Virus genome (UHGV): UHGV-2078504
DNA: 27,255 nucleotides
Source of the DNA: a virus
Reading direction: 5' to 3' (one strand)
In this document: positions 1 through 27,255 of the stretch, piece after piece
Layout: every line of letters begins with the position of its first letter
Position numbering within the stretch: the stretch's first letter is position 1
Made by a program: the position numbers and the translations under genes
Notes under the pieces: generated by a model
Seen by the model: only the letters and a program-made list of their open reading frames with translations
Told to the model about the DNA's origin: nothing
Databases searched by the model: none

Positions 1-135
<135 letters not shown>

Positions 136-334
136 TTACCGTTAAATCATTTTAAAATCAGTAAGTTGTATCGAGTTTGTATGCTTTACTGTCATTAACT
201 TACTGTATGTTGATCCAGTGTATTTAACCTTGATAAACTCAGTCCAGCAACACAAAACCGCAACACATTGCATTTTGTCCCGTAGAAAAGACTTGTATGT
301 GTGAGCTTGTTTTCTGCGCCTACGCAGATAAGGA

Positions 335-1738
335 TTGAGAATGCCGCGCACTGTAACACATAATCCGGATAGCCCCAATAATGACGATGTTTTAGCCGCT
401 TCTGAAAAATGGGACGCCTGTAAACCCCCCTATACTAGCGCACACATGAAAATCTGTGTTGCTGCCGCCAAAATCATCCTCGCTGCTTCCGGCGTGGCTC
501 GCCGTTCCAAATACGAAAAAGAGAACTATCTCCGTATCGATTTCAGCAAAGCCGGTAAGGTTACATTTTACGCCGAGTTTCCAAAAAAGATGGGCCTCAA
601 AGGTAAAAAGCTCGGCGAGTGGCCGGAGCTCGCTATCCAGCTGGCGCGCGAAAAAGCACTAGGTATGGCTGACGGTGGACTGCGGGCAGAGTCCGTACAT
701 GCAGCGCTGGAAATGTACCGGGATGACCTCAAAGCCAAAGTAGCCCGTCAGAAGCTGAGCCCGGACAGTTTCACAACCTACGGGGTGCGTATCGACCGGA
801 TTAAATCAACGTTCGGCGAGCGCGAGGTGTTCAGCGACGTAACATACAGTCGGCTGGTGGAAGTGCTGGACGAGTGGATCGCCACTCGCTCGAACAATAA
901 CGCCCTGGAGTTGTTTGCCGAGCTCCGTCGGTTCTGGAAGTTCTGCGCACCTACTCTTTGCAACGGCCGCAATGTTGCCGCCAGTCTGCCAGATGATTAT
1001 GTTTCCTCCCGCGTACAGAAACCTACCCCCACACGGCTTTTTACCGATATTGAATCAATCGCCCGACTCTGGCTCAATGTTGCTGCCTGCACCTCTGTAC
1101 ACCAGAAGAATGCTGTTCGCTTCATGATCATCACTGGTGTTCGTCCGATTAATGTCCATAACCTGCGCTGGGACTACGTTCACGAGGAGGCTGGTGAAAT
1201 TGTTTATCCGGAAGGGGTTATCGGCATGCGAGGGGCTATGAAAACACAAAAGGCTTTCCGCCTGCCGATAACGCCTGAGATCCGGCGGATTATCGACGAG
1301 CAGAAAGCCTGGCGTGATTCAGTTCCTGAGTGCAACAGGGATTATGTATTTTTGCAGCCACGTGATCCAATGCAGCCATTTTCAAAACGATCACTGGATA
1401 AGCTGGTGAAAACATACAGCCCGGACGGGGCTGTAAAAGGAATAAAACATGATGGGACTGTTAAAGGGAAAGACGGTGCATTTAATACGATGTGCCGTAA
1501 ATTCCTTAAGAGCAATGTTATTGCCTTGATGAAGGAAAGAGGCTATTCCCGCTCAGACCGAAGGGAAATCAGCCTCCTTTGCCTTCACCACTCCAGCAAG
1601 TCAGATGACCCGATGGCAGAACATTACGACTTTTCTGATGAGATTTTACAGGAAGAGATTGCGTTGAAGCGCGAAGCTTTCGAGGCTCACGAGCGGAGCA
1701 TACTTGCGCAGGTGGCATTGCTACGGCGGCGAGGTTAA
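335..1738 (+). CDS. int: Phage integrase, tyrosine recombinase family
   Basis: 467-aa ORF adjacent to host gene; C-terminal region has recombinase-like motifs (ITGVRPINV..., ...CRKFL..., LCLHHSSKSDDPMAEHY with a candidate catalytic Tyr). True start uncertain; an internal Met at about 446 is an alternative. Confidence 0.75.
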   Translation: MRMPRTVTHNPDSPNNDDVLAASEKWDACKPPYTSAHMKICVAAAKIILAASGVARRSKYEKENYLRIDFSKAGKVTFYAEFPKKMGLKGKKLGEWPELAIQLAREKALGMADGGLRAESVHAALEMYRDDLKAKVARQKLSPDSFTTYGVRIDRIKSTFGEREVFSDVTYSRLVEVLDEWIATRSNNNALELFAELRRFWKFCAPTLCNGRNVAASLPDDYVSSRVQKPTPTRLFTDIESIARLWLNVAACTSVHQKNAVRFMIITGVRPINVHNLRWDYVHEEAGEIVYPEGVIGMRGAMKTQKAFRLPITPEIRRIIDEQKAWRDSVPECNRDYVFLQPRDPMQPFSKRSLDKLVKTYSPDGAVKGIKHDGTVKGKDGAFNTMCRKFLKSNVIALMKERGYSRSDRREISLLCLHHSSKSDDPMAEHYDFSDEILQEEIALKREAFEAHERSILAQVALLRRRG

Positions 1739-1935
1739 TACTGGCTGCGACATTTTTGAATAAAAGCGTCGACATTTCGGCGCTCATAACGAACTACTTT
1801 TGCACTGAAACGAATTGGTGCCAGGATAGCCCGATGACGATGCTTAATATTCCACTCACATAGCGTTTTCTGTGTAATACCTAACTTTTGGCATACTTCA
1901 TCCGGGGTGAGTAAATCGTCGGGTTTCTCGCTCAT
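1735..1935 (-). CDS. AlpA/excisionase-like small DNA-binding protein (Xis or transcriptional regulator)
   Basis: 66-aa ORF, LLTPDEVCQKLGITQKTLCEW helix-turn-helix typical of the AlpA/Xis family; sits beside the integrase and is start/stop-coupled to the upstream helicase gene. Confidence 0.7.
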   Translation of the reverse strand: MSEKPDDLLTPDEVCQKLGITQKTLCEWNIKHRHRAILAPIRFSAKVVRYERRNVDAFIQKCRSQY

Positions 1936-3326
1936 GCTATACCTCTCTTTTTCATGGCATCGAGCAGGATGTCCTGCACTGTTCGTTTTGAGTTGCGCCG
2001 CTCCATCACCATTTCGTCCATAGTGTCGGCAGCAATAATGTGGTGAATAAATACCGGACGATTGTGTCCGGCCTGTATCTGTCTGGTTGGGCCGATACGT
2101 TCAATAATTTGCTGATACTGCTCCAGGTCCCACCAATGTGAGAAAAATACCAGTATGTTTCCGCCGTCCTGCATGTTCAGACCGTGGCCCGCGCTGGCTG
2201 GGTGTGCAAAGAGAACAGGAATCTTTCCGGAATTCCAGTCACGTAGTGTCTGTGGATCCTGGTCGAGGTGACGACCGCGAGGAAATGCTTTAAGCAAGCG
2301 TTCAAGATCGTGTTTCCAGTGATAAGCAACCAGCACAGGTGCGCCAGCTGCTTCGGTCAGTATGCTGTCCAGCGCCTGTAGTTTGGTGTCATGCAGTTCT
2401 GACCAACTTCCGGTGTCATCTGTGTATACTGCGCCGCTGGCGATTTGCAGACACTTCAGTGTCTTTGCCGCGGCGTTCGGTGCTTCGATGCCTTCGCCAT
2501 TCAGCTCGAGGAACATTTCCTTTTCCATTTCACGATACTGCTGACGGGCCTTCGGCGGCATATCCACGCGGATTACGTTATGGATGGGGTCTTTGATATC
2601 GAACCAGTCGGCCGCATCCAGCGAGAGGGTCACATCGGCTAATGCTCGCTGTATTTCACCCTGTGAGTGAGCAAAAGGTTCCAGTTTAGTCCAGCTCTGT
2701 CCCGGAAACTGTATCGAGTTGAACCAGCGTGAGGTAAACGCGCCGTAAGTGCGCCCGAGACGTTGCCCTTGGTCCACAAACCACGATTGTCCCCACAAAT
2801 CTACCAGGCCGTTCGGTGCTGGCGTACCGGTGAGATTTATCCAGCGCCGGACATACTTATGCGCCACTTTGCCCAGCGCCGCCGCGCGCTTACCACCACC
2901 TCGCAGCCGGAAGGATTTTAGCCGGGTGCTTTCATCTGGAATGACAGTTCCGAACGGCCATCGTTCTCCCAATTCTTCAACCAGCCAGACAAGGTTATCG
3001 TAGTTGATGGTGAACACGCTCGCGTTGCTGTTCGCCAGCGCCGTAGAGCGCGCTTTGGCGTTACCGATGATCGGCTGTACCTCAATATTACGCAGATGCC
3101 CCCATTTAACAGCTTCATCAGGCCAGGTGCTTGCTGCAACGCGTAGCGGCGCGAGGACCAGCGCGGGGTGTGTTTCTGCTCCAGCCATGAAAAGATCTTC
3201 CAGCGTGGTGAGTGTCGCTACGGTTTTACCCATCCCCATCCCTGCCCAGATGTTGCCGCGCAGAATGTCGGTTTGGTGATTGATTATGAGGTTTTGATAA
3301 AGTCGGGGGTGGAATATGTTATTCAT
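1932..3326 (-). CDS. SNF2-family DNA helicase/ATPase
   Basis: 464-aa ORF with Walker A GMGMGKT, DEST (DExx-like) motif II, LTGTP and a C-terminal helicase region (GHGLNMQ). Confidence 0.8.
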   Translation of the reverse strand: MNNIFHPRLYQNLIINHQTDILRGNIWAGMGMGKTVATLTTLEDLFMAGAETHPALVLAPLRVAASTWPDEAVKWGHLRNIEVQPIIGNAKARSTALANSNASVFTINYDNLVWLVEELGERWPFGTVIPDESTRLKSFRLRGGGKRAAALGKVAHKYVRRWINLTGTPAPNGLVDLWGQSWFVDQGQRLGRTYGAFTSRWFNSIQFPGQSWTKLEPFAHSQGEIQRALADVTLSLDAADWFDIKDPIHNVIRVDMPPKARQQYREMEKEMFLELNGEGIEAPNAAAKTLKCLQIASGAVYTDDTGSWSELHDTKLQALDSILTEAAGAPVLVAYHWKHDLERLLKAFPRGRHLDQDPQTLRDWNSGKIPVLFAHPASAGHGLNMQDGGNILVFFSHWWDLEQYQQIIERIGPTRQIQAGHNRPVFIHHIIAADTMDEMVMERRNSKRTVQDILLDAMKKRGIA

Positions 3327-3390
3327 TAATACACCTATGGTAGAATATGTGTCAATTCTCTCTCTATATATATAACTAACGGAGGCGGGT

Positions 3391-4188
3391 ATGCCCCTGG
3401 CAAAAATACTTACAAAACAAGTTTCTTTATTAACTGTTTTTTCAGCGTTAGCTTATGCGATGGCATATTCTTTTCAGAAAGGTGTTGCATCGTATTATGG
3501 CTATCCAGCCCTTTTTATTAAAATAGATTTAAATACGCTATTGTATTCGGCTGTATGGCTTTTGTTTTTTAGTTTTTTATTTCTCGGTGCCTTATACGCG
3601 ACATTGATGTTTGATTTGAAAGGGAAATATTATGTTCCATTTATTATATTTATAGTGGTTATGCTAATACCTAATTTTTACATAATAGGATTTCATTGGC
3701 CTTTTGGTTATTTCTCCGAAACCTCTGTGATGAGTGTTGGAGATATTTTATTATTTGCTCTGCTTTTGTTGAATTACCACAATGCGGTGTCCGCGTCAAT
3801 CCATAGTAAGAGACACGAACATCATATGGATAGCATTAGAAAGTTTGGGAGGCTTGCAGAGTATAAAGACGTATTTTATTATATCGATTTAAAAATCCTA
3901 AAATCAGCTTTTCCTTTAGGGGTGATGACATTATTGATATTGAGCTATACCTTCGGGAAGGTTACTGCATTTAAAAATAACGAATATTATATGGTAGATG
4001 GTAGTAATACTAAAGTGTTGCTCAATTCATTTGGTAGTGGTTTTGTTGTTGGTGATTGTGAGTCCAATAGCGCAAAATTTGAATTTGTTAATGATTTAAA
4101 AGGGATGAAATTCACAGTTATGTCCTCTAAAAAGGAAATAGCTAAATTAAAAGAGTGTTTCGAAACACGTGTTAAAAATACGGATTAA
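3391..4188 (+). CDS. Hypothetical AT-rich membrane protein (moron; N-terminal multi-TM region plus C-terminal soluble domain)
   Basis: 265-aa ORF with GGAGG Shine-Dalgarno 5-6 nt upstream; several hydrophobic helices (VSLLTVFSALAYAMAY, LLYSAVWLLFFSFLFLGALYATLMF, VPFIIFIVVMLIPNFYIIGF, ILLFALLLLNY); strongly AT-rich compared with flanking genes; opposite strand to the surrounding operon. Confidence 0.65.
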   Translation: MPLAKILTKQVSLLTVFSALAYAMAYSFQKGVASYYGYPALFIKIDLNTLLYSAVWLLFFSFLFLGALYATLMFDLKGKYYVPFIIFIVVMLIPNFYIIGFHWPFGYFSETSVMSVGDILLFALLLLNYHNAVSASIHSKRHEHHMDSIRKFGRLAEYKDVFYYIDLKILKSAFPLGVMTLLILSYTFGKVTAFKNNEYYMVDGSNTKVLLNSFGSGFVVGDCESNSAKFEFVNDLKGMKFTVMSSKKEIAKLKECFETRVKNTD

Positions 4189-4200
4189 AGCATAAGTCTT

Positions 4201-4488
4201 TTATCTTTTATTGCGGCTTAAAATAATTTCCTCCAGATTTTTGCTATCCAGCACCACCACGGTAAAGCCCAGCTCGCGCAGCCGCTCGTGCTCGCGCAAC
4301 TGGTCGGCGCGTGGTGCTTTGCCGGGTGCTTTGCATTCAACGAAAACAAGACGGCCGCCGGGTAGCAGAACAATGCGATCCGGTACCGAGCGGCGACCGG
4401 GAGATACGAACTTAAAGGCCACACCGCCAGCCTTTTTCACTTCAGCGACGAGGTGCTTTTCGATAAGGCTCTCACGTTCATAAGACAT
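4201..4488 (-). CDS. VRR-NUC domain nuclease
   Basis: 95-aa ORF with PD-(D/E)xK-like core (PDRIVLLPGGRLVFVECKAPGK); GC-rich like the core operon; family commonly partners SNF2 helicases in phage replication modules. Confidence 0.7.
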   Translation of the reverse strand: MSYERESLIEKHLVAEVKKAGGVAFKFVSPGRRSVPDRIVLLPGGRLVFVECKAPGKAPRADQLREHERLRELGFTVVVLDSKNLEEIILSRNKR

Positions 4489-4548
4489 AAATTTGCCTTG
4501 TTAACACTTATTGGGTAGTATCAAATAAAACAAGTATAAGGAATTAAT

Positions 4549-5577
4549 ATGTCACGAATCTTATTTCCCTCTTCATGTAATCCTGAAAAGATATTTAATT
4601 TTTGCAATGAAATTGAAAAACATTCAGGTCAACAGCAAATAACAATCGATTTTTCGCATATGGGAAGGATTGAACCATTTACAATGGTTTATGTTGCTAA
4701 GCATATTCGAGACTTCCATCGAAAACAGAAAAAGAACATTGATGGTTTTAAACTTTTTTGTAGCGGGCATGAGAATAAGGATTATGCCGCAAATATGGCA
4801 TTCTTTCGAGCCTTCGGGTTAAAGCATGGCCGTGAACCGGGATGTACAGATGGAAATAATAATTTTGTTCCATTTACAATTCTTCGTGTTCAAACAGTTA
4901 TAGATGAAGCTAACGATAAATATACTGAGGTGCAAGAGATAGTTGAGGAACGATCTGGTAAATTAGCAAAGATTCTTGCTCGCCAAGAAGAAGGCGACCT
5001 CATTGATGCTTTGACATTTTCTATTAGGGAAATTATGCGTAATGTTGTGGAACATAGTGATTCAAAGGTGATTGAATATTGTGCACAGTATTGGCCTTCT
5101 TATGACCGTGTTGAAATAACAATTTCTGATAATGGTATAGGAATGAAAAAATCTCTATCGAAGAACCCTTATATAGAAGCTGATAATGATTCTGAAGCCA
5201 TTCAGTTAGCGTTAATGCCATCTATTTCTAGTAAAAATTTTAAGGGGGCGAGAATCAATACAAGAAATCCTTGGCATAATTCGGGATTTGGCCTTTATAT
5301 GATCAGCCGTATATGTAAACTTGGCGGTAGTTTTCTTATTTGTAGCGGTGACCATGCAATATATCTAGATGAACACGGAAAGAAGCATATAGAGTTAGGT
5401 CATTATCATGAAGGAACTGTCGTTAGAATGGTGTTGAATACTAAAAAACTTGGTTCCTTAAGCTCAATGCTTACGCAGTTTAAGGAGGATGGCTACAAAA
5501 TAGCTGCAGAAATAAAACATACTGGAGTTTATACAGCATCAGCTGCTTCGCAGATGTTATCTAGGGATTTTAAGTGA
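4549..5577 (+). CDS. Hypothetical protein with C-terminal GHKL/histidine-kinase-like ATPase domain (moron)
   Basis: 342-aa AT-rich ORF; C-terminal half carries N-box-like REIMRNVVEHS, G1 box ISDNGIGM and G2 box NSGFGLYMISRI characteristic of HATPase_c (histidine kinase/anti-sigma-factor kinase/GHKL) folds; N-terminal ~110 aa of unknown function. Confidence 0.7.
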   Translation: MSRILFPSSCNPEKIFNFCNEIEKHSGQQQITIDFSHMGRIEPFTMVYVAKHIRDFHRKQKKNIDGFKLFCSGHENKDYAANMAFFRAFGLKHGREPGCTDGNNNFVPFTILRVQTVIDEANDKYTEVQEIVEERSGKLAKILARQEEGDLIDALTFSIREIMRNVVEHSDSKVIEYCAQYWPSYDRVEITISDNGIGMKKSLSKNPYIEADNDSEAIQLALMPSISSKNFKGARINTRNPWHNSGFGLYMISRICKLGGSFLICSGDHAIYLDEHGKKHIELGHYHEGTVVRMVLNTKKLGSLSSMLTQFKEDGYKIAAEIKHTGVYTASAASQMLSRDFK

Positions 5578-5584
5578 CTTTGTA

Positions 5585-7648
5585 TTACTCCTTACGGTAG
5601 TGGTACGCCTCAAAGCCGCCAGCATTCAGCGGAATATCGGGTGCCCATTCGGGGTTAGTGGAGAGAAGCGCGGAAAGCGCTTTATCGTTGAAATCTTCTG
5701 TGTCAGGTGCTTCGGTGATCACCTCGTCGTGTACCGTCAGCACAATGCTGTAACCGGCATCTTCGATAAGCGGCATGTTTCCGGCCAGAATGTCGCGGGC
5801 GGCCGCCTGGGTGATGTTCTCCACCAGCTTTCCGCCGTAGGTTTTGAGTCGTTGCCATTTACGCGAATAAGAGTTAACCCCCATGTAGGTGATATTCCCT
5901 TTTTCGATAACCGGAGACGGGTAGCATACAGCGCGTCCGGATGGTAGCTGTATGCGCAGCCACGCGCCATCGCGGCGGATTTTAAGATAACCGCAATACA
6001 ATGTTTTTTGCGGTGTGGCGATTGCAGTGCGGACGGTGCGCTCCAGTTCGTACCAGAAATCACAGGTCGCGGGATGCGCCCGGCGCCAGAGACGTTTAAG
6101 TGAGTCGCAGGCGATAAATACCCGTTCAGAAAGCCCGTAGGTTGACTTGCGTTTAACCGATTCGTCGTACCAGCTTTTCGCCTCGCGGATAACATCGCGG
6201 GGAATGTTTGGTAGTGCGGCGTTCGCCAGCTCGTCGAGATCGAGACCGTAAACCAGTGCAAAAGTGATGAAGGCCGACACACCACCACCATAACCCAGAC
6301 CGAGTTCCATGACTTTACCGATCTGACGCATGTGTTTATCAACATCATCTGGTGCAATATCGAAAGCTTTTGCATACGCCAGTTTATATAAGTCCGGACC
6401 CGTTCCGGCGTCGTACTCTCTGAATGCATTCAGTTTCCATTCTTCTCCCGCCAGCCATGCCAGCATACGGCCTTCAATGTTCGACAAGTCACTTACCACC
6501 AGCTTTTTGCCTGTTGGCGCGATAATGCAGCCACGTAACGCTGAACTGGTTAGTTCCATGATATTGTCAAACAGCAGGTCTGCACATCCGGCTTTCAGTG
6601 CTTCGATGCCTTCGTCTATTTGTTCCTGTTTTAGTGAAGGGCGGGGAAGGTTCTGGGGCTGGAATAGCCGTCCGGCCCAACGACCGGTACGTGACGCCCC
6701 GCAGAACTGTAGCGTACCGCGTAAGCGCCCGTCGTGGCTTACGCCTTTCATCAGTGCCTTGTATTTACTGGTGCTGGTAGTACTGGCCTGCAGGCGGATA
6801 GCCAGCAGTTCTTTCACGGCAGATGGTAAATCGGGGTCGGCAATACGACGTTCCAGAGTACTGCGTTGCATGTCTGGTAGCTCCACACCGTAGGATTCAA
6901 CAATGTGCTTAATCAACGCGTCTCGTTGTGTGGCTGCCTGCACTTCGCCATCAGTCATTTCCTGTGTACGCTTTGCCAGGCGCTTTTGTTCCTGGTCTAC
7001 CACGTCGATCGCAGCGCGTGCGAGTTCCACGTCCATGCAGACGCCCCGGTCATTGATCTGCTGATCACGATGCCAGAGCGCCAGTTCTGTCCCCTGATAA
7101 TTCCACTTCGGCAGACGTTTATAGACTTCGCGCATTGCCTCGATATCCAGTCCGGCGTAAGCAACAAAGCGCCGCCATTCTTCCGGGTGGGTTTTGCTGG
7201 TGGCCCGGCGCAGTTTGCTGTTTTTCGGGCGTGGCTTACAGAACAGCTGGATCAGCGCTTTACCTTCTTTGTCCTTCGCTTTGTCTTGCGGGACGCCTAG
7301 TACTTCGCAGAGTTCCCCCAGAGACCCCGGGAGACCGTGCGCCAGCGCCTGCACCATTGTGTCGCGCCAACGTTCGACTGGCGGTGCTAGGCGCGGCATT
7401 GCATAACGCAGGACGGTGCGGTCGAAGTGAGAGTTATGAAAATAAAGTAGGGTTTCAGGGGCTGCGATTGCTTCGTATAAGCCGTGTGGAATACCACCAC
7501 CGGCAGTGATATCCCACACGTTTACTGGTCCGTCGTTGATAGCCCATGCGAAAAGCATCACTTCAACGCCTTCGGCATACGCATGGGTACCGTTCGTAAT
7601 AGGGATTTCGCAATAGGTTTCCAGGTCGCCCCATAGTATATTGGACAT
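5585..7648 (-). CDS. Family A DNA polymerase with N-terminal 3'-5' exonuclease domain
   Basis: 687-aa ORF; Exo I-like WGDLETYCE; polymerase motif [12 protein letters not shown], motif [13 protein letters not shown], motif C LTVHDEV. Confidence 0.85.
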
Positions 7649-7694
7649 GTGTTTACCTTGGTTTTTATTCTATTAACTGATTAAAAGATTAATT

Positions 7695-8324
7695 ATGCAT
7701 ATGATCCAATACTTGATTGACCATACAGAGCATCTGGAGAAAATAGCTGGATATATTTTTTCATGTTTGATTGTTATGGGAGTCTGGATAAGAAAGATCA
7801 TTTTTAATTATAAGTATAAAGAGCCTAAATATGTCAAGAAGTTAATTTTATATTTAATTAAGTATGAACGTTATCTGGATAAGGAGGATAAGAAAGCCAT
7901 AGAAAAAAGAATAAATGATAAAATTATTCGTGATGCGCTGAAATTGCAATCCTCTTATAACCGAAGTGATGTTATTTACATTTGCAATAGATTAGAAAAA
8001 AGACAGTATATAAATCAGTTGATTAAGCTTCAGAATTATATAGAGAAAGATAACGGAGTGTTTTTTATTAATGTTGATTTTTCAGGTTTTTTATTTATTG
8101 TTAGTCGTCTGTTTTCCTTTCTGTGTTTTGTGCTGTTTACCCTTTTTTCTATTATCTGCATTATTTCCATAGGGCAAAATGAAGGCCTTTTAAATTATCT
8201 TGTGTATATGGTTATGATAATAGTTTTAGAGACTGTTGGTTTTTGGATGTATGATACTTTCCCGTCTAAGAAAAAGATCTGTGAACTAAATAAAGAATTG
8301 AGAAAGATTAAGATTCCTGAGTGA
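7695..8324 (+). CDS. Hypothetical AT-rich membrane protein (moron)
   Basis: 209-aa, very AT-rich ORF on the opposite strand to the operon; N-terminal TM helix (IAGYIFSCLIVMGVWI), lysine-rich soluble segment, then two or three C-terminal TM helices (FLFIVSRLFSFLCFVLFTLFSIICIISIG, LVYMVMIIVLETVGFWMY). Start could be 7695 or 7701. Confidence 0.6.
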   Translation: MHMIQYLIDHTEHLEKIAGYIFSCLIVMGVWIRKIIFNYKYKEPKYVKKLILYLIKYERYLDKEDKKAIEKRINDKIIRDALKLQSSYNRSDVIYICNRLEKRQYINQLIKLQNYIEKDNGVFFINVDFSGFLFIVSRLFSFLCFVLFTLFSIICIISIGQNEGLLNYLVYMVMIIVLETVGFWMYDTFPSKKKICELNKELRKIKIPE

Positions 8325-8342
8325 TTATACGCCTAATCAGTA

Positions 8343-8361
8343 GCCCGGTGTTTAACCGGGC
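8343..8361. terminator. Stem-loop between convergent genes (possible bidirectional terminator)
   Basis: GCCCGGT-gttta-ACCGGGC perfect 7-bp inverted repeat between the end of the 7695-8324 gene and the end of the 8377-8925 gene; no clear U-tract on either strand. Confidence 0.3.
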
Positions 8362-8376
8362 GTCTATGAAGTAGGG

Positions 8377-8925
8377 TTAAATTAGTGCTTCAGCATCAGC
8401 ACCTTCGCTGATATCGTCGAAATCGTCAGCGCTTGCCACTCCGCCGCCAGCGAATGCATCGCCGTCTCGCAGGAACTGGACTCCGCCGAGTGAGGCATTA
8501 ATGCGTTTACCGAAATTATTGTCCTGTGCCCAGATATCGATAACGGCGTTTACATAGCACCCTGCATAGGGACGTCCGTCAGCCTGAATAAGTGGCGAAC
8601 GATCGCGATCAAGAACAGCTGGGCGCGCTTTGTTAGCAGCATTCAGGAAGAAATTACCGGGGAAGCCTTCATACTCTGCTTTTTCATCACCATCATGCAG
8701 GCACAGATTGAGTTTTTTCTCCAGCTGGTTATAAATGGGCTCCCACTTCTCTCCCCATTTTTCCTTCGCTACCTGCTTCATAGCTTTACGGATTTCTTCC
8801 AGTTGTGGGTGTTTGGGTGACATTAAAAATACTGCGGAGAAACGTGGATCGCCTTCGCCGTTTACAGTTTTAGCTTCAAACAGAGACGGGAAGGCCAGAC
8901 GAACATTGTTCAGCTTCAGTTTCAT
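8377..8925 (-). CDS. DUF2815-like phage protein, putative ssDNA-binding protein
   Basis: 182-aa ORF in replication module beginning MKLKLNNVRLAFPSLFE; acidic C-terminal tail ...DDFDDISEGADAEALI resembling SSB/gp2.5-type interaction tails. Family assignment is from memory. Confidence 0.55.
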   Translation of the reverse strand: MKLKLNNVRLAFPSLFEAKTVNGEGDPRFSAVFLMSPKHPQLEEIRKAMKQVAKEKWGEKWEPIYNQLEKKLNLCLHDGDEKAEYEGFPGNFFLNAANKARPAVLDRDRSPLIQADGRPYAGCYVNAVIDIWAQDNNFGKRINASLGGVQFLRDGDAFAGGGVASADDFDDISEGADAEALI

Positions 8926-8940
8926 GGGTATTTCCTTAAA

Positions 8941-10242
8941 TCAGATGAGGTCTGCGGTTAGCGTATCGTCGGATACGTCGTCGAAATCATTTACAGGGTT
9001 GATATTGAGTGCGGGGCGTGGGTCTGACTCGGGAACGACGGTGGGTTTACCATCAGCTCGTGTTATCAGTGCCTCGACTTTTGACCAACGGCGCGGACTG
9101 GCCTTTTTGATAAGTTTTTCGGCTTTTGTGGGACTAATAAGTTTAAAGTCGAATACTTCTTCAGTTTTGTACCTGAACTGGTCCTTCAGAAGTGCGCGAG
9201 CTGCCTCTTCATCACTCCAGGCCCGGTTACCTTGTTTTCCTGTTACCAGTTTAAACCCCGGTACCGGATGTCCGGCATTGAGTTCATTGTGAACCCGGTC
9301 CCGTACTGCCTTTAGCCAGGATTCAATAAAGTCGGCCTGGCTATAGATCTCCGCAAGCTGCTCAATGGTTAACAGAGGTACACGTGCGCTGGCATTGGTG
9401 ATTATTTCGCTGACAGGCTTTGTCAGATCTTCAAAGTCGCTGGCCGCTGTTTGTAAATGCTGCATTTTCTGGGCAGTGCAAATAGCTTTTGCTTTACAGA
9501 AGCGGCACTGTTTTTCTCCAGGTATGAAGTTTTCCAGCGGTAGTGTCTCAATGCCTTCGCATTCAGCAATATTGAGAACAAGGATCGCACTGGTTGCGGC
9601 CTCCTGTGCCCGTTCACCGAAAGACTGAAGTTCCTGTACGGTTAATGACCATTCTGAAACGTGGTTGAGCCTTGGCTGGTGAATAAATAATCTTACAGTC
9701 TCAAAGTCATACAGCATGCTGAATTGTTCGAGCGCACCCAGAGCATACAGTTGTAGTTGCTCATTTTGTTCTGCATCAATGCGGACGCCTTTGCCATATT
9801 TCAGGTCGTGGATTTGTAATTCGTTACCAGCGATGATTATGCCGTCGGCAGTTCCGAAAGATTCTTCCACCCCCGTTATATGTGAGAAATCAACACGTTG
9901 TTCAACCAATAGTTCATTATTCTGTGCAAGAGTCCAGACCGTATCAACATACCGGCCAACGGCTTCGACCATTTCATCATCCACCTGTGGGCCAGATGTA
10001 TTATCAGGATTTTCGCGAAGGGGGTATGAGCCGAGAAACATAGAAACATTGCATCCGGCGTAGTGTTCCGGGTGGCTTTGCCTGTTTCGTAGAACTTTTT
10101 CAGCAAGCGCGTGCGCTGCAGTGCCCTCGATTGCAAAAGTTGTTTCTTTATCCGGTTGTGTGGCCTCCAGCGCCAGACTTCCTGGGCAGCGCATCCATCG
10201 ATGCGCTGATGATGGAGAAAGTTGTGCATGAACGTCTGGCAT
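8941..10242 (-). CDS. DUF2800-like PD-(D/E)xK nuclease with Cas4-like cysteine cluster
   Basis: 433-aa ORF; N-terminal [15 protein letters not shown], nuclease-like core (IHDLKYGKG), C-terminal cysteines [10 protein letters not shown]; acidic C-terminal tail ...[15 protein letters not shown]. Confidence 0.65.
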
Positions 10243-10244
10243 GA

Positions 10245-11147
10245 TTAACCCTCCAGTGCTTTTTCAGCCAGGGTGATTACTTCAGCGAGATTTTCATCCG
10301 TTACTTCACCAAGTTTCCTGGCTCCCTGTTTTTCCAGAATTGCAATAGCTTCTGCCCGGTAACCCCCTTTTGCTAACTGGAGGATCAACCCTTCAGCTTG
10401 TTTGCGTAGTGCCGCGAAATCAATTGTATGGTCATCTTTGGCGTCATTATTCTGGCTGGAATTTGCTGCGTCTCTACGTGCAAATTCTTCCTGCAGCTGA
10501 AGGTACTCAACACGGTTGATCTCGATATGGCCTTTTTTAAGCATCTCGTTCAACTTGCGTAAGGTATGGAGTTCACTGGCTGCTGTGCCGGATACATTTT
10601 TGACGTAAAACGGCCCCGTGCGTTCTCCATCTTTGTTACTGGCCTTTTTCGGCTTAACTTCATCACGCCCATCTGCAGGTGCATCAAGTAGCTGCTCGGC
10701 AAAAGCACGTCGCTCGCCGATGGTTGGCAGGTCGTCCCAGAACTTAAGAATGTTACGGGACAGGTCCAGGAGAGCAGGTTTAAGCAGCGCCCTGGCTCGT
10801 TTGACGCCCTGTAATGCGCTGTCGAGAGCATCAATCTGAACTACTCGTTTATCGCCTTCAGCATCACGGTAGGCAACAGCACGTTGCAGCATGTCTTCTG
10901 TGATAGGGGTGGCTACCGGGTAGAAAACAGCCAGTGCGATAACGTCGCTGAACTCCAGATCATCCAGTGTCATTGCCGCTGACATGTTTTCAGCTTCAGT
11001 TGCTGTATCCCGACATTCCTGCACTCGTGAAATCGTGTCAGGATGCATAACAATACCTGATGCCATTGTGCGGATAAGACGTTCAAGCAGCGCATTATGT
11101 TGTGCTAGAAGTTGATTATTAAGTTCGAGACTGGTTTCTAAACTCAT
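10245..11147 (-). CDS. Hypothetical phage protein (early-left operon)
   Basis: 300-aa ORF tightly packed (2-nt gap) with the downstream nuclease gene; mainly helical/charged composition; no motif recognised. Confidence 0.55.
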
Positions 11148-11326
11148 ACTGTGGTCCTCGCTACAAGGAGAATGAAAGTGATGATCAGACCGAGCGCAGT
11201 GGCAACGGCCAGACCGGTCATCAAATCGAAGTTTTTACGGCGATAACGGAGAACATCGCGCCCCGTCAGTCGATGGATGTGTTCAGGTTTCATCGGTTGT
11301 ATTCCTTTTTTCATATCGGGGAGCAC
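11144..11326 (-). CDS. Small hypothetical protein with C-terminal transmembrane helix
   Basis: 60-aa ORF, 4-nt overlap (ATGA) with next gene; C-terminal hydrophobic segment LAVATALGLIITFILLVA. Short, so coding status uncertain. Confidence 0.4.
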   Translation of the reverse strand: MLPDMKKGIQPMKPEHIHRLTGRDVLRYRRKNFDLMTGLAVATALGLIITFILLVARTTV

Positions 11327-11351
11327 GCTGTTGCGAGTGCGCTTTCAGACA

Positions 11352-11378
11352 TAAAAAAGCCCGTCACTTGAGGCGGGC
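11352..11378 (-). terminator. Putative intrinsic terminator (minus strand) upstream of early-left operon
   Basis: Plus-strand AAAAAA followed by GCCCGTC-acttga-GGCGGGC hairpin; on the minus strand this reads as a stem-loop followed by a U-tract. Confidence 0.35.
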
Positions 11379-11517
11379 AAAGACTACACACAGCAATTAC
11401 ATGGATATCATCGAGTGCCTGCTTTTAACCACATCAGGCGAGGTAGTTCTCCTTGTACCCCTACAGTGAGAAATCGTCTAATATCTCTTCACCCCTACAG
11501 TTTGAGAGAGATTAGAT

Positions 11518-12087
11518 ATGTCTGAAGAAAAAGGAATTCTTTCCCGGATAACTGAATCGTTATCCGGCGTGGGAGGAGCAATTAAAAGCGCGGTTGGAGC
11601 AGCAAGAGAGATTCAGAATCTGACTGTCGACTATGCAGTTAAAGAGAAGACGCACATCTTACTCGATAAGCTAATGGATGTTCAGATGCAGCAAATGTCG
11701 CTTCAGGAGCTGCTGATTGCGGCTAAGGAGAAAATTGTTGAACTGGAAAATGAGAAAGTAAAGCAAGAGAACTGGGCCGCTGAAGCGGCGAGCTATGAAC
11801 TTTACCAGCCTATGCGGGGTACTCTGGTCTATCGCAGCAAGCTTTCTGCAGATGCTGACCAATCTCCGGTTTATATTTGTCCCAATTGCTACGAGCAAAA
11901 GAGAAAATCTATATTGCAAGCGGAAGGTCTGGTTACTAAGCCAGGCCTTGGGCGAGCCGTTAATATGGTTTGTTCGTACTGTAGGGCTTCCTATCTGTTC
12001 AACCGAAATGCTTTAGAGGCCCGACTGCCTTCTGAAGATGAAAATCCGGGGAAGGCAATCACGGATTACGATCCTTACAACCAGTAA
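11518..12087 (+). CDS. Hypothetical coiled-coil/zinc-ribbon protein (immunity-region moron)
   Basis: 189-aa ORF on opposite strand to repressor and early-left genes; central coiled-coil segment (QELLIAAKEKIVELENEKVKQEN) and CPNC...CSYC four-cysteine zinc-ribbon-like motif. Confidence 0.6.
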   Translation: MSEEKGILSRITESLSGVGGAIKSAVGAAREIQNLTVDYAVKEKTHILLDKLMDVQMQQMSLQELLIAAKEKIVELENEKVKQENWAAEAASYELYQPMRGTLVYRSKLSADADQSPVYICPNCYEQKRKSILQAEGLVTKPGLGRAVNMVCSYCRASYLFNRNALEARLPSEDENPGKAITDYDPYNQ

Positions 12088-12138
12088 TTTCTTTAAGCAT
12101 GGGTACCCTTCCGGCCACCCAGAGTTAAAGGAACTAAG

Positions 12139-12159
12139 CGCCCCATCGTCGGGGCGTTT
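12139..12159 (+). terminator. Possible terminator hairpin downstream of 11518-12087 gene
   Basis: CGCCCC-atcgtc-GGGGCG hairpin followed by TTT; short U-tract so weak. Confidence 0.3.
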
Positions 12160-12403
12160 CAACTTGCGTGACTTATCAGTTTGTCGCGGTGTTGTCCTCT
12201 ACGCTTACCGTACGCATACGGACTCGGCGCTTACCTCGATCCCATCGGGTGCTATTTCGTTTTGCCAGGAGTACTGCGGCTTACCTGTCACGCGGTTCAG
12301 TTTGTTAAAGAGCCAGTATTAAAAAACGCATTAATTATGCGATATCGTATTTATATGCGTTATGGGATTTTGTGTCAATACGAAAATGAATTATTTTGCA
12401 AAT

Positions 12404-12432
12404 AAGAAAACCGCCCTTGTGGAGAGCGGTTT
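12404..12432 (-). terminator. Putative intrinsic terminator of repressor gene (minus strand)
   Basis: AAACCGC-ccttgtggaga-GCGGTTT inverted repeat about 30 nt downstream of the cI stop; the minus-strand reading is followed by a T-rich run (TTTTCTTATTT). Confidence 0.45.
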
Positions 12433-12462
12433 GATCAGAAGTAAGTTATCAGACTGTAAAGG

Positions 12463-13137
12463 TTAGTACATACGTAGCGCGGATTTGGCGATCCCCGCCA
12501 CGTAATGGATTTTTTCAATGTTTTCGCGTGGTACTCTGACTGGTGGATGATCTTCATTTACAGACATTAGATGGAACAGGCCATCGCGTTCGAACAAGAA
12601 GGTTTTAACCATGACCTCACCTTCCCGGGTAACCACAAGTACTTCATCACCAGGAGTGTAGTCGTGGTTGGGTTCGACGATTACGAACTCCCCCTCTTTG
12701 ATTCTAGGCATCATTGAATCACCAACACATTTCAGGGCGTATGCATCTTCATCCTTTGTCGGCCAGTATATGAAACCATCACTGCTACCTACTGAATATT
12801 GGGTGTCGCTCCAAAGTCCTCCAACGCCTAGCTGAGTGTTTCCCAAAACAGGTACTTTATTAAACCTAAGAGAAATATACGTTTTTATACCTGTCGCGTC
12901 CTCTTTCTCCATTTCTTGAAGGCTCCTTTCTGCCAAGTCTATTGGTGACACGTGGAAGTAGTCGGCGATCTGCTTTAACGTTGCGTATTTCGGATCTTTC
13001 ACCTCTCCTGATACCAGCCTGTGTAGCGTTGGTTGGTTCAGCTGTAACCGACGTGCCAGCTCAGTTATCGAGCTTATCTTGGCTTTGTCCATCAGGTACT
13101 TGATGTTTTGAGAAAGGATATCGGTAGTATCAATCAT
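12463..13137 (-). CDS. cI: CI-like prophage repressor (N-terminal HTH, C-terminal S24 LexA-like autopeptidase)
   Basis: 224-aa ORF; N-terminal HTH (ITELARRLQLNQPTLHRLVSG); C-terminal S24 signature with catalytic Ser (CVGDSMMP) and Lys (EVMVKT); divergent from a Cro-like gene. Confidence 0.85.
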   Translation of the reverse strand: MIDTTDILSQNIKYLMDKAKISSITELARRLQLNQPTLHRLVSGEVKDPKYATLKQIADYFHVSPIDLAERSLQEMEKEDATGIKTYISLRFNKVPVLGNTQLGVGGLWSDTQYSVGSSDGFIYWPTKDEDAYALKCVGDSMMPRIKEGEFVIVEPNHDYTPGDEVLVVTREGEVMVKTFLFERDGLFHLMSVNEDHPPVRVPRENIEKIHYVAGIAKSALRMY

Positions 13138-13278
13138 TTGGATTCATCCATGTTGTATACAGGGACGGTGATTATGCGTTATCGGATATTTTAATCTAGG
13201 ATGACATAGAATTGCTGTATTGCTGAGTAATCCGTTTTCGTATAAATTTGCGCTATAGACGAAAGTGGAGACTTAAAT
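13138..13278. promoter_or_regulatory. Divergent PRM/PR-type promoter-operator region of the lysis-lysogeny switch
   Basis: 141-bp AT-rich intergenic region between divergent cI-like and cro-like genes; contains palindrome TGTATACA (13154-13161) and tandem TTGCTG repeats (13212-13225). Promoter/operator positions not resolved. Confidence 0.5.
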
Positions 13279-13479
13279 ATGTCCGGACTAACACCACAAG
13301 AGATGGTCAAAAGCTTGATTGATTCAGGGTATACCCAAAACCAAATTGCCGAAATTGCAGGCGTGAAGCAGTCTTCTATTAGTCGGCTTCTTACCGGGGT
13401 TCATTCTGACCCTCGCTTTTCTACAGTACGTGCGATAGAAAAACTTTTTCAGGAAGTGACAGCTAGACAAAAGGTGTAA
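13279..13479 (+). CDS. cro: Cro-like HTH transcriptional regulator
   Basis: 66-aa ORF with HTH (YTQNQIAEIAGVKQSSISRLLTG), divergent from the repressor, immediately upstream of the primase. Confidence 0.7.
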   Translation: MSGLTPQEMVKSLIDSGYTQNQIAEIAGVKQSSISRLLTGVHSDPRFSTVRAIEKLFQEVTARQKV

Positions 13480-13482
13480 CCC

Positions 13483-15669
13483 ATGTCCGATAGCAAACCA
13501 TGGGGAGCTACGCCTGATGAGTGGTTTCATTTCGACCTGGTATTGGGGCGGACTGCTCATCTTCTCCCAGTTGTATGTAACCCCAGTGCGACCATATCCC
13601 CTGATAGTAAATTGAAAGCGTTGGGTAAGACGCCGAGTCGCTATAACCGGGACCGCCAGGTCACCGGTATTGCTCAATGGACCGGGCATGTTGTTACTGA
13701 GCATGATTTTGCCCACTGGTCGAATGAACCGGATTATGGCATCTGCGTGCGTACAGGCCATGGCTGGCTGGCGCTGGACTGCGATAGCGAAGATGAAGAC
13801 ATTCAGGCAGATATTCGCAAAACACTTGTGCAACTTCTGGGTGAGTCGCCGCCGCGACGCTGGCGAGCAAACAGTAATAAGTGTCTGTATCTGCTGGCCG
13901 TTGATGGTGATTTCCGTAAGCGTATCCATCGCCTAGCGGGGGATATGGGCATTATCGAGTTGCTGGCGAACGGGCAGCAGTTCGTTGCCTGTGGTACGCA
14001 CAGCAGCGGCGCGCGTATTGAATGGGACGGTGGTTTGCCGGATGAACCTCCGGCTATTACAGGTGAGCAGCTTGAAACGCTGTGGCAGCGCCTGGCTGAA
14101 CAACTCCCTGTGTCGGTAACCACCGAAGCGGGCAACACGAAGATGCGCGACCGTTCAGCATTCACGCCCGGCGCGACGGATGATACAGCTGAATATCTTG
14201 ATGCCAATGGCTGGACGCTGCTGGATGGCGCAAACGGTGAACGATATATCCGCTGTCCGTTTGAAGACGGCCACAGTAGCGGAGGCGATCCAACAAGCAC
14301 AGTTTATTTTCCTGCGGGAACCGCAGGCTTTGAGCAGGGGCATTTTAAATGCCTGCATGCCAGTTGCGCGCATCGTGATGACGGAGATTTCCTGAATGCC
14401 ATCGGGATCCGCAACGACGATTTCGAAGATCTGACCAGCATCGAAGTGGCGGAACCTTTACCGCTGCCTGCTTTCGAGCGTGATAAATGGGGGCGTATCG
14501 AGGCAACCATCAGCAATGCAGCCAAAGCAGTAGTACGCTCTGATTTTGTGGACATCGATATTCGCTTTGACCAGTTCCGCGACGAAATCATGTTTGCCCC
14601 GGCAGGATCCGGACAATGGCGGGCATTCACCGATGCGGATTATGCGCGCCTGCGCATCACGATGGAAAAGCGGGGATTTAAACCTGTTGGCCGTGAACTT
14701 ATTCGCGATGTGGTGTTACTTGCAGCCGATGAACAACCATTCGATTCAGCGATCACCTGGCTGAACGGGCTGGAGTGGGATGGCGTGCCGCGCATCGAAT
14801 GTTTCTACCATACGCACTTCGGTACCGCCGACACGCCTTATACCCGTGCGGTGTCTATGTACATGTGGACCGCGTTGGCGGGGCGAGTACTGGAGCCAGG
14901 CATCAAAGCGGATATGGTGCCGATCCTCGTTGGTCCGCAGGGCTGCGGTAAGTCTTCCGGAGTGGAGGCACTGAGCCCTGATCCTGCGTTTTTTACTGAA
15001 ATCTCTTTTGCCGAAAAAGACGATGATCTCGCTCGAAAAATGCGTGGTCGGCTGGTGGCAGAGATTGGTGAACTGCGCGGACTTAATACCAAAGAGCTGG
15101 AGTCAATCAAAGCGTTTGTGACGCGTACTCACGAAAACTGGATCCCGAAATACCGGGAGTTCGCCACCCAGTTTCCTCGTCGCCTGGTGTTCGTTGGTAC
15201 CACTAATGAGGACGAATTCCTTGCGGACAAGACTGGTAACCGTCGCTGGCTCCCCGTGGAAGTGTCGAAAGTCGACGTGAAAGCGATAAAAAGAGATCTT
15301 CTTTTACTTTGGGCTGAGGCTCGTGAGGTGTTTCAGCGTCTGGGGGGTATCCAGTTCCGTGAGGCTGAACAACTGGCAGCGAGTGTCCATGAACAGTACA
15401 CCATCAAGGATGCTTGGCTTGAAACGGTAGAGAAATGGCTCGACACGCCCGACCTGATGACTAATGAACTTCCGCGAAATTGCGAATTTTTACGCGCAAG
15501 TGATGTTTTGCGTGATGCGATTGGGCTAAATCCTGACCGCATCGGAAAACGCGAAGAAATGCGAATTAGTAATGTTTTGCAAAATTGCGGGTATAAGCGT
15601 GCCCAAAGGCGAATTGGGGGGAAAAAATGCAAGGTTTGGGAACCGCTGGAACCACGCGGAACCACCTAG
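13483..15669 (+). CDS. Replication primase: N-terminal PrimPol-like domain fused to C-terminal P-loop (VirE/D5-like) ATPase
   Basis: 728-aa ORF; N-terminal acidic catalytic region (WLALDCDSEDED), central cysteine/histidine cluster (CPFEDGHSSG...HFKCLHASCAH), C-terminal Walker A GPQGCGKSS; followed by iterons. Confidence 0.75.
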   Translation: MSDSKPWGATPDEWFHFDLVLGRTAHLLPVVCNPSATISPDSKLKALGKTPSRYNRDRQVTGIAQWTGHVVTEHDFAHWSNEPDYGICVRTGHGWLALDCDSEDEDIQADIRKTLVQLLGESPPRRWRANSNKCLYLLAVDGDFRKRIHRLAGDMGIIELLANGQQFVACGTHSSGARIEWDGGLPDEPPAITGEQLETLWQRLAEQLPVSVTTEAGNTKMRDRSAFTPGATDDTAEYLDANGWTLLDGANGERYIRCPFEDGHSSGGDPTSTVYFPAGTAGFEQGHFKCLHASCAHRDDGDFLNAIGIRNDDFEDLTSIEVAEPLPLPAFERDKWGRIEATISNAAKAVVRSDFVDIDIRFDQFRDEIMFAPAGSGQWRAFTDADYARLRITMEKRGFKPVGRELIRDVVLLAADEQPFDSAITWLNGLEWDGVPRIECFYHTHFGTADTPYTRAVSMYMWTALAGRVLEPGIKADMVPILVGPQGCGKSSGVEALSPDPAFFTEISFAEKDDDLARKMRGRLVAEIGELRGLNTKELESIKAFVTRTHENWIPKYREFATQFPRRLVFVGTTNEDEFLADKTGNRRWLPVEVSKVDVKAIKRDLLLLWAEAREVFQRLGGIQFREAEQLAASVHEQYTIKDAWLETVEKWLDTPDLMTNELPRNCEFLRASDVLRDAIGLNPDRIGKREEMRISNVLQNCGYKRAQRRIGGKKCKVWEPLEPRGTT

Positions 15670-15828
15670 AAGAGAAGGTGGTTCCACCTTGCAGACCTTG
15701 TGGCAAGCGGGGCGGAACTACTGGAACCACTGGAACCGCCTTTCTACTAGAAACCCCATATATATATATAAGTCGATTGAGGGAAAGGTTAGGAAAAGGT
15801 GGTTCCAGGTGGGGGCAGGTGGTTCCAC
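15639..15828. repeat. Iteron cluster with central (AT)n tract: putative phage origin of replication
   Basis: At least nine copies of the core GGAACC(A/G)C or its complement GGTGGTTCC in both orientations (e.g. 15639-15644, 15648-15655, 15658-15666, 15677-15688, 15723-15730, 15732-15740, 15798-15807, 15817-15828) flanking ATATATATATATA at 15758-15771; begins inside the last codons of the primase gene. Confidence 0.55.
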
Positions 15829-15957
15829 TCCGAATTAGCAACTTTTTGCATGTTGATACATGCAATATGCGGATCGGAACTGCGTTATCCACACCCACGG
15901 ATAAACAGACGTAGTTCTCAGAAAAATTTTTCGTAGCAAAACGTAGAGGTCAGAGCT

Positions 15958-16392
15958 ATGCGTAATATTCAACAGGTTTTAGAGCGCTGGGGTGGATGGG
16001 CTGCCGATAGCAACACCACAGTGAGCTGGGCTCCAATAGCGGCGGGATTTAAAGGGCTGGTAGTCAGCAGCTCGCCTGGCAGGCTGAGTTGCTGTGACGA
16101 CGATGGCCTGATTATCGATGCTTGCGTCTGTCGGCTGCAGCAGGTCCGTAAGCCTGAGGAACTGGACGTCATTATGCTGTACTACGTCTACGGGTTAAGC
16201 AAACGTGAGATAGGGCGGCGGCGTCGCTGTTCTGAAGGATTTATCCGCCAGCAGTTGCAGGTAGCAGAGGGATTCATTGAGGGGTGTCTCTGCATGCTGG
16301 GTGTGAGCCTTCAGATGGATCCTGAGGTCGAAATTCAAAGGGATGAAAAAAGTATTAGTGCGCTACGCAAAAACTGCGCTACGCTGGTATGA
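15958..16392 (+). CDS. Q: Late-gene antitermination protein Q
   Basis: 144-aa ORF beginning MRNIQQVLERWGGWAA with cysteine cluster (CCDDDGLIIDACVC), resembling lambdoid Q-family antiterminators as recalled; located directly upstream of the lysis cassette. Confidence 0.7.
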   Translation: MRNIQQVLERWGGWAADSNTTVSWAPIAAGFKGLVVSSSPGRLSCCDDDGLIIDACVCRLQQVRKPEELDVIMLYYVYGLSKREIGRRRRCSEGFIRQQLQVAEGFIEGCLCMLGVSLQMDPEVEIQRDEKSISALRKNCATLV

Positions 16393-16670
16393 GTTGAATT
16401 TCTGACCTCAACGAAGAGCTCCAAATCATTGGGGCTTTTTTAATGCTCTATTCTCAGTAAAAGTTAATAAAACAGGGTTTTCGTCGCGAAAAAACGCTAT
16501 GCAGTTTTTGCCCTTTTTTATGCACCTTTTATTCACTCGAATTTCGTCATTCTGGACCACTTAAGTTGATTAAATAGGCCTTTCATCGCAAATCTATTGC
16601 GAGCGGTGATCGTGTGGTTCCTATAACGTACATTATGTTAAATAACTTCCTTTTTTAACAAATTTAACAA
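16393..16670 (+). promoter_or_regulatory. Expected Q-dependent late promoter/qut region (position not resolved)
   Basis: By analogy with lambda PR'/qut lying just downstream of Q; long AT-rich non-coding stretch between Q and the holin. No promoter elements confidently identified. Confidence 0.3.
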
Positions 16671-16694
16671 GGTTCGCTATGGCGAACTTTTTTT
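16671..16694 (+). terminator. Putative intrinsic terminator (tR'-like) in late leader
   Basis: GGTTCGC-tat-GGCGAAC hairpin followed by TTTTTTT. Confidence 0.4.
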
Positions 16695-16795
16695 GTATTC
16701 AGGGCCCACCGAAGGACGGCTCATAACCCAATCCTACGGGCGTATACGCAGGGCCCGCCTTTCAACAACACCCCGTAATGGCGGAGGTGGGAAGT

Positions 16796-17137
16796 ATGAA
16801 AATGCACAATGCTCCTCATTCCTGGCCTGACTTACTGGAACTCTTACAAAGTTGGTGGCGTGGAGATACGCCGTTGGGCGCAGTGGTTATGTCAATTGTT
16901 ATGGCTGGCTTGCGCATTGCCTATTTTGGCGGTGGCGGCGGCTGGAAACGAAAAACGCTTGAGATTTTGCTCTGTGGTGCTCTGACGCTGACCTTTGCAT
17001 CCGCTCTTGAGTATGTTGGATGGCCTAAATCTCTTTCTGTTGCCATTGGTGGTGGTGTTGGGCTGATCGGTGTCGATGCTATTCGTGGGGCTGCAATGCG
17101 AGTAATCGGTAACAAGTTTGGTGGCTCTAAGGAGTAA
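16796..17137 (+). CDS. Holin (probable dual-start motif MKM)
   Basis: ORF with three hydrophobic segments immediately upstream of the endolysin; GGAGGTGGG Shine-Dalgarno precedes ATG-AAA-ATG (16796 and 16802), reminiscent of the lambda S dual-start arrangement. The longest ORF starts at 16778. Confidence 0.7.
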   Translation: MKMHNAPHSWPDLLELLQSWWRGDTPLGAVVMSIVMAGLRIAYFGGGGGWKRKTLEILLCGALTLTFASALEYVGWPKSLSVAIGGGVGLIGVDAIRGAAMRVIGNKFGGSKE

Positions 17138-17140
17138 TTC

Positions 17141-17617
17141 ATGCAGACACTAAATTCCCAACGTAAAGCTTTCCTGGATATGGTGGCATGGTCAGAAGGA
17201 ACGGATAACGGGCGACAACCGACACGTAATCACGGTTATGACGTTATCGTCGGAGGTGAGTTGTTCACTGATTACTCCGATCACCCTCGCAAACTTGTCA
17301 CGCTAAACCCGAAGCTTAAATCAACAGCTGCAGGCCGGTATCAGCTTCTTTCACGCTGGTGGGATGCCTACCGCAAGCAGCTTGGCCTGAAAGATTTTTC
17401 GCCAGAAAATCAGGACGCTGTGGCGCTGCAGCAGATTAAAGAGCGTGGCGCTTTACCGATGATTGACCGTGGCGATATTCGTCAGGCAATCGACCGTTGC
17501 AGCAATATCTGGGCGTCGTTACCTGGTGCAGGTTACGGTCAGTATGAACATAAAATCGGTGACCTGATTTCCAGGTTTAAAGATGCTGGTGGGGTGGTAA
17601 ATGAAGCTGACTTATAA
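17141..17617 (+). CDS. R: Endolysin, lambda R-type lytic transglycosylase
   Basis: 158-aa product is near-identical over most of its length to phage lambda R as recalled (NSQRKAFLDMVAWSEGTDNGRQPTRNHGYDVIVGGELFTDYSDHPRKLVTLNPKLKST...). Confidence 0.9.
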   Translation: MQTLNSQRKAFLDMVAWSEGTDNGRQPTRNHGYDVIVGGELFTDYSDHPRKLVTLNPKLKSTAAGRYQLLSRWWDAYRKQLGLKDFSPENQDAVALQQIKERGALPMIDRGDIRQAIDRCSNIWASLPGAGYGQYEHKIGDLISRFKDAGGVVNEADL

Positions 17618-18125
17618 GATTGTCATCGCGGCATTTTTCTTCTCTGTCTTTGGGGCGCTCGTCTGGTCTGCAAACCATTACCACAGCAAGTATCAGGCAG
17701 AAAAGTTGCGGGCTGATAAAGCGGAAGGTGAAGCTGAATATCAAGGGAAAGTGATAGCTAATCAGGCATTAAACTTCAATCGTTTTAACCAGATAGCAGA
17801 AAACGCAAGCCGATTAAATTCTCTGGTCGACATCGATCACGAGAAGACAGTCATCAAATACCGTGAGGTTCTGCTCCGTGAAAAGAACTGTGATTTCCCT
17901 GTTCCTGTTGATATTGCTGTCGGGTTGCTCAACTACGCGAACCGTTTACGCGCCAGCGCATTGCACGCCGATTCCGGGGACATTGACTCAGTCGGTGATC
18001 GTGCCACTACCACCAGAACGTTGACATATTGCCAGGCTGTTCTGTGGATTAACCCACTGTTGGCAGCCATCGAGAAGGCGAATAACCAGTTGGCTGGTGT
18101 CCGACAAATAGAACAGTCCCGGTAA
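17601..18125 (+). CDS. Rz: Rz-like inner-membrane spanin (i-spanin)
   Basis: 174-aa ORF overlapping the endolysin stop, N-terminal TM helix (IVIAAFFFSVFGALVWS) then coiled-coil periplasmic domain; contains an embedded +1-frame lipoprotein ORF. Confidence 0.75.
   Translation: MKLTYKIVIAAFFFSVFGALVWSANHYHSKYQAEKLRADKAEGEAEYQGKVIANQALNFNRFNQIAENASRLNSLVDIDHEKTVIKYREVLLREKNCDFPVPVDIAVGLLNYANRLRASALHADSGDIDSVGDRATTTRTLTYCQAVLWINPLLAAIEKANNQLAGVRQIEQSR
17878..18024 (+). CDS. Rz1: Rz1-like outer-membrane lipoprotein spanin (o-spanin), embedded in Rz in the +1 frame
   Basis: Hand translation from GTG 17878: (M)KRTVISLFLLILLSGCSTTRTVYAPAHCTPIPGTLTQSVIVPLPPER, stop TGA 18022-18024; lipobox LLSGC, proline-rich mature part; GAGG 9 nt upstream. 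Confidence 0.6.
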   Translation: MKRTVISLFLLILLSGCSTTRTVYAPAHCTPIPGTLTQSVIVPLPPER

Positions 18126-18186
18126 TAGCATTACAGAAGCTCTTCCAGGAGGGGCTTCGATAATGACCTGATAACTGGAAAATAAA

Positions 18187-18759
18187 ATGACTAAGAAGCT
18201 GAAAGCAAAACACGAGGTGTTTTGTCGCGAGTTTCTTGTCGATCTGAATGCTACACAAGCAGCTATTCGCGCAGGCTATGCCTCCAGGCGAGCACATGTT
18301 ACGGGGGCTGAACTATATGGTAAACCTGAGATACGCGCCCGCATTAACGAGCTAAAGCAGGAGCGTATTGATCAACTGGGCATTGATGCGAATTATGTGC
18401 TAATGCGACTGGTTGAGATCGACAGGCTCGATGTGGCTGACATCCTGGAGGACGATTTAAGTATTAAGCCTCTGTCTGCGTGGCCGGAATCGTGGCGTCG
18501 GTACCTGAGTGGATTTAACCTCGCTGAAATGTTTGAGGGGCGAGGAGATGACAGAGAAATGGTCGGGCTCCTTAAAAAGATTAAGTGGCCTGATAAGGTT
18601 AAAAACCTTGAGTTGCTTGGGCGCCATGTTTCTGTTCAGGCGTTTAAAGACAACGTCAAAAATGAAGTGACTGGCGCTGATGGAGGACCAGTCAGAACAG
18701 AAATTACCAACTTAACGCCGGAGCAGGCTGCAGAGGCGTATAGAAAAATGATGGGGTGA
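18187..18759 (+). CDS. terS: Terminase small subunit
   Basis: 190-aa ORF with N-terminal FCREFLVDLNATQAAIRAGY motif typical of terminase small subunits; precedes the large subunit. Confidence 0.75.
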   Translation: MTKKLKAKHEVFCREFLVDLNATQAAIRAGYASRRAHVTGAELYGKPEIRARINELKQERIDQLGIDANYVLMRLVEIDRLDVADILEDDLSIKPLSAWPESWRRYLSGFNLAEMFEGRGDDREMVGLLKKIKWPDKVKNLELLGRHVSVQAFKDNVKNEVTGADGGPVRTEITNLTPEQAAEAYRKMMG

Positions 18760-18784
18760 TAGCCGCATGTTGCGGCTATGTATT

Positions 18785-18997
18785 TTAGGCTTGCTTTGGT
18801 CGAGTAATTCGGCCAAGAGCTTTAATTGCAGCGACTTTGACGTTGTGATTTAAGTCTGAAGATAAAGCAAGTAAGCGATTTACATGAGCTGGCGTTGCTG
18901 AAGCACTTTCACCGAGAGCATAAATTGCAGACAATTTTACTTCGTTGTTAAGGTCGTTGGTTAATTCCAACAACTTAGCACTAACTGCTGGTGTCAT
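18785..18997 (-). CDS. Small AT-rich hypothetical protein with HEAT-like repeats, antisense between terS and terL
   Basis: Strong AGGAGG Shine-Dalgarno 4 nt upstream of the ATG at 18995-18997 (minus strand); 70-aa product MTPAVSAKLLELTNDLNNEVKLSAIYALGES...LNHNVKVAAIKALGRI has two HEAT/PBS-lyase-like repeat units. The longer ORF to 19045 is probably not the start. Confidence 0.5.
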   Translation of the reverse strand: MTPAVSAKLLELTNDLNNEVKLSAIYALGESASATPAHVNRLLALSSDLNHNVKVAAIKALGRITRPKQA

Positions 18998-19067
18998 AAA
19001 ACCTCCTGTAATTGGTACATAAACACTATCAACTTTGTTACGCAAAAACTCAATGCCTGGAATTGTT

Positions 19068-20691
19068 TATGCCTATTCCGTTTAAATTCGACTTCAGGAA
19101 CCCTGATTACCAGATGGTTTTTGAATGGCGGATGGAACGCTTACAGCGCATTCGCCAGAACCCTGAAATATTGCCAGCACTAAAACAGTTTTACCGAACC
19201 AACCCGGCTCAGTTCATCATCGACTGGGGCATGACAACGGACCCGCGTAATATTGATTATGGCCTGCCGGTAACCATTCCGTTTTTACTCTTCCCTAAGC
19301 AGGAGGAGTGGATCCACTGGATTATGGAACGCTGGAGCAATCGGGAGAATGGTATTACCGAAAAATCCCGTGAAATGGGGCTCAGTTGGACCGCGATCGG
19401 ACTGGCCTGCTCGCTTTGTCTCTTCAACAAAGAAATGGTTATCGGTTTCGGCTCCCGTAAAGAGGAATACGTCGACAGCACTGGTGACCCGAAAGCATTG
19501 TTCTGGAAGGCACGCAAGTTCGTGGAAACGCTACCTGTAGAGTTTCGCGGTTCGTGGAGCGAGAAGAAGCACGCGCCATATATGCGTGTTGAGTTTCCTG
19601 AAACAGGTGCCGTTATCAAAGGCGAGGCTGGCGATAATATTGGTCGTGGTGACCGTACCACGCTTTATCTGGTTGATGAGGCTGCATTCCTTCAGCGTCC
19701 TCTGCTGATTGATGCGGCGTTGTCACAAACGACGCGTTGCCGTATCGACCTGAGTTCAGTTAACGGCATGGCTAACCCGTTCGCTCAGAAGCGTCATGGC
19801 GGGAAGATACCGGTATTCACATTCCACTGGCGGGATGATCCTCGCAAGGATGAAGAGTGGTATCGCAGGGAATGCGAGAAAATCGATAATCCGGTGGTGG
19901 TGGCACAGGAACTTGATCTGAACTACAGCGCATCAGCGGAAGGAGTCCTGATTCCATCCGAATGGGTACAGGCTGCCGTTGATGCGCATATCAAACTGGG
20001 GATCCAGCCAACAGGCAAACGACTTGGCGCGATGGATGTCGCCGACGAAGGCAGGGACAAAAATGCCTTTTCCACCCGTCATGGCTTCCTCCTGGAAAAT
20101 GTGCGGGAATGGTCCGGTGTGGGCAGCGACATTTATCAGTCCGTCGAGAAGGTTTTCGGCTTTTGCGAACAGGACAACCTCGAAGAGTTTCGCTTTGACG
20201 AGGACGGGCTGGGCGCTGGCGTTCGCGGCGATGCACGCGCTATCAACGAACTGCGTAACGCTGCGCGTCGACCGTCAATACTTGCCACACCGTTTCGAGG
20301 TAGTGGCGCGGTATTTGATCCGGATGATGAAGCTGTTCGCGGGGACAACGGGCAAGCCGCACGTCTGAACAAGGACTTCTTCGCTAACGCCAAAGCCCAG
20401 AGCTGGTGGCGGTTACGTAAACTTTTTCAGAATACCTGGCGCGCCGTGGTTGAAGGTATGGCTTACAACCCGGACGAAATCATCTCAATCAGCAGTAGCA
20501 TGGCACTCAAAGATAAACTCATCATCGAGCTTTCGCAGCCGACCTATTCCATTAATGGTGTGGGAAAAATAGTTATTGATAAACAGCCTGATGGAACCCG
20601 ATCGCCAAACCTTGCCGACTCGGTGATGATCAACTATGCCCCAATGAATTCAGCCCTGAACATCTGGGAGCTGCTAGGGAGACAGGCCTGA
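19068..20691 (+). CDS. terL: Terminase large subunit
   Basis: Large ORF with ATPase Walker B-like [10 protein letters not shown] and C-terminal nuclease region; start placed at the ATG at 19068 (MPIPFKFDF...) to avoid overlapping the antisense small gene; the longest ORF begins at 19012. Confidence 0.8.
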
Positions 20692-22157
20692 TGGCACGAA
20701 ACAAACAAGCCCTGCGGCGAACTGCGCAGGCCACAGCTGATGGTTATGAGAATTTTATTGCCCGCGTAGGGATGCAGACACCTAACCAGCACTCAGCATC
20801 CACCTACCGGGCTAATTTCACCAGTCGTAACCGCATGCTGGTGGAATGGTCCTATCGTTCGTCCTGGATTATCGGCGAAGCGGTCGATGCTATCCCGGAT
20901 GATATGACCCGCAAAGGCATTCGCATCACGTCGGAAATTGATGCAAAAGATCGCGGCATTCTCGAATCACAACTGGATGAGTTGCAAATCTGGGATGCGC
21001 TGAATGACGTGCTGAAATGGTCGCGCCTCTACGGCGGCGCGGTGGGTTTCATCATGATTGAGGGGCAGGCACCAATGACCCCGCTGCGACCCGAAACCAT
21101 CGGTAAGGGCAAGTTTAAGGGGATTCTCCCGCTCGACCGCTGGATGATTGACCCGGTACTGACCCGCCGCATTAAAGATATGGGGCCGGACCTGGGTAAA
21201 CCTGAGTTTTACGATGTGGTGACCACAGCAACGGGAATTCCTGCCTGGCGCATTCATCACAGTCGACTGATTCGCTTTGATGGCGTCACGCTGCCATTTC
21301 AGCAGAAGATGACCGAGAACGAATGGGGAATGTCGGTTGTAGAGCGTATCTGGGATCGTCTTACCGCGTTCGACAGCGCTACTGTCGGCGCGGCGCAGCT
21401 GGTCTACAAAGCGCATTTGCGTACCTACAGCGTGGAGAAGCTACGCGAGCTTATCGCACTTGGTGGTCCTGCGTATGAAGCGTTGCTGAAGAATATCGAC
21501 CTGATTCGACAGTTCCAGAGCAATGAAGGCATGACGCTCATGGACTCGCGGGATAAGTTTGAAACCCATCAGTACAGCTTCAGTGGTCTGGATGACATCC
21601 TTTCGCAGTTTGCAGAACAGATTAGTGGCGCTGTTGGTATCCCACTGGTGCGGTTGTTCGGACAGTCCCCGAAAGGATTTTCTACCGGTGATGCAGACCT
21701 TACCAACTATTACGACCGGGTAAGCTCGTTGCAGGAGAGGCGTTTACGTCTTCCGGTGCGGCGGATACTGGACATCATGCATCGTTCGGAACTTGGCAAG
21801 CCGCTGCCGGACGATTTCACGTTTGAGTTTAACCCGCTCTGGCAAATGTCTGATGTCGATCGCTCAACGGTGGCGTTAAACACCACCAACGCAATCAGTA
21901 CGGCGCTGGGTGATGGTCTGATGACACTGAAAGCCGCTATGACTGATTTGCGCGAAAATTCTGACGTAACCGGCATCGGGGCATCCATTACCGACGAGGA
22001 CATCGAGAATGCCGAAGATGAAGCGCCGCCCGGCATCGGCGAACCTGATGACGAACCGCAGGAACCGTCAGGCGGAAATCCGCTATCGAACCAGCCTACG
22101 CAGGATAGCGCGGGCGGTCGGAGACATCGTAAATGGTCGCTACGATGGTTCAAATGA
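20691..22157 (+). CDS. Portal protein
   Basis: 488-aa ORF start-coupled to terL stop (TGATG), followed by head morphogenesis gene; acidic C-terminus; position and size typical of portal proteins. Confidence 0.7.
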   Translation: MARNKQALRRTAQATADGYENFIARVGMQTPNQHSASTYRANFTSRNRMLVEWSYRSSWIIGEAVDAIPDDMTRKGIRITSEIDAKDRGILESQLDELQIWDALNDVLKWSRLYGGAVGFIMIEGQAPMTPLRPETIGKGKFKGILPLDRWMIDPVLTRRIKDMGPDLGKPEFYDVVTTATGIPAWRIHHSRLIRFDGVTLPFQQKMTENEWGMSVVERIWDRLTAFDSATVGAAQLVYKAHLRTYSVEKLRELIALGGPAYEALLKNIDLIRQFQSNEGMTLMDSRDKFETHQYSFSGLDDILSQFAEQISGAVGIPLVRLFGQSPKGFSTGDADLTNYYDRVSSLQERRLRLPVRRILDIMHRSELGKPLPDDFTFEFNPLWQMSDVDRSTVALNTTNAISTALGDGLMTLKAAMTDLRENSDVTGIGASITDEDIENAEDEAPPGIGEPDDEPQEPSGGNPLSNQPTQDSAGGRRHRKWSLRWFK

Positions 22158-22782
22158 CAGTATCACGGAAATTATTGAGGCGCTGGAACGCTACAGTGAA
22201 ATCATCACCCCCTGGGCGACAAAGGTCGCGGAAAACTTTACCGCCGATATTGTGCGCAAGAATGATGAGCAGTGGCGTAAACACAGCAAAACCATCAGCC
22301 GTGAGCTACGCAATCTGGTAAACAGTGCCCCGCCAGGGCAGGTGATGAAATCCATCGTTGCTGAACAGGTTAAGTACATTAAATCGCTACCCCTCGAGGC
22401 GGCTGACAGGGTGTACGACATCCGGAATCGGGCGATTGAAGCTGTTGTGACCGGTGGGAGAGCGGAACATTTTGCTAAAGAAATAGCCGCATCGGGTGAT
22501 ATAGCAAAGTCCAGAGCTGACCTGATTGCCCGTACTGAACTTGGACGTGCAACCGGCGCGCTGGATCAGGCGCGTGCGCTGGCAATTGGTTCGAATGGTT
22601 ATATCTGGCGTACAGCCGAAGATGGTGACGTCAGGCATTCTCATCGGGAAATGGAAGGTAAATTTGTCGAATGGGGCAAACCTCCAACGCTTGATGGCAT
22701 GACCGGTCACGCTGGCGAGCTCCCGAATTGTCGCTGTTATAAAGAAATCGTTTTTCCCACCTCCCATTCTTATCCCGCCTGA
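22009..22782 (+). CDS. Head morphogenesis protein (Mu F / SPP1 gp7-like minor capsid protein)
   Basis: Conserved C-terminal region (ARTELGRATG..., WRTAEDGDVRHSHREMEGKF..., PNCRCY) typical of the Mu-F-like family. Start ambiguous (22009, 22018 or 22048); all candidates overlap the portal 3' end by at least 110 nt. Confidence 0.65.
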   Translation: MPKMKRRPASANLMTNRRNRQAEIRYRTSLRRIARAVGDIVNGRYDGSNDSITEIIEALERYSEIITPWATKVAENFTADIVRKNDEQWRKHSKTISRELRNLVNSAPPGQVMKSIVAEQVKYIKSLPLEAADRVYDIRNRAIEAVVTGGRAEHFAKEIAASGDIAKSRADLIARTELGRATGALDQARALAIGSNGYIWRTAEDGDVRHSHREMEGKFVEWGKPPTLDGMTGHAGELPNCRCYKEIVFPTSHSYPA

Positions 22783-22796
22783 ATCGCAGGTAACAC

Positions 22797-24029
22797 ATGA
22801 AATATTTTTTCAATACCCGGCTGGGGGAAACCCGCTATCAGCTGGCTGACGGCTCGTTGCTGTGCAAAGACGTGCCGATAGGACGAACAGGTAAGCAGCT
22901 CTATGGTGCTGATGACCTGCCAAAACTGAAACCCGATAAGTTCGGTGAAATAGTCGTCACGCGTTCTCCTGAGCAGGTATTCCATCCGGCCACGCTCGCC
23001 TCATTCGAAGGGATGAGCATCACGATCCTGCATCCTGAAGATGAAAACGGGAATGTGCGGCTGGTCAACCCCGAGAACTGGAAAGAGCTTGCGGTAGGGC
23101 ATCTTCAGAACGTTCGGCGCGGGACAGGTGATCAGTCTGATTGGATGCTGGCTGACCTTATCGTCAAAGACGAAAGCGCCATTCAGCTGATCGAAGATGG
23201 TCTGCGCGAAGTGTCGTGCGGCTATGACGCTGAGTACGAGCAGACCGAACCCGGAAAAGCCGAGCAGGTCGATATCACCGGAAACCATGTGGCTCTTGTC
23301 CCTAAAGGCAGAGCCGGAAATCGTTGTGCAATTGGAGACAGAGACACAATGGCAAATCAAAAGAAAAGCTGGTGGACCCGCATGCGCACGGCCATCAAAA
23401 CGGGTGACGCTGACACCATGAACGAACTGCTGGACTCTGCGCCAGCGGCGGTAACGGGTGACGAAGGGGATCTGCCGAGCGGCGTTAACCTCAACATTAA
23501 CCTTTCACCGCAGCAACCATTGCCGGACAAAAAGCCGGAAATGGGCGGAGAGCCAACCGGCGACGGCGAGGACGATATCAAAACCTTGCTCAAAGCCCTG
23601 CTGGCTAAGCTGGAAGGTACTGCAACGGGCGATAACGACGATAAGCCTGACGGCAAAGATAACAAAGACCCTACCGGCGACGGTGAGGACGACGAAGAGG
23701 AAACCACGATTACCGGTGACGCTGCTTATCGTGCCGAAGTTATCGTTCCGGGTATCGATCTGAGCCGTAAGGTGAAACCGACCGCGTTCAAACGTGATGT
23801 GCTGTCCGCCGCTGACAAAACACTGGTTCGCCAGGTTGTCGGTGATGCAGATATCCGCAAATTGCCCAAGCAATCGGTCGATATGGCGTTTAACGCCGTG
23901 TCTGAGATTGCCAAAGGGCGAAACACCCGCAGCACCACGGGCGATGCACAACGTCCAAATATGGGCATGACCAGCATCGCTTCCCTGAACAAACAAAACG
24001 CCGACTTCTGGTCTAACCGCAAAGGATAA
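22797..24029 (+). CDS. DUF2213-like phage protein (putative scaffold/prohead protease)
   Basis: 410-aa ORF between head morphogenesis and capsid genes; acidic low-complexity middle with duplicated PTGDGEDD motif; family assignment from memory. Confidence 0.55.
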   Translation: MKYFFNTRLGETRYQLADGSLLCKDVPIGRTGKQLYGADDLPKLKPDKFGEIVVTRSPEQVFHPATLASFEGMSITILHPEDENGNVRLVNPENWKELAVGHLQNVRRGTGDQSDWMLADLIVKDESAIQLIEDGLREVSCGYDAEYEQTEPGKAEQVDITGNHVALVPKGRAGNRCAIGDRDTMANQKKSWWTRMRTAIKTGDADTMNELLDSAPAAVTGDEGDLPSGVNLNINLSPQQPLPDKKPEMGGEPTGDGEDDIKTLLKALLAKLEGTATGDNDDKPDGKDNKDPTGDGEDDEEETTITGDAAYRAEVIVPGIDLSRKVKPTAFKRDVLSAADKTLVRQVVGDADIRKLPKQSVDMAFNAVSEIAKGRNTRSTTGDAQRPNMGMTSIASLNKQNADFWSNRKG

Positions 24030-24033
24030 TCCA

Positions 24034-24537
24034 ATGACTGCATATCTGTACCGGATGCCTGTTGGCATTGCCGGGGCTATCTCTCGCCCGCAGGACTTAA
24101 CCGTCGAACCGGTGATCCTTAAATCCGCTAACGCCTTCGCTGCCTATGGTCTGGCTGGCAAATATGACGCTGACGGCTTTTTCGTGCCGCTGGCGGACGG
24201 TGACACCGCCGACAAGGTGAAGGGGATCTACGTTCGTCCGTATCCGACCACATCGCAGCCAGACATGGTTCGCCAGGTGGGGACGGATAAGAACTTCCCG
24301 GGTGACGCCATGAAGCGTGGCTACATGACCGTTAATCTCGGTTCTGACTTTGATGCCAGCACCATCAAAAAAGGCGACCCGGTATACGTTGTCGTCTCCA
24401 CTGATGAATCCATCAAAGTGCCGCTGGGCGGCTTCATGTCCACGTCCGTCAGTGGCAAAAACGTGGCGCTGACCAACGCCGAATTCACAGGGGCCGGTGA
24501 CGCTAACGGCAATGCAGAAATCTCCTGGAAGATTTAA
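24034..24537 (+). CDS. Hypothetical head protein (possible decoration/structural protein)
   Basis: 167-aa ORF immediately upstream of major capsid gene; Gly/Asp/Val-rich composition suggests a beta-rich fold; no motif recognised. Confidence 0.45.
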   Translation: MTAYLYRMPVGIAGAISRPQDLTVEPVILKSANAFAAYGLAGKYDADGFFVPLADGDTADKVKGIYVRPYPTTSQPDMVRQVGTDKNFPGDAMKRGYMTVNLGSDFDASTIKKGDPVYVVVSTDESIKVPLGGFMSTSVSGKNVALTNAEFTGAGDANGNAEISWKI

Positions 24538-24548
24538 GGAACAGACGA

Positions 24549-25490
24549 ATGATTACTTTTGATCAGGCAACCGTTGATAGCTCTGGTGCCTTTCTCATCG
24601 GGGAGCTGGAGCGACTCGACCAGACGTTGAACCTGCCGCTGGTGGGTTACACCTGGACCCGCGATATTCAGCTGCGTGAAGACGTTTCTATCGCAGATGA
24701 CATTTCCAGCTGGACTAACACCAGTTTTGGCGCTGCGGGTACTGGCGCAAATCCGAACGGTAAAAACTGGGTAGGCAAAGACTCCACTGCTATTGCTGGC
24801 GTGAATGTTGATATCGGCAAAGACGGCAATCCGCTGAACCTCTGGGGCATGGAACTGGGCTGGACCGTTGTAGAGCTGGCAGCAGCTCAGCAGGTAGGTC
24901 GCCCGATTGATACCCAGAAGTACGACGGGATGCAGCTCAAATGGCAGATGGACAACGACGAGCAGGTTTACATTGGCGATGATGCGCTCGGCCTGAAAGG
25001 GCTGGCAAACCTTGTCGGTGTGACGCTGAACAATGCGCCGAAGACCTGGGCGAACTCCACCAACGACGAGATTCTCGATAGCGTGAACAGCATTCTGTCG
25101 AATGCCTGGGCAGCATCCGGTTATTCCGTCGTGCCTTCTGATCTGCGCATTCCGCCAGAGCAGTATTCACTGCTGGCGAGCCGTAAGGTTTCCGAAGCGG
25201 GTAACCAGTCACTGCTGACCTATCTGGCCGTGAACACTATCGCTTTCCACCAGAACGGCGTTCCGCTGGAAATCAAAGCGGTCAAATGGCTGAAAGGGCG
25301 CGGAGTTGGCGGTAAAGACCGTATGGTCGCCTACACCAACGACAAGAAATACGTGCGCTATCCGCTGGTGCCGTTGCAAAGCGTTCCTGTCCAGTATCGC
25401 GGTCTGTACCAGATTGCGACCTATTACGGCAAGCTCGGTGCGGTTGAGCCAGTGTACAAAGAAACCCTGTCCTACGTGGACGGTATCTGA
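24549..25490 (+). CDS. Major capsid protein (DUF2184-like)
   Basis: 313-aa ORF with AGGAAC ribosome-binding context, located after the scaffold-like gene; size and position typical; family assignment from memory. Confidence 0.65.
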   Translation: MITFDQATVDSSGAFLIGELERLDQTLNLPLVGYTWTRDIQLREDVSIADDISSWTNTSFGAAGTGANPNGKNWVGKDSTAIAGVNVDIGKDGNPLNLWGMELGWTVVELAAAQQVGRPIDTQKYDGMQLKWQMDNDEQVYIGDDALGLKGLANLVGVTLNNAPKTWANSTNDEILDSVNSILSNAWAASGYSVVPSDLRIPPEQYSLLASRKVSEAGNQSLLTYLAVNTIAFHQNGVPLEIKAVKWLKGRGVGGKDRMVAYTNDKKYVRYPLVPLQSVPVQYRGLYQIATYYGKLGAVEPVYKETLSYVDGI

Positions 25491-25500
25491 TAACCAGAAC

Positions 25501-25516
25501 GGCCCCGAAAGGGGCC
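25501..25516 (+). terminator. Possible terminator hairpin after capsid gene
   Basis: GGCCCC-gaaa-GGGGCC perfect hairpin 11 nt after the capsid stop; downstream sequence is interrupted by the N gap so a U-tract cannot be assessed. Confidence 0.3.
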
Positions 25517-25521
25517 AGAAG

Positions 25522-25536
25522 NNNNNNNNNNNNNNN
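25522..25536. other. Assembly gap (15 N)
   Basis: Run of 15 n characters; true length unknown. Confidence 0.95.
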
Positions 25537-25893
25537 CACACCCCGTTTACGCTGACGCTCGGCGATCAGTCAAAACAGGAGTTTGGCCGGGGGCGGCATA
25601 ACGTACCGGAAGAGGTCGCGTCTCACTGGTTCACCCAGGCGCACTCTGAGCTTTCCGAAAGCGTGATTAGCGACACCGATGATCTGCAACCCATTATCGA
25701 CAGCCTGCAAGCGCAGATTGCCGACAAAGATAAGCAGATTGTCGATAAAGATCAGCTGATTGCCGATCTGAAAGAAGCGCTGCTCAAGCTGCAAGAGCAG
25801 AAAGACAGCCTGCAAGCGCAGATTGCTGCCGCCCAGACTGGCGGTAATGGGGCGAAAGATGCCAAAGAATCAAAGCCTGCCAACAGTAAGTGA
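25537..25893 (+). CDS. Hypothetical coiled-coil phage protein, 5'-truncated by the assembly gap
   Basis: Open frame continuing from the gap to the stop at 25891-25893, no in-frame Met after the gap; repeated SLQAQIA heptad-like segments ([46 protein letters not shown]). Confidence 0.4.
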
Positions 25894-26266
25894 TTTTCGG
25901 CGCGACTTTCCACAGTTTGCTGACCCTGCCAAATATCCCGAAGCACAAATCCAGTTTCGTCTGAATCTGGCTGATGTGCTGCTGAGCGAAAACGTCACCG
26001 GCAAAGAGTTGTTTCTGTACTTTGTCGAGTTGTTCGTGGCTCACTACATGACGCTCTGGGCGGCAGATAGCCGGGCAATGCTCGTCGGCGGCCCGGGTGG
26101 CTCAACCAATGGTGTTCAGTCCTCCAAGTCCGTTGACAAGGTAAGCGTCAGCTATGACACCAGCGCGACGCTAAACCCTGACGCAGGCTTCTGGAATAAC
26201 ACCCGATATGGCGCTGAATTTTATCAGCTGATCACGATGTTCGGTGCGGGCGGTCGCCAGCTATGA
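25859..26266 (+). CDS. DUF4054-like phage protein (putative head-tail connector/neck)
   Basis: ORF with start chosen at ATG 25859 ([13 protein letters not shown]...); the longest ORF begins at 25823; sits among head-completion genes; family assignment from memory. Confidence 0.5.
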
Positions 26267-26850
26267 GTTTCAAAAGTGGTGTAACAACGAGGGTTGATAA
26301 CGCTCAGGCCATTCTGGATGCGCTCCGGTCGCTAACCAAAAAGGATGTGCTGGTGGGCATCCCGGAAGAAGACAGCGAGCGTGAGGATGTTCCGTTTGGT
26401 AATGCCGGGATCGGTTACGTCAACGAATACGGCTCACCAGCGCAAAACATCCCCCCACGCCCGCACCTGATCCCCGGCGTTAAATCCGTAGAGGAACAGA
26501 CGGTGCCGCAGCTCAAAGCAGCGGCGCAGGCTGCGCTTGATGGAAATGCGGCGGGTGCGGAAAGAGCGCTTAACCGCGCCGGAACGCTGGCCGCGAATGG
26601 CGTCAGGCGTTACATGACCATTACCGGCTTTACACCGCTTGCTGATAGCACCGTTGAAGCCCGCGCGCGTCGAGGGCGCAAAGGGGCGAAAGCTGAGTTA
26701 GCACGCAGATCGGCAGACGGAAAGCTTAATGCTATCAACCCAGATTCTGGTCAATTGATAAGCAATGAGAATGTAAGGCCGTTGATTGATACCGGACAGT
26801 ACCGCAGAGCCATTACCCATATTGTGAGGGATAAAGATGCCGAATCTTGA
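26263..26850 (+). CDS. Hypothetical phage head-completion/neck protein
   Basis: 195-aa ORF, start overlaps previous stop (ATGA), same-strand structural gene block. Confidence 0.5.
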
Positions 26851-27226
26851 TGTGACGGACGTACTTTTTGACCCCGATTTTTGCGACTTCAACCTGTGGG
26901 TAACGCGTCGCGCGCAAACGGTGGACGAGGACGGGATCGGCAGCGACAGCGAAGTTAAAACGCAGTTTGCCGGAGTTGTTACCGTTGACCGCTCTCTCGA
27001 AAACCGACGTATGCAGTCCGGCCAGGTTATCAGTGGCGCGATTCTCATCGTGACAACTGAGCGGCTGACGCAGGGGCAGACTGGCCGTGACGCCGATATC
27101 GTGACGTACCAGAACCGTGATTATCGTGTGACATTCGTTGACCCGTACACGGCTTACGGTGCTGGCTTCGTCCAGGCACATTGCGAATTACTGCCGTTTG
27201 ATGGGGGAACTCCCGTTGAGCAATAA
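26837..27226 (+). CDS. Hypothetical phage head-tail joining protein
   Basis: 129-aa ORF overlapping the previous gene by 14 nt in the structural operon. Confidence 0.5.
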   Translation: MPNLDVTDVLFDPDFCDFNLWVTRRAQTVDEDGIGSDSEVKTQFAGVVTVDRSLENRRMQSGQVISGAILIVTTERLTQGQTGRDADIVTYQNRDYRVTFVDPYTAYGAGFVQAHCELLPFDGGTPVEQ

Positions 27227-27255
27227 CACCAGCACAGAGCGCGGCTGGCTGACAC

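What the first reader, a model, noticed from the sequence alone, without database searches (positions are those of the whole stretch)
3391..4188. AT-rich membrane protein inserted between SNF2 helicase and VRR-NUC genes
SNF2 helicase and VRR-NUC nuclease are normally neighbours in phage replication modules. Here they are separated by a 265-aa opposite-strand ORF that is visibly AT-rich, has a good GGAGG ribosome-binding site, a hydrophobic N-terminal half with about four predicted TM helices and a soluble C-terminal ~120-aa domain (…NNEYYMVDGSNTKVLLNSFGSGFVVGDCESNSAKFEFVNDLKGMKFTV…). A membrane-anchored moron at an operon junction is a typical arrangement for superinfection-exclusion or abortive-infection proteins. 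It may also act together with the GHKL-ATPase gene 360 bp away on the same strand (3391-5577), bracketing the VRR-NUC gene.
Basis: partly seen in the sequence, partly recalled or inferred. Interest (0 to 1): 0.6.

Follow-up and report, generated by a model that had tools for sequence, protein, structure and literature searches.

The report
Swappable prophage membrane-protein gene, function untested
An AT-rich gene in an E. coli prophage encodes an inner-membrane protein of an uncharacterised family, and it sits in a swappable slot that in sister prophages holds known anti-phage genes, so it is a reasonable but untested candidate for blocking infection by other phages.

Summary
The ORF is real: 3391-4188(+), 265 aa, 32.6% GC against about 54% in the flanking SNF2 and VRR-NUC genes, with a GGAGG RBS and dN/dS of 0.12-0.24. 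The window is an E. coli prophage integrated beside yfhL.

A confident AlphaFold2 model (pLDDT 90) shows five transmembrane helices and a C-terminal beta domain of only about 70 aa. Charge distribution and a co-varying Cys223/Cys256 pair place that domain in the periplasm.

The protein belongs to a rare, uncharacterised family: PF27470 "TfpB" on homologues, and phrog_35408. It has no significant fold or defence-database match.

The gene is a self-contained cassette of about 930 bp in a hypervariable slot. Of 162 E. coli genomes with this prophage backbone:
- 17 carry this allele.
- 22 carry a second allele (27% identity over the aligned region).
- The rest mostly carry BstA (a proven abortive-infection protein), a TIR-like protein, DUF6338 or a Rha/Arc cassette.

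Relatives also occur as single genes at other accessory positions in unrelated prophages and as chromosomal orphans. The gene is not coupled to the GHKL ATPase gene: 7 of 17 and 7 of 11 co-occur, and each is found without the other.

My best reading is a lysogen-expressed protein that excludes other phages at the cell envelope. That function is inferred, not shown.

The parts
3300..4230 (.). Exchangeable accessory cassette ('slot 1' between SNF2 and VRR-NUC). Its ends lie inside roughly the first 9 codons of SNF2 and the last 10-13 codons of VRR-NUC.
   Evidence: blastn against sister prophages that carry other cassettes loses homology at 3290-3325 on the left and regains it at 4222-4241 on the right (4305 in the distant Yersinia prophage). 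GC falls to 0.32 across this stretch.
3338..3346 (+). Predicted extended -10 promoter element, TGgTAGAAT. The predicted transcription start is near 3353, giving a 5' UTR of about 38 nt. It overlaps the SNF2 ribosome-binding region on the other strand.
   Evidence: Read directly from the sequence. The same TGnTAGAAT is kept upstream of orthologues in IAI1, Raoultella and a decayed remnant, and TGnTAAAAT or TGnTATTAT occurs upstream of family members in unrelated contexts. The generic two-hexamer promoter scan did not flag it, and no transcript data exist.
3381..3385 (+). Shine-Dalgarno sequence GGAGG, 5 nt upstream of the ATG.
   Evidence: Read directly.
3391..4188 (+). CDS for a 265-aa inner-membrane protein of the TfpB-like family (PF27470 on homologues).
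3427..3534 (+). TM1 (residues 13-36) plus periplasmic loop 1 (37-48). This is the most conserved part of the family: Y22, Y26, G31, G37, P39, F42, I43, D46, in the motif 'AYxFQKGxAxYYGYPxxFIxIDLN'.
   Evidence: Alignment of 64 family members. Per-segment conservation is highest here.
3529..3846 (+). TM2 (47-76), TM3 (81-99) and TM4 (116 to about 133), followed by a basic, His-rich cytoplasmic helix running to residue 152.
   Evidence: AlphaFold2 model with pLDDT 90.3 and pTM 0.86. Lys+Arg density is high in the loops predicted to be cytoplasmic.
3889..3975 (+). TM5 (residues 167-195), with near-invariant G189 and A193 in its outer half.
3976..4185 (+). C-terminal domain of about 70 aa (five beta strands, then helix 247-264), predicted to be periplasmic. 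The codons for Cys223 (4057-4059) and Cys256 (4156-4158) encode the protein's only two cysteines.
   Evidence: for the fold. The two Cys columns co-occur across the family (33 with both, 29 with neither, 2 mixed out of 64). The positive-inside rule holds in 60 of 64 members.
1932..3326 (-). SNF2-family helicase gene, the conserved left flank of the slot (context, not part of the cassette).
   Evidence: PF00176, 1.9e-11. It is 90-96% identical in E. coli sister prophages with other cassettes and 88.7% in the related phage.
4201..4488 (-). VRR-NUC/PD-(D/E)XK nuclease gene, the conserved right flank. It converges on the target gene with a 12-nt gap.

Best explanation
The region is a self-contained, horizontally mobile accessory cassette (a 'moron') in the early replication operon of an E. 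coli prophage integrated beside yfhL.

What it encodes. One 265-aa inner-membrane protein of the uncharacterised TfpB-like family (PF27470, phrog_35408). The N-terminus is cytoplasmic and there are five membrane helices. The conserved surface (the outer half of TM1, loop 1 and the outer half of TM5) and a disulfide-braced beta domain of about 70 aa face the periplasm.

How it is probably expressed. It most likely uses its own extended -10 promoter and is transcribed against the direction of the repressed lytic operon, so it would be made in the lysogen.

What it most likely does. It acts alone at the periplasmic face of the inner membrane to protect the lysogen from other phages. The likeliest mechanism is interference with genome entry (superinfection exclusion), by analogy with P22 SieA. 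Membrane-level abortive infection is less likely.

Shown here: gene reality, cassette boundaries, polymorphism of the slot, family membership, predicted architecture and topology, and independence from the GHKL gene.
Inferred only: expression in the lysogen, and any anti-phage activity or mechanism.
For: Composition and selection
- GC is 0.33 against 0.54 in the flanks.
- Family members read in nine different loci are all 32-34% GC, in Escherichia, Raoultella, Enterobacter, Yersinia and Serratia.
- dN/dS is 0.12-0.24.

The slot is polymorphic
- 162 of 5426 complete E. coli genomes share the backbone.
- Slot contents (genome counts for each cassette sequence; its position in the slot was checked only in the representative loci fetched): this allele 17; a second TfpB-like allele 22 (hhalign probability 99.4%, E 1e-21, 27% identity over the aligned region); BstA 11, and BstA plus Dcm 15-36; a TIR-like 305-aa protein 24; Rha/Arc 8-19; DUF6338 3.
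- All share the same breakpoints.

It works as a single gene in many contexts
- Same slot in a Raoultella prophage (87% identity) and in Yersinia prophages (24% identity).
- Between dinI and the lambda-P homologue in an Enterobacter lambdoid prophage.
- Next to int-xis in an E. kobei prophage.
- Upstream of the lysis genes in a Lelliottia prophage.
- Next to the integrase of a Prim-Pol element.
- As orphans in Serratia and Izhakiella, and kept in a decayed prophage remnant.
- No partner gene is conserved across these contexts.

Structure and topology
- pLDDT 90.3 model.
- Lys+Arg is higher in the predicted cytoplasmic loops in 60 of 64 members.
- The Cys pair co-varies: 33 with both, 29 with neither.
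- Conserved residues cluster on the periplasmic half of the membrane.

Promoter
- An extended -10 element is conserved across unrelated contexts.

Analogy
[quoted passage not shown] It exists as three types about 25% identical to each other at one fixed prophage position (PMC10883804). The same pattern is seen here.
Against: - There is no functional evidence at all.
- None of 64 family members matches PADLOC 2.0.0 convincingly.
- A motif conserved across distant taxa, including Bacillus and MAG members, fits a conserved host target or an enzymatic or transport activity at least as well as it fits phage-specific recognition.
- Some distant members sit among housekeeping genes.
- No terminator follows the gene, and the generic promoter scan was not above chance.
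- The second allele is frameshift-truncated in at least one genome fetched, and the one-base length difference suggests the same in others, so selection to keep it is not universal.
- tblastn found no hit in 50,697 deposited phage genomes.
Confidence: 0.4

Rival explanations
1. Single-protein abortive infection. The membrane protein stays inactive until a phage cue arrives, either through the periplasmic domain or through the basic, His-rich cytoplasmic helix. It then depolarises or permeabilises the inner membrane and kills the infected cell.
For: - It occupies the same slot and orientation as BstA, a proven abortive-infection protein (PMC8585504).
- It is a five-helix bundle with a conserved membrane core and a more variable soluble domain.
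- It is a stand-alone gene with no partner.
Against: - There is no cytoplasmic sensor domain of any size. The only globular domain is predicted to be periplasmic.
- There is no similarity to known membrane effectors in PADLOC.
- Nothing indicates toxicity.
Confidence: 0.15
2. Lysogenic conversion unrelated to phage defence. The protein acts at the outer face of the inner membrane on a conserved host component, such as a lipid-linked glycan, an envelope precursor or a transporter, and changes surface properties or physiology.
For: - The most conserved residues (Y22, Y26, G31, G37, P39, I43, D46, G189, A193) form a site on the periplasmic side that is kept even in Bacillus and MAG homologues.
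- Orphan chromosomal copies exist among housekeeping genes.
- One homologue sits beside int-xis. From my own knowledge, that is where O-antigen-modifying genes lie in some phages.
Against: - No match to any enzyme or transporter family in Pfam, NCBIfam or PDB.
- There are no obvious catalytic acid/base pairs beyond one Asp and a Gln/Glu.
- The company it keeps in the slot is defence and regulatory genes, not surface-modification genes.
Confidence: 0.2
3. It works as a two-gene system with the neighbouring GHKL ATPase (4549-5577), bracketing VRR-NUC.
For: - Both genes are AT-rich, on the + strand and 360 bp apart.
- They occur together in 7 complete E. coli genomes, all carrying the >=98.9%-identical form of the gene.
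Against: - 10 of 17 carriers of this gene lack the GHKL gene, including IAI1, where slot 2 holds a TIR/PDC-S35 gene.
- 4 of 11 GHKL carriers lack this allele. Strain A4 pairs GHKL with the other TfpB-like allele, and 3 genomes carry GHKL in a thrW island.
- The two genes lie in separately exchangeable slots divided by a conserved VRR-NUC gene.
- Family members elsewhere have no GHKL neighbour.
Confidence: 0.05
4. It is a type IV pilus accessory or modulating protein, as the Pfam name TfpB and the TfpY/FimB-like pilin accessory proteins might suggest.
For: - The Pfam label on homologues is 'TfpB'.
- TfpY-like proteins likewise have N-terminal membrane helices and a periplasmic C-terminal beta-rich domain (PMC11841053).
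Against: - TfpY-like proteins have three, not five, membrane helices and a different domain layout.
- No pilin gene lies nearby in the window or in any of the roughly 15 homologue contexts inspected.
- From my own recollection, the Pfam name may simply come from an uncharacterised Moraxella ORF. I could not verify this.
Confidence: 0.05

Closest known systems
Pfam PF27470 'TfpB' / PHROG phrog_35408 (uncharacterised membrane-protein family)
   Same: - Homologues at 57-87% identity carry precomputed PF27470 hits.
- A profile built from the window protein and six relatives at 57-87% identity retrieves 75 family representatives of 224-335 aa (plus a few short fragments) out of 1.84 billion proteins.
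- 16 of 64 members match phrog_35408.
- Members share an architecture: a conserved TM1 and loop motif, G189 in the last membrane helix, and a C-terminal beta domain.
   Different: - The family has no assigned function, and the local Pfam copy lacks the model, so I could not read its curated description.
- The enterobacterial branch, which includes this protein, has a Cys pair and a C-terminal helix that about half of the family lacks.
P22 SieA superinfection-exclusion protein (PMC10883804)
   Same: - Both are small prophage-encoded inner-membrane proteins encoded by a single gene.
- Both occur as several types only about 25% identical to each other at one fixed position in related prophages (compared).
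   Different: - There is no sequence relationship. The SieA motif FxRYPxEAxxFNK is absent from this protein.
- SieA is 162 aa with 3-4 membrane helices and a conserved cytoplasmic motif. This protein is 265 aa with 5 helices and a conserved periplasm-facing motif.
- The prophage family and the position in the genome differ.
- SieA function is demonstrated; this protein's is not.
BstA (prophage abortive-infection protein, PMC8585504)
   Same: It occupies exactly the same slot, breakpoints and orientation in sister E. coli prophages. It is also a single-gene, prophage-borne accessory function.
   Different: BstA is a soluble DNA-binding protein (PADLOC also reports an HTH hit) and is unrelated in sequence. 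The link is positional only.
TfpY/TfpX/TfpZ/FimB-like pilin accessory proteins (PMC11841053)
   Same: Both have N-terminal membrane helices followed by a periplasmic beta-containing C-terminal domain, with the conserved sequence concentrated in the membrane part.
   Different: - Three helices against five, and a different C-terminal domain topology.
- TfpY-like genes are always next to a pilin gene, which is not the case here.
DUF6338 family protein (alternative occupant of the same slot)
   Same: It is about 206 aa with a hydrophobic N-terminal half and a soluble C-terminal part, sits on the + strand in the same slot, and is also uncharacterised.
   Different: It is annotated as a different Pfam family. 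No family member matched DUF6338 in the local Pfam scan.

Membership tests
PF27470 TfpB-like family | Significant match to the family profile | tested here: met
   Met indirectly. The local Pfam copy lacks PF27470, so the window protein itself gives no hit. Its homologues P0006 (63% identity, 99% coverage) and P0009 carry unmarked PF27470 hits (E <= 1e-5), and P0002 and P0007 carry weak ones. A profile built from the window protein and six relatives at 57-87% identity finds P0009 at E 1.1e-33.
PF27470 TfpB-like family | Shared architecture: conserved TM1 and loop motif (Y22, G31, G37, P39, I43, D46), Gly in the last membrane helix, C-terminal beta domain | tested here: met
   Alignment of 64 members and the conservation profile. 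The model built with that alignment reaches pLDDT 90.3.
Moron (independent accessory transcription unit in a phage genome; PMC3594210) | Present in some but not other closely related phage genomes, with atypical base composition | tested here: met
   Present in 17 of 162 genomes that share the backbone, with at least six alternative cassettes at the same breakpoints. GC is 0.33 against 0.54.
Moron (independent accessory transcription unit in a phage genome; PMC3594210) | Own promoter and terminator | tested here: inconclusive
   An extended -10 element, TGgTAGAAT, lies at 3338-3346 and is conserved in other contexts. The generic scan was not above chance and found no terminator after the stop codon. 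No transcript data exist.
P22 SieA family | Sequence homology, including the motif FxRYPxEAxxFNK, and a position between genes 16 and 9 of P22-like prophages | tested here: not met
   The motif is absent from the 265-aa sequence (compared). The context is a PolA/SNF2/VRR-NUC replication module.
P22 SieA family | Blocks DNA injection by superinfecting phage | not testable with these tools
   Requires phage challenge together with K+ efflux or DNA-entry assays.
Known or candidate defence systems (PADLOC-DB 2.0.0) | Match to any defence-protein profile | tested here: not met
   The window protein has no hit at E <= 1. None of 64 family members has a credible hit.
Two-gene system with the GHKL ATPase | Consistent co-occurrence and co-location of both genes | tested here: not met
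   7 of 17 target carriers and 7 of 11 GHKL carriers have both genes. Each occurs without the other. Homologues elsewhere have no GHKL neighbour.
TfpY/FimB-like pilin accessory proteins | Three N-terminal membrane helices, a periplasmic mixed-beta domain, and a gene adjacent to a major pilin gene | tested here: not met
   The model has five helices. The neighbours are phage replication genes. Direct sequence or structure comparison with TfpY was not possible.
Core replication-module gene of this phage lineage | Fixed in all related phages | tested here: not met
   Absent from the three sequenced relatives vB_EcoM-606R2, 689R2 and 611R5 (read in detail for 689R2) and from 145 of 162 E. coli prophages with the backbone.

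The most novel reading that the evidence does not exclude
TfpB-like proteins (PF27470, phrog_35408) are a previously unrecognised family of single-gene anti-phage proteins that act at the cell envelope, with a fold unlike any solved structure. Through a conserved periplasm-facing site and a variable, disulfide-braced periplasmic domain they would block phage genome entry. Alleles of about 25% identity compete with BstA and TIR genes for one hotspot in a widespread enterobacterial prophage lineage.
Probability: 0.3. Interest if true: 0.65.

Novelty: new member of a known kind. Interest (0 to 1): 0.45.

Why it matters
If the protein does exclude phages, it would give a function to an orphan Pfam and PHROG family. 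It would add a structurally new, single-gene mechanism acting on the periplasmic side to the short list of characterised superinfection-exclusion proteins.

It would also establish the three opposite-strand slots of this PolA/SNF2/VRR-NUC prophage lineage as a compact defence hotspot that is easy to mine. BstA, PDC-S35/TIR, GHKL, DUF6338 and two membrane-protein families are already visible there.

If it does not, this is simply one more uncharacterised prophage accessory gene.

Tried and rejected
Searches that gave nothing useful
- Local Pfam, NCBIfam and PADLOC scans of the window protein gave no hit. PHROGs gave only a marginal one (phrog_35408, E 0.008).
- The first AlphaFold2 run, with only 7 close sequences, was unusable (pLDDT 50). 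The 64-sequence alignment fixed this.
- A profile search of PDB sequences gave only compositional matches to membrane proteins.
- The search for related loci rejected the diverse alignments. With the close alignment it found nothing in species-representative genomes, and only near-identical prophage copies in IMG/VR.
- A hand-made degenerate motif scan found two further enterobacterial members among 18 hits.
- Two profile searches of the 5.8-billion-protein set saturated on hydrophobic words and added nothing.
- tblastn of both alleles against 50,697 phage records found nothing.
- Literature searches for TfpB, PF27470 and the RefSeq accessions found nothing relevant, and the original Moraxella tfpB papers are not held. 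The origin of the Pfam name therefore rests on my recollection only.

Ideas considered and rejected
- A GHKL partnership, rejected on the co-occurrence counts.
- A core replication role, rejected because the gene is not fixed in the lineage.
- A holin or lysis role, rejected because the gene is in the wrong module and on the opposite strand here, although one Lelliottia homologue does sit upstream of lysis genes.
- A pilin accessory role, rejected because there are no pilin neighbours and the number of membrane helices differs.
Full report
**1. The observation**

The window is a prophage. A tyrosine integrase (335-1738) is followed by a minus-strand early operon:
- DUF2800 nuclease
- DUF2815 ssDNA-binding protein
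- family-A DNA polymerase (5585-7648)
- VRR-NUC (4201-4488)
- SNF2 helicase (1932-3326)
- an HTH protein

The region searched (1932-7648) is 100% identical to part of the chromosome of E. coli PS1Thumoskin9. The 871-bp target region is also identical in XH993, where the element lies beside yfhL/shoB.

It is 265 aa with an ATG start and has GGAGG at 3381-3385. It lies on the opposite strand to its neighbours. Its GC is 0.326 (GC3 0.301), against 0.537 and 0.538 for SNF2 and VRR-NUC.

It is a real gene under purifying selection. dN/dS is 0.24 against the IAI1 orthologue and 0.12 against the Raoultella one.

**2. Anatomy of the protein**

With seven close sequences AlphaFold2 failed (pLDDT 50). 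With a 64-member family alignment it gave pLDDT 90.3 and pTM 0.86. The model shows:
- Helices at 13-36, 47-76, 81-99, 116-152 and 167-195.
- Beta strands at 200-202, 208-214, 217-224, 227-233 and 241-243.
- A final helix at 247-264.

So there are five membrane helices. The globular C-terminal domain is about 70 aa, not about 120 aa.

Three lines of evidence place the N-terminus in the cytoplasm and the C-terminus outside:
- Lys+Arg residues are concentrated in the N-terminus, loop 2 and the long loop 4 (11 in the target), against 2 in loops 1 and 3. Across the family the inside count exceeds the outside count in 60 of 64 members.
- The target's only two cysteines, C223 at the end of a strand and C256 in the final helix, occupy columns that are both Cys in 33 members and both non-Cys in 29, with 2 exceptions. 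This is the signature of a structural disulfide, and so of a periplasmic domain.
- The most conserved positions (Y22, Y26, G31, G37, P39, F42, I43, D46, G189, A193) all lie in the outer half of TM1, in loop 1 or in the outer half of TM5.

**3. The family**

Local Pfam, NCBIfam and PADLOC give nothing for the window protein. PHROGs gives only a marginal hit. A word-seeded search of 5.8 billion proteins finds only seven clusters at 57-100% identity. Several carry a precomputed Pfam hit to PF27470, named 'TfpB' in the context tables.

An exhaustive HMM search of 1.84 billion representatives finds 75 proteins at E <= 1e-3. Apart from a few short fragments they are 224-335 aa. Where they have names, these are 'hypothetical protein' from Serratia, Yersinia and Enterobacter, with a few from Bacillus cereus and MAGs. 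Sixteen of 64 members match phrog_35408, whose function is unknown.

Other searches were negative:
- No family member convincingly matches any Pfam-A model in the local copy, any NCBIfam model or any PADLOC model.
- A profile search of PDB sequences gives only compositional hits.

I recall that 'TfpB' is the name of an uncharacterised ORF in the Moraxella bovis pilin inversion region. I could not verify that this is the source of the Pfam name.

**4. The slot**

blastn against sister prophages shows that homology ends at 3290-3325 and resumes at 4222-4241, or at 4305 in the distant Yersinia prophage. The exchangeable unit is therefore about 930 bp. It includes the first few codons and the ribosome-binding region of SNF2 and the last few codons of VRR-NUC.

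Of 5426 complete E. coli genomes, 162 carry the backbone. The counts below are genomes that hold each cassette sequence. Position in the slot was checked only in the representative loci I fetched.

| Cassette between SNF2 and VRR-NUC | Genomes |
|---|---|
| This allele | 17 |
| Second TfpB-like allele (236 aa; hhalign probability 99.4%, E 1e-21; 27% identity over the aligned region) | 22 |
| BstA (PADLOC 1.4e-115) | 11 |
| Second BstA type plus a Dcm methyltransferase | 15 complete, 36 with partial matches |
| 305-aa protein with a weak TIR-effector hit (also in the induced phages vB_EcoM-606R2, 689R2, 611R5) | 24 |
| Rha/Arc regulatory cassette | 8 complete, 19 with partial matches |
| DUF6338 membrane protein plus a small ORF | 3 |

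The second TfpB-like allele is frameshift-truncated to 195 aa in at least one of the genomes fetched.

A Yersinia prophage of the same lineage carries a third TfpB-like allele in the same slot (24% identity). It occurs at two different chromosomal integration sites. A Raoultella prophage carries an 87%-identical copy.

Two further slots behave the same way:
- VRR-NUC to PolA, which here holds the GHKL ATPase. Elsewhere it holds TIR/PDC-S35 plus ANR, DUF4406 plus ANR, or YfbU.
- PolA to DUF2815, which here holds an AT-rich 209-aa membrane protein (phrog_10579).

Evidence for both slots.

**5. Other contexts**

Family members also occur in these places:
- Between dinI and the lambda-P replication gene of an Enterobacter hormaechei lambdoid prophage, on the opposite strand.
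- Immediately after int-xis in an E. kobei lambdoid prophage, on the opposite strand.
- Upstream of the holin and endolysin genes in a Lelliottia prophage.
- Beside the integrase of a Prim-Pol/DUF927 integrative element.
- Next to a VRR-NUC gene in a decayed remnant of the same phage type.
- As orphans after proBA in Serratia and in an AT-rich island with YafO in Izhakiella.
- Among ordinary chromosomal genes, for some distant members.

The nine family genes whose DNA I read are all 32-34% GC, whatever the host. No neighbour is conserved across these contexts, so the gene functions alone.

Upstream of the orthologues there is a conserved TGnTAGAAT. TGnTAAAAT or TGnTATTAT lies upstream of members in unrelated contexts. 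This is consistent with a self-contained extended -10 promoter. The generic two-hexamer scan does not flag it, and no terminator follows the gene.

**6. The GHKL idea**

The GHKL gene (PF02518, phrog_3364) is in 11 complete E. coli genomes.
- Seven of them also carry the target.
- Strain A4 pairs GHKL with the other TfpB-like allele.
- Three genomes have an 86%-identical copy. In the one examined it lies in a thrW island next to a VRR-NUC pseudogene.

Conversely, 10 of 17 target carriers lack the GHKL gene. In those where slot 2 was read or listed, it holds TIR/PDC-S35 (IAI1 and others) or YfbU. The two genes sit in separately recombining slots, and nothing indicates that they depend on each other.

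**7. Mechanism**

*Shown here*
- The gene is an accessory, horizontally exchanged single-gene cassette.
- It encodes a five-helix inner-membrane protein whose conserved site and disulfide-braced domain are predicted to face the periplasm.
- It sits in a hotspot that alternates between proven and candidate defence genes.
- Highly divergent alleles of the family occupy the same position in related prophages.

*Inferred*
- It is expressed in the lysogen from its own promoter.
- It protects against other phages at the envelope, most probably by interfering with genome entry at the inner membrane.

The closest functional parallel is P22 SieA. That is an inner-membrane protein which alone blocks DNA injection, and it exists as three types about 25% identical to each other at one fixed prophage position (PMC10883804). 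There is no sequence relationship, and the SieA motif is absent.

*Rivals*
- Membrane-level abortive infection.
- A lysogenic-conversion or envelope function unrelated to defence. This is favoured by the motif being conserved even in Bacillus and MAG homologues and by the housekeeping contexts of some distant members.
- A pilus-related role, which is unlikely. TfpY/FimB-like proteins have three helices and always sit next to a pilin gene (PMC11841053).

I put the exclusion reading at about 0.4, including its well-supported anatomical part. All defence-type readings together come to about 0.55.

**8. Verdict**

The moron interpretation is well supported, and the GHKL partnership is not. The function remains untested.

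This is a new, well-delimited member of a familiar kind of feature, a prophage accessory membrane protein in a defence hotspot. It belongs to a catalogued but uncharacterised family with no structural relatives. It is moderately interesting as a candidate for a simple phage-challenge experiment.

Noticed in passing
window 4549-5577 (+): A 342-aa GHKL/HATPase_c protein (PF02518 1.3e-7; phrog_3364 2.5e-33; weak PADLOC hit to the N-terminal region of DrmA), 36% GC. It is a separate opposite-strand cassette in the VRR-NUC to PolA slot. Sister prophages hold a TIR/PDC-S35 gene, DUF4406 plus ANR, or YfbU there. An 86%-identical copy sits in a thrW island next to a VRR-NUC pseudogene and dptF (L037).
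   Followed up: partly
window 7695-8324 (+): A third AT-rich (29% GC) opposite-strand gene, encoding a 209-aa membrane protein (phrog_10579, 1e-106, unknown function) between PolA and DUF2815. This slot also varies between sister prophages: other hypothetical proteins sit there in L032, L033 and L035.
   Followed up: partly
L036 2515-3225; L032 1731-2318: A second TfpB-like allele (236 aa, 27% identity to the target over the aligned region) occupies the same slot in 22 E. coli genomes. In EH2252 it is frameshift-truncated to 195 aa, losing the end of the beta domain and the Cys-bearing helix. The one-base length difference suggests the same truncation in the 99.1%-identical group.
   Followed up: partly
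window 3299-3345 and 4201-4241: The recombination breakpoints of the cassette lie inside the coding ends of SNF2 and VRR-NUC. Each cassette therefore brings its own SNF2 start region and RBS, which overlaps the target's predicted promoter, and its own VRR-NUC C-terminal codons.
   Followed up: partly
L001 1458-2375 (-) and 3105-3866 (-) (Escherichia phage vB_EcoM-689R2): The induced, sequenced relatives of this prophage carry a 305-aa protein with a weak TIR-effector hit in slot 1, and a CAP12/Pycsar-type TIR protein (PADLOC PDC-S35, 1e-108) in slot 2. Both lie on the same strand as the replication operon.
   Followed up: partly
L038 1735-2498: A DUF6338 membrane protein plus a 47-aa ORF occupy slot 1 in three E. 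coli genomes. Its general layout (hydrophobic N-terminal half, soluble C-terminal part) resembles the target's, but it belongs to a different family.
   Followed up: no
L002 11612-12871 (E. coli XH993): In strain XH993 the otherwise near-identical prophage has an IS1 insertion truncating the DUF2800 nuclease gene, so that copy is probably defective. The gene is intact in the window (8941-10242).
   Followed up: no
L030 7001-11719: A distant TfpB-like member (P0033, 15% identity) is followed on the same strand by an unannotated 1106-aa protein and a 195-aa protein, and is preceded by an N6/N4 methyltransferase. This could be a different multi-gene arrangement for the non-Cys branch of the family.
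   Followed up: no

Follow-up and report, generated by a model that had tools for sequence, protein, structure and literature searches.

Hotspots within prophages are among the most productive places in which to find new anti-phage systems. The concept of the moron in lambdoid phages reportedly goes back to Hendrix and colleagues; a classic moron has its own promoter and terminator and is expressed from the prophage. Membrane proteins responsible for superinfection exclusion are also known from temperate phages (e.g., P22 SieA, T4 Imm, and HK97 gp15). A working definition of the moron is available (PMC9928086), and defence hotspots have been described in P2-like prophages and P4-like satellites (Rousset et al., 2022; PMC9122126), with a follow-up on their modular swapping (PMC13586616). 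BstA, a prophage-encoded abortive-infection protein, is an example of a defence that consists of a single gene (Owen et al., 2021; PMC8585504). The kinase VapK is part of vapKSC, a validated anti-phage toxin-antitoxin operon; both VapK and its relative CapK are activated by ssDNA from DNA damage, and capK is followed by capS in 443 of 443 cases (Chambers et al., EMBO J 2026; PMC13373217).

In the present work, we have analyzed a stretch of 27,255 nucleotides (UHGV virus genome UHGV-2078504; hereafter the window), which shows a 100% match to E. coli PS1Thumoskin9, where the prophage adjoins yfhL and shoB. The window represents a temperate phage whose integration site in E. coli lies next to yfhL. 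About 3% of complete E. coli genomes carry this phage family, relatives of which occur in hosts of the Klebsiella and Serratia types. The replication module of the phage is encoded on the minus strand and consists of an SNF2-family helicase (1932–3326; Pfam SNF2-rel_dom, 1.9e-11), a VRR-NUC nuclease (4201–4488; RefSeq annotation of the identical record), a family-A DNA polymerase, PolA (5585–7648; Pfam DNA_pol_A, 3.5e-14), a DUF2815/Enc34-type ssDNA-binding protein (8377–8925; Pfam, 7.6e-44), and a DUF2800/PD-(D/E)XK nuclease (8941–10242; Pfam, 3.4e-110). A VapE-type primase is also found in the family besides this module. The helicase is retained at 83–100% amino acid (aa) identity in nearly all of 87 related loci, and the VRR-NUC protein shows 83–97% conservation in relatives.

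Three genes on the plus strand, referred to here as A (3391–4188), B (4549–5577), and C (7695–8324), are located at junctions between these minus-strand core genes, with exactly the coordinates given in an earlier note on this DNA. Their GC contents are 0.326, 0.361, and 0.289, respectively, whereas the remaining 25 genes in the window average 0.511 (sd 0.037, minimum 0.433), so that A, B, and C have z-scores of -5, -4, and -6. Sliding-window analysis shows a dip to 0.25–0.38 over each of the three genes and values of 0.50–0.57 between them, and their codon usage deviates in the same direction (GC3 of 0.301, 0.268, and 0.319 for A, B, and C; z-scores of -2.7 to -3.3), adaptation to the phage's own usage being about 2 sd low. 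Composition along the operon is thus uneven. The earlier note had described a GC-rich core interrupted by AT-rich genes; the contrast is real, but the core itself is not GC-rich in absolute terms, since its values of 0.49–0.54 are about the E. coli average, and the contrast exists because the inserts are AT-rich. The three genes are also far from universal in the family, being present in 67/159 (C), 17/162 (A), and 8/162 (B) of the module-bearing E. coli genomes and missing from most close relatives with the same core genes.

The variation at these junctions was studied in 162 E. coli genomes together with 80 viral contigs, the 80 related viral loci having been gathered with the polymerase as anchor (87–99% aa identity). 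For 87 loci, we determined the length, GC content, and ORF content of the slots; owing to partial redundancy among the IMG/VR loci, counts of loci do not equal counts of independent events. The order DUF2800, DUF2815, slot C, PolA, slot B, VRR-NUC, slot A, and SNF2 is constant in every locus with adequate flanks, and alignment to relatives sharing the module places the insertion boundaries at the start and stop codons of core genes. Slot A (3327–4200) extends from the SNF2 start codon to the VRR-NUC stop codon, with a left-hand homology break at about 3299–3325 and a right-hand one at about 4230; its empty state measures 0–174 bp (in L047, L049, and others), and BstA, PDC-S42, DUF6338, Dcm, Rha, and HNH are found among its 23 cargo configurations. 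Slot B (4489–5584), separated from slot A by just the 288 bp of the VRR-NUC gene, extends from the VRR-NUC start codon to the polymerase stop codon, with breaks at 4488 and 5569. Its minimal state of about 218 bp contains small same-strand ORFs (ANR, DUF4406), and the commonest larger cargo among its 12 configurations is a CAP12/Pycsar-type TIR protein (PDC-S35) on the operon strand. Slot C (7649–8376) is bounded by the start codon of the polymerase gene and the stop codon of the DUF2815 gene, with breaks at 7640–7649 and at 8377 (8343 in some relatives); it is empty, at 88–90 bp, in about 19 loci, and its 13 configurations include SIR2/PDC-S25, Nmad5, BRO-N, SPFH, and DUF4145. Beside the DUF2815 stop codon there is a GC-rich hairpin (GCCCGG-7 nt-CCGGGC; 8343–8361), an equivalent of which, with TTTTG after it on the core strand, persists in empty C slots, and in L010 and L055 homology with the window resumes at 8343–8344, at the hairpin. 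As read from the sequence, this hairpin is a backbone element left at the right edge of slot C. Among 76 loci, 60 different combinations of A, B, and C contents are found.

The slots of this phage family are a new example of prophage defence or moron hotspots. Like the P2/P4 hotspots, they occupy fixed positions between conserved phage genes, they contain very diverse cargo that is quickly swapped in near-identical backbones and replaced rather than deleted, and known defence systems are found in them beside many genes of unknown function. They differ in belonging to another, yfhL-integrating phage family, and in comprising three small slots within one replication operon, mostly with single genes, where P2/P4 phages have one or two large hotspots; in addition, defence by P2/P4 cargo has been tested experimentally, whereas a defence role of A, B, and C is a prediction. 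The resemblance to morons lies in the presence of A, B, and C as extra, AT-rich genes between core genes, missing from close relatives and presumably transcribed autonomously in the lysogen. Unlike classic morons, only promoter-like -10 elements are visible here and terminators were not found, and the slots also take up same-strand, GC-matched genes that resemble lytic-cycle accessories.

The explanation that we favor, and regard as likely, is that of a replication operon with three independent cargo slots, in which A, B, and C are three separate single-gene defence candidates. Independent acquisition at hotspots, one of two readings offered by the earlier note, is well supported by the empty states, by the many alternative cargos in near-identical backbones, and by the free reassortment of the slots. 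It is nevertheless too simple for A and C, each of which belongs to a divergent, slot-specific protein family, which suggests long residence and allelic replacement and not random capture. Whole intergenic cassettes have been exchanged between related phages, probably by homologous recombination within the conserved flanks.

The identities of the alternative cargos bear on the predicted role of the three genes as anti-phage defence candidates. Defence models are matched by BstA (1.4e-115) and PDC-S42 (6e-40) in slot A, PDC-S35/TIR (7e-109) in slot B, and PDC-S25/SIR2 (4e-158) in slot C, showing that alternative slot contents include validated or candidate anti-phage genes. BstA sits antisense in slot A of related phages (10 loci) and is, like the genes considered here, a single prophage-borne gene; it has no sequence similarity to A, B, or C, and it is a soluble DNA-binding protein where A and C are membrane proteins. 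Our analyses show further that cargo orientation predicts composition. The mean GC content is 0.37 for 22 antisense cargo families versus 0.48 for 25 same-strand families, and values below 0.42 are found in 20/22 of the former and 4/25 of the latter (Fisher p = 2e-7). Same-strand cargo mostly has core-like GC content, and the bulk of it is made up of DNA-modification enzymes, homing endonucleases, and Rha/BRO-type proteins; the TIR/PDC-S35 and SIR2/PDC-S25 genes, which are clear defence types, also lie on the operon strand, and orientation is therefore not a strict marker of function. The suggestion that antisense placement couples expression to lysogeny fits this split in orientation and composition among the cargo families. 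Antisense cargo would be transcribed in the lysogen from its own promoter, independently of the repressed replication operon, and could in this way shield the lysogen, and hence the prophage, from other phages.

Gene B encodes a protein of 342 aa in which a STAS-like domain is followed by a GHKL (SpoIIAB/RsbW-like) ATPase/kinase domain with intact ATP-binding motifs and an invariant C-terminal tail. It has 552 homologs and a dN/dS of 0.045, and it is under strong purifying selection. Profile comparison aligns it with VapK over 227 columns (hhalign, 93.7% probability, E 1.9e-7), and BLASTP gives 22% identity (E 2e-7); the match to CapK is weak (hhalign, 50% probability) and covers 48 columns from the N-box to G1 only. 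A search of PADLOC v2.0.0 returned just one weak local match, to one DrmA model (29 bits). The alignments with VapK identify gene B as a distant homolog of this kinase, with which it shares a collinear two-domain STAS and GHKL-kinase architecture and a location on mobile or defence-associated DNA. The differences concern partners and details of sequence. VapK and CapK have an adjacent STAS-domain substrate (VapS/CapS), and they occur with VapC, a PIN toxin (VapK), or with an immune operon (CapK/CapS), whereas gene B has neither an adjacent substrate gene nor VapC or a downstream immune operon. The HTH domain of CapK is missing from gene B, the aromatic residue that stacks on ssDNA (VapK F54/CapK W68) corresponds to the invariant R40 of gene B in the hhalign register for F54, and gene B has about 45 additional aa at the C-terminus, where the invariant tail YxASAASQMLSRDF is located. 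Homologs with 59–70% identity are present in chromosomal, non-phage contexts in several phyla; outside the window, gene B also adjoins Zorya and RM genes, adjoins Dnd/Dpt genes, or lies where the cargo of an integrative element ends. About 10% of 124 neighbors in 21 contexts match defence models, a raw share without a background rate, and many neighbors in other genomes are housekeeping genes. Across the 21 contexts no recurrent neighbor family was found, and in the window the gene is flanked by VRR-NUC and PolA. On the reading that we favor, gene B would combine a sensor with an ATP-dependent kinase or switch in one self-contained protein, kin to VapK, that is probably triggered by an infection cue and acts on a target encoded elsewhere.

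The ssDNA activation of CapK and VapK (PMC13373217), together with the position of gene B inside a replication module and the presence of the regulators Rha and BRO-N among other slot cargo, could also indicate that A, B, and C act in the life cycle of the phage itself and not in host defence. Gene B might then be, for instance, a kinase that senses DNA damage or ssDNA and adjusts induction or replication, while the membrane proteins A and C might time lysis, anchor replication, or control lysogeny. We consider this unlikely, because all three genes are missing from most close relatives that keep the same core, slots can be empty, and gene B also occurs, at 59–70% identity, in non-phage chromosomal settings of several phyla; in one particular phage, an accessory regulatory role is nevertheless conceivable.

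Genes A and C both encode predicted membrane proteins. The product of gene A (265 aa) has 4–5 predicted TM helices and a C-terminal soluble domain with two invariant cysteines. It has no matches in the copies of Pfam, PADLOC, and NCBIfam used, and its sole PHROG match is weak (phrog_35408, unknown function, E 0.008). Its relatives form only 7 clusters (57–100% identity), all from Enterobacteriaceae, and it is homologous to four other antisense slot-A cargos (K23, K36, K59, and K92; phmmer 1e-6 to 1e-14), invariant residues in the family being limited to G221, C223, F230, and C256; its dN/dS is 0.28. The protein is predicted to reside in the inner membrane, and its two-cysteine domain may face the periplasm, which would make a block at entry, or exclusion, its likeliest role. 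Gene C encodes a near-orphan of 209 aa, in which a TM helix at the N-terminus is followed by a charged helical domain and, at the C-terminus, by a TM hairpin. It matches phrog_10579 (unknown function, 1e-106), has no match in PADLOC v2.0.0, and falls into one 90% cluster plus fragments, with nothing more. Only 10 relatives were found in 1.84 billion representatives, all of about 210 aa and 25–43% identical, and they share a single architecture in which L54, N199, and L202 are invariant. Alleles of gene C differ by 6 nonsynonymous and 2 synonymous substitutions, too few for purifying selection to be demonstrable. One allele, WP_000551021.1, is listed in DefensePredictor Table S10 as a 'Predicted novel defense gene' with a mean log-odds of 6.1, the cutoff being 4 (PMC13092281). 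The protein could be an abortive-infection or exclusion factor with a cytoplasmic helical domain. By analogy, A and C may be compared with SieA, Imm, and gp15 as small prophage inner-membrane proteins with AT-rich genes, strong divergence, and a restriction to particular phage lineages; homology to these three proteins is undetectable, and the likeness is one of size, membrane topology, and genomic setting only.

The three genes might alternatively be lysogenic-conversion genes whose benefit to the host is unrelated to phages (e.g., envelope or stress physiology, or colonization); A and C are membrane proteins without recognizable domains, and E. coli prophage morons often encode such functions (PMC9928086). 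This seems to us quite improbable, as the recognizable slot cargos are defence genes, DNA-modification genes, and selfish elements, with no virulence or metabolic genes among them, and as C is predicted to be defensive and B associates with defence islands.

The second reading offered by the earlier note makes A, B, and C the dispersed components of a single accessory system; such a three-component system would work only when complete. Gene A is indeed found in seven of the eight B-carrying E. coli prophages, compared with an expectation of about 0.8 prophages (17 x 8/162), and five genomes contain all three genes, at identities to the window of at least 98.6% over the 9.3-kb query (at least 99.8% in three). 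However, the co-occurring genomes represent one near-identical lineage, and the association of A and B is accounted for by this single lineage and by the 288-bp linkage between their slots. The co-occurrence data otherwise speak against a joint system. Gene A is present without B in 10 E. coli genomes (nine with a 94% allele and TIR, the tenth being strain 48), B has a different slot-A companion in strain A4, L046, and L053 and stands alone, without A, C, or a recurrent neighbor, in the 21 unrelated contexts, MINF_2E has A and B yet carries Nmad5 in slot C, and most of the 67 genomes with C have neither A nor B. Since the slots reassort into many combinations, we reject this reading as very improbable. 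It is hardly credible that the genes lack a selected function, whether as neutral or decaying passengers of permissive intergenic sites or as spurious ORFs of the AT-rich spacer DNA, for although selfish HNH homing endonucleases also occupy the slots, A and C have very few relatives, and nonsynonymous differences prevail in C, the selection on the widespread gene B, the dN/dS of A, whose divergent homologs keep their topology and two cysteines, and the conserved length, topology, and motifs of C relatives all argue otherwise.

Within the favored explanation of three independent slots with single-gene defence candidates, a more far-reaching proposal, which we put forward only tentatively and hold to be doubtful, is that B represents a new cross-phylum family of single-gene immune sensors, and that A and C are two more uncharacterized membrane factors for exclusion or abortive infection. 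B would then be a solitary STAS-GHKL kinase of the same stock as VapK and CapK, with no dedicated substrate or toxin gene, that senses an infection cue and acts directly on a target of the host or the phage, or else on the invariant, serine-rich tail at its own C-terminus. If this proposal is true, the three slots would make the phage family a compact source from which new defence genes can be drawn, and the orientation of cargo could be used to predict which genes are expressed in the lysogen. The slots are small, sharply bounded, and mostly single-gene, and their contents are thus easy to clone and test. Orientation and AT-richness together separate cargo that is likely lysogen-expressed from lytic-cycle accessories (e.g., methylases, PAPS-reductase-like enzymes, Nmad5, and homing endonucleases), and this simple criterion could be carried over to further families of phages. 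Among the individual genes, B is of the greatest interest, being a highly conserved and horizontally spread relative of CapK and VapK that is nevertheless partnerless; because it stands alone, the output of a kinase without a partner becomes a directly testable question.

Signals for expression of the three genes were also sought. No terminators were found in the convergent gene-end gaps of 12, 7, and 52 bp (A, B, and C, respectively), and in a consensus scan promoter-like sites were no commoner than in shuffled sequence. Elements resembling a -10 box are readable upstream of A, B, and C. One of these, TGgTAGAAT (3338–3346, plus strand), which the two-hexamer consensus scan did not report, is located upstream of gene A and followed by a GGAGG ribosome-binding site, and it is a possible extended -10 element of a gene A promoter.

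The window is 100% identical to part of the chromosome of E. coli PS1Thumoskin9, where it is a prophage integrated beside yfhL and shoB. Its leftmost gene encodes an integrase (335-1738, plus strand), which is followed by a minus-strand block consisting of a small HTH gene, a SNF2 helicase (1932-3326), a VRR-NUC protein (4201-4488), a family-A DNA polymerase (5585-7648), a DUF2815/Enc34 ssDNA-binding protein (8377-8925), a DUF2800/PD-(D/E)XK nuclease (8941-10242) and a 300-aa protein, and then by a repressor and Cro-like pair and rightward genes for a VapE-type primase, lysis, terminase, portal and capsid. The three genes within this block to which the earlier note drew attention, here termed A (3391-4188), B (4549-5577) and C (7695-8324), are real open reading frames with exactly the coordinates claimed, all on the plus strand, and they occupy the SNF2/VRR-NUC, VRR-NUC/polymerase and polymerase/DUF2815 gaps (slots A, B and C), respectively. 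They were described as AT-rich, and this holds: sliding-window GC content is 0.25-0.38 across each gene and 0.50-0.57 between them, and the GC contents of A (0.326), B (0.361) and C (0.289) lie 4-6 standard deviations below those of the remaining 25 genes (mean 0.511 ± 0.037, minimum 0.433). GC3 and codon adaptation are likewise low in all three genes. The accompanying description of the core replication genes as GC-rich is correct relative to A, B and C but not in absolute terms, as their values of 0.49-0.54 are ordinary for E. coli.

Our analyses indicate that the three junctions act as independent cargo slots. We placed the five core genes and measured the intervals between them in 80 added loci, which are viral contigs with a polymerase 87-99% identical to that of the window. 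The order of the core genes is unchanged in all loci, slot C is empty, at 88-90 bp, in about 19 loci, slot A measures 0-174 bp in 11 loci, and the minimum for slot B is about 218 bp. When open reading frames of at least 100 aa are counted, slots A, B and C show 23, 12 and 13 configurations, respectively, and 60 distinct combinations occur in the 76 loci that have all three slots. In annotated relatives, slot A contains BstA with a cytosine methylase or three plus-strand genes of unknown function, slot B a TIR protein with small open reading frames or only DUF4406 and ANR, and slot C Nmad5 or BRO-N with an HNH endonuclease. Of 5426 complete E. coli genomes, 162 have the 9.3-kb module, chromosomal in every case, and among these 162 genomes C is found in 67, A in 17 and B in 11, with 8 of the 11 E. 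coli copies of B located in this prophage. The empty states, the varied cargo and the number of combinations support the hotspot alternative raised in the earlier note.

The other alternative offered there, that the three genes are the scattered parts of one accessory system, would be favoured by the joint occurrence of A and B in 7 E. coli genomes, where about 0.8 would be expected by chance; these 7 genomes represent a single near-identical lineage, and slots A and B are only 288 bp apart. The co-occurrence data lead us to reject a single system, as the genes are found apart in many loci. Ten genomes have A but not B, and in nine of them A is a 94% allele accompanied by the CAP12/Pycsar-type TIR protein (E. 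coli IAI1, NC_011741, has this allele, the TIR gene and C); B stands alongside a different slot-A gene in strain A4, BstA in L046 and another gene in L053; A and B are both present in MINF_2E, yet Nmad5 occupies its slot C; and B is found alone in 21 unrelated contexts without a recurrent neighbour.

Alignment against relatives that share the replication module but differ in cargo mapped the boundaries of the variable segments, and homology ends within a few bases of core-gene start or stop codons (about 3299-3325 and about 4230 for slot A, 4488 and 5569 for slot B, 7640-7649 and 8377 for slot C), which indicates that whole intergenic cassettes are exchanged. Site-specific insertion is disfavoured by the lack of flanking repeats and by breakpoints at the ends of core genes, and for the same reasons recombination in the conserved flanks would be the simplest route for cassette exchange. 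In L047, L049, L060, L064 and L078, which are related loci with an empty slot C, a conserved GC-rich hairpin (CACCCGGC...GCCGGGTG) stands just past the DUF2815 stop codon, with TTTTG directly after it on the operon strand, and the window has an equivalent hairpin in the same place (8343-8361) that has lost the T-run. This element looks, from its sequence, like a terminator or attenuator within the replication operon, and the slot junctions look like natural borders of transcription units.

Searches of cargo-family representatives against Pfam and PADLOC show that the cargo differs by orientation. Antisense cargo includes BstA (1.4e-115), PDC-S42 with a membrane partner, DUF6338, DUF4145 and the families of A, B and C, whereas same-strand cargo includes cytosine and other methyltransferases, PAPS-reductase-like enzymes, Nmad5, Rha, BRO-N, SPFH, HNH homing endonucleases, the TIR protein (PDC-S35, 7e-109) and a SIR2 protein (PDC-S25, 4e-158). 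Mean GC by protein family is 0.37 for antisense (n=22) and 0.48 for same-strand cargo (n=25), and values below 0.42 are found in 20 of 22 antisense families compared with 4 of 25 same-strand families (Fisher p = 2e-7); hence, the AT-rich antisense pattern reported for the window is general in this phage group. Same-strand cargo would be co-transcribed with the replication operon in lytic growth, and antisense cargo may be expressed autonomously in the lysogen. The convergent gene ends are separated by 12, 7 and 52 bp with no predicted terminators in these gaps, so that transcripts of both directions would enter the neighbouring gene in antisense; the promoter and terminator scan gave counts equal to those in shuffled sequence. 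Such predicted read-through is compatible with the earlier suggestion of transcriptional collision coupled to lysogeny, but does not demonstrate it.

The slots also contain cargo of other kinds. HNH_3 homing endonucleases (1e-18, 6e-10) are present in slots A and B of L076 and L084 and in slot C of VL7S7 (H132), showing that the junctions take selfish elements besides defence and modification genes. Same-strand PAPS-reductase-like genes (1e-8 to 1e-10) are found in slots A and B of L057 and L070, alongside Nmad5 and methyltransferases, and hint at phage DNA modification functions in the slots. In L088 (Serratia quinivorans), slot B contains B and slot C (11226-12292) a same-strand SPFH/Band_7 gene with a 66-aa open reading frame; this SPFH/Band_7 family (K41) also occurs in two viral loci.

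The 209 aa product of gene C begins with a helix, continues as a helical domain rich in charged residues and ends in a membrane hairpin; Pfam, NCBIfam and PADLOC scans gave no useful match for it. When 1.84 billion representatives were searched exhaustively with HMMER, ten relatives of about 210 aa, 25-43% identical, were recovered, which have a common architecture and a few invariant residues, and two other slot-C cargo families (K86 and K12) are linked to the C family. DefensePredictor lists the C allele of L003 and L004 (WP_000551021.1) in its Table S10 under the label 'Predicted novel defense gene', with a predicted mean log-odds of 6.1, above the authors' stringent cutoff of 4.

The 265 aa product of gene A is predicted to have 4-5 membrane helices, and its C-terminal domain, about 60 aa long, is soluble. 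The copies of Pfam, NCBIfam and PADLOC that we used gave no match, and PHROG gave only one weak match of unknown function (E 0.008); its relatives P0125-P0130 have a precomputed assignment to PF27470, a recent Pfam family. Its relatives form only seven clusters, all from Enterobacteriaceae, and it is homologous to cargo families K23, K36, K59 and K92 (phmmer 1e-6 to 1e-14), which are antisense, AT-rich, multi-pass proteins restricted to slot A. The alleles of A show a dN/dS of 0.28, and the only invariant residues of the family are G221, C223, F230 and C256. The two invariant C-terminal cysteines suggest that the C-terminal domain may be periplasmic and disulfide-bonded. We infer from this that A may have an entry or exclusion function.

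Of the 552 homologs that could be detected for gene B, the best 120 show 63-99% identity along their entire length (63-76% outside its own cluster). Copies with 50-70% identity occur in Bacteroidota, Chlorobiales, Campylobacterota and Thermodesulfobacteriota, B is AT-richer than its flanks in all contexts examined, and its dN/dS is 0.045, which together indicate horizontal spread under strong constraint. In Serratia, for example, B occupies the same prophage slot; in Shewanella it lies in an island with Zorya and RM genes, in Stutzerimonas at the cargo end of an integrative element, and in Spongiibacter between atpC and glmU. It is also found in a tRNA-Thr island adjoining dptFGH in E. coli ET490 (L005, 7740-9029) and in Kluyvera (L097). 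The copy next to dptFGH is 86% identical and still has a frameshifted VRR-NUC pseudogene fragment alongside; a different mobile island seems here to have taken up a piece of slot B of this prophage. The same 86% copy stands beside IS1, within a different prophage, in TUM14664 (L006). About one-tenth of the 124 neighbouring open reading frames in the 21 contexts match defence models (viz. ZorE, DrmC, AbiU, DolB, pAgo/SIR2, NucC and PD-T4-7, among others), and many of the other neighbours are housekeeping genes.

A sequence search of B against solved structures gave no match better than E = 1, and the BFVD viral fold library gave generic GHKL matches only. A 2026 paper describes CapK (HTH-STAS-GHKL), which is activated by ssDNA and phosphorylates the STAS-wHTH repressor CapS, and VapK (STAS-GHKL), which phosphorylates the antitoxin VapS and so releases the VapC nuclease, the vapKSC operon being protective against a T5-like phage (PMC13373217). 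Using VapK residues 1-286 and CapK from the supplementary files of that paper, we found that the B family profile aligns with VapK over 227 columns covering both domains (93.7% probability, E 1.9e-7). With CapK, only the region from the N-box to G1 aligned (50% probability), which is too weak for a claim of homology. Judged by sequence comparison, B is in the same broad group as VapK, yet it lacks the defining features of the VapK and CapK systems: no STAS substrate, toxin or regulated operon lies next to it, an invariant arginine (R40) replaces their ssDNA-stacking aromatic residue, and its C-terminus is extended and has an invariant tail rich in serine. That B is a stand-alone sensor kinase with an anti-phage role is plausible, and is the least secure part of our account.

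The slot pattern is a new example of the known prophage hotspots and morons that contain defence genes, and is not categorically new. Its closest parallel is provided by the P2/P4 hotspots, from which it differs in belonging to another phage family, in comprising three small slots within a single replication operon and in its clear split of orientation and composition. No description of the slots of this phage family was found in the searchable literature, where searches for vB_EcoM-606R2, DUF2800/DUF2815 prophage hotspots and the accession of B returned nothing relevant; the LF82 moron paper concerns another phage. The locus provides three cleanly bounded, testable single-gene candidates, one of which (B) is related to a kinase family described only very recently, but stands alone.

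Variation is also seen between the replication operon and the rightward genes. A fourth plus-strand gene (11518-12087, 189 aa), located between the operon and the repressor, has no family match; its two CxxC pairs suggest a zinc ribbon. It is present in only 14 of 88 loci, with its neighbours, the gene for the 300-aa protein and a 60-aa open reading frame, present in 72-74. The repressor position is occupied in the window by a 224-aa HTH/S24-like protein (12463-13137) and elsewhere (L002 and L004, 12685-13417) by a 207-aa LexA-family protein. At least two repressor types thus occur at one position among relatives, and the Cro-like partners are also unlike, indicating that the immunity region is exchanged too. 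Rfam detected no RNA family in positions 1-14000. A run of 15 N (25522-25536), which are masked or unknown bases, lies just 3' of the major capsid gene and gives X residues in the translations. In E. coli XH993 (NZ_CP019361, H5), the module is otherwise 99.8% identical, is about 777 bp longer than the query and has DUF2800 annotated as two proteins, which suggests that an IS or similar element is inserted in this core gene.

Follow-up and report, generated by a model that had tools for sequence, protein, structure and literature searches.

In the window analysed here, a 27,255-nucleotide stretch of virus genome UHGV-2078504, a cargo hotspot separates the VRR-NUC nuclease and PolA genes and is filled by a horizontally acquired single-gene cassette. 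Its product, a protein of 342 aa, is a single chain that combines the two halves of a partner switch, the STAS domain and the anti-sigma-type kinase. Reading from sequence and predicted structure, we tentatively favour the explanation that this horizontally mobile cassette encodes a one-chain partner-switching module, which would be expressed in the lysogen and act on the transcription machinery. The features are listed in table 1.

Table 1. Position of the cassette, its gene, the encoded domains and motifs, and the flanking genes in the window.
Feature	Position	Strand	Remarks
VRR-NUC nuclease gene, left flank, phage early operon	4201..4488	-	RefSeq annotation of identical XH993 locus
Swapped cassette (gene + 60-bp upstream region)	4489..5568	+	1.08 kb; blastn vs sister prophage L002
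Candidate sigma-70 promoter, TTGCCT-17 nt-TAGTAT	4493..4521	+	Read from sequence; 8/12 match
Ribosome-binding site, AAGGA	4538..4542	+	6 nt 5' of ATG
Cassette-gene CDS	4549..5577	+	342 aa, ATG start; STAS-like domain + helical linker + RsbW/SpoIIAB-type GHKL kinase domain + Ser-rich tail
N-terminal STAS-like domain, aa 1-113	4549..4887	+	Invariant P43 at helix 2 N-cap
Helical linker, aa 114-150	4888..4998	+	AF2 helices 114-124, 128-144
GHKL (Bergerat-fold) kinase/ATPase domain, aa 151-300	4999..5448	+	
N box, E161-x3-N165-x3-H169-S170	5029..5058	+	E161, R164, N165, H169 invariant
G1 box, D194-N-G196-I-G198	5128..5142	+	D194, G196, G198 invariant
G2 box/ATP-lid end, N244-S-G246-F-G248-L249	5278..5295	+	N244, G246, G248, L249 invariant
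Conserved predicted-disordered C-terminal tail, Y328-x-ASAASQMLSRDF341	5530..5571	+	pLDDT <50
Family-A DNA polymerase gene (polA), right flank	5585..7648	-	Convergent with cassette gene

A foreign gene in a variable prophage slot

The host element is an E. coli prophage adjoining yfhL, and the cassette lies inverted within its early/replication operon. A sequence-only reading of the window had described an opposite-strand ORF of 342 aa wedged between the VRR-NUC and polymerase genes, and we found it exactly as claimed; 552 word-indexed homologues and 1716 HMMER matches place this ORF well beyond chance. The low G+C content relative to the operon was also reproduced, at 26.4% for the first 72 nt of the gene against a mean of 54.4% for 72-nt windows of polA. 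The entire gene has 36.1% G+C (GC3 26.8%) and polA 54.2% (GC3 56.8%); taken together, the flanking VRR-NUC and PolA genes stand at 54% versus 36% for the cassette gene, and the cassette as a whole (4489-5568) has a G+C fraction of 0.356. An Rfam scan of the window yielded no matches.

When the window was compared by blastn with the sister prophage L002 (FDAARGOS_144), whose flanks are 98% identical, homology stopped at 4488 and restarted at 5569; L002 carries DUF4406 and ANR genes where the cassette sits. These breaks, along with slot contents that differ between prophages, bear out the suggestion that the gene is a horizontally acquired moron. As expected of such an element, near-identical prophages occur with and without the gene, the boundaries are sharp and the composition is deviant; the promoter is a weak consensus match. 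In other prophages the VRR-NUC/PolA slot is filled by DUF4406 plus ANR, by DUF7446, by a TIR protein or by a SAM methyltransferase; in all, at least five cargo sets other than the gene were seen there. This alternative cargo, methyltransferases among it, is encoded on the operon strand. The comparison of related prophages that had been proposed as a check on the slot thus returned mostly different cargo, with the gene present in 8 of approximately 160 E. coli genomes that have the flanks (copies 99.7-100% identical). A 75%-identical copy occupies the same slot in a Serratia prophage. The VRR-NUC/PolA junction and two neighbouring slots are a cargo hotspot of this prophage family that is worth mining. 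The other two AT-rich ORFs on the + strand of the window were considered as partners and rejected: they show no homology to downstream genes elsewhere and sit in their own, independently variable slots.

A STAS-like domain joined to a GHKL kinase domain

The protein belongs to the GHKL/Bergerat-fold superfamily and has a complete ATP site with conserved motifs. All of the sequence motifs picked out by eye were located, with EIMRNVVEHS at residue 161, ISDNGIGM at 192, NSGFGLYMISRI at 244 and QQITIDF... at 29. The assignment of HATPase_c boxes to the C-terminal half was confirmed by Pfam, where HATPase_c (PF02518) matched residues 155-295 with 32.5 bits (E=1.3e-7), above the gathering cut-off of 26.4 bits; HATPase_c_2 scored 24.4 bits, under its 27.4-bit cut-off. 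The invariance of the N, G1 and G2 boxes given in table 1 was scored across 52 sequences at 31-68% identity. The ATP lid (residues 228-247) was modelled with low pLDDT. RsbW/SpoIIAB kinases are the nearest structural neighbours of the domain, and serine/threonine kinase chemistry would be expected rather than pure ATPase activity. Family profiles run against PDB sequences gave nothing significant, the best hit (E=0.17) being to N-box segments of histidine kinases, and a BFVD structure search gave no characterised match.

That this is not a classical two-component kinase, as had been argued from the lack of adjacent partner genes, holds on several counts. Pfam found no HisKA/DHp domain in the protein, the alignments contain no conserved histidine in the linker (residues 114-150), and nothing of the response-regulator, HPt or HisKA kind is encoded next to the cassette gene. 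NCBIfam histidine-kinase equivalogs scored 12-15 bits, against cut-offs of 350-700.

For the N-terminal domain, an earlier impression of a STAS-like fold was supported by structural comparison: the domain has a STAS fold, and its structural relatives include STAS antagonists. Pfam STAS, STAS_2 and DUF4325 gave no match at E<=0.01, and hhalign of the family profile was non-significant for both SpoIIAA (E=0.31) and RsbV (E=0.46). The helix spanning residues 43-63 starts with an invariant proline, P43, which aligns with S58 of SpoIIAA by the non-significant hhalign match (E=0.31) and by an inferred secondary-structure register. STAS antagonists have a phosphorylatable Ser/Thr at the start of helix alpha-2, within a DS(S/T)G motif; judged from this alignment, a phospho-acceptor serine of that kind appears to be missing here. 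At the other end of the protein, the C-terminal tail is invariant in the close clade. Its serines S331 and S334, which would be the predicted autophosphorylation sites, keep at least 90% conservation among the divergent sequences.

Expression signals

The match of the candidate promoter is under the scanner threshold of 9/12, and a promoter scan of the region detected no signal above shuffled background. The copies of ET490, TUM14664 and Kluyvera retain the corresponding hexamers (TTGTCT/TAGCAT), including where an IS1 adjoins approximately 58 nt upstream, and the AGG of the ribosome-binding site is invariant across five enterobacterial copies. The cassette probably has its own weak promoter. 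Combined with the inverted orientation, such a promoter would allow the gene to be expressed in a lysogen whose operon is repressed. A constant inverted orientation was not found in other phages, opposite-strand genes lying on both sides of the gene in 6 of 24 viral loci. The stop codons of the cassette gene and polA are convergent and 7 nt apart, a gap that leaves no room for a terminator; a terminator scan was at background level and found no terminator-like site at this junction.

Distribution and conservation of the family

Clustering of the family at 50% identity (E<1e-30) gave at least 336 clusters, nearly all of 330-350 aa with full-length matches. Across many phyla the gene is found in prophages, on genomic islands and near defence genes. 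The protein falls in phrog_3364 (PHROGs v4), its residues 2-300 matching profile positions 5-292 of 304 (E=2.5e-33). Family members were present on 25 IMG/VR viral contigs, 16 of which had the gene within 4 kb of the contig end (8.1 expected, P ~7e-4). The majority of homologues are chromosomal and outside recognisable phages. In 29 of 33 loci the G+C fraction of the gene was more than 0.05 below that of distant flanks. The E. coli islands of ET490 and TUM14664 have kept an intact ORF, next to phage genes that are either missing or annotated as fragments.

We obtained dN/dS values of 0.044-0.047, a sign of purifying selection; a ratio of about 0.045 together with catalytic residues that are invariant across phyla shows sustained selection on the activity of the protein. 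Identity remains at approximately 65% across classes. Conservation of this kind is unusual for an immune sensor. A C-terminal Tudor-like extension is present in 11 of 149 representatives (approx. 7%), one of which, P0167, scores 28.7 bits on PcrA_UvrD_tudor (cut-off 23.9 bits). The Tudor domain of PcrA/UvrD contacts RNA polymerase (PMC5397179, PMC8318588). The window's own protein has no Tudor domain. In the literature on STAS/HATPase anti-phage proteins, RsbW in prophage defence and DUF4325, we found no description of the family; a match in the literature on GHKL proteins and prophage defence has a different architecture.

Genomic neighbourhood

Neighbouring ORFs, up to three per side, were clustered for 51 loci, and no conserved neighbour gene emerged. 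The sole cluster with more than two members, a NOV_C gene in four closely related Rhodobacteraceae loci, was rejected as a conserved partner; it is convergent with the family gene and hence not an operon partner. We also considered an ATPase paired with a variable downstream effector, an idea that arose from PD-(D/E)xK-like and Rx4H motifs seen by eye in Pseudomonas and Shewanella downstream genes. Pfam gave nothing for these, the same-strand downstream genes elsewhere encode an epimerase, an AIR-synthase-like protein and a polyketide cyclase, and the idea was rejected. No gene for a sigma factor, a separate STAS antagonist or a PP2C phosphatase was present in 12 Pfam-annotated loci or among the top families of 224 neighbour ORFs.

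Defence genes recur nearby: Zorya plus a methyltransferase; OLD-TOPRIM with UvrD (Gabija-like); AbiEi, AAA_13 and type I R-M; GmrSD; dptFG; GHKL-Shedu (locus L030); and DRT-type reverse transcriptases, NOV_C, PtuA and DpdF. Many loci have housekeeping neighbours (epimerase, AIR-synthase-like gene, ferrochelatase, ribonucleotide reductase), and IS elements and transposases often adjoin the gene. The defence association of the family loci, counted without a control, is anecdotal.

No function is annotated for the family, and PADLOC v2 places it in no named defence family beyond a partial match to DrmA, in keeping with the failure of the sequence-only reading to assign one. That match covers positions 65-207 of 1750, the N-terminus of one long model (E=2.9e-8). 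DrmA is a large helicase protein, with helicase and DUF1998 domains, encoded within a drm operon. Membership of DrmA/DISARM was rejected, as the match is partial, the 342-aa protein has no helicase domain and no drm genes are nearby. The PADLOC 'DrmC' model matched the HTH of an IS3 transposase, so such matches can be generic.

Possible functions

In the mechanism that we tentatively favour, the STAS domain and/or the tail would cover the partner-binding face of the kinase in cis in the resting state. Infection, stress or a similar cue would displace them, and the freed kinase would bind or phosphorylate a cellular target that is highly conserved, with the transcription machinery (a sigma factor or RNA polymerase) as the most plausible candidate. 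An infecting phage might thereby be stalled or the host reprogrammed, to the benefit of the lysogen. We infer here the expression in lysogens, the autoinhibition, the target and the defence phenotype, and the case for a defence or sigma-factor function is circumstantial. In favour of the explanation are the cassette boundaries and variable slot, the invariant active site, the stand-alone architecture, the foreign and mobile character of the gene and the selection on it. The recurrent defence neighbours and the TIR protein among the alternative cargo of the slot count for a defence reading and the Tudor extension of some members for a link to transcription. Against these stand several observations. 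The housekeeping neighbours in many loci and the absence of a PADLOC match beyond the partial DrmA one count against defence, and the identity maintained across classes against an immune sensor. The non-significant alignment behind the pairing of P43 with SpoIIAA S58 is a further weakness. The operon-strand cargo, whose methyltransferases resemble phage-offensive genes, counts against protection of the lysogen. The lack of a Tudor domain in the window's protein weighs against the transcription model, and the 8/12 promoter with its background-level scan against the favoured explanation as a whole. A bolder version is possible and, in our view, rather doubtful: the protein would be the first known member of an anti-phage system made of one gene, in which infection releases a self-contained switch, a STAS sensor/autoinhibitor fused to an RsbW-type kinase, that shuts down transcription by phosphorylating or sequestering RNA polymerase or a sigma factor. 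So conserved a target would explain why the family varies unusually little in sequence.

The gene could instead be a lysogenic-conversion regulator, an anti-sigma-like kinase that retunes the stress or stationary-phase regulon of the host without blocking other phages. The structural kinship with anti-sigma kinases and their STAS antagonists suits this reading, as do the high conservation (expected for a conserved host target), the RNA polymerase-binding Tudor extension in some members, the ordinary neighbours of many chromosomal copies and an inverted orientation compatible with expression in the lysogen. We consider it unlikely, because no sigma-factor or PP2C-phosphatase gene was found at the 12 annotated loci, the canonical phospho-serine appears to be absent, and the gene recurs beside defence systems, is AT-rich and foreign almost everywhere and has a patchy distribution, unlike a domesticated regulator.

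Kinases can also serve phage offence: Gp0.7 of phage T7 phosphorylates and disables host proteins. A comparable counter-defence role, disabling host proteins or immunity during lytic growth or induction, would fit the location in the early/replication region, the methyltransferases of the same slot (which would protect phage DNA) and the carriage of the family by the 25 viral contigs and phrog_3364. It is made distinctly unlikely by the strand, opposite to the early operon and head-on with polA across the 7-nt gap, so that operon transcription would oppose the cassette gene. The island copies ET490 and TUM14664 likewise keep an intact ORF despite fragmentary or absent flanking phage genes, and most homologues are not in recognisable phages at all.

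We give less credence again to a GHKL ATPase clamp or switch that would, like MutL, MORC, paraMORC or Hsp90, use ATP to dimerise and so act on DNA or a client protein. GHKL domains have been proposed to regulate nucleases in Shedu type I-D, as in VcSduA (PMC12137116). The protein here falls outside the MORC/paraMORC/MutL-type GHKL class and Shedu type I-D; no HATPase_c_3, S5 or nuclease domain was matched in its 342 aa, and neither Pfam nor PADLOC matched DUF4263/SduA_C, SduA or TmtA on it.

Selfish or neutral cargo, addiction-like or hitch-hiking and of benefit to neither phage nor host, would account for the patchy occurrence (8 of about 160 related prophages) and the frequent adjoining IS elements and transposases. 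This is highly improbable given the dN/dS of about 0.045, the catalytic residues invariant across phyla and the lack of an antitoxin-like partner. Finally, the idea that the gene is a conserved part of the phage replication module and present in all relatives, such as an ATPase fragment of a clamp loader or topoisomerase (the outcome named beforehand as fatal to the moron hypothesis), has its position in the replication gene cluster as sole support and is effectively refuted, since approximately 95% of prophages sharing the module at 92-98% identity lack the gene (only 8 of some 160 related E. coli prophages having it), its strand is opposite and its composition foreign, its folds are STAS and RsbW-like rather than clamp-loader or topoisomerase, and most homologues lie outside phages.

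Comparison with known systems

Partner switching, in which a STAS antagonist works with an RsbW/SpoIIAB kinase, regulates alternative sigma factors and is normally multi-gene and chromosomally fixed. In SpoIIAB/RsbW/UsfX and SpoIIAA/RsbV the two are separate proteins, whereas here kinase and STAS domain form one polypeptide, with the STAS domain N-terminal. Compared with SpoIIAA/RsbV, the phospho-serine position appears to be an invariant proline. Compared with SpoIIAB/RsbW, there is an extra conserved Ser-rich tail and no sigma-factor or PP2C gene nearby, and a mobile, AT-rich gene takes the place of a core regulon gene. In Rv1364c of M. tuberculosis, PAS and PP2C domains are combined with a STAS domain that lies C-terminally and bears a phosphorylatable serine. 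Rv1364c is likewise a multidomain partner switch, with RsbU, RsbW and RsbV fused in one chain (PDB 3ke6), but the protein described here lacks the phosphatase and PAS domains, has the reverse domain order and is phage- and island-borne. The stressosome (the STAS scaffold RsbR/RsbS with the kinase RsbT) and SiaB/SiaC of P. aeruginosa (PMC8457831) are multi-protein, multi-gene systems with dedicated phosphatases, in contrast to the single gene here; the STAS partners of both carry a phospho-acceptor Ser/Thr.

Among defence proteins, Shedu type I-D/paraMORC3 (VcSduA), bacterial MORC and Tiamat TmtA similarly bring a GHKL domain onto mobile elements and defence islands, in their case a HATPase_c_3-type GHKL domain combined with a nuclease or transducer domain. 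Tiamat TmtA is a GHKL and NOV_C protein. The relatives in phrog_3364 are phage-borne too, in a group that carries no functional annotation. If the protein is a defence or host-control kinase, it would represent a new signalling logic in the conflict of phage and host and could lead to a conserved target in the cell, which might be RNA polymerase. Should the anti-phage reading be true, immune signalling would have co-opted the logic of anti-sigma partner switching as lysogen-protective prophage cargo. What sets this protein apart is that both halves of a partner switch are fused within 342 aa and travel as a foreign single gene through prophages and islands.

The cassette gene occupies a variable slot of the prophage

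The sequence-only reading placed an AT-rich open reading frame between the VRR-NUC and DNA polymerase genes, on the strand opposite to the operon. This is borne out: the cassette gene starts at an ATG, 6 nt downstream of the ribosome-binding site AAGGA, and its G+C content is 26.4% over the first 72 nt and 36.1% overall, against 54.2% for polA (GC3 26.8% versus 56.8%). The cassette gene and polA converge, their stop codons 7 nt apart, with no terminator-like structure at the junction, so each gene's transcription must run antisense into the other, and transcriptional interference between the moron and early-operon expression is possible.

Features of the window and of compared loci
Feature	Locus	Coordinates	Strand	Description
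Cassette gene	window	4549-5577	+	342 aa
VRR-NUC gene	window	4201-4488	−	95 aa, flank
polA	window	5585-7648	−	family-A DNA polymerase, 687 aa, flank
Convergent stops	window	5577-5585		cassette gene/polA junction
Mobile unit	window	4489-5568		gene plus 60 bp upstream
265-aa ORF	window	3391-4188	+	33% G+C, SNF2/VRR-NUC slot
209-aa ORF	window	7695-8324	+	29% G+C, PolA/DUF2815 slot
DUF2800 nuclease gene	window	8941-10242	−	433 aa, intact
DUF2800 nuclease gene	L001 (XH993)	16542-18620		split by IS1
Allele in SNF2/VRR-NUC slot	L002 (FDAARGOS_144 sister)	5104-5814		divergent
Allele in SNF2/VRR-NUC slot	L005 (Serratia)	6801-7559		divergent
TIR-domain protein	L070 (E. coli JNEC-KY180)	5217-5978	operon strand	253 aa
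Class I SAM methyltransferase	L071	4759-5241		slot cargo in other E. coli genomes
IS3-family transposase	L012 (Kluyvera)	7590-8525		HTH_Tnp_1 + rve
GHKL-Shedu protein	L030 (Pseudomonas MAG)	7095-8858		587 aa, HATPase_c_3 + SduA_C

Over the interval compared (4201-5900), the window matches E. coli XH993 and further isolates from humans at 100% identity; in these chromosomes the interval belongs to a prophage inserted next to yfhL. The genes run in the order integrase and HTH regulator, SNF2 helicase, the + strand 265-aa ORF, VRR-NUC, the cassette gene (a + strand ATP-binding protein), PolA, the + strand 209-aa ORF, DUF2815 ssDNA-binding protein and DUF2800/PD-(D/E)xK, with a LexA-type repressor, VapE and antiterminator Q further on. 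As the DUF2800 gene is intact in the window and interrupted in XH993, the window derives from another strain that has the same prophage.

A sister prophage in FDAARGOS_144 shares the attachment site, and both its flanks are 98% identical to the window. Homology stops at the VRR-NUC start codon, precisely at 4488, and restarts at 5569; between these breakpoints the sister has, on the operon strand, genes for DUF4406 and ANR. These breakpoints therefore define the mobile unit. Among approximately 160 E. coli genomes carrying the flanks, the slot most commonly holds ANR with DUF4406; other sets are ANR with DUF7446, a SAM methyltransferase with ANR, ANR only, and ANR with a hypothetical protein and a TIR-domain protein, while eight genomes hold the cassette gene. 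The slot thus acts as a hotspot for cargo, the gene is no conserved component of replication, and the proposal of a horizontally acquired, moron-like insert stands. In a Serratia prophage that is approximately 70% identical at the nucleotide level, the same slot contains a cassette gene of 75% identity. The TIR-domain protein replaces the cassette in two E. coli genomes.

Two neighbouring slots also hold AT-rich inverted ORFs. The 265-aa ORF has an N-terminal half that by eye is strongly hydrophobic, has no match in Pfam, PADLOC or NCBIfam, and is represented in the sister and Serratia prophages by alleles of 25-27% identity; speculatively, a rapidly evolving membrane protein, for example one for superinfection exclusion, would show these features. 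The 209-aa ORF, by eye hydrophobic at its C-terminus, matches phrog_10579 (E=1e-106, function unknown); other family prophages have different + strand ORFs in its slot, some with a Nmad5 nucleotide-modification gene as well. Cargo thus occupies three independent slots in the early operon.

Domain architecture and conservation

The HATPase_c boxes recognized by eye lie at residues 161, 192 and 244, and the Pfam HATPase_c model scores 32.5 bits against a gathering threshold of 26.4; the RsbW/SpoIIAB-type model HATPase_c_2 falls just under its threshold (24.4 versus 27.4 bits). The tentative suggestion of a STAS-like N-terminal fold proved correct, and no STAS profile matched the protein. Both partners of a partner-switching pair are combined in one chain. 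The evidence speaks against a histidine kinase, there being neither a HisKA/DHp domain nor a conserved His in the helical linker (residues 114-150), and against a MutL/MORC-type ATPase, since the approximately 42 residues remaining after the GHKL core leave no transducer/S5 domain.

A word-indexed search yielded 552 homologues and an exhaustive HMMER search 1716 at E<1e-3. At E<1e-30 there were 336 representatives of 50%-identity clusters, nearly all 330-350 aa with full-length matches. The close clade extends across Gamma- and Betaproteobacteria, takes in genomes of Desulfobulbales, Chlorobiales and Sulfurimonadaceae, and is approximately 65% identical throughout. Positions invariant among 52 sequences of 31-68% identity are P43, E161, R164, N165, H169, D194, G196, G198, P224, N244, G246, G248, L249 and G289; these include the whole ATP-binding apparatus along with one STAS-domain proline. 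P43 caps the N-terminus of a long helix (43-63) that follows strand 30-34, at what appears to be the structural position of the SpoIIAA/RsbV phospho-acceptor serine; hhalign pairs it, non-significantly, with SpoIIAA S58. We infer that the STAS domain has lost the canonical phospho-site. Disorder is predicted for the C-terminal tail, Y328-x-ASAASQMLSRDF, which is invariant in the close clade, with S331 and S334 at least 90% conserved family-wide; speculatively, it could accept phosphate or act in autoinhibition. One 699-aa member (P0121), with an unknown 360-aa N-terminal extension, lies between transposases and adjoins a WGR-domain gene (L065).

Genomic context across the family

No conserved neighbour gene was found among 51 loci from many phyla, and a variable downstream effector was rejected, several same-strand downstream genes being housekeeping genes. 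The gene is more than 5 points more AT-rich than distant flanks in 29 of 33 loci (mean G+C 41.7% versus 52.3%), even in genomes of 65-72% G+C. In IMG/VR, relatives occur on 25 viral contigs, and 16 of these relatives sit no more than 4 kb from the end of their contig (8.1 expected, P ~7×10⁻⁴); compared with other viral loci, the inverted orientation is specific to the window's phage lineage. Defence neighbours include Zorya with a methyltransferase; a Gabija-like OLD-TOPRIM/UvrD pair; AbiEi, AAA_13 and type I R-M; GmrSD; dptFG; a GHKL-Shedu gene; and DRT-type reverse transcriptases, NOV_C, PtuA and DpdF. Neighbours at many other loci are ordinary, and the association with defence genes is suggestive only. 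At four related Rhodobacteraceae loci (L044, L046, L047, L050) a convergent NOV_C/DUF3883 gene, matching the PADLOC PDC-S36, TmtA and PD-T4-1 models, lies downstream of the family member at a distance of 72-73 nt. Two different GHKL proteins are adjacent in a Pseudomonas MAG, where a defence protein of the GHKL-Shedu/paraMORC3 type begins 69 nt downstream of the family member.

Proposed function and rival explanations

A C-terminal extension of approximately 50 residues is present in 11 of 149 cluster representatives (about 7%), with one or two PcrA/UvrD-type Tudor-like repeats (P0137, P0142, P0165, P0167, P0168, P0182, P0183, P0212, P0213, P0225 and P0253). Eight carry the signature V-x-H-x-x-[FWY]-G-x-G-x-[VIL] strictly and three in relaxed form; P0167 scores 28.7 bits with PcrA_UvrD_tudor (gathering score 23.9), and three more members score weakly. 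In PcrA/UvrD, the Tudor domain is the part that interacts with RNA polymerase (PMC5397179, PMC8318588). Taken with the anti-sigma-kinase fold and conservation high enough for a conserved cellular target, the extension points to the transcription machinery as the target, a link that is indirect because the window's own protein has no Tudor domain.

On the best-supported reading, the cassette would be an accessory gene, expressed in the lysogen, whose product is a single-chain partner switch. An RsbW-type kinase would be held in cis by the STAS domain and/or the Ser-rich tail; a cue would free it to act on a conserved target by binding or phosphorylation and so protect the lysogen, the target probably being RNA polymerase or a sigma factor. 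This reading as a whole is tentative, somewhat short of an even chance. The same kinase could instead be a regulator in lysogenic conversion, which we consider unlikely; a defence role is plausible but circumstantial.

Copies in E. coli ET490 and Kluyvera, 83-84% identical, span window positions 4289-5673, including 200 nt of the VRR-NUC 5′ part and 96 nt of the polA 3′ end; in TUM14664 the match begins at 4493, adjoining an IS1 element. All three have IS elements around them, within a tRNA-Thr island (dptFG adjoins in ET490), and look like prophage remnants. The E. coli island copies keep the cassette frame intact, with VRR-NUC a frameshifted annotated fragment or absent and polA at most a 96-nt stub. 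From these sequences, the gene may be kept independently of a functional phage, with the caveat that much of the divergence may pre-date decay. A phage offensive or counter-defence kinase is improbable. A GHKL ATPase switch that is not a kinase is a little more doubtful. Against remnant and IMG/VR copies the window's gene has dN/dS of 0.044-0.047 at dS ~0.9-1.0, which shows strong purifying selection; selfish or neutral cargo is very improbable. A replication-module component, named by the sequence-only reading as the finding that would overturn it, is effectively refuted by the gene's presence in only eight of the flank-carrying genomes. The structural and evolutionary interpretation in that reading is supported.

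Comparison with known systems

Searches of PADLOC, NCBIfam and the literature gave no named family, and PHROGs lists the protein only as phrog_3364, function unknown. By the features tested it fits none of MORC or paraMORC, DrmA, Shedu, Tiamat and histidine kinase; the DrmA match was discounted because some PADLOC models capture generic domains. The PADLOC 'DrmC' model PDLC02590 matches the Kluyvera transposase (E=3.6e-58). The cassette gene would be a mobile, single-gene, fused partner-switching kinase, one of a large, uncharacterized and strongly conserved mobile family of unusual architecture that is cleanly testable by simple experiments. It resembles the RsbW/SpoIIAB-RsbV/SpoIIAA modules but, unlike them, is not accompanied by genes for a sigma factor, a PP2C phosphatase or a separate STAS protein at the 12 Pfam-annotated loci and, unlike SpoIIAA/RsbV, apparently lacks the canonical phospho-Ser. 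Rv1364c (fused), the stressosome and SiaB/SiaC set precedents both for a fusion and for outputs that are not sigma factors.

What the first reader, a model, noticed from the sequence alone, without database searches (positions are those of the whole stretch)
7695..8324. Third AT-rich membrane-protein moron between DNA polymerase and DUF2815-like genes
A 209-aa ORF on the plus strand, extremely AT-rich (lysine/isoleucine/tyrosine-rich product), with one N-terminal and two or three C-terminal hydrophobic helices and a charged central segment (…KEDKKAIEKRINDKIIRDALKLQSSYNRSDVIYICNRLEKRQYINQLIKLQNYIEKDNG…). It is convergent with the next operon gene and followed by a perfect 7-bp stem-loop (8343-8361). 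Three independent low-GC, opposite-strand insertions within about 5 kb suggest this operon's intergenic junctions are cargo hotspots.
Basis: partly seen in the sequence, partly recalled or inferred. Interest (0 to 1): 0.6.

Follow-up and report, generated by a model that had tools for sequence, protein, structure and literature searches.

The report
Orphan membrane-protein cargo in prophage hotspot
A real, conserved but uncharacterised gene for a small three-helix inner-membrane protein sits in a swap-prone slot of an E. coli prophage where related prophages carry known anti-phage genes, so it is a credible but unproven new single-gene phage-exclusion candidate.

Summary
Window 7695-8324 (+) is an intact 209-codon ORF at 29% GC in a 49% GC E. 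coli prophage. It runs convergent to the DUF2815 gene, and a perfect 7-bp hairpin lies at 8343-8361.

The product is predicted to be a three-helix inner-membrane protein: N-terminus out, TM1, a cytoplasmic helical domain of about 90 aa, a TM2-TM3 hairpin, then a conserved cytoplasmic tail. It has no match in Pfam, NCBIfam or PADLOC, no significant fold match, and only a PHROG family of unknown function.

The "cargo hotspot" reading is supported. Of 5,426 complete E. coli genomes, 159 carry this pol/DUF2815 junction. Of those, 67 hold this gene, 13 a very distant allele of the same family, 58 an Nmad5-containing insert and 5 a SIR2 defence candidate. Homology breaks exactly at the pol start codon.

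Family members travel alone in four kinds of mobile element: P2-like and lambdoid prophages, an ICE and integrase islands. They often lie beside dGTPase, Septu-like or restriction-modification genes.

The most likely function is a lysogen-expressed, membrane-level anti-phage protein that works like P22 SieA. Homology to SieA was tested and rejected. The function itself is inferred, not shown.

The parts
7695..8324 (+). Cargo gene: 209-aa predicted three-helix inner-membrane protein (family phrog_10579, function unknown; RefSeq hypothetical protein WP_089626772)
   Evidence: ORF listing. PGAP annotates the same frame. phrog_10579 hit at E = 1e-106. Full-length homologues at 23-43% identity. Intact in all 7 copies read, with pN/pS about 0.2-0.4 where synonymous differences exist.
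7743..7805 (+). TM1 (about residues 17-37). Residues 1-16 are predicted periplasmic and carry a weakly conserved Y..H.E motif.
   Evidence: Hydropathy and charge distribution. AF2 helix 11-37. Alignment.
7806..8075 (+). Cytoplasmic domain (about residues 38-127): four short helices plus a beta-hairpin, net positive. Conserved motif I-x-Y-L-x(5)-Y-L-x(3)-D-K.
   Evidence: 21 K/R against 12 D/E. AF2 elements H45-60, H63-82, H90-99, H103-111, E116-125. Conservation map.
8088..8258 (+). TM2-TM3 hairpin (about residues 132-160 and 165-188) with a 4-residue periplasmic loop. A conserved Arg/Lys lies at the start of TM2 (R138) and a conserved Glu inside TM3 (E179).
   Evidence: Hydropathy. AF2. Conservation.
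8259..8321 (+). Lys-rich cytoplasmic tail with the most conserved motif of the family: P-x(4)-I-x(3)-N-x-E-L-x-K. N199 and L202 are invariant.
   Evidence: Alignments A1 and A2. Conservation map.
7642..7694 (+). Putative promoter and leader of the cargo. The -35-like TGGACA (7642-7647) lies in the first codons of pol, on the backbone. The -10-like TATTCT (7666-7671) lies in cargo-specific DNA. The Shine-Dalgarno sequence is weak.
   Evidence: Consensus scan, 9 of 12 matches, but no more sites than in shuffles. Left homology breakpoint lies exactly at 7648/7649. Inference only.
8343..8361 (.). Perfect 7-bp hairpin between the convergent stop codons. It belongs to the DUF2815 3' flank and is shared with relatives that carry other cargo.
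   Evidence: Sequence. Fold -20.4 kcal/mol, z = -3.1. The same hairpin follows DUF2815 in L006 and L007, and different hairpins occupy that place in L003, L004 and L005. No terminator-like site found.
5585..7648 (-). Left anchor gene of the hotspot: family A DNA polymerase
   Evidence: Pfam DNA_pol_A. Conserved at 96-100% identity in 159 E. coli genomes.
8377..8925 (-). Right anchor gene of the hotspot: DUF2815 / Enc34-type ssDNA-binding protein
   Evidence: Pfam PF10991, E = 7.6e-44. Conserved anchor.

Best explanation
The gene is a self-contained accessory module in one of three high-turnover slots of the early (replication) operon of an E. coli temperate phage.

It encodes a small inner-membrane protein. 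The predicted order is: N-terminus in the periplasm, TM1, a cytoplasmic helical domain of about 90 aa, a TM2-TM3 hairpin, and a conserved cytoplasmic tail helix.

The proposed mechanism has three inferred steps:
1. The gene is transcribed on its own from the strand opposite the repressed lytic operon, so the protein is made in the lysogen.
2. The protein sits in the inner membrane.
3. There it protects the lysogen against other phages at the membrane step of infection. Most likely it blocks passage of the incoming genome or its conduit across the inner membrane, as P22 SieA or T4 Imm do.

What is shown: the gene is real and conserved, the membrane topology is predicted consistently, the slot is a hotspot, and the gene moves alone and keeps company with defence genes. 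What is inferred: expression in the lysogen, an anti-phage role, and the entry-block mechanism.
For: **A real gene under constraint**
- Chance probability of the open frame is about 3e-9.
- It is intact in every copy read, with pN/pS about 0.2-0.4.
- Full-length homologues reach down to 23% identity in Serratia, Rahnella, Xenorhabdus and metagenomes.
- It stays intact in ETEC H10407, where the neighbouring pol is frameshifted.

**Hotspot**
- 159 of 5,426 E. coli genomes carry the junction. 67 hold this gene, 13 a distant allele of the same family (hhalign probability 96.5%), 58 an Nmad5 insert and 5 a SIR2 protein.
- Homology breaks exactly at the pol ATG.

**Defence company**
- The alternative occupant SIR2 matches PADLOC PDC-S25 (E = 7e-157).
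- Neighbouring slots hold TIR (PDC-S35) and PDC-S42.
- Homologues lie next to a dGTPase (E = 6e-144), restriction-modification and GAPS4-like genes in a lambdoid prophage. They also lie next to Septu-like PtuA/PtuB and type I R-M genes in a Serratia integrase island.
- One homologue occupies the gpS/gpV slot of P2-like prophages.

**Stand-alone module**
- No neighbour is conserved across nine contexts.
- It occurs with four different cargo combinations in the other two slots.

**Architecture like a known exclusion protein**
- P22 SieA is a 162-164-aa inner-membrane protein with three predicted membrane helices and a conserved cytoplasmic C-terminal motif. It blocks DNA injection (PMC10883804, read).
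- Here the topology follows the positive-inside rule, and the AF2 model has pLDDT 75.6.
Against: - No expression data exist for this gene.
- The promoter-like match is no better than chance and the Shine-Dalgarno sequence is weak.
- A 29% GC gene in E. coli may be silenced by H-NS (established knowledge, not tested here).
- There is no sequence or fold relationship to any characterised exclusion or defence protein.
- The most conserved parts are cytoplasmic, whereas an entry block might be expected to depend on periplasmic or membrane contacts.
- Some Xenorhabdus species keep a homologue at a fixed chromosomal site between an SLT gene and thrS, with no mobile element in view. That would also fit a housekeeping-like membrane role.
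- Guilt by association is only suggestive. The same slots also hold non-defence genes such as BRO-N, Rha, Arc and Nmad5.
Confidence: 0.35

Rival explanations
1. Abortive-infection protein. The cytoplasmic domain senses a phage product. The TM2-TM3 hairpin then oligomerises and depolarises or permeabilises the inner membrane, killing the infected cell before phage release.
For: - The hotspot and defence-neighbourhood evidence is the same as for the main explanation.
- The most conserved residues are cytoplasmic (the tail helix and the I-x-Y-L...D-K motif), and a Glu is conserved inside TM3.
- Rousset et al. note that membrane proteins in known defence systems are usually thought to be suicide effectors (PMC9122126).
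Against: - No partner sensor gene is present, and there is no similarity to SLATT, 2TM or other PADLOC effectors.
- The polar residues of TM2 are not conserved among homologues, which argues against a hydrophilic pore lining (by inspection).
- A constitutively made pore-former with no antitoxin would be costly to the host.
Confidence: 0.2
2. Accessory membrane protein with a role other than phage defence. Examples are immunity to a pore-forming bacteriocin or tailocin, entry exclusion against conjugative elements, or modulation of a host transporter or envelope stress.
For: - Homologues occur on an ICE near TraG_N.
- They occur in Xenorhabdus islands beside tail-fibre assembly and lectin genes, and at a fixed chromosomal site in several Xenorhabdus species.
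- Small multi-helix inner-membrane proteins encoded on the opposite strand are also typical of colicin immunity genes (own knowledge).
Against: - No toxin or bacteriocin gene is linked in any of the nine contexts.
- The only TraS-like signal is one family member at E = 0.1.
- Most contexts are phage slots beside defence genes.
Confidence: 0.2
3. A phage-serving function during lytic growth. Examples are a lysis-timing or antiholin-like factor, or a membrane anchor for the replication proteins encoded on either side.
For: - The gene lies inside the replication module.
- There is a faint holin-family match, phrog_2508, at E = 0.36.
Against: - It is on the opposite strand to the operon, is strongly atypical in composition, and is replaced by unrelated genes in more than half of related prophages.
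- The prophage has its own holin, endolysin and spanin cassette at 16778-18125.
- Homologues sit in quite different modules of other phages: the tail genes of P2-like phages and upstream of Q in a lambdoid phage.
Confidence: 0.1
4. A silent or decaying passenger: foreign DNA kept only because it lies in a tolerant slot.
For: - Composition is extremely AT-rich and promoter and ribosome-binding signals are weak.
- The family is very small and has no known function.
Against: - The frame is intact in all copies, including 67 E. coli genomes and three induced phages.
- Length and motifs are conserved at 23-43% identity across genera.
- pN/pS is below 1.
Confidence: 0.05

Closest known systems
P22 SieA superinfection-exclusion protein (Pfam PF26849)
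   Same: - Both are single prophage genes with their own transcription unit.
- Both are small inner-membrane proteins with TM1, a cytoplasmic segment, two further membrane helices and a short conserved cytoplasmic tail (PMC10883804).
- Both tails contain an aromatic-Pro ... N-K-E motif (by eye).
   Different: - There is no detectable homology. No Pfam hit was found and hhalign probability is 0.2-0.6%.
- 15 of 100 block-shuffled controls score as high.
- The cytoplasmic domain here is about twice as long.
- No exclusion phenotype has been tested.
Prophage diversity hotspots of anti-phage systems (P2/P4 hotspots, Rousset et al. 2022, PMC9122126)
   Same: - The locus is small (0.65-1.7 kb) with high turnover, lying between two conserved phage genes.
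- Occupants include SIR2 and TIR defence candidates.
   Different: - It lies in a different phage family (DNA pol A / DUF2815 / DUF2800 / VRR-NUC / SNF2 replication module).
- There are three slots, interleaved within one operon rather than next to cos.
- Many occupants are encoded antisense to the operon.
- I found no paper describing these slots or these phages. The held library is incomplete.
Morons of temperate phages (for example HK97 gp15, P2 orf30; own knowledge of Hendrix/Juhala and Cumby et al.)
   Same: - It is an extra gene of atypical composition placed between two backbone genes.
- It is plausibly expressed from the prophage.
- One homologue sits at the gpS/gpV position of P2-like phages, where P2 carries orf30 (the orf30 position is from memory).
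   Different: - No relative with an empty junction was seen, so simple insertion is not demonstrated.
- Its own promoter and terminator are not demonstrated.
- No similarity to any phage record outside three E. coli phages was found by tblastn.
MotA/TolQ/ExbB stator-like proteins, including ZorA
   Same: - The topology and spacing are the same: N-terminus out, TM1, cytoplasmic domain of about 90-100 aa, TM2-TM3 hairpin, cytoplasmic tail, and an acidic or polar residue inside TM3.
- Foldseek lists ZorA and ExbB among its weak matches.
   Different: - Foldseek E-values are 2-6, which is not significant.
- hhalign probability is about 0.1%, and 57 of 100 shuffles score as high.
- No ExbD/TolR/ZorB-like partner gene is present in any context.

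Membership tests
P22 SieA family (PF26849) | Sequence match to the family profile | tested here: not met
   No Pfam hit at E <= 10 for any of 15 family members. hhalign of family profile A2 against SieA profile A3 gives probability 0.2%. The relaxed collinear alignment scores 16.7, and 15 of 100 block shuffles reach that.
P22 SieA family (PF26849) | Inner-membrane protein with three membrane helices and a cytoplasmic C-terminal motif | tested here: met
   By prediction only: hydropathy and the positive-inside rule, the AF2 model and the conserved tail motif. Localisation was not measured.
P22 SieA family (PF26849) | Blocks DNA delivery by superinfecting phage without killing the cell | not testable with these tools
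   Needs phage challenge, K+ efflux or DNA-entry assays.
Prophage diversity hotspot (as defined in PMC9122126) | Small locus (about 1-5 kb) with high turnover of content between two conserved phage genes | tested here: met
   The anchors, pol and DUF2815, are 96-100% identical in 159 genomes. The intervening 652-1669 bp holds at least six unrelated contents.
Prophage diversity hotspot (as defined in PMC9122126) | Occupants include validated or candidate anti-phage systems | tested here: met
   SIR2 matches PDC-S25 (E = 7e-157). TIR matches PDC-S35 (E = 2e-108). PDC-S42 matches at E = 6e-40. All lie in the three slots. These are PADLOC candidates, not validated systems.
Moron (Hendrix/Juhala sense; own knowledge) | Nucleotide composition distinct from the flanking phage genes | tested here: met
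   GC 0.289 against 0.49-0.54.
Moron (Hendrix/Juhala sense; own knowledge) | Own promoter and terminator, expressed from the prophage | tested here: inconclusive
   One 9-of-12 promoter-like site lies upstream, but the number of sites equals the shuffle expectation. No terminator-like site was found. A hairpin is present but is shared with other cargo types.
Known anti-phage defence families (PADLOC-DB 2.0.0) | Match to any defence-protein profile | tested here: not met
   No family at E <= 1 for this protein, and none at E <= 0.01 for the distant allele L005:7476-8072.
MotA/TolQ/ExbB (PF01618) and ZorA | Sequence or fold similarity to the stator family | tested here: not met
   hhalign probability about 0.1% against E. 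coli TolQ and ExbB, and 57 of 100 shuffles score as high. Foldseek E = 2.3-6.
Holins | Match to a holin family and a position in the lysis cassette | tested here: not met
   Only phrog_2508 at E = 0.36. The lysis cassette is elsewhere, at 16778-18125.

The most novel reading that the evidence does not exclude
The protein founds a previously unrecognised family of single-gene, inner-membrane anti-phage proteins. The family is defined by the I-x-Y-L...D-K cytoplasmic motif, a Glu inside TM3 and a P-x4-I-x3-N-x-E-L-x-K tail. It moves on its own between accessory slots of at least four kinds of mobile element. In addition, the replication operon of this E. coli prophage family contains three undescribed defence hotspots, whose antisense cargo may use a -35 element embedded in the first codons of the polymerase gene.
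Probability: 0.45. Interest if true: 0.6.

Novelty: new member of a known kind. Interest (0 to 1): 0.5.

Why it matters
If the protein does exclude phages, it adds a compact single-gene membrane defence with no relatives among known systems. It would be easy to test in E. coli, and it is present in pathogenic lineages (O55:H7, O103:H2, ETEC H10407).

Independently of that, the three slots in this prophage's replication operon are a ready-made list of candidate defence genes: the GHKL ATPase, the 265-aa membrane protein, DUF6338, and the 89-aa, 199-aa and 229-aa proteins. All can be found by anchoring on pol, VRR-NUC and DUF2815. This is the strategy Rousset et al. proposed for finding new systems.

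If the gene has no anti-phage effect, it remains an ordinary hypothetical prophage gene.

Tried and rejected
**Homology to P22 SieA: rejected**
- The profiles do not match, and the score is no better than for shuffles.

**Homology to TolQ/ExbB/ZorA: rejected**
- This was suggested by weak Foldseek rows and the identical topology.

**Fold searches: uninformative**
- Foldseek against BFVD and PDB gave nothing at E <= 0.001.
- The afdb50 library was unavailable.

**Family and sequence searches: no significant match beyond one PHROG family of unknown function**
- Pfam, NCBIfam, PADLOC and PDB sequence searches gave nothing meaningful. PHROGs gave only phrog_10579, a family of unknown function.
- Weak DUF4231 and TraS hits came from single members at E >= 0.1 and were ignored.

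**Other checks**
- A holin role was rejected.
- The hairpin as the cargo's own intrinsic terminator was rejected: it has no U-tract, and the same hairpin flanks other cargo.
- A functional link among the three AT-rich cargo genes of the window was rejected: they assort independently.

**Searches that found little or nothing**
- Literature searches for the phage names, protein accessions and the PHROG id found nothing. The search on DUF2815/DUF2800 prophages found nothing relevant.
- Plasmids: no copy.
- The genome-contig scan with the full alignment failed for lack of conserved columns. The narrower alignment gave only two loci.

Full report
**1. What is there**

The window is an E. coli temperate prophage. 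In strain PS1Thumoskin9 an identical copy sits next to yfhL/shoB and begins with a tyrosine integrase. Three records of induced phages (vB_EcoM-606R2, -689R2, -611R5) carry the same region at 99.6% identity.

The early operon runs on the minus strand. Its genes, in order of increasing window coordinate, are:
- SNF2 helicase, 1932-3326
- VRR-NUC nuclease, 4201-4488
- family A DNA polymerase, 5585-7648
- DUF2815 / Enc34-type ssDNA-binding protein, 8377-8925
- DUF2800 PD-(D/E)XK nuclease, 8941-10242

Three plus-strand ORFs of low GC interrupt this operon:

| ORF | Length | GC |
|---|---|---|
| 3391-4188 | 265 aa | 0.33 |
| 4549-5577 | 342 aa | 0.36 |
| 7695-8324 (the finding) | 209 aa | 0.29 |

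The window as a whole has GC 0.49.

With the ORF's own base composition, a stop-free run of 209 codons has a probability of about 3e-9. The other five frames hold 8-27 stops. The 7-bp hairpin at 8343-8361 is exact and the spacer folds well, at -20.4 kcal/mol with z = -3.1.

**2. The protein**

Hydropathy gives three membrane segments, at about 17-37, 132-160 and 165-188. The charge distribution follows the positive-inside rule:
- The N-terminal 16 residues are net negative.
- Residues 36-127 hold 21 K/R against 12 D/E.
- The tail hold 7 K/R against 4 D/E.

The predicted topology is therefore N-terminus out and C-terminus in.

An AlphaFold2 model built on a 15-sequence alignment has mean pLDDT 75.6 and pTM 0.59. 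It shows these elements:
- TM1 (helix 11-37)
- four short cytoplasmic helices
- a beta-hairpin (116-125)
- TM2 (132-160)
- TM3 (165-188)
- a tail helix (192-202)

There is no match in Pfam, NCBIfam, PADLOC or PDB sequences. The only family hit is phrog_10579, of unknown function, whose profile starts at Met28. Homologues align from residue 1-4, which supports the longer start.

Fold searches returned only generic helical bundles, or rows with E above 0.6.

**3. The family**

A word-indexed search of 5.8 billion proteins found essentially one 90% cluster, with 456 member sequences from Enterobacteriaceae.

An exhaustive phmmer search of 1.84 billion representatives found 10 proteins:
- full-length relatives at 38-43% identity (P0004, P0005)
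- full-length relatives at 25-30% identity (P0007, P0008, P0010, P0011, P0012)

A profile search added a Xenorhabdus group.

The conserved features are:
- I51, Y53, L54, L61, D65 and K66 in the cytoplasmic domain
- Arg/Lys at the start of TM2
- Glu179 inside TM3
- the tail, which is the most conserved part of all: P190, I195, N199, E201, L202 and K204, with N199 and L202 invariant

Seven E. coli and phage copies are all intact. Pairs that have synonymous differences give pN/pS of 0.16-0.40, on small counts. In ETEC H10407 the neighbouring polymerase gene is frameshifted while this ORF stays intact.

This is a real protein-coding gene under constraint.

**4. The slot is a hotspot**

Among 5,426 complete E. 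coli genomes, 159 carry the pol/DUF2815 junction. Its contents are:

| Content | Genomes |
|---|---|
| This gene | 67 |
| 199-aa plus-strand membrane protein | 13 |
| Nmad5 gene plus a small plus-strand gene next to pol (89-aa two-helix protein or 229-aa protein) | 58 |
| 493-aa SIR2 protein, once disrupted by IS1 | 5 |
| BRO-N gene | at least 1 |

The 199-aa protein matches the family profile at hhalign probability 96.5% (E = 7e-10) over 190 columns. The same slot therefore holds two very divergent alleles of one family.

Homology between the variants stops exactly at the polymerase start codon (7648/7649). On the other side it stops at, or just before, a hairpin that follows the DUF2815 stop codon.

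That hairpin is nearly identical in the variants carrying this gene, BRO-N or SIR2. Different hairpins take its place in the Nmad5 and 199-aa variants. In the Nmad5 variants the hairpin lies between two genes of the same strand. Together with the absence of a U-tract, this means it is a backbone element and not this gene's own terminator.

The other two junctions vary just as much:
- SNF2/VRR-NUC holds the 265-aa membrane protein, DUF6338, a PDC-S42 cluster, Rha/Arc genes or a 305-aa TIR-like protein.
- VRR-NUC/pol holds the 342-aa GHKL ATPase, a TIR protein (PADLOC PDC-S35, E = 2e-108), DUF4406 plus ANR, or Ant.

The SIR2 occupant matches PADLOC PDC-S25 at E = 7e-157.

This gene is found with four different cargo combinations in the other two slots, so it is not part of a split multi-gene system.

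**5. Where the relatives live**

| Relative | Context |
|---|---|
| P0005 and three IMG/VR contigs | Between gpS and gpV of P2-like prophages |
| P0007 | Just upstream of antiterminator Q in a lambdoid prophage, beside a dGTPase (PADLOC E = 6e-144), a methylase with a restriction-like HNH, and a GAPS4-type nuclease |
| P0008 | Antisense between RecT and a PAPS-reductase gene on a phage contig |
| P0004 | On an element with TraG_N |
| Serratia copy | In an integrase island next to DUF6338, Septu-like PtuA/PtuB proteins and a type I R-M specificity subunit |
| P0010 | In a Xenorhabdus island with Tn3, HicAB and a Tad2-like gene |
| P0011 group | Between an SLT gene and thrS in several Xenorhabdus species |

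No neighbour recurs across these contexts. The family is a single-gene module that moves between accessory slots of phages, an ICE and islands, often beside defence genes. It was not found on plasmids.

**6. Mechanism**

Nothing measured here shows function.

The best-supported reading is a prophage-expressed inner-membrane protein that protects the lysogen from other phages. I favour an entry block of the SieA or Imm type, for three reasons:
- It needs only one small membrane protein and no sensor partner.
- P22 SieA has the same layout: 162-164 aa, three predicted helices and a conserved cytoplasmic C-terminal motif. It is necessary and sufficient to block DNA injection (PMC10883804).
- A constitutively expressed pore-former without an antitoxin would be costly.

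This is a claim that it works like SieA, not that it belongs to the SieA family. Membership was tested and failed: hhalign probability is 0.2-0.6%, and 15 of 100 block-shuffled SieA profiles score as high.

The main rival is an abortive-infection effector in which the conserved cytoplasmic parts sense infection and the TM hairpin depolarises the cell. The conserved intramembrane Glu and the cytoplasmic location of the most conserved residues fit this about as well.

Non-defence accessory roles, and a lytic-cycle role, are less likely but not excluded. They are listed among the rival explanations.

The resemblance in topology to TolQ/ExbB/ZorA was also tested and is no better than chance.

**7. 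Expression signals**

The 46-bp leader belongs to the cargo. The only promoter-like site pairs a TGGACA box inside the first codons of pol (7642-7647) with TATTCT (7666-7671). The scan found no more such sites than in shuffled sequence.

The TGGACA box lies in the conserved backbone, so it is present upstream of all plus-strand cargo variants. That is worth testing, but it is only an inference.

**8. Novelty and verdict**

The kind is known: an AT-rich membrane-protein cargo gene in a prophage diversity hotspot (PMC9122126). The family has no characterised relative. I found no paper on these slots, these phages or these accessions in the held library. The library lacks many subscription papers, including a 2025 study of E. 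coli prophage defence systems that other papers cite.

I rate the finding as a new member of a known kind, with moderate interest (0.5). It is a concrete and easily testable candidate. It also comes with a set of further candidates in the same three slots.

Noticed in passing
window 4549-5577 (+): A 342-aa AT-rich cargo protein with a GHKL/HATPase_c domain (Pfam E = 1.3e-7). It has a PADLOC hit to the N-terminal part of DrmA (E = 2.9e-8) and matches phrog_3364 (E = 2.5e-33). In relatives the same VRR-NUC/pol slot holds a TIR protein (PDC-S35), DUF4406 plus ANR, or Ant. It is a separate defence candidate.
   Followed up: partly
window 3391-4188 (+): A 265-aa multi-helix membrane protein, GC 0.33, with no family match. 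In relatives the SNF2/VRR-NUC slot it occupies holds DUF6338, a PDC-S42 three-gene cluster, Rha/Arc regulators or a 305-aa TIR-like protein.
   Followed up: partly
L005:7476-8075 (E. coli 13E0725; 13 genomes): A 199-aa membrane protein in the same slot is a very distant allele of the same family. BLASTP gives only E = 0.01, but hhalign probability is 96.5%. Two deeply diverged versions therefore compete for one slot.
   Followed up: yes
window 7642-7647, and the same position in L003-L005: A -35-like TGGACA lies inside the first codons of the polymerase gene, on the backbone, and so sits upstream of every plus-strand cargo variant. In L004 an extended -10-like TGgTATATG follows at the right spacing. 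This may be a shared promoter half-site for swapped cargo.
   Followed up: no
window 8343-8361; L003:8503-8523; L005:8060-8092: Every variant has a stable hairpin directly 3' of the DUF2815 stop codon, but three unrelated hairpin sequences occur. In the Nmad5 variants the hairpin lies between two same-strand genes, so it is probably not a full terminator.
   Followed up: partly
L019 (ETEC H10407, NC_017633.1 2985501-2988112): The DNA polymerase of this prophage is annotated as frameshifted, while the 209-aa ORF next to it is intact.
   Followed up: no
NZ_AP045766.1 1201036-1203294 (hit H106): The SIR2 cargo in the same slot is interrupted by an IS1 element in strain 23CRST009.
   Followed up: no
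window 11518-12087 (+): A 189-aa ORF with two CxxC pairs lies between the early operon and the repressor gene. It is present in some relatives (L001, L002, L006) and absent from others (L003, L004, L005, L007). This may be a fourth variable slot.
   Followed up: no
window 25522-25536: A run of 15 N in the window lies just after a GGCCCC-GAAA-GGGGCC hairpin downstream of the major capsid gene. ORF translations across it show X residues.
   Followed up: no
L025:4805-5404 and L007:3153-3773: DUF6338 proteins occur next to the family member in a Serratia defence island. They also occur as cargo in the SNF2/VRR-NUC slot of the E. coli prophage. DUF6338 may be another membrane-protein defence candidate that uses the same kinds of slot.
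   Followed up: no

Follow-up and report, generated by a model that had tools for sequence, protein, structure and literature searches.

[quoted passage not shown] (Nature 651:1060-1067, 2026), which is said to include the Rip1 of a Pseudomonas aeruginosa prophage. Summaries of Rip1 are given in passages of a review (PMC13434031), a research paper (PMC13601566) and a meeting report (PMC12908700). In these sources, Rip1 homologues are described as single prophage-encoded proteins that are harmless alone, that are widespread in Proteobacteria, chiefly in prophages, and that are reported to defend against heterologous phages (PMC13434031). [quoted passage not shown] The N-terminal amphipathic helix is presented there as the pore and the C-terminal half as the ring contact; the complex permeabilises membranes, which leaves the infected cell dead ahead of phage maturation.

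Two other systems are close in position or lifestyle to the gene that is described here. SieB of phages λ and P22 (PF14163) is expressed from the prophage, as described for P22 (PMC10461980), and aborts infection midway through the lytic cycle. Like our gene it occupies the slot downstream of PL and lies antisense to the early-left operon. P22 protects itself against its SieB by means of Esc and the sas antisense RNA, whereas no such device is evident at our locus. Tab (tail assembly blocker) of Pseudomonas phage JBD26 is also a small moron; it lies on the minus strand and is expressed by the prophage from a promoter of its own, but it has only 83 aa, was reported to be without similarity to known proteins, blocks tail assembly via the tape-measure protein and not by a pore, and has a cognate anti-Tab. 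The Tab slot of JBD26 is the site that carries rip1 in phage D3112 (PMC10884400).

The DNA analysed here is a stretch of 27,255 nt (UHGV virus genome UHGV-2078504, hereafter the window), which represents an E. coli prophage integrated beside yfhL. Its open reading frame (ORF) at 11518-12087 is a clear homologue of Rip1; sequence, fold and domain anatomy together establish that it belongs to this family. It probably encodes a Rip1-type single-protein abortive-infection defence that is carried as a moron of this prophage.

The ORF product and its relation to Rip1

The reading frame and the parts of its product are as follows.

11518-12087, plus strand: rip1-family ORF of 189 aa, intact, with the ATG at 11518 and the stop codon ending at 12087
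11521-11619, plus strand: N-terminal amphipathic helix, aa 2-34, from the AlphaFold model
11632-11787, plus strand: coiled-coil helix, aa 39-90, a continuous helix in the AlphaFold model
11794-12003, plus strand: beta-rich four-Cys zinc-ribbon domain, aa 93-162, from the AlphaFold model and the motif
11878-11889, plus strand: zinc-ribbon motif CPNC, aa 121-124
11971-11982, plus strand: zinc-ribbon motif CSYC, aa 152-155
aa 167-189, plus strand: low-confidence C-terminal tail of the AlphaFold model

A first-pass annotation, made from the DNA sequence, had described a 189-aa plus-strand ORF with a coiled-coil segment and a CPNC…CSYC zinc ribbon, encoded opposite the repressor. The ORF is present exactly as described and converges with the repressor gene at 12463-13137 on the minus strand. 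The start codon at 11518 is supported because homologues conserve the N-terminus MS(E/D)EKGI. The coiled coil was borne out by the modelled helix of aa 39-90 and by a heptad register in which 73% of the a/d positions are hydrophobic. The zinc ribbon held as well: in an alignment of 108 family sequences all four cysteines (C121, C124, C152 and C155) are invariant, together with Y93, and conservation reaches 90% or more at W86, L95, Y105, S131, L133 and Q134, the last three forming an S-x-LQ motif. The pLDDT of the model was 85.8 with the 108 sequences and 69.0 with 11. The N-terminal helix is rich in Gly, Ala and Ser and has a hydrophobic moment of about 0.44 at a mean hydrophobicity of about 0.2. 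A transmembrane segment was not detected in the ORF product (maximal Kyte-Doolittle hydropathy over 19 residues, 0.86), and HK446 Rip1 has the same profile.

Structure prediction and remote homology had been suggested as a check by the first-pass annotation, and both, when run, lead to Rip1 in PDB entry 9oox. According to its Foldseek title this is the cryo-EM structure of Escherichia phage HK446 Rip1 bound to the T6 small terminase. The Rip1 chain is HK446 gp37, since translated gp37 matches it over the aligned residues 3-162. A phmmer comparison of the ORF with 9oox_L gave an E-value of 3.5e-47 (aa 3-166 against 3-162), the family profile matched the same Rip1 at 2e-48, and tblastn placed HK446 gp37 at 52-53% identity to the ORF (HK446/ev099). 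The AlphaFold model superimposes on 9oox_M with a target-normalised TM-score of 0.89 and an rmsd of 2.1 Å over 128 columns (E 3.5e-10), and 9oox was the sole significant match in the Foldseek search of the PDB.

The shared anatomy consists of the N-terminal amphipathic helix, the long coiled-coil helix and the C-terminal four-Cys zinc-ribbon domain. Identity to HK446 Rip1 is unevenly distributed over these parts, with 64% in the N-terminal helix, 54% in the coiled coil and 46% in the zinc-ribbon domain. This pattern would fit a conserved effector (pore) end and a diversifying, faster-diverging sensor end. Since the sensor half is only 46% identical, the trigger range of this allele may differ from that of its relative. 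Another difference is that the C-terminal tail is 22 aa longer than in HK446 Rip1 and ends in DYDPYNQ. The tail, which extends 34 aa past the second CxxC, was considered as a distinguishing feature and dismissed, as variable tails are common and their family median is 23 aa.

The two genes agree in being prophage-borne single genes that lie antisense to their neighbours behind the same upstream promoter region. HK446 gp37, the closest characterised relative, is encoded opposite to ral and N in the interval between them, a position and orientation that match those of sieB in λ. The setting differs in that the phage studied here is temperate, has a replication module of the Enc34-like type and is neither a lambdoid phage nor a Casadabanvirus, and in that the gene sits between PL and the early-left operon instead of between ral and N or between terS and terL. 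The first-pass annotation had proposed an exclusion or defence gene in a slot of the rexAB/sieB type. This proposal is supported by the homology to Rip1, by the position of the HK446 gene and by the homology of the upstream region to the sieB promoter. A defence role is thus supported, by analogy with the described homologues.

The family to which the ORF belongs is large. A word-indexed search returned only 16 close relatives, and it was the exhaustive profile search that revealed 3,430 clusters at 50% identity with E ≤ 1e-3, or 2,053 with E ≤ 1e-10, the proteins being 150-175 aa long. Searches of Pfam, NCBIfam and PADLOC with the ORF gave no significant match, and in PHROGs only the unnamed family phrog_1244 was found. 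PADLOC-DB v2 (2023), a release older than the description of Rip1, contained no match at E ≤ 1. HkaP of HK620 and HK630, annotated as 'putative superinfection exclusion protein', belongs to the same family (29% identity, tblastn E 2e-7, phrog_1244) and shares the upstream promoter region and antisense placement of the ORF. It is a much more divergent allele, and its annotated function was guessed from position alone. The ORF itself recurs with 97-100% conservation in four isolated phages and in about 49 (about 1%) of the 5,426 complete E. coli genomes.

The accessory cassette and its predicted sieB-type promoter

The prophage is well represented among sequenced relatives. Positions 1-18755 of the window are 99.9% identical to a prophage in NZ_CP180607.1, and the ORF locus is 98.4% identical in four isolated phages of the vB_EcoM-6xxRx series. 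Because these near-identical, gene-bearing phages were isolated as virions, the ORF cannot be a block to the phage that carries it. In this phage the Enc34-like replication module (DUF2800, DUF2815, PolA and prim-pol/VapE) belongs to an early-left operon on the minus strand, and there are also a cro-like gene, Q, packaging genes and a complete holin/endolysin/Rz lysis cassette. The elements at and upstream of the ORF are listed below.

11407-12138, no strand assigned: accessory cassette of 732 bp (promoter, ORF and 51 nt), with limits taken from a gene-less relative
11415-11517, plus strand: sieB-type promoter/control region, from alignment to the P22 record
11454-11459, plus strand: predicted -35 element TGTACC, transferred from P22
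11479-11484, plus strand: predicted -10 element TAATAT, transferred from P22
about 11491, plus strand: predicted RNA start, transferred from P22, giving a 27-nt leader
about 11505-11511, plus strand: Shine-Dalgarno-like GAGAG
11457-11467 (over the -35 element) and 11491-11501 (at +1), plus strand: two exact copies of the 11-nt direct repeat ACCCCTACAGT

The unit that carries the gene is the 732-bp cassette, because sister prophages in which the gene is missing or swapped bound it. In a relative that lacks rip1, homology extends up to 11406 and resumes from 12139, and a second relative lacks the gene entirely. ETEC H10407 has a 174-aa allele, 45% identical to the ORF product, in the same site, with flanks that are 93-100% identical as far as 11555 and again from 12127. 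Among otherwise near-identical prophages, the site can thus be empty of Rip1 or be occupied by different alleles of it. In sister prophages without rip1 the slot holds an unannotated 64-aa CxxC…CxxC ORF (L010 2811-3005 and L008 4311-4505, minus strand), which is oriented with the early-left operon.

In every phage context examined (eight), the family gene lies antisense to the flanking operon and is opposed to its neighbour on either side. The contexts are:

this window and a distant relative (L014)
HK446, between ral and N
HK620 and HK630
a Yersinia lambdoid remnant, adjoining N
a Photorhabdus prophage, just upstream of terS
Pseudomonas phage D3112, between the small-terminase-like orf24 and terL
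Rhodobacter phage RcWaterboi

Upstream of the ORF, 105 nt are conserved at about 82-87% identity in the rip1 loci of HK446, HK620, Yersinia and Photorhabdus, even where the proteins share only 29% identity. The same upstream sequence precedes the unrelated sieB genes of λ (L016 1376-1482) and P22 (L017 1500-1607). Its identity is 85% to the P22 stretch for which the RefSeq record annotates a sieB promoter at 29690-29720 and an RNA start site of sieB at 29727. Since the upstream region aligns with this annotated promoter and start, the ORF transcript probably begins near 11491. The homology to the sieB promoter is also the best available argument for expression in the lysogen, which we infer on this basis. 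The -35 element of the proposed promoter is poor, and scans with a promoter consensus did not call the sieB-type promoter.

A repeat-rich control region upstream of the gene was part of the first-pass annotation, and it was recovered as the two exact 11-nt repeats. Judged within the window alone such repeats are weak evidence. Among eight sieB/rip1 loci, however, neither TACCCCTACAG repeat varies, which speaks against a chance feature. The heptamer TACCCCT fits TACYYMT, which we take to be the consensus of the NarL heptamer, and this is noted as a candidate lead. The possibility that the upstream region acts as a structured RNA leader was dropped, as the covariation term of RNAalifold was positive and lent such a structure no support. 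In view of this result the region is treated as a promoter/operator that acts at the DNA level.

The homologous promoter region with its two TACCCCTACAG repeats could suggest that the ORF is a sieB gene. This was rejected. The ORF has no PF14163 match at E ≤ 0.1, where λ and P22 SieB score 1e-29 and 4e-29, and hhalign of the Rip1 profile against λ SieB gave a probability of 0.2%. The proteins are unrelated, and the shared slot and promoter do not amount to family membership.

An 86-aa HEAT-repeat ORF (18785-19045, minus strand; Pfam HEAT_2, E 3.7e-8) lies between terS (18187-18759) and terL, the moron slot that in Pseudomonas phages is taken by Tab and Rip1. The prophage in NZ_CP180607.1, although 99.9% identical otherwise, lacks this ORF. 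Three more ORFs, on the plus strand, are antisense to the early-left operon in which they lie: 3391-4188 (265 aa, no family), 4549-5577 (342 aa, HATPase_c, phrog_3364, with a weak PADLOC match to DrmA) and 7695-8324 (209 aa, phrog_10579). The slots of these three look like defence-gene hotspots because relatives carry TIR-like, SIR2 or Band_7 genes there.

Predicted early-left transcription and the flanking hairpins

The following elements lie between the ORF and the repressor and on both sides of the cassette.

12463-13137, minus strand: gene of a CI/LexA-type prophage repressor (HTH and Peptidase_S24), convergent with the ORF
12408-12432, minus strand: intrinsic terminator of the repressor transcript
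12350-12378, minus strand: predicted PL, with TTGACA at 12378-12373, a 17-nt spacer and TATAAA at 12355-12350
12336-12347 and 12354-12365: operator-like motif TATGCG(A/T)TATCG, overlapping the predicted PL
13173-13184: the same operator-like motif, between the repressor and cro genes
12136-12160, plus strand: GC-rich hairpin in the prophage backbone just outside the cassette, without a U-tract
11349-11406, minus strand: RprA-like 3' module with the seed-like AAUUGCUGUGUGUAGUCUUUGCCC, a terminator hairpin at 11378-11352 and U6, and a weak extension to 11462

The promoter TTGACA-17-TATAAA was read directly off the minus strand and is near-consensus; the consensus scan missed it because it demands a T at position 6 of the -10 element. 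We predict that this is a strong, repressor-controlled early-left promoter, PL/OL. Its transcript would cross a leader at 12139-12313 and then run antisense through the ORF. In the same way pL crosses hkaP in HK620 and sieB in λ and P22. Antisense damping of rip1 upon induction would be a plausible form of self-protection. The leader at 12139-12313 is a 175-nt non-coding segment downstream of the predicted PL that is 97.7% conserved in a hetero-immune relative. It is free of ORFs, is not matched by Rfam and does not fold significantly, and for the PL leader at 12127-12345 (minus strand) folding was no better than that of shuffled sequences (z 0.77). An antitermination element is one possibility for this leader.

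Hairpins had been noted on both sides of the ORF in the first-pass annotation. Both exist, but neither belongs to the cassette, and the upstream one acts on the minus strand. The downstream hairpin (12136-12160) is stable on the plus strand, with z = -3.84 for the fold of the 3'UTR, and is also conserved in relatives that lack rip1. It may stop the plus-strand transcript as a weak terminator, or act as a barrier to it. The upstream hairpin (11352-11378) is a minus-strand intrinsic terminator followed by T6, and it forms the 3' end of the RprA-like element.

Against Rfam RF00034 this element reaches 49.3 bits, where the gathering score is 70. A 24-nt segment, AAUUGCUGUGUGUAGUCUUUGCCC, is identical to the RprA consensus, and a 46-nt stretch is 84.8% identical to the annotated chromosomal rprA, which is present in essentially all E. 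coli genomes. The 76-nt prophage version occurs in 149 of the 5,426 complete E. coli genomes. It is kept in relatives without rip1 and thus belongs to the backbone, where it separates the cassette from the early-left operon. In the distant relative (L014) the RprA-like seed is kept and the terminator stem is different yet paired. Erwinia N4-like phages contain a 47-nt match at 83%. An origin as an attP core from integration into rprA was considered and discarded: in chromosomal prophages the region is uninterrupted, and the integrase and junction adjoin yfhL. The transcript from the predicted PL would have to pass the element, which could be a phage sRNA, a module that binds Hfq or, between PL and the left operon, a regulated terminator.

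A wider proposal, which we regard as speculative and rather doubtful, would combine these features. The 732-bp unit of sieB promoter and effector would be a portable cassette whose repeats bind a host factor and which carries interchangeable, unrelated abortive-infection effectors (SieB and diverse Rip1 alleles) in λ, P22, HK446, HK620, Yersinia and Photorhabdus prophages. Here it would have moved into a non-lambdoid phage, and antisense transcription from PL would provide self-immunity of the resident. The RprA look-alike would then be a genuine phage small RNA or a regulated terminator that ties early-left transcription to the host Hfq/RprA network.

Possible roles of the ORF product

Three other roles can be considered besides defence. 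The Rip1 fold could serve the resident phage, with its own terminase or portal rings timing or assisting lysis, or with an exclusion of close relatives like that by SieB. Such a role would be in line with the sieB-type promoter in front of the ORF, and the ring proteins are indeed encoded by the resident (terS at 18187-18759 and a portal gene downstream). We nevertheless consider it unlikely: sister prophages can do without rip1, the gene always runs antisense to lytic operons, unlike the arrangement of lysis genes, the phage already has a complete holin/endolysin/Rz cassette, and the homologues are reported as defences against heterologous phages. There is also a slim chance that the ORF, although intact, is a decaying moron that has lost its defence function in this lineage. 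The weak -35 element of the proposed promoter would agree with decay. The high conservation of the intact ORF in E. coli genomes and isolated phages does not, nor does the fact that all family-invariant residues and both promoter repeats are retained.

A zinc-ribbon nucleic-acid-binding regulator, which could be an Ogr/Delta-like activator, an anti-repressor or an autoregulator that acts on the TACCCCTACAG repeats, is a very improbable identity for the ORF product. The four-Cys zinc ribbon and the location in the immunity region may evoke such a protein, and a few family members have weak, sub-threshold matches to Pfam zinc ribbons, one of them to Ogr_Delta. The whole-length match of the ORF, however, is to a pore-forming defence protein. 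Homology to a phage replication or regulatory protein, named in the first-pass annotation as a finding that would speak against defence, was looked for and not found, and no regulator family of Pfam, NCBIfam or PHROGs matches the ORF. The repeats cannot be a Rip1-specific operator because the same TACCCCTACAG repeats precede the unrelated SieB. The alternative of a regulatory protein, which the annotation had also offered, is thus not supported.

For the preferred Rip1-type defence, the following course of events can be proposed. In the lysogen the CI-type repressor would silence PL and PR, and the ORF would be transcribed from its own sieB-type promoter (start at about 11491), so that Rip1 accumulates in a soluble and harmless form. 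Late in the infection by a foreign phage, ring oligomers would be made, either the 11-mer of the small terminase or the 12-mer of the portal. The C-terminal zinc-ribbon half of Rip1 would bind around the foreign ring, and about 12 copies would assemble. This would bring the N-terminal amphipathic helices together to form a pore in the inner membrane. The cell would be permeabilised and die before virions mature, by which sister lysogens are protected. The trigger, stoichiometry, pore formation and defence phenotype in this scheme are taken from the literature on homologues, and which rings trigger this allele may be particular to it. Upon induction of the resident prophage, the derepressed PL (12350-12378) would transcribe antisense across the ORF and dampen its expression.

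The Rip1 family was already known, and the ORF adds a member to it, not a new kind of gene; the understanding of how such systems work is unchanged. What the analysis contributes is that the cassette shares the sieB promoter, that alleles replace one another at a single site and that a non-lambdoid phage has acquired the cassette. It should be useful for the annotation of prophage immunity regions and for picking Rip1 alleles for specificity studies, in a wider family that has thousands of members and is still without a name in Pfam, NCBIfam, PHROGs and PADLOC. For E. coli, it gives a likely function to a "hypothetical protein" that is encoded in about 1% of the complete genomes.

Follow-up and report, generated by a model that had tools for sequence, protein, structure and literature searches.

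The question raised by this locus is what a dense array of short repeats, lying across the 3' end of a primase gene and around an AT tract, does for the phage that carries it. The window analyzed in this study (the whole stretch of 27,255 nucleotides) is part of a temperate E. coli prophage of roughly 42 kb. The comparisons made here suggest, with good though not complete confidence, that the array is the vegetative replication origin of this prophage, of the SaPI/PICI type in which rep is followed by ori.

Direct reading and a motif search found eight exact copies of GGAACC(A/G)C and two degenerate copies within 15639-15826. Five exact copies are on the plus strand (15639, 15648, 15658, 15723 and 15732) and three are on the minus strand (15678-15685, 15799-15806 and 15819-15826), so an earlier note made from the letters alone was right that copies occur in both orientations. 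Its count of at least nine copies holds only when the two degenerate ones are included, which are GGAACTAC at 15714 and GCCCCCACCT on the minus strand at 15807-15816; the exact copies number eight. Both tandem strings that it quoted were found, at 15723-15740 and 15798-15826. In a 10-nt register the iteron consensus is GGAACCACCT, which is matched perfectly by four copies (15658 on the plus strand; 15676, 15797 and 15817 on the minus strand), and the spacing of tandem iterons across the array is 9-10 bp. Over the whole 27-kb window 10 copies of GGAACCRC were observed compared to 1.67 +/- 1.33 expected from 100 dinucleotide-preserving shuffles of the window, and the two copies outside the array (14317 and 16614) are at chance level. 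One could suppose that the cluster arose by chance or as a by-product of a repetitive peptide at the gene end, and three copies do lie inside codons (EPLEPRGTT). However, none of the 100 shuffles reached the observed count, 7 of the 10 copies are non-coding, and the same layout occurs with other words in most relatives (see below), which refutes this explanation and leaves it hardly credible.

The arrangement of the copies is given in Table 1. The (AT)6A tract ATATATATATATA at 15758-15770 lies between clusters B and C, in agreement with the earlier description of repeats surrounding an AT tract, and the least stable 14-mer duplex of the window is located there (0 of 27,242 positions are less stable). 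It had also been stated that the first copies are inside the last codons of the primase gene. Three copies are indeed in the final 10 codons, the third overlapping the TAG stop codon at 15667-15669, and the open reading frame ends in KVWEPLEPRGTT followed by the stop, the peptide given previously being EPLEPRGTT. The inverted copy at 15676 pairs with the 15658 copy to give a 10-bp inverted repeat. Cluster A and this inverted copy form a "+ + -" pattern that recurs in relatives, and this part of the array may provide an additional binding site or may form a 3' structure in the transcript.

Table 1. Coordinates of the repeat array and of neighboring features in the window
Feature	Coordinates	Strand	Remarks
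cI-like S24 repressor	12463-13137	-	After the DUF2800 nuclease gene
Cro-like HTH protein	13279-13479		Just before the 728-aa gene
Initiator gene, 728 aa	13483-15669	+	Pfam PF09250 and PF05272; PHROG DNA helicase and primase families
Predicted winged-helix domain (codons)	15460-15645	+	Recognition helix, residues 689-701 (15547-15585); wing hairpin, residues 704-721 (15592-15645)
Iteron cluster A	15639-15667	+	Three direct copies over the last 10 codons and the stop codon, spacing 9 and 10 bp: 15639 GGAACCGCTG, 15648 GGAACCACGC, 15658 GGAACCACCT
Inverted iteron	15676-15685	-	Perfect copy, 8 nt past cluster A
Iteron cluster B	15714-15741	+	Three direct copies, 9-bp spacing, left of the AT tract: 15714 GGAACTACTG (degenerate), 15723 GGAACCACTG, 15732 GGAACCGCCT
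Spacer with presumed unwinding element	15742-15796		55 bp; (AT)6A within
Iteron cluster C	15797-15826	-	Three inverted copies, 10-bp spacing, right of the AT tract: 15797 perfect, 15807 degenerate (GCCCCCACCT), 15817 perfect
Gap after the 728-aa gene			288 bp; holds most of the array
Antiterminator Q	15958-16392		After the gap
Spurious ORFs across the array	15566-15914		15566-15898 (-), 15572-15838 (+), 15627-15914 (+)

The 601 bp from 15400 to 16000 are 100% identical to strain KOr019 and 99.8% identical to O103:H2 12009, and of 5426 complete E. coli genomes 140 carry related sequence, EHEC O103:H2 among them. Upstream of the repressor the gene order is integrase, SNF2-type helicase, family-A DNA polymerase, Enc34-type ssDNA-binding protein and DUF2800 nuclease, while holin, lysozyme, terminase, portal, head and tail genes come after Q. 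The open reading frames that cross the array had been dismissed as probable artefacts, and that judgement stands: none of the three matched a PHROG family, RefSeq has no CDS annotated between the VapE gene and Q, and only 5 of 15 representatives, the window being one of them, have an ORF of at least 60 aa over the array core, the strand of which is not constant. Also, a CDS annotated "P4" in APSE-1 (3445-3666) sits on the spacer and right-hand iterons of that phage and is probably spurious. No promoter or terminator was predicted in the array by the promoter/terminator scan, Rfam gave no match in the window, and GC skew showed no switch at the array.

The gene next to the array had been called a primase. 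A PrimPol domain is present (residues 64-188), but the term undersells the protein, which also has a VapE/SF3 helicase domain (residues 427-639, both by Pfam) and a predicted DNA-binding domain at its C-terminus (approximately residues 640-721). PrimPol, VapE and DUF5906 (PF19263) are the only Pfam domains found in the gene adjoining cro. A phmmer search against the PDB matched residues 393-657 to SaPI1 Rep (7PDS, 7pds_A, Rep-DNA; E 7.4e-34), which is a cryo-EM structure of SaPI1 Rep bound to DNA (PMC9371898). An AlphaFold model of residues 625-728 has three helices followed by a beta hairpin (mean pLDDT 74.5, 37-row alignment), and the C-terminal domain is predicted to be a winged helix. The C-terminal ~100 residues matched no Pfam family and no PDB sequence, and a profile of 31 C-terminal domains run against PDB sequences gave noise only. 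With the last 129 aa as the query only 17 fragments were recovered, and the full-length protein was needed as the query.

This combination of protein and array resembles the replicons of staphylococcal and E. coli satellites. In the SaPIs the iterons are bound by hexamers of Rep, which contact them with a winged-helix domain at the C-terminus (PMC9371898). The experimentally defined SaPI origin comes directly after rep, and its 6-12 iterons flank an AT-rich center, with two or more on either side and the two sets facing opposite ways (PMC9371898). Origin binding and melting by SaPI Rep need no ATP, and it has no known loader, hence the term "self-loading helicase" (PMC9371898). The E. coli PICI EcCICFT073 has a pri-rep-ori of the same layout that drives plasmid replication (PMC6092414). 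The window shares with these Rep-ori systems (SaPI1 Rep, SaPI5 PriRep, SaPIbov1 and EcCICFT073) the homology of the SF3 helicase, a C-terminal winged helix (predicted here, and presumably the part that recognizes the iterons), and a probable origin directly 3' of the gene, the array beginning at 15639 and ending at 15826 around the stop codon. It also shares an AT-rich center flanked by short iterons of opposite orientation, here three plus copies on the left and three minus copies on the right, and in PriRep5 of SaPI5 primase is fused to helicase as in the window protein. However, there are differences. SaPI iterons are penta- or hexanucleotides whereas those of the window are about 10 bp at 9-10-bp spacing, the window has an extra iteron cluster over the last codons and then one inverted copy, and no similarity in sequence could be detected between its C-terminal domain and solved structures. 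Additionally, PICIs are satellites that depend on a helper phage and lack most genes for structure and lysis, whereas the element of the window, at ~42 kb, encodes a DNA polymerase and ssDNA-binding protein of its own as well as holin, lysozyme, terminase, portal, head and tail proteins, and is a complete temperate phage and not a PICI. This is very probably a further case of a known kind of replicon, the SaPI/PICI-type Rep-ori, carried in the window by a complete temperate phage and with a wide distribution in Proteobacteria.

The window element matches every sequence-level feature of the SaPIs and has a homologous helicase, and on that basis the same mechanism is proposed. The PrimPol-SF3 helicase-winged-helix protein, which is presumably hexameric as SaPI Rep is, would bind the 10-bp iterons through its C-terminal winged-helix domains, the iterons being at a spacing of one helical turn and in opposite orientation on either side of the 55-bp spacer. 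Binding would lead to melting of the (AT)6A tract, and the initiator would then load itself as the replicative helicase, with its own PrimPol domain providing primers. Elongation would be carried out by the phage's own family-A polymerase and ssDNA-binding protein, which are encoded upstream. By analogy with SaPI Rep we infer that initiator binding, melting, initiation and self-loading all take place at the array.

In four annotated phages an array of this layout comes after the homologous gene, built on another repeat word: Yersinia YeP4 (protein 73% identical to that of the window; AGACAACCT), Hamiltonella APSE-1 (72% over the helicase half; GTAACRACC), Caulobacter Jess A (46% identity; GTAACCAC) and Acidovorax ACF1 (55% over the helicase half; GTTCCYAC). 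The comparative set was made up of 133 further loci from viral and genome collections, and 420 nt around the stop codon were inspected in each. At least five copies of one 7-mer were present in 97 of 114 distinct regions compared to 4 of 1312 control windows taken from the same loci. Mostly plus copies on the left and mostly minus copies on the right of the locally least stable 14-mer were found in 91 of the 114, and this is an undercount for distant relatives, since the method relies on exact 7-mers and several of the 23 "failures" (for example APSE-1 and ACF1) show the layout by eye. The least stable 14-mer downstream of the gene contains TATATA in 86 of 114 relatives, and wherever the protein is at least 85% identical to that of the window (65 regions) the layout is present. 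These relatives range from Enterobacterales to Caulobacter. The gene downstream of the array is less constant: it is Q in E. coli and APSE-1 and a hypothetical gene in YeP4 and ACF1, while in Jess A a hypothetical gene is followed by the small terminase gene. This variation suggests that the array belongs with the primase gene.

The downstream neighbors also bear on two other functions that could be proposed for the array. The first is transcriptional control between the early operon (cro, primase) and Q, with the array acting mainly as an operator or roadblock bound by the C-terminal domain of the primase, or as an RNA hairpin that times the late genes. The location of the array in the gap just upstream of Q is consistent with this, as is the 15658/15676 pair, which as RNA gives a 10-bp hairpin at the stop codon (-18 kcal/mol). 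However, the z-score of this hairpin is only -2.0 and it has no U tract, no intrinsic terminator was predicted, the arrays of YeP4, Jess A and ACF1 have no annotated Q downstream, and symmetric iterons around an AT tract would be left unexplained. Transcriptional control as the main function is therefore considered quite improbable, though a transcriptional role could be compatible with origin function. The second is packaging, in which case the array would be a recognition site (cos/pac) consisting of repeats bound by the terminase small subunit. Phage lambda cosB has repeated protein-binding sites near an AT-rich segment, and the array does resemble it; the small terminase gene of Jess A is also only ~650 bp downstream. 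However, the terminase genes in the window are 2.5-3.3 kb downstream, past Q and the lysis genes, those of APSE-1 are 5 kb away, and the repeat word co-varies with the C-terminus of the primase. The cos/pac reading was rejected on synteny, and packaging as the function of the array is very improbable.

A different possibility is that the array does bind the initiator but is only an accessory cis site (a crr-like enhancer, or a site for copy control or handcuffing), while synthesis starts elsewhere. The P4 alpha protein has primase, helicase and a C-terminal iteron-binding domain in one polypeptide, and P4 is similar to the window in this fusion within one protein, in its 8-bp type 1 repeats in both orientations and in having an iteron cluster directly 3' of the alpha gene. 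In P4 that cluster is crr, and the annotated ori is a second cluster ~4.7 kb away, both being needed in cis. Cluster A and its inverted copy (15639-15685) also do not clearly correspond to anything in the SaPI origin as published (PMC9371898). However, the window prophage differs from P4 in having one cluster: only one was found in the whole O103:H2 prophage, and a single cluster holds 7 of 8 iteron copies in the YeP4 genome and 10 of 10 in the APSE-1 genome, so there is no second iteron cluster in any of the three and a P4 ori-crr type was rejected. Additionally, the least stable DNA of the window is between the opposed iteron sets, and the protein is homologous to SaPI Rep and not to P4 alpha, for which homology was rejected (no detectable similarity, best E 0.7 by BLASTP). 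An accessory site is unlikely on this evidence, and a SaPI-type origin is the preferred reading.

Other kinds of origin were compared as well. Lambda-type origins are similar in their iterons, their AT-rich region and their position overlapping or adjoining the initiator gene, which belongs to a lambdoid early operon next to cro, but the lambda iterons are inside gene O whereas only 3 of 10 iterons are coding in the window. A lambda-type O/P origin was rejected, as no O or P homologue and no DnaB loader was found among the window ORFs scanned and the initiator is unrelated and is itself helicase and primase. There is a perfect DnaA box (TTATCCACA) at 15885-15893, which occurs only in relatives that are 98-100% identical (16 of 114 regions, including the window). 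It was rejected as a part of the origin, along with the iteron-plasmid type (Rep plus DnaA), because it is not conserved across the family. A further known system that may be comparable is ORF904 of the archaeal plasmid pRN1, from a different domain of life, where the minimal replicon includes sequence downstream of orf904 (PMC4234260).

The changing repeat word suggests which part of the initiator reads it. Ten iteron classes (at least ten overall), all in the common register NNNN-C-(C/A)-ACCT, occur in the full-length relatives that share 70% identity or more with the window protein. The 5' tetranucleotide is variable (GGAA, GTAA, GTAT, GTTA, GTAC, GTCC, TAGA or GTAG), while the 3' half, C(C/A)ACCT, and the recognition helix are common to all classes. 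There is a nearly one-to-one correspondence between iteron class and the wing strand GKxxxx[W/F/Y] (residues 713-719): KCKVW or KSKVW occurs with GGAACCAC, VQRVW or VLKVW with GTAACCAC, LMKVW with GTTACCAC, MTRIF or VTRIF with GTACCAAC, KMRIF with GTCCCAAC, QQRVF with AGACAACC, QIRVW with AGACCACC and MTKAW with GTAGCCAC. VLKVW is the sole wing strand with two iterons, GTAACCAC and GTATCCAC, which are one base apart. When pairs with different iterons and protein bodies at least 90% identical (mean 94%) were compared, the helix (residues 689-703) was 94% identical and the wing (residues 704-719) only 55%. In pairs with the same iteron and bodies less than 80% identical (mean 74%), the values were 86% for the helix and 78% for the wing. 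Judged by these sequence comparisons, the repeat word tracks the wing of the C-terminal domain and not the remaining protein. An example is provided by L017, L018 and L075: up to ...RRIGGK their proteins share 98% identity with that of the window, after which they have MTRIFEAV... and GTACCAAC iterons, a switch that reads as the exchange of a module at a breakpoint within the wing.

One caveat of this association is that the wing codons abut the first iteron, and linkage adds to it. However, the same wing-iteron pairs recur on backgrounds that are 72-78% identical (KCKVW with GGAACCACC in Photorhabdus, L135; QQRVF with AGACAACC in Yersinia and Providencia), which argues against pure linkage. 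In 10 of 10 classes a wing with a terminal W goes with C at position 6 of the iteron and one with a terminal F or Y goes with A, APSE-1 (W with A) being an exception. Since the constant half of the iteron goes with a conserved helix and the variable half with a varying wing, the recognition helix would read the constant 3' half and the wing would read the variable 5' four bases. If the wing does set specificity, a change of KCKVW to MTRIF is expected to switch binding from GGAACCACCT to GTACCAACCT.

In lambdoid phages, initiator specificity and iterons are swapped together. In the window the first iterons are encoded in the codons directly after the wing, and the evidence leaves it evenly balanced whether wing strand and iterons are one swappable specificity cassette. 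In such a cassette a single crossover in the wing would exchange both the reader and its sites, and 10 or more origin specificities would have arisen in this way in initiators that share over 90% identity elsewhere. Cross-initiation or replicon interference between relatives that are co-resident or superinfecting may thereby be avoided. A readable code is possible too, the four variable 5' bases of the iteron going with wing strand beta-3. Taken with the homology to SaPI Rep, the conserved layout and the single cluster, the co-variation of wing and iteron supports what the earlier note had proposed on inspection, that this is probably an initiator-binding origin beside its initiator gene.

The data presented in this study provide a candidate origin for a widespread group of enterobacterial prophages and for the APSE phages of aphid symbionts. 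The genome records of these phages have no origin annotated at the position of the array, a comparative paper on APSE located an origin by a generic skew tool, and the literature searched contained no description of such an origin for this phage group, though an earlier mention is possible. It has been claimed that this organization of the origin is exclusive to PICIs (PMC6092414). The finding of this organization in true phages, from Enterobacterales to Caulobacter, counters that statement, and its sharing by phages bears on the source of satellite replicons. The pairs of wing and iteron would also serve as a natural specificity-swap series for how a winged-helix initiator reads DNA.

In the interval between the iteron array and the antiterminator gene Q, 60 bp to the right of the array, there is a perfect DnaA box (TTATCCACA). 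The box was found in 16 of the 114 distinct regions located 3' of homologous initiator genes (the window counted), and the only relatives carrying it are 98-100% identical to the window. Some of those relatives have a different iteron class, i.e. another type of repeat word, so the box moves with the Q-proximal segment and not with the probable origin. On the other side of Q, 385 bp separate the end of that gene (16392) from the holin gene (from 16778). A late promoter, a Q utilisation site and a terminator of the tR' type would be expected in this gap, which contains a hairpin with a T run that resembles an intrinsic terminator.

At the end of the initiator gene, the last coding iteron and the inverted copy after it make up an inverted repeat of 10 bp that straddles the stop codon, its arms separated by a loop of 8 nt. 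When folded as RNA this segment gives a hairpin of -18 kcal/mol (z -2.0) without a U tract, and the "+ + -" iteron arrangement found here is kept among relatives. In the Hamiltonella phage APSE-1, which has its own array, the annotated CDS "P4" (3445-3666) overlies the AT-rich spacer together with the iterons to its right; this annotation is probably spurious. In the 728-aa initiator, a Cys/His motif, CPFEDGHS...HFKCLHASCAH, sits in the linker that joins the PrimPol domain to the helicase domain; it looks like a zinc-binding element and is kept among full-length relatives.

Coordinates of the features discussed (window positions)
Feature	Position	Strand	Remarks
Low-GC island	3391-5577		
Island ORF 1	3391-4188	+	no family
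Island ORF 2	4549-5577	+	HATPase_c domain; weak DrmA-like PADLOC match (E 3e-8)
209-aa ORF	7695-8324	+	GC 0.34-0.38; between polymerase and ssDNA-binding protein genes
Cys/His motif	14230-14380		residues ~250-300
Inverted iteron pair	15658-15685		
DnaA box	15885-15893		
Terminator-like hairpin	16669-16699		
15 consecutive N	25522-25536		masked or unknown bases, structural gene region

The low-GC island within the replication module (GC 0.33-0.36 versus ~0.5) has two ORFs on the strand opposite to the neighbouring genes. A further low-GC ORF, of 209 aa, lies outside this island, and no family was found for it in Pfam or PADLOC. At the position of the island, the related prophage of E. coli O103:H2 12009 has instead a hypothetical gene together with one for a DNA cytosine methyltransferase. 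The island is possibly a moron, or cargo with a defence role.

What the first reader, a model, noticed from the sequence alone, without database searches (positions are those of the whole stretch)
18785..18997. Small HEAT-repeat-like gene embedded antisense between terminase small and large subunit genes
terS and terL are normally adjacent or overlapping. Here a ~300-bp AT-rich spacer holds a minus-strand ORF with a near-consensus AGGAGG ribosome-binding site and a 70-aa product of two HEAT/PBS-lyase-like helical repeats (…NEVKLSAIYALGES… and …NHNVKVAAIKALGRI…). A gene in this position, antisense to the packaging operon, is unusual. It could be a moron (anti-defence or exclusion factor) or a regulator of terminase expression by antisense transcription.
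Basis: partly seen in the sequence, partly recalled or inferred. Interest (0 to 1): 0.55.

Follow-up and report, generated by a model that had tools for sequence, protein, structure and literature searches.

The report
Small antisense HEAT-repeat cargo gene
A real 70-residue gene sits backwards between the two DNA-packaging genes of an E. coli prophage; it is an optional cargo gene from an unstudied family that also occurs on common IncI resistance plasmids, and its function is unknown.

Summary
Window 18785-18997 (-) is a real 70-aa gene with ATG 18997 and AGGAGG 19002-19007. It scores above Pfam's HEAT_2 cut-off, models as four helices that superpose on alphaRep proteins, and is under purifying selection (8 synonymous vs 1 non-synonymous change to its nearest allele).

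It lies in a 309-bp, low-GC insert. Most related prophages have terS and terL only 2 nt apart.

The gene behaves like a moron, meaning an optional, self-contained cargo cassette. It has a promoter-like motif conserved across diverged alleles, a conserved Shine-Dalgarno sequence and a flanking hairpin.

In this TerL lineage the terS-terL junction is a hot spot for cargo. All 24 recognised cargo ORFs there are antisense: 7 HEAT, the rest DUF2158, DUF1508, GNAT and others.

The family has at least 138 clusters of 66-72 aa across Enterobacterales. It also sits next to excA on IncI plasmids, where it occurs in 745 of 5426 complete E. coli genomes. The plasmid copy keeps a decayed fragment of the terS 5' end upstream, so it came from a phage.

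These points argue against a terminase-specific or purely antisense-RNA role. No paper on the family was found. The partner protein and the phenotype are unknown, and transcription was not tested.

The parts
18187..18759 (+). terS (terminase small subunit, 190 aa). Its last 39 residues form a tail shared with other TerS types that partner the same TerL family.
   Evidence: Pfam Terminase_2 E=2.8e-31; tail shared at 64-70% identity with the DUF2280-type and 340-aa TerS.
18760..19068 (.). 309-bp low-GC insert between the terS stop and the terL ATG; this is the cargo cassette.
   Evidence: Absent from E. coli C and four sampled prophages, where the gap is 2 nt; GC 37.5-40.5%. The same cassette lies behind a different terS (DUF2280 type) in strain AR_0118.
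18759..18779 (.). GC-rich 9-bp hairpin between the convergent terS and HEAT stop codons. Its T-run is on the late-operon (+) strand.
   Evidence: Terminator-like site on the + strand. The RNA fold of the minus strand is -13.3 kcal/mol, z=-3.75. A hairpin of different sequence occupies the same place in most other alleles.
18785..18997 (-). HEAT-repeat gene: 70 aa, two helix-turn-helix repeats (helices 3-12, 18-29, 36-45, 51-65).
   Evidence: PGAP names the same ORF 'HEAT repeat domain-containing protein' WP_032214630.1.
19002..19007 (-). Shine-Dalgarno AGGAGG, 4 nt upstream of the ATG.
   Evidence: Read from the sequence. A GGAG-type Shine-Dalgarno sequence with the same spacing is present in every class 1 allele.
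19025..19053 (-). Predicted sigma-70 promoter: -35 TTGAGT (19048-19053), 17-nt spacer, -10 GATAGT (19025-19030). The predicted start is near 19018.
   Evidence: The architecture TTGAnn-16/17-(C/G)ATA(T/G)T, with the -10 ending 27-30 nt before the ATG, recurs in 5 of 7 independent alleles at 8/12 or better. Shuffle-based P is about 4e-5, but the position window was chosen after seeing the data. No transcript data.
19069..20691 (+). terL (terminase large subunit, 540 aa). It has a weak ribosome-binding site of its own, because the insert removes the close terS-terL spacing seen in relatives.
   Evidence: PHROG phrog_2 E=3.2e-32, no Pfam hit. Homologues start at MPIPF.

Best explanation
The gene is a moron: an optional, self-contained cargo cassette inserted in antisense orientation at the terS-terL junction of a temperate, Q-regulated phage. 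It encodes a small soluble protein of two HEAT repeats with no sign of a catalytic domain. Shown: the gene is real and under selection, the insert is clean, the junction is a cargo hot spot, and the family also lives on IncI plasmids. Inferred: the cassette is transcribed from its own sigma-70 promoter in the spacer next to the terL start. Inferred: this happens mainly while the late operon is silent, that is, in the lysogen. Inferred: the hairpin, whose T-run faces terS, shields the cassette from leaky read-through, and Q-modified polymerase overrides it during lytic growth. Inferred: the protein acts by binding a partner one-to-one through the surface formed by its second helices. That surface carries the family-conserved Tyr26, Glu30, Lys59, Arg63 and Arg66. 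Because phage and plasmid members share this surface, the partner is more likely a host or widely shared component than the phage's own terminase. The partner and the phenotype are unknown.
For: - **Real gene:** Pfam HEAT_2 above its cut-off; dN/dS 0.04-0.15 in close pairs; confident four-helix model matching alphaRep.
- **Cassette behaviour:** clean 309-bp indel against E. coli C. The window allele is in 5 and a second allele (62% identical protein) in 2 of 5426 complete E. coli genomes, whereas the TerL family is at 364 places in 347 genomes.
- **Allele swapping:** HEAT identity does not track TerL identity (L019 62% vs 98.7%; L023 50% vs 90.7%), so alleles are exchanged at a fixed slot.
- **Expression signals:** conserved promoter-like motif, Shine-Dalgarno sequence and hairpin across alleles whose synonymous sites are saturated.
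- **Hot spot:** of 115 non-identical junctions in this TerL family, 53 are empty and 24 hold recognised cargo ORFs, all antisense: 7 HEAT, 6 DUF2158, 5 unknown, 2 GNAT, 2 DUF1508, 1 DUF6953, 2 others.
- **Role not tied to terminase:** family members lie upstream of terS in other phages and next to excA on IncI1, IncI-gamma and IncI2 plasmids. They occur in 1215 of 72,556 plasmids and 745 of 5426 E. coli genomes.
Against: - No transcript, protein or phenotype data exist for any member, so the promoter and lysogen-state expression are inferences. The general promoter scan found no site at its 9/12 threshold.
- The hairpin's T-run is on the opposite strand, so it is not a textbook terminator for the HEAT transcript.
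- Within phages the gene always lies next to terS or terL, and synteny with the 540-aa TerL holds from Escherichia to Proteus and Pantoea. A packaging-linked role is therefore not excluded.
- Nothing here identifies a partner protein.
Confidence: 0.65

Rival explanations
1. The cassette is a cis-acting antisense regulator. Transcription from the HEAT promoter runs head-on into late-operon transcription, or yields an antisense RNA, and so tunes terL or terS expression; the protein is secondary.
For: The gene faces the late operon. The insert removes the 2-nt terS-terL spacing. The predicted -35 lies only about 15 nt from the terL ATG. In two class 2 phages the HEAT ATG is 29-33 nt from the terS ATG, so its promoter must overlap the terS 5' end.
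Against: There is strong purifying selection on the protein, and residues are conserved across 138 clusters. Homologues on IncI plasmids have no terminase nearby. Unrelated protein-coding cargo occupies the same slot in the same orientation. The predicted transcript would not cover the terL ribosome-binding site or start codon.
Confidence: 0.1
2. The protein is a packaging accessory factor that binds TerS or TerL, for example to adjust terminase assembly or pac-site choice.
For: All phage members lie next to terS. Synteny with the 540-aa TerL is kept across at least six genera. HEAT repeats are protein-binding modules (established knowledge of the fold).
Against: About 98% of E. coli prophages with this TerL lack the gene. 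It is not co-transcribed with the late genes. Alleles are swapped independently of TerL. It is maintained on IncI plasmids. The same slot holds unrelated cargo.
Confidence: 0.1
3. The protein is a conflict factor, either anti-defence or exclusion. One version: it mimics two repeats of the HEAT sensor arrays of bacterial NACHT (STAND) immune proteins and acts as a decoy or competitor.
For: Five of the six non-family hits examined, chosen from those with the highest sequence identity (44-50% over 65 aa), carry a NACHT domain upstream of their HEAT array, one with a TIR domain as well; the sixth matched HEAT-type and other helical-repeat families only. There is a weak PADLOC hit to HEAT-ARM_XIII (E=1.7e-4). 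The plasmid copy sits beside the entry-exclusion gene excA. In one phage the neighbour is an ImmA/IrrE-DUF4411 pair.
Against: The similarity may only reflect a near-consensus repeat, since artificial consensus alphaRep proteins also match strongly. The NACHT relatives are metagenomic singletons with no taxonomy. On plasmids the gene is not in the leading region, where early anti-defence genes usually sit (own knowledge). There is no functional evidence.
Confidence: 0.12
4. The ORF is a chance reading frame or a decayed fragment of a longer HEAT-repeat gene.
For: It is short and lies in AT-rich intergenic DNA. A few truncated copies exist (P0007, 42 aa).
Against: Length is constant at 66-72 aa in at least 138 clusters. 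dN/dS is far below 1. The Shine-Dalgarno sequence is conserved. The Pfam score is above the curated cut-off.
Confidence: 0.02

Closest known systems
PBS-lyase-type HEAT repeats (Pfam HEAT_2 PF13646, HEAT_PBS PF03130) and the artificial alphaRep binders derived from them
   Same: Same repeat consensus (AAxALGxIG) and the same two-helix repeat geometry. Profile match E=5e-12; superposition 1.1-1.4 A.
   Different: It has only two repeats (70 aa) and stands alone, with no capping repeats or attached domain. Each repeat is about 33 residues rather than 31. Positions that vary in alphaRep binders (Tyr26, Glu30, Lys59, Arg63) are fixed across this family.
Phage morons, for example bor of phage lambda, which is antisense to the late operon between the lysis genes and the terminase genes (own knowledge of lambda)
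   Same: An optional gene inside the late region, opposite in orientation, with its own expression signals and a different base composition, absent from close relatives.
   Different: It sits between terS and terL and so removes their close spacing. The product is a soluble repeat protein, not a lipoprotein. Expression in the lysogen is not shown.
Hha/YmoA small H-NS-binding modulators on conjugative plasmids
   Same: On IncI plasmids a 69-aa hha gene (pESBL-EA11) and the 69-aa HEAT gene are alternative occupants of the same slot downstream of excA. Both are small helical proteins.
   Different: No sequence similarity, opposite orientation, different fold family. The published TnSeq result for that slot concerns hha, not the HEAT gene (PMC4288162).
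C-terminal HEAT arrays of bacterial NACHT/STAND NTPases
   Same: Most of the highest-identity non-family hits examined are of this kind (44-50% over both repeats).
   Different: Those proteins are 860-1410 aa with an NTPase domain and many repeats. The phage protein has neither, and the similarity may be only a consensus effect.

Membership tests
HEAT_2 / PBS-type HEAT repeat proteins | Sequence score above Pfam's curated cut-off | tested here: met
   HEAT_2 34.9 bits against 27.7; HEAT 31.0 against 23.5.
HEAT_2 / PBS-type HEAT repeat proteins | Tandem helix-turn-helix repeats forming a solenoid | tested here: met
   AlphaFold2 pLDDT 89 with four helices; rmsd 1.1-1.4 A to alphaRep, TM about 0.8.
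Phage moron (autonomous cargo cassette) | Present in some and absent from closely related phages, with clean boundaries | tested here: met
   309-bp indel against a 2-nt junction. The window allele and a second allele are in 5 and 2 complete E. coli genomes, against 364 places for this TerL family.
Phage moron (autonomous cargo cassette) | Base composition different from the flanking phage genes | tested here: met
   GC 37.5-40.5% against about 47-55%.
Phage moron (autonomous cargo cassette) | Own promoter | tested here: inconclusive
   An 8/12 sigma-70-like motif is conserved in position in 5 of 7 alleles. It is below the 9/12 threshold of the general scan. No transcript data.
Phage moron (autonomous cargo cassette) | Own terminator | tested here: inconclusive
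   A hairpin follows the stop codon in most alleles, but its T-run is on the late-operon strand.
Phage moron (autonomous cargo cassette) | Expressed from the repressed prophage | not testable with these tools
   Needs strand-specific RNA-seq or a reporter in a lysogen.
cis-antisense regulator of terminase genes | Transcript overlaps the translation start region of the target gene | tested here: inconclusive
   In the window the predicted start (about 19018) lies 50 nt from the terL ATG and points away from it. In two class 2 phages the promoter must overlap the terS 5' end. All of this is prediction.
Hha/YmoA family | Sequence similarity to Hha | tested here: not met
   No BLASTP alignment at E<=100; no Hha family appeared among the Pfam hits at E<=1.
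Known anti-phage defence or candidate defence proteins (PADLOC) | Significant full-length match to a defence protein model | tested here: not met
   Only a 55-residue match to a 1972-position HEAT-ARM_XIII model, E=1.7e-4.

The most novel reading that the evidence does not exclude
These miniature two-repeat HEAT proteins could be a new class of effector made by resident mobile elements. The family is shared by lambdoid prophages and IncI plasmids and moved from phage to plasmid, as the terS fragment upstream of the plasmid copy shows. The protein would bind a conserved host or competitor protein through its fixed Tyr/Glu/Lys/Arg surface. It could act as a decoy of NACHT-HEAT immune sensors, or as a silencing or exclusion helper comparable to Hha, which occupies the same plasmid slot.
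Probability: 0.15. Interest if true: 0.7.

Novelty: new member of a known kind. Interest (0 to 1): 0.4.

Why it matters
The window's own gene is rare and probably dispensable for the phage, so by itself it is an ordinary cargo gene.

Two points give it some value:

- **The family is large and unstudied.** It has at least 138 clusters across Enterobacterales and occurs on 1215 plasmids and in about 14% of complete E. coli genomes. No paper on it was found in the library searched. A 68-aa protein kept at constant size with a fixed surface on both prophages and IncI resistance plasmids probably has one conserved partner, and finding that partner is a tractable experiment.
- **The junction is a defined cargo site.** The terS-terL junction of this terminase lineage is a hot spot that, among the cargo ORFs recognised here, holds only antisense genes. 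That gives a specific place to look for further uncharacterised prophage accessory genes.

Tried and rejected
- **Sequenced phages:** tblastn of the window protein and of a class 2 member against 50,697 GenBank phage records found nothing. A metagenome-assembled 'Phage NG54' (MK047638.1) does carry a member.
- **PHROGs, NCBIfam, Rfam:** no meaningful match for the gene or the spacer.
- **Viral structure library (BFVD):** no significant match.
- **Literature:** searches on HEAT repeat with prophage, terminase, moron, anti-defense or IncI1, and on three protein accessions, found nothing on the family.
- **A false lead:** the pESBL TnSeq paper lists a 210-nt gene at the matching plasmid position as needed for maintenance. 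Fetching the record showed it is hha on the other strand, not the HEAT gene.
- **Taxonomy of the NACHT-HEAT relatives:** the look-up returned unnamed metagenomic singletons.
- **Searching with the single protein:** the representative-library search was swamped by long multi-repeat HEAT proteins. The family only emerged from a profile of small members.
- **The 86-aa TTG start:** rejected (see the observation check).

Full report
**1. What is in the window**

The window is a temperate phage inserted in E. coli. It carries an integrase, DNA polymerase, CI/Cro-type repressors, a primase, a Q antiterminator, holin, lysozyme and Rz. These are followed by terS (18187-18759), terL (19069-20691), the portal gene and head genes.

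Between the terS stop and the terL ATG lie 309 nt of low-GC DNA, 37.5-40.5% against about 47-55% in the flanks. On the minus strand this DNA holds a 70-codon ORF at 18785-18997. AGGAGG lies at 19002-19007, 4 nt before the ATG. A 9-bp GC-rich hairpin (18759-18779) sits between the converging stop codons.

**2. Is it a gene?**

Yes, on four grounds.

- It scores above Pfam's curated cut-offs for HEAT_2 and HEAT.
- A profile of the family matches alphaRep proteins, which are artificial consensus PBS-type HEAT repeats, at E=5e-12.
- The AlphaFold2 model (pLDDT 89) has four helices and superposes on alphaRep structures at 1.1-1.4 A.
- Close alleles differ almost only at synonymous sites: 8 synonymous vs 1 non-synonymous, and 7 vs 0. 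Other close pairs give dN/dS of 0.09-0.15.

RefSeq's PGAP pipeline already calls the same ORF 'HEAT repeat domain-containing protein'. The 86-aa TTG start used in one strain is unlikely, because homologues are 66-72 aa and keep the Shine-Dalgarno sequence before the same ATG.

**3. It is an insert**

In E. coli C the same terS tail and terL are 2 nt apart, and the alignment shows a clean indel. Four further sampled prophages have the 2-nt junction, as do 77 of the 80 closest IMG/VR loci.

This TerL family is at 364 places in 347 of 5426 complete E. coli genomes. The window's allele is in 5 genomes. A second allele, only 62% identical in protein, is in 2.

That second allele lies between flanks that are 99.5% (TerS) and 98.7% (TerL) identical in protein to the window. 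It is bracketed by a 15-bp direct repeat of the terS-stop/terL-start junction. Recombination between such repeats could restore the 2-nt junction; that step is inference.

The same cassette also follows a DUF2280-type terS and a 340-aa terS in Yersinia.

**4. Expression signals**

Alleles whose synonymous sites are saturated still share three features:

- a GGAG-type Shine-Dalgarno sequence at fixed spacing;
- a hairpin of differing sequence after the stop codon;
- a motif TTGAnn-16/17-(C/G)ATA(T/G)T whose -10 ends 27-30 nt before the ATG.

The motif reaches 8/12 in 5 of 7 independent alleles. Shuffling gives P of about 4e-5, but the position window was chosen after seeing the data and the alleles share ancestry. 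In the window it is TTGAGT (19048-19053) and GATAGT (19025-19030).

The hairpin's T-run is on the late-operon strand. I read it as an insulator against read-through from terS that Q-modified polymerase would ignore. That reading is inference, and no transcript data were available.

**5. The junction is a cargo hot spot**

I surveyed 196 IMG/VR loci of this TerL family, using three TerL queries. They gave 115 non-identical junctions.

| Junction content | Number |
|---|---|
| Empty (10 nt or less) | 53 |
| Spacer of 100-570 nt, no recognised ORF | 38 |
| Recognised cargo ORF | 24 |

All 24 cargo ORFs are antisense to the late operon:

| Cargo | Number |
|---|---|
| HEAT family | 7 |
| DUF2158 | 6 |
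| Unknown, 103-118 aa | 5 |
| GNAT acetyltransferase | 2 |
| DUF1508 | 2 |
| DUF6953 (together with DUF2158) | 1 |
| Other | 2 |

A gene in this position is therefore not unusual for this lineage. HEAT is the commonest occupant but not the only one.

**6. The family is much wider than the terminase region**

A profile search found at least 138 clusters of 66-72 aa. They span Escherichia, Salmonella, Citrobacter, Enterobacter, Serratia, Pantoea, Proteus, Providencia, Yersinia, Rahnella, Erwinia and Dickeya, and none carries a functional name. Four contexts were seen.

- **Class 1:** between terS and terL, as in the window. This is also found in Serratia, Proteus, Pantoea and a metagenomic phage.
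- **Class 2:** antisense in the region upstream of terS. In two phages the HEAT ATG lies head to head with the terS ATG, 29-33 nt away; in others a 145-159-aa antisense ORF or several hundred bases lie between.
- **Plasmids:** IncI1, IncI-gamma and IncI2 conjugative plasmids, antisense and convergent with the entry-exclusion gene excA.
- **Chromosome:** one Providencia member lies in a non-phage chromosomal setting.

The plasmid form is in 1215 of 72,556 plasmids. It is in 745 of 5426 complete E. coli genomes, at 748 plasmid and 16 chromosomal places.

The plasmid copy keeps, just upstream, a decayed copy of the first codons of terS. Its reverse complement reads ATGGCACTCACTTACAAACAGGAG, against terS MALTDKQE. 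The same fragment is present in some class 2 prophages. This shows phage-to-plasmid transfer. It also suggests, by inference, that the fragment carries the promoter.

In plasmid pESBL-EA11 the same slot holds hha on the other strand instead. The two proteins share no sequence similarity.

**7. What it most likely does**

The protein is small and soluble and consists of two binding-type repeats, with no sign of a catalytic domain. Beyond the structural repeat consensus, Tyr26, Glu30, Lys59, Arg63 and Arg66 are nearly invariant in phage and plasmid members alike. Aligning the repeats by eye to the alphaRep consensus, as I recall it, places the first four at positions that are varied in alphaRep binders to create binding surfaces. 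This points to one conserved partner.

The best-supported model is a resident-state cargo protein that binds a host or widely shared target (confidence 0.65 for the cassette model). The identity of the partner is open.

- A purely antisense-RNA role is unlikely, given selection on the protein and the plasmid homologues.
- A terminase accessory role is unlikely, given the gene's rarity among phages with the same TerL, the allele swapping and the plasmid homologues.
- A decoy of NACHT-HEAT sensors is a lead only. The 44-50% identity to such arrays may be a consensus effect, and those proteins have no taxonomy.

**8. Novelty**

The kind of element (a moron) and the fold (HEAT) are known, and the ORF is already annotated generically. 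Three things appear to be new: the recognition of a constant-size family shared by prophages and IncI plasmids, the terS fragment that shows the direction of transfer, and the antisense-only cargo slot at terS-terL.

No paper on the family was found in the library searched. No member was found in 50,697 GenBank phage records.

Noticed in passing
L145, L168, L198, L204 (terS-terL spacers, 204-229 nt); also the left part of the L022/L149 spacer: Many Proteus, Yersinia and Serratia-type relatives have an ORF-less spacer between terS and terL. It carries a conserved non-coding element: three phased TATGCA repeats (GCTATGCAAAA...TTTTATGCA...TTTATGCA) and a distal GGTAACGGTCATTATGTTAAA box. It could be a pac or TerS-binding site or a promoter. 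It is not present in the window.
   Followed up: partly
window 18643-18759 (TerS residues 152-190); L002 3893-4009; L004 6255-6359: Three different TerS architectures (190-aa Terminase_2, DUF2280 type, 340-aa Terminase_2) end in the same 35-39-residue tail (64-70% identity). All precede the same TerL family, so the tail is probably the TerL-binding segment on exchangeable DNA-binding domains.
   Followed up: partly
L049 4905-5003 (IncI plasmid pEC404/03-2); L029, L034, L035 upstream of the HEAT gene: A decayed copy of the first 25-60 nt of a phage terS gene lies just upstream of the HEAT gene on IncI plasmids and in some prophages. It marks phage-to-plasmid transfer of the cassette.
   Followed up: yes
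L049 4751-5209 against L058 (pESBL-EA11) 1753-2054: On IncI plasmids the slot downstream of excA holds either the HEAT gene or, on the other strand, a 69-aa hha gene. The two are alternative cassettes between conserved flanks.
   Followed up: partly
L019 4913-5258 (IMG/VR UViG_2778261313_000016): The second E. coli HEAT allele is flanked by a 15-bp direct repeat, GGGCTA(A/G)GTATGCCG, which duplicates the terS-stop/terL-start junction. Recombination between the repeats would restore the 2-nt junction.
   Followed up: partly
L027 756-2398: In one class 2 phage the HEAT gene neighbours an ImmA/IrrE (Peptidase_M78) and DUF4411 gene pair, with PADLOC RmrA-like hits. This is a candidate defence or toxin-antitoxin cargo in the lysis-terS region.
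   Followed up: partly
L003 2941-3489 (-); L020 5757-6347; L029 4347-4826: Other antisense ORFs of 159-196 aa, with no Pfam or PADLOC match, lie just upstream of terS in related prophages. That junction is therefore also a site for antisense cargo.
   Followed up: partly
window 17863-18024 (+), inside Rz 17601-18125: An embedded ORF in another frame of Rz encodes a typical Rz1 lipoprotein (LLSGC lipobox, proline-rich). This is the ordinary spanin arrangement.
   Followed up: no
L003 5685-6443; L038 3105-3582: PGAP labels truncated copies of the DUF1073 portal gene 'anti-CBASS protein Acb1 family protein' pseudogenes. The intact gene matches Phage_portal_3 (E=1e-105), so the name looks like an annotation artefact.
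   Followed up: no
window about 4200-11150 (-): The early region encodes a DNA polymerase together with DUF2800, DUF2815, VRR-NUC, DUF4406 and an 'Nmad5 family putative nucleotide modification protein'. This hints at phage DNA modification (annotation of the near-identical strain).
   Followed up: no
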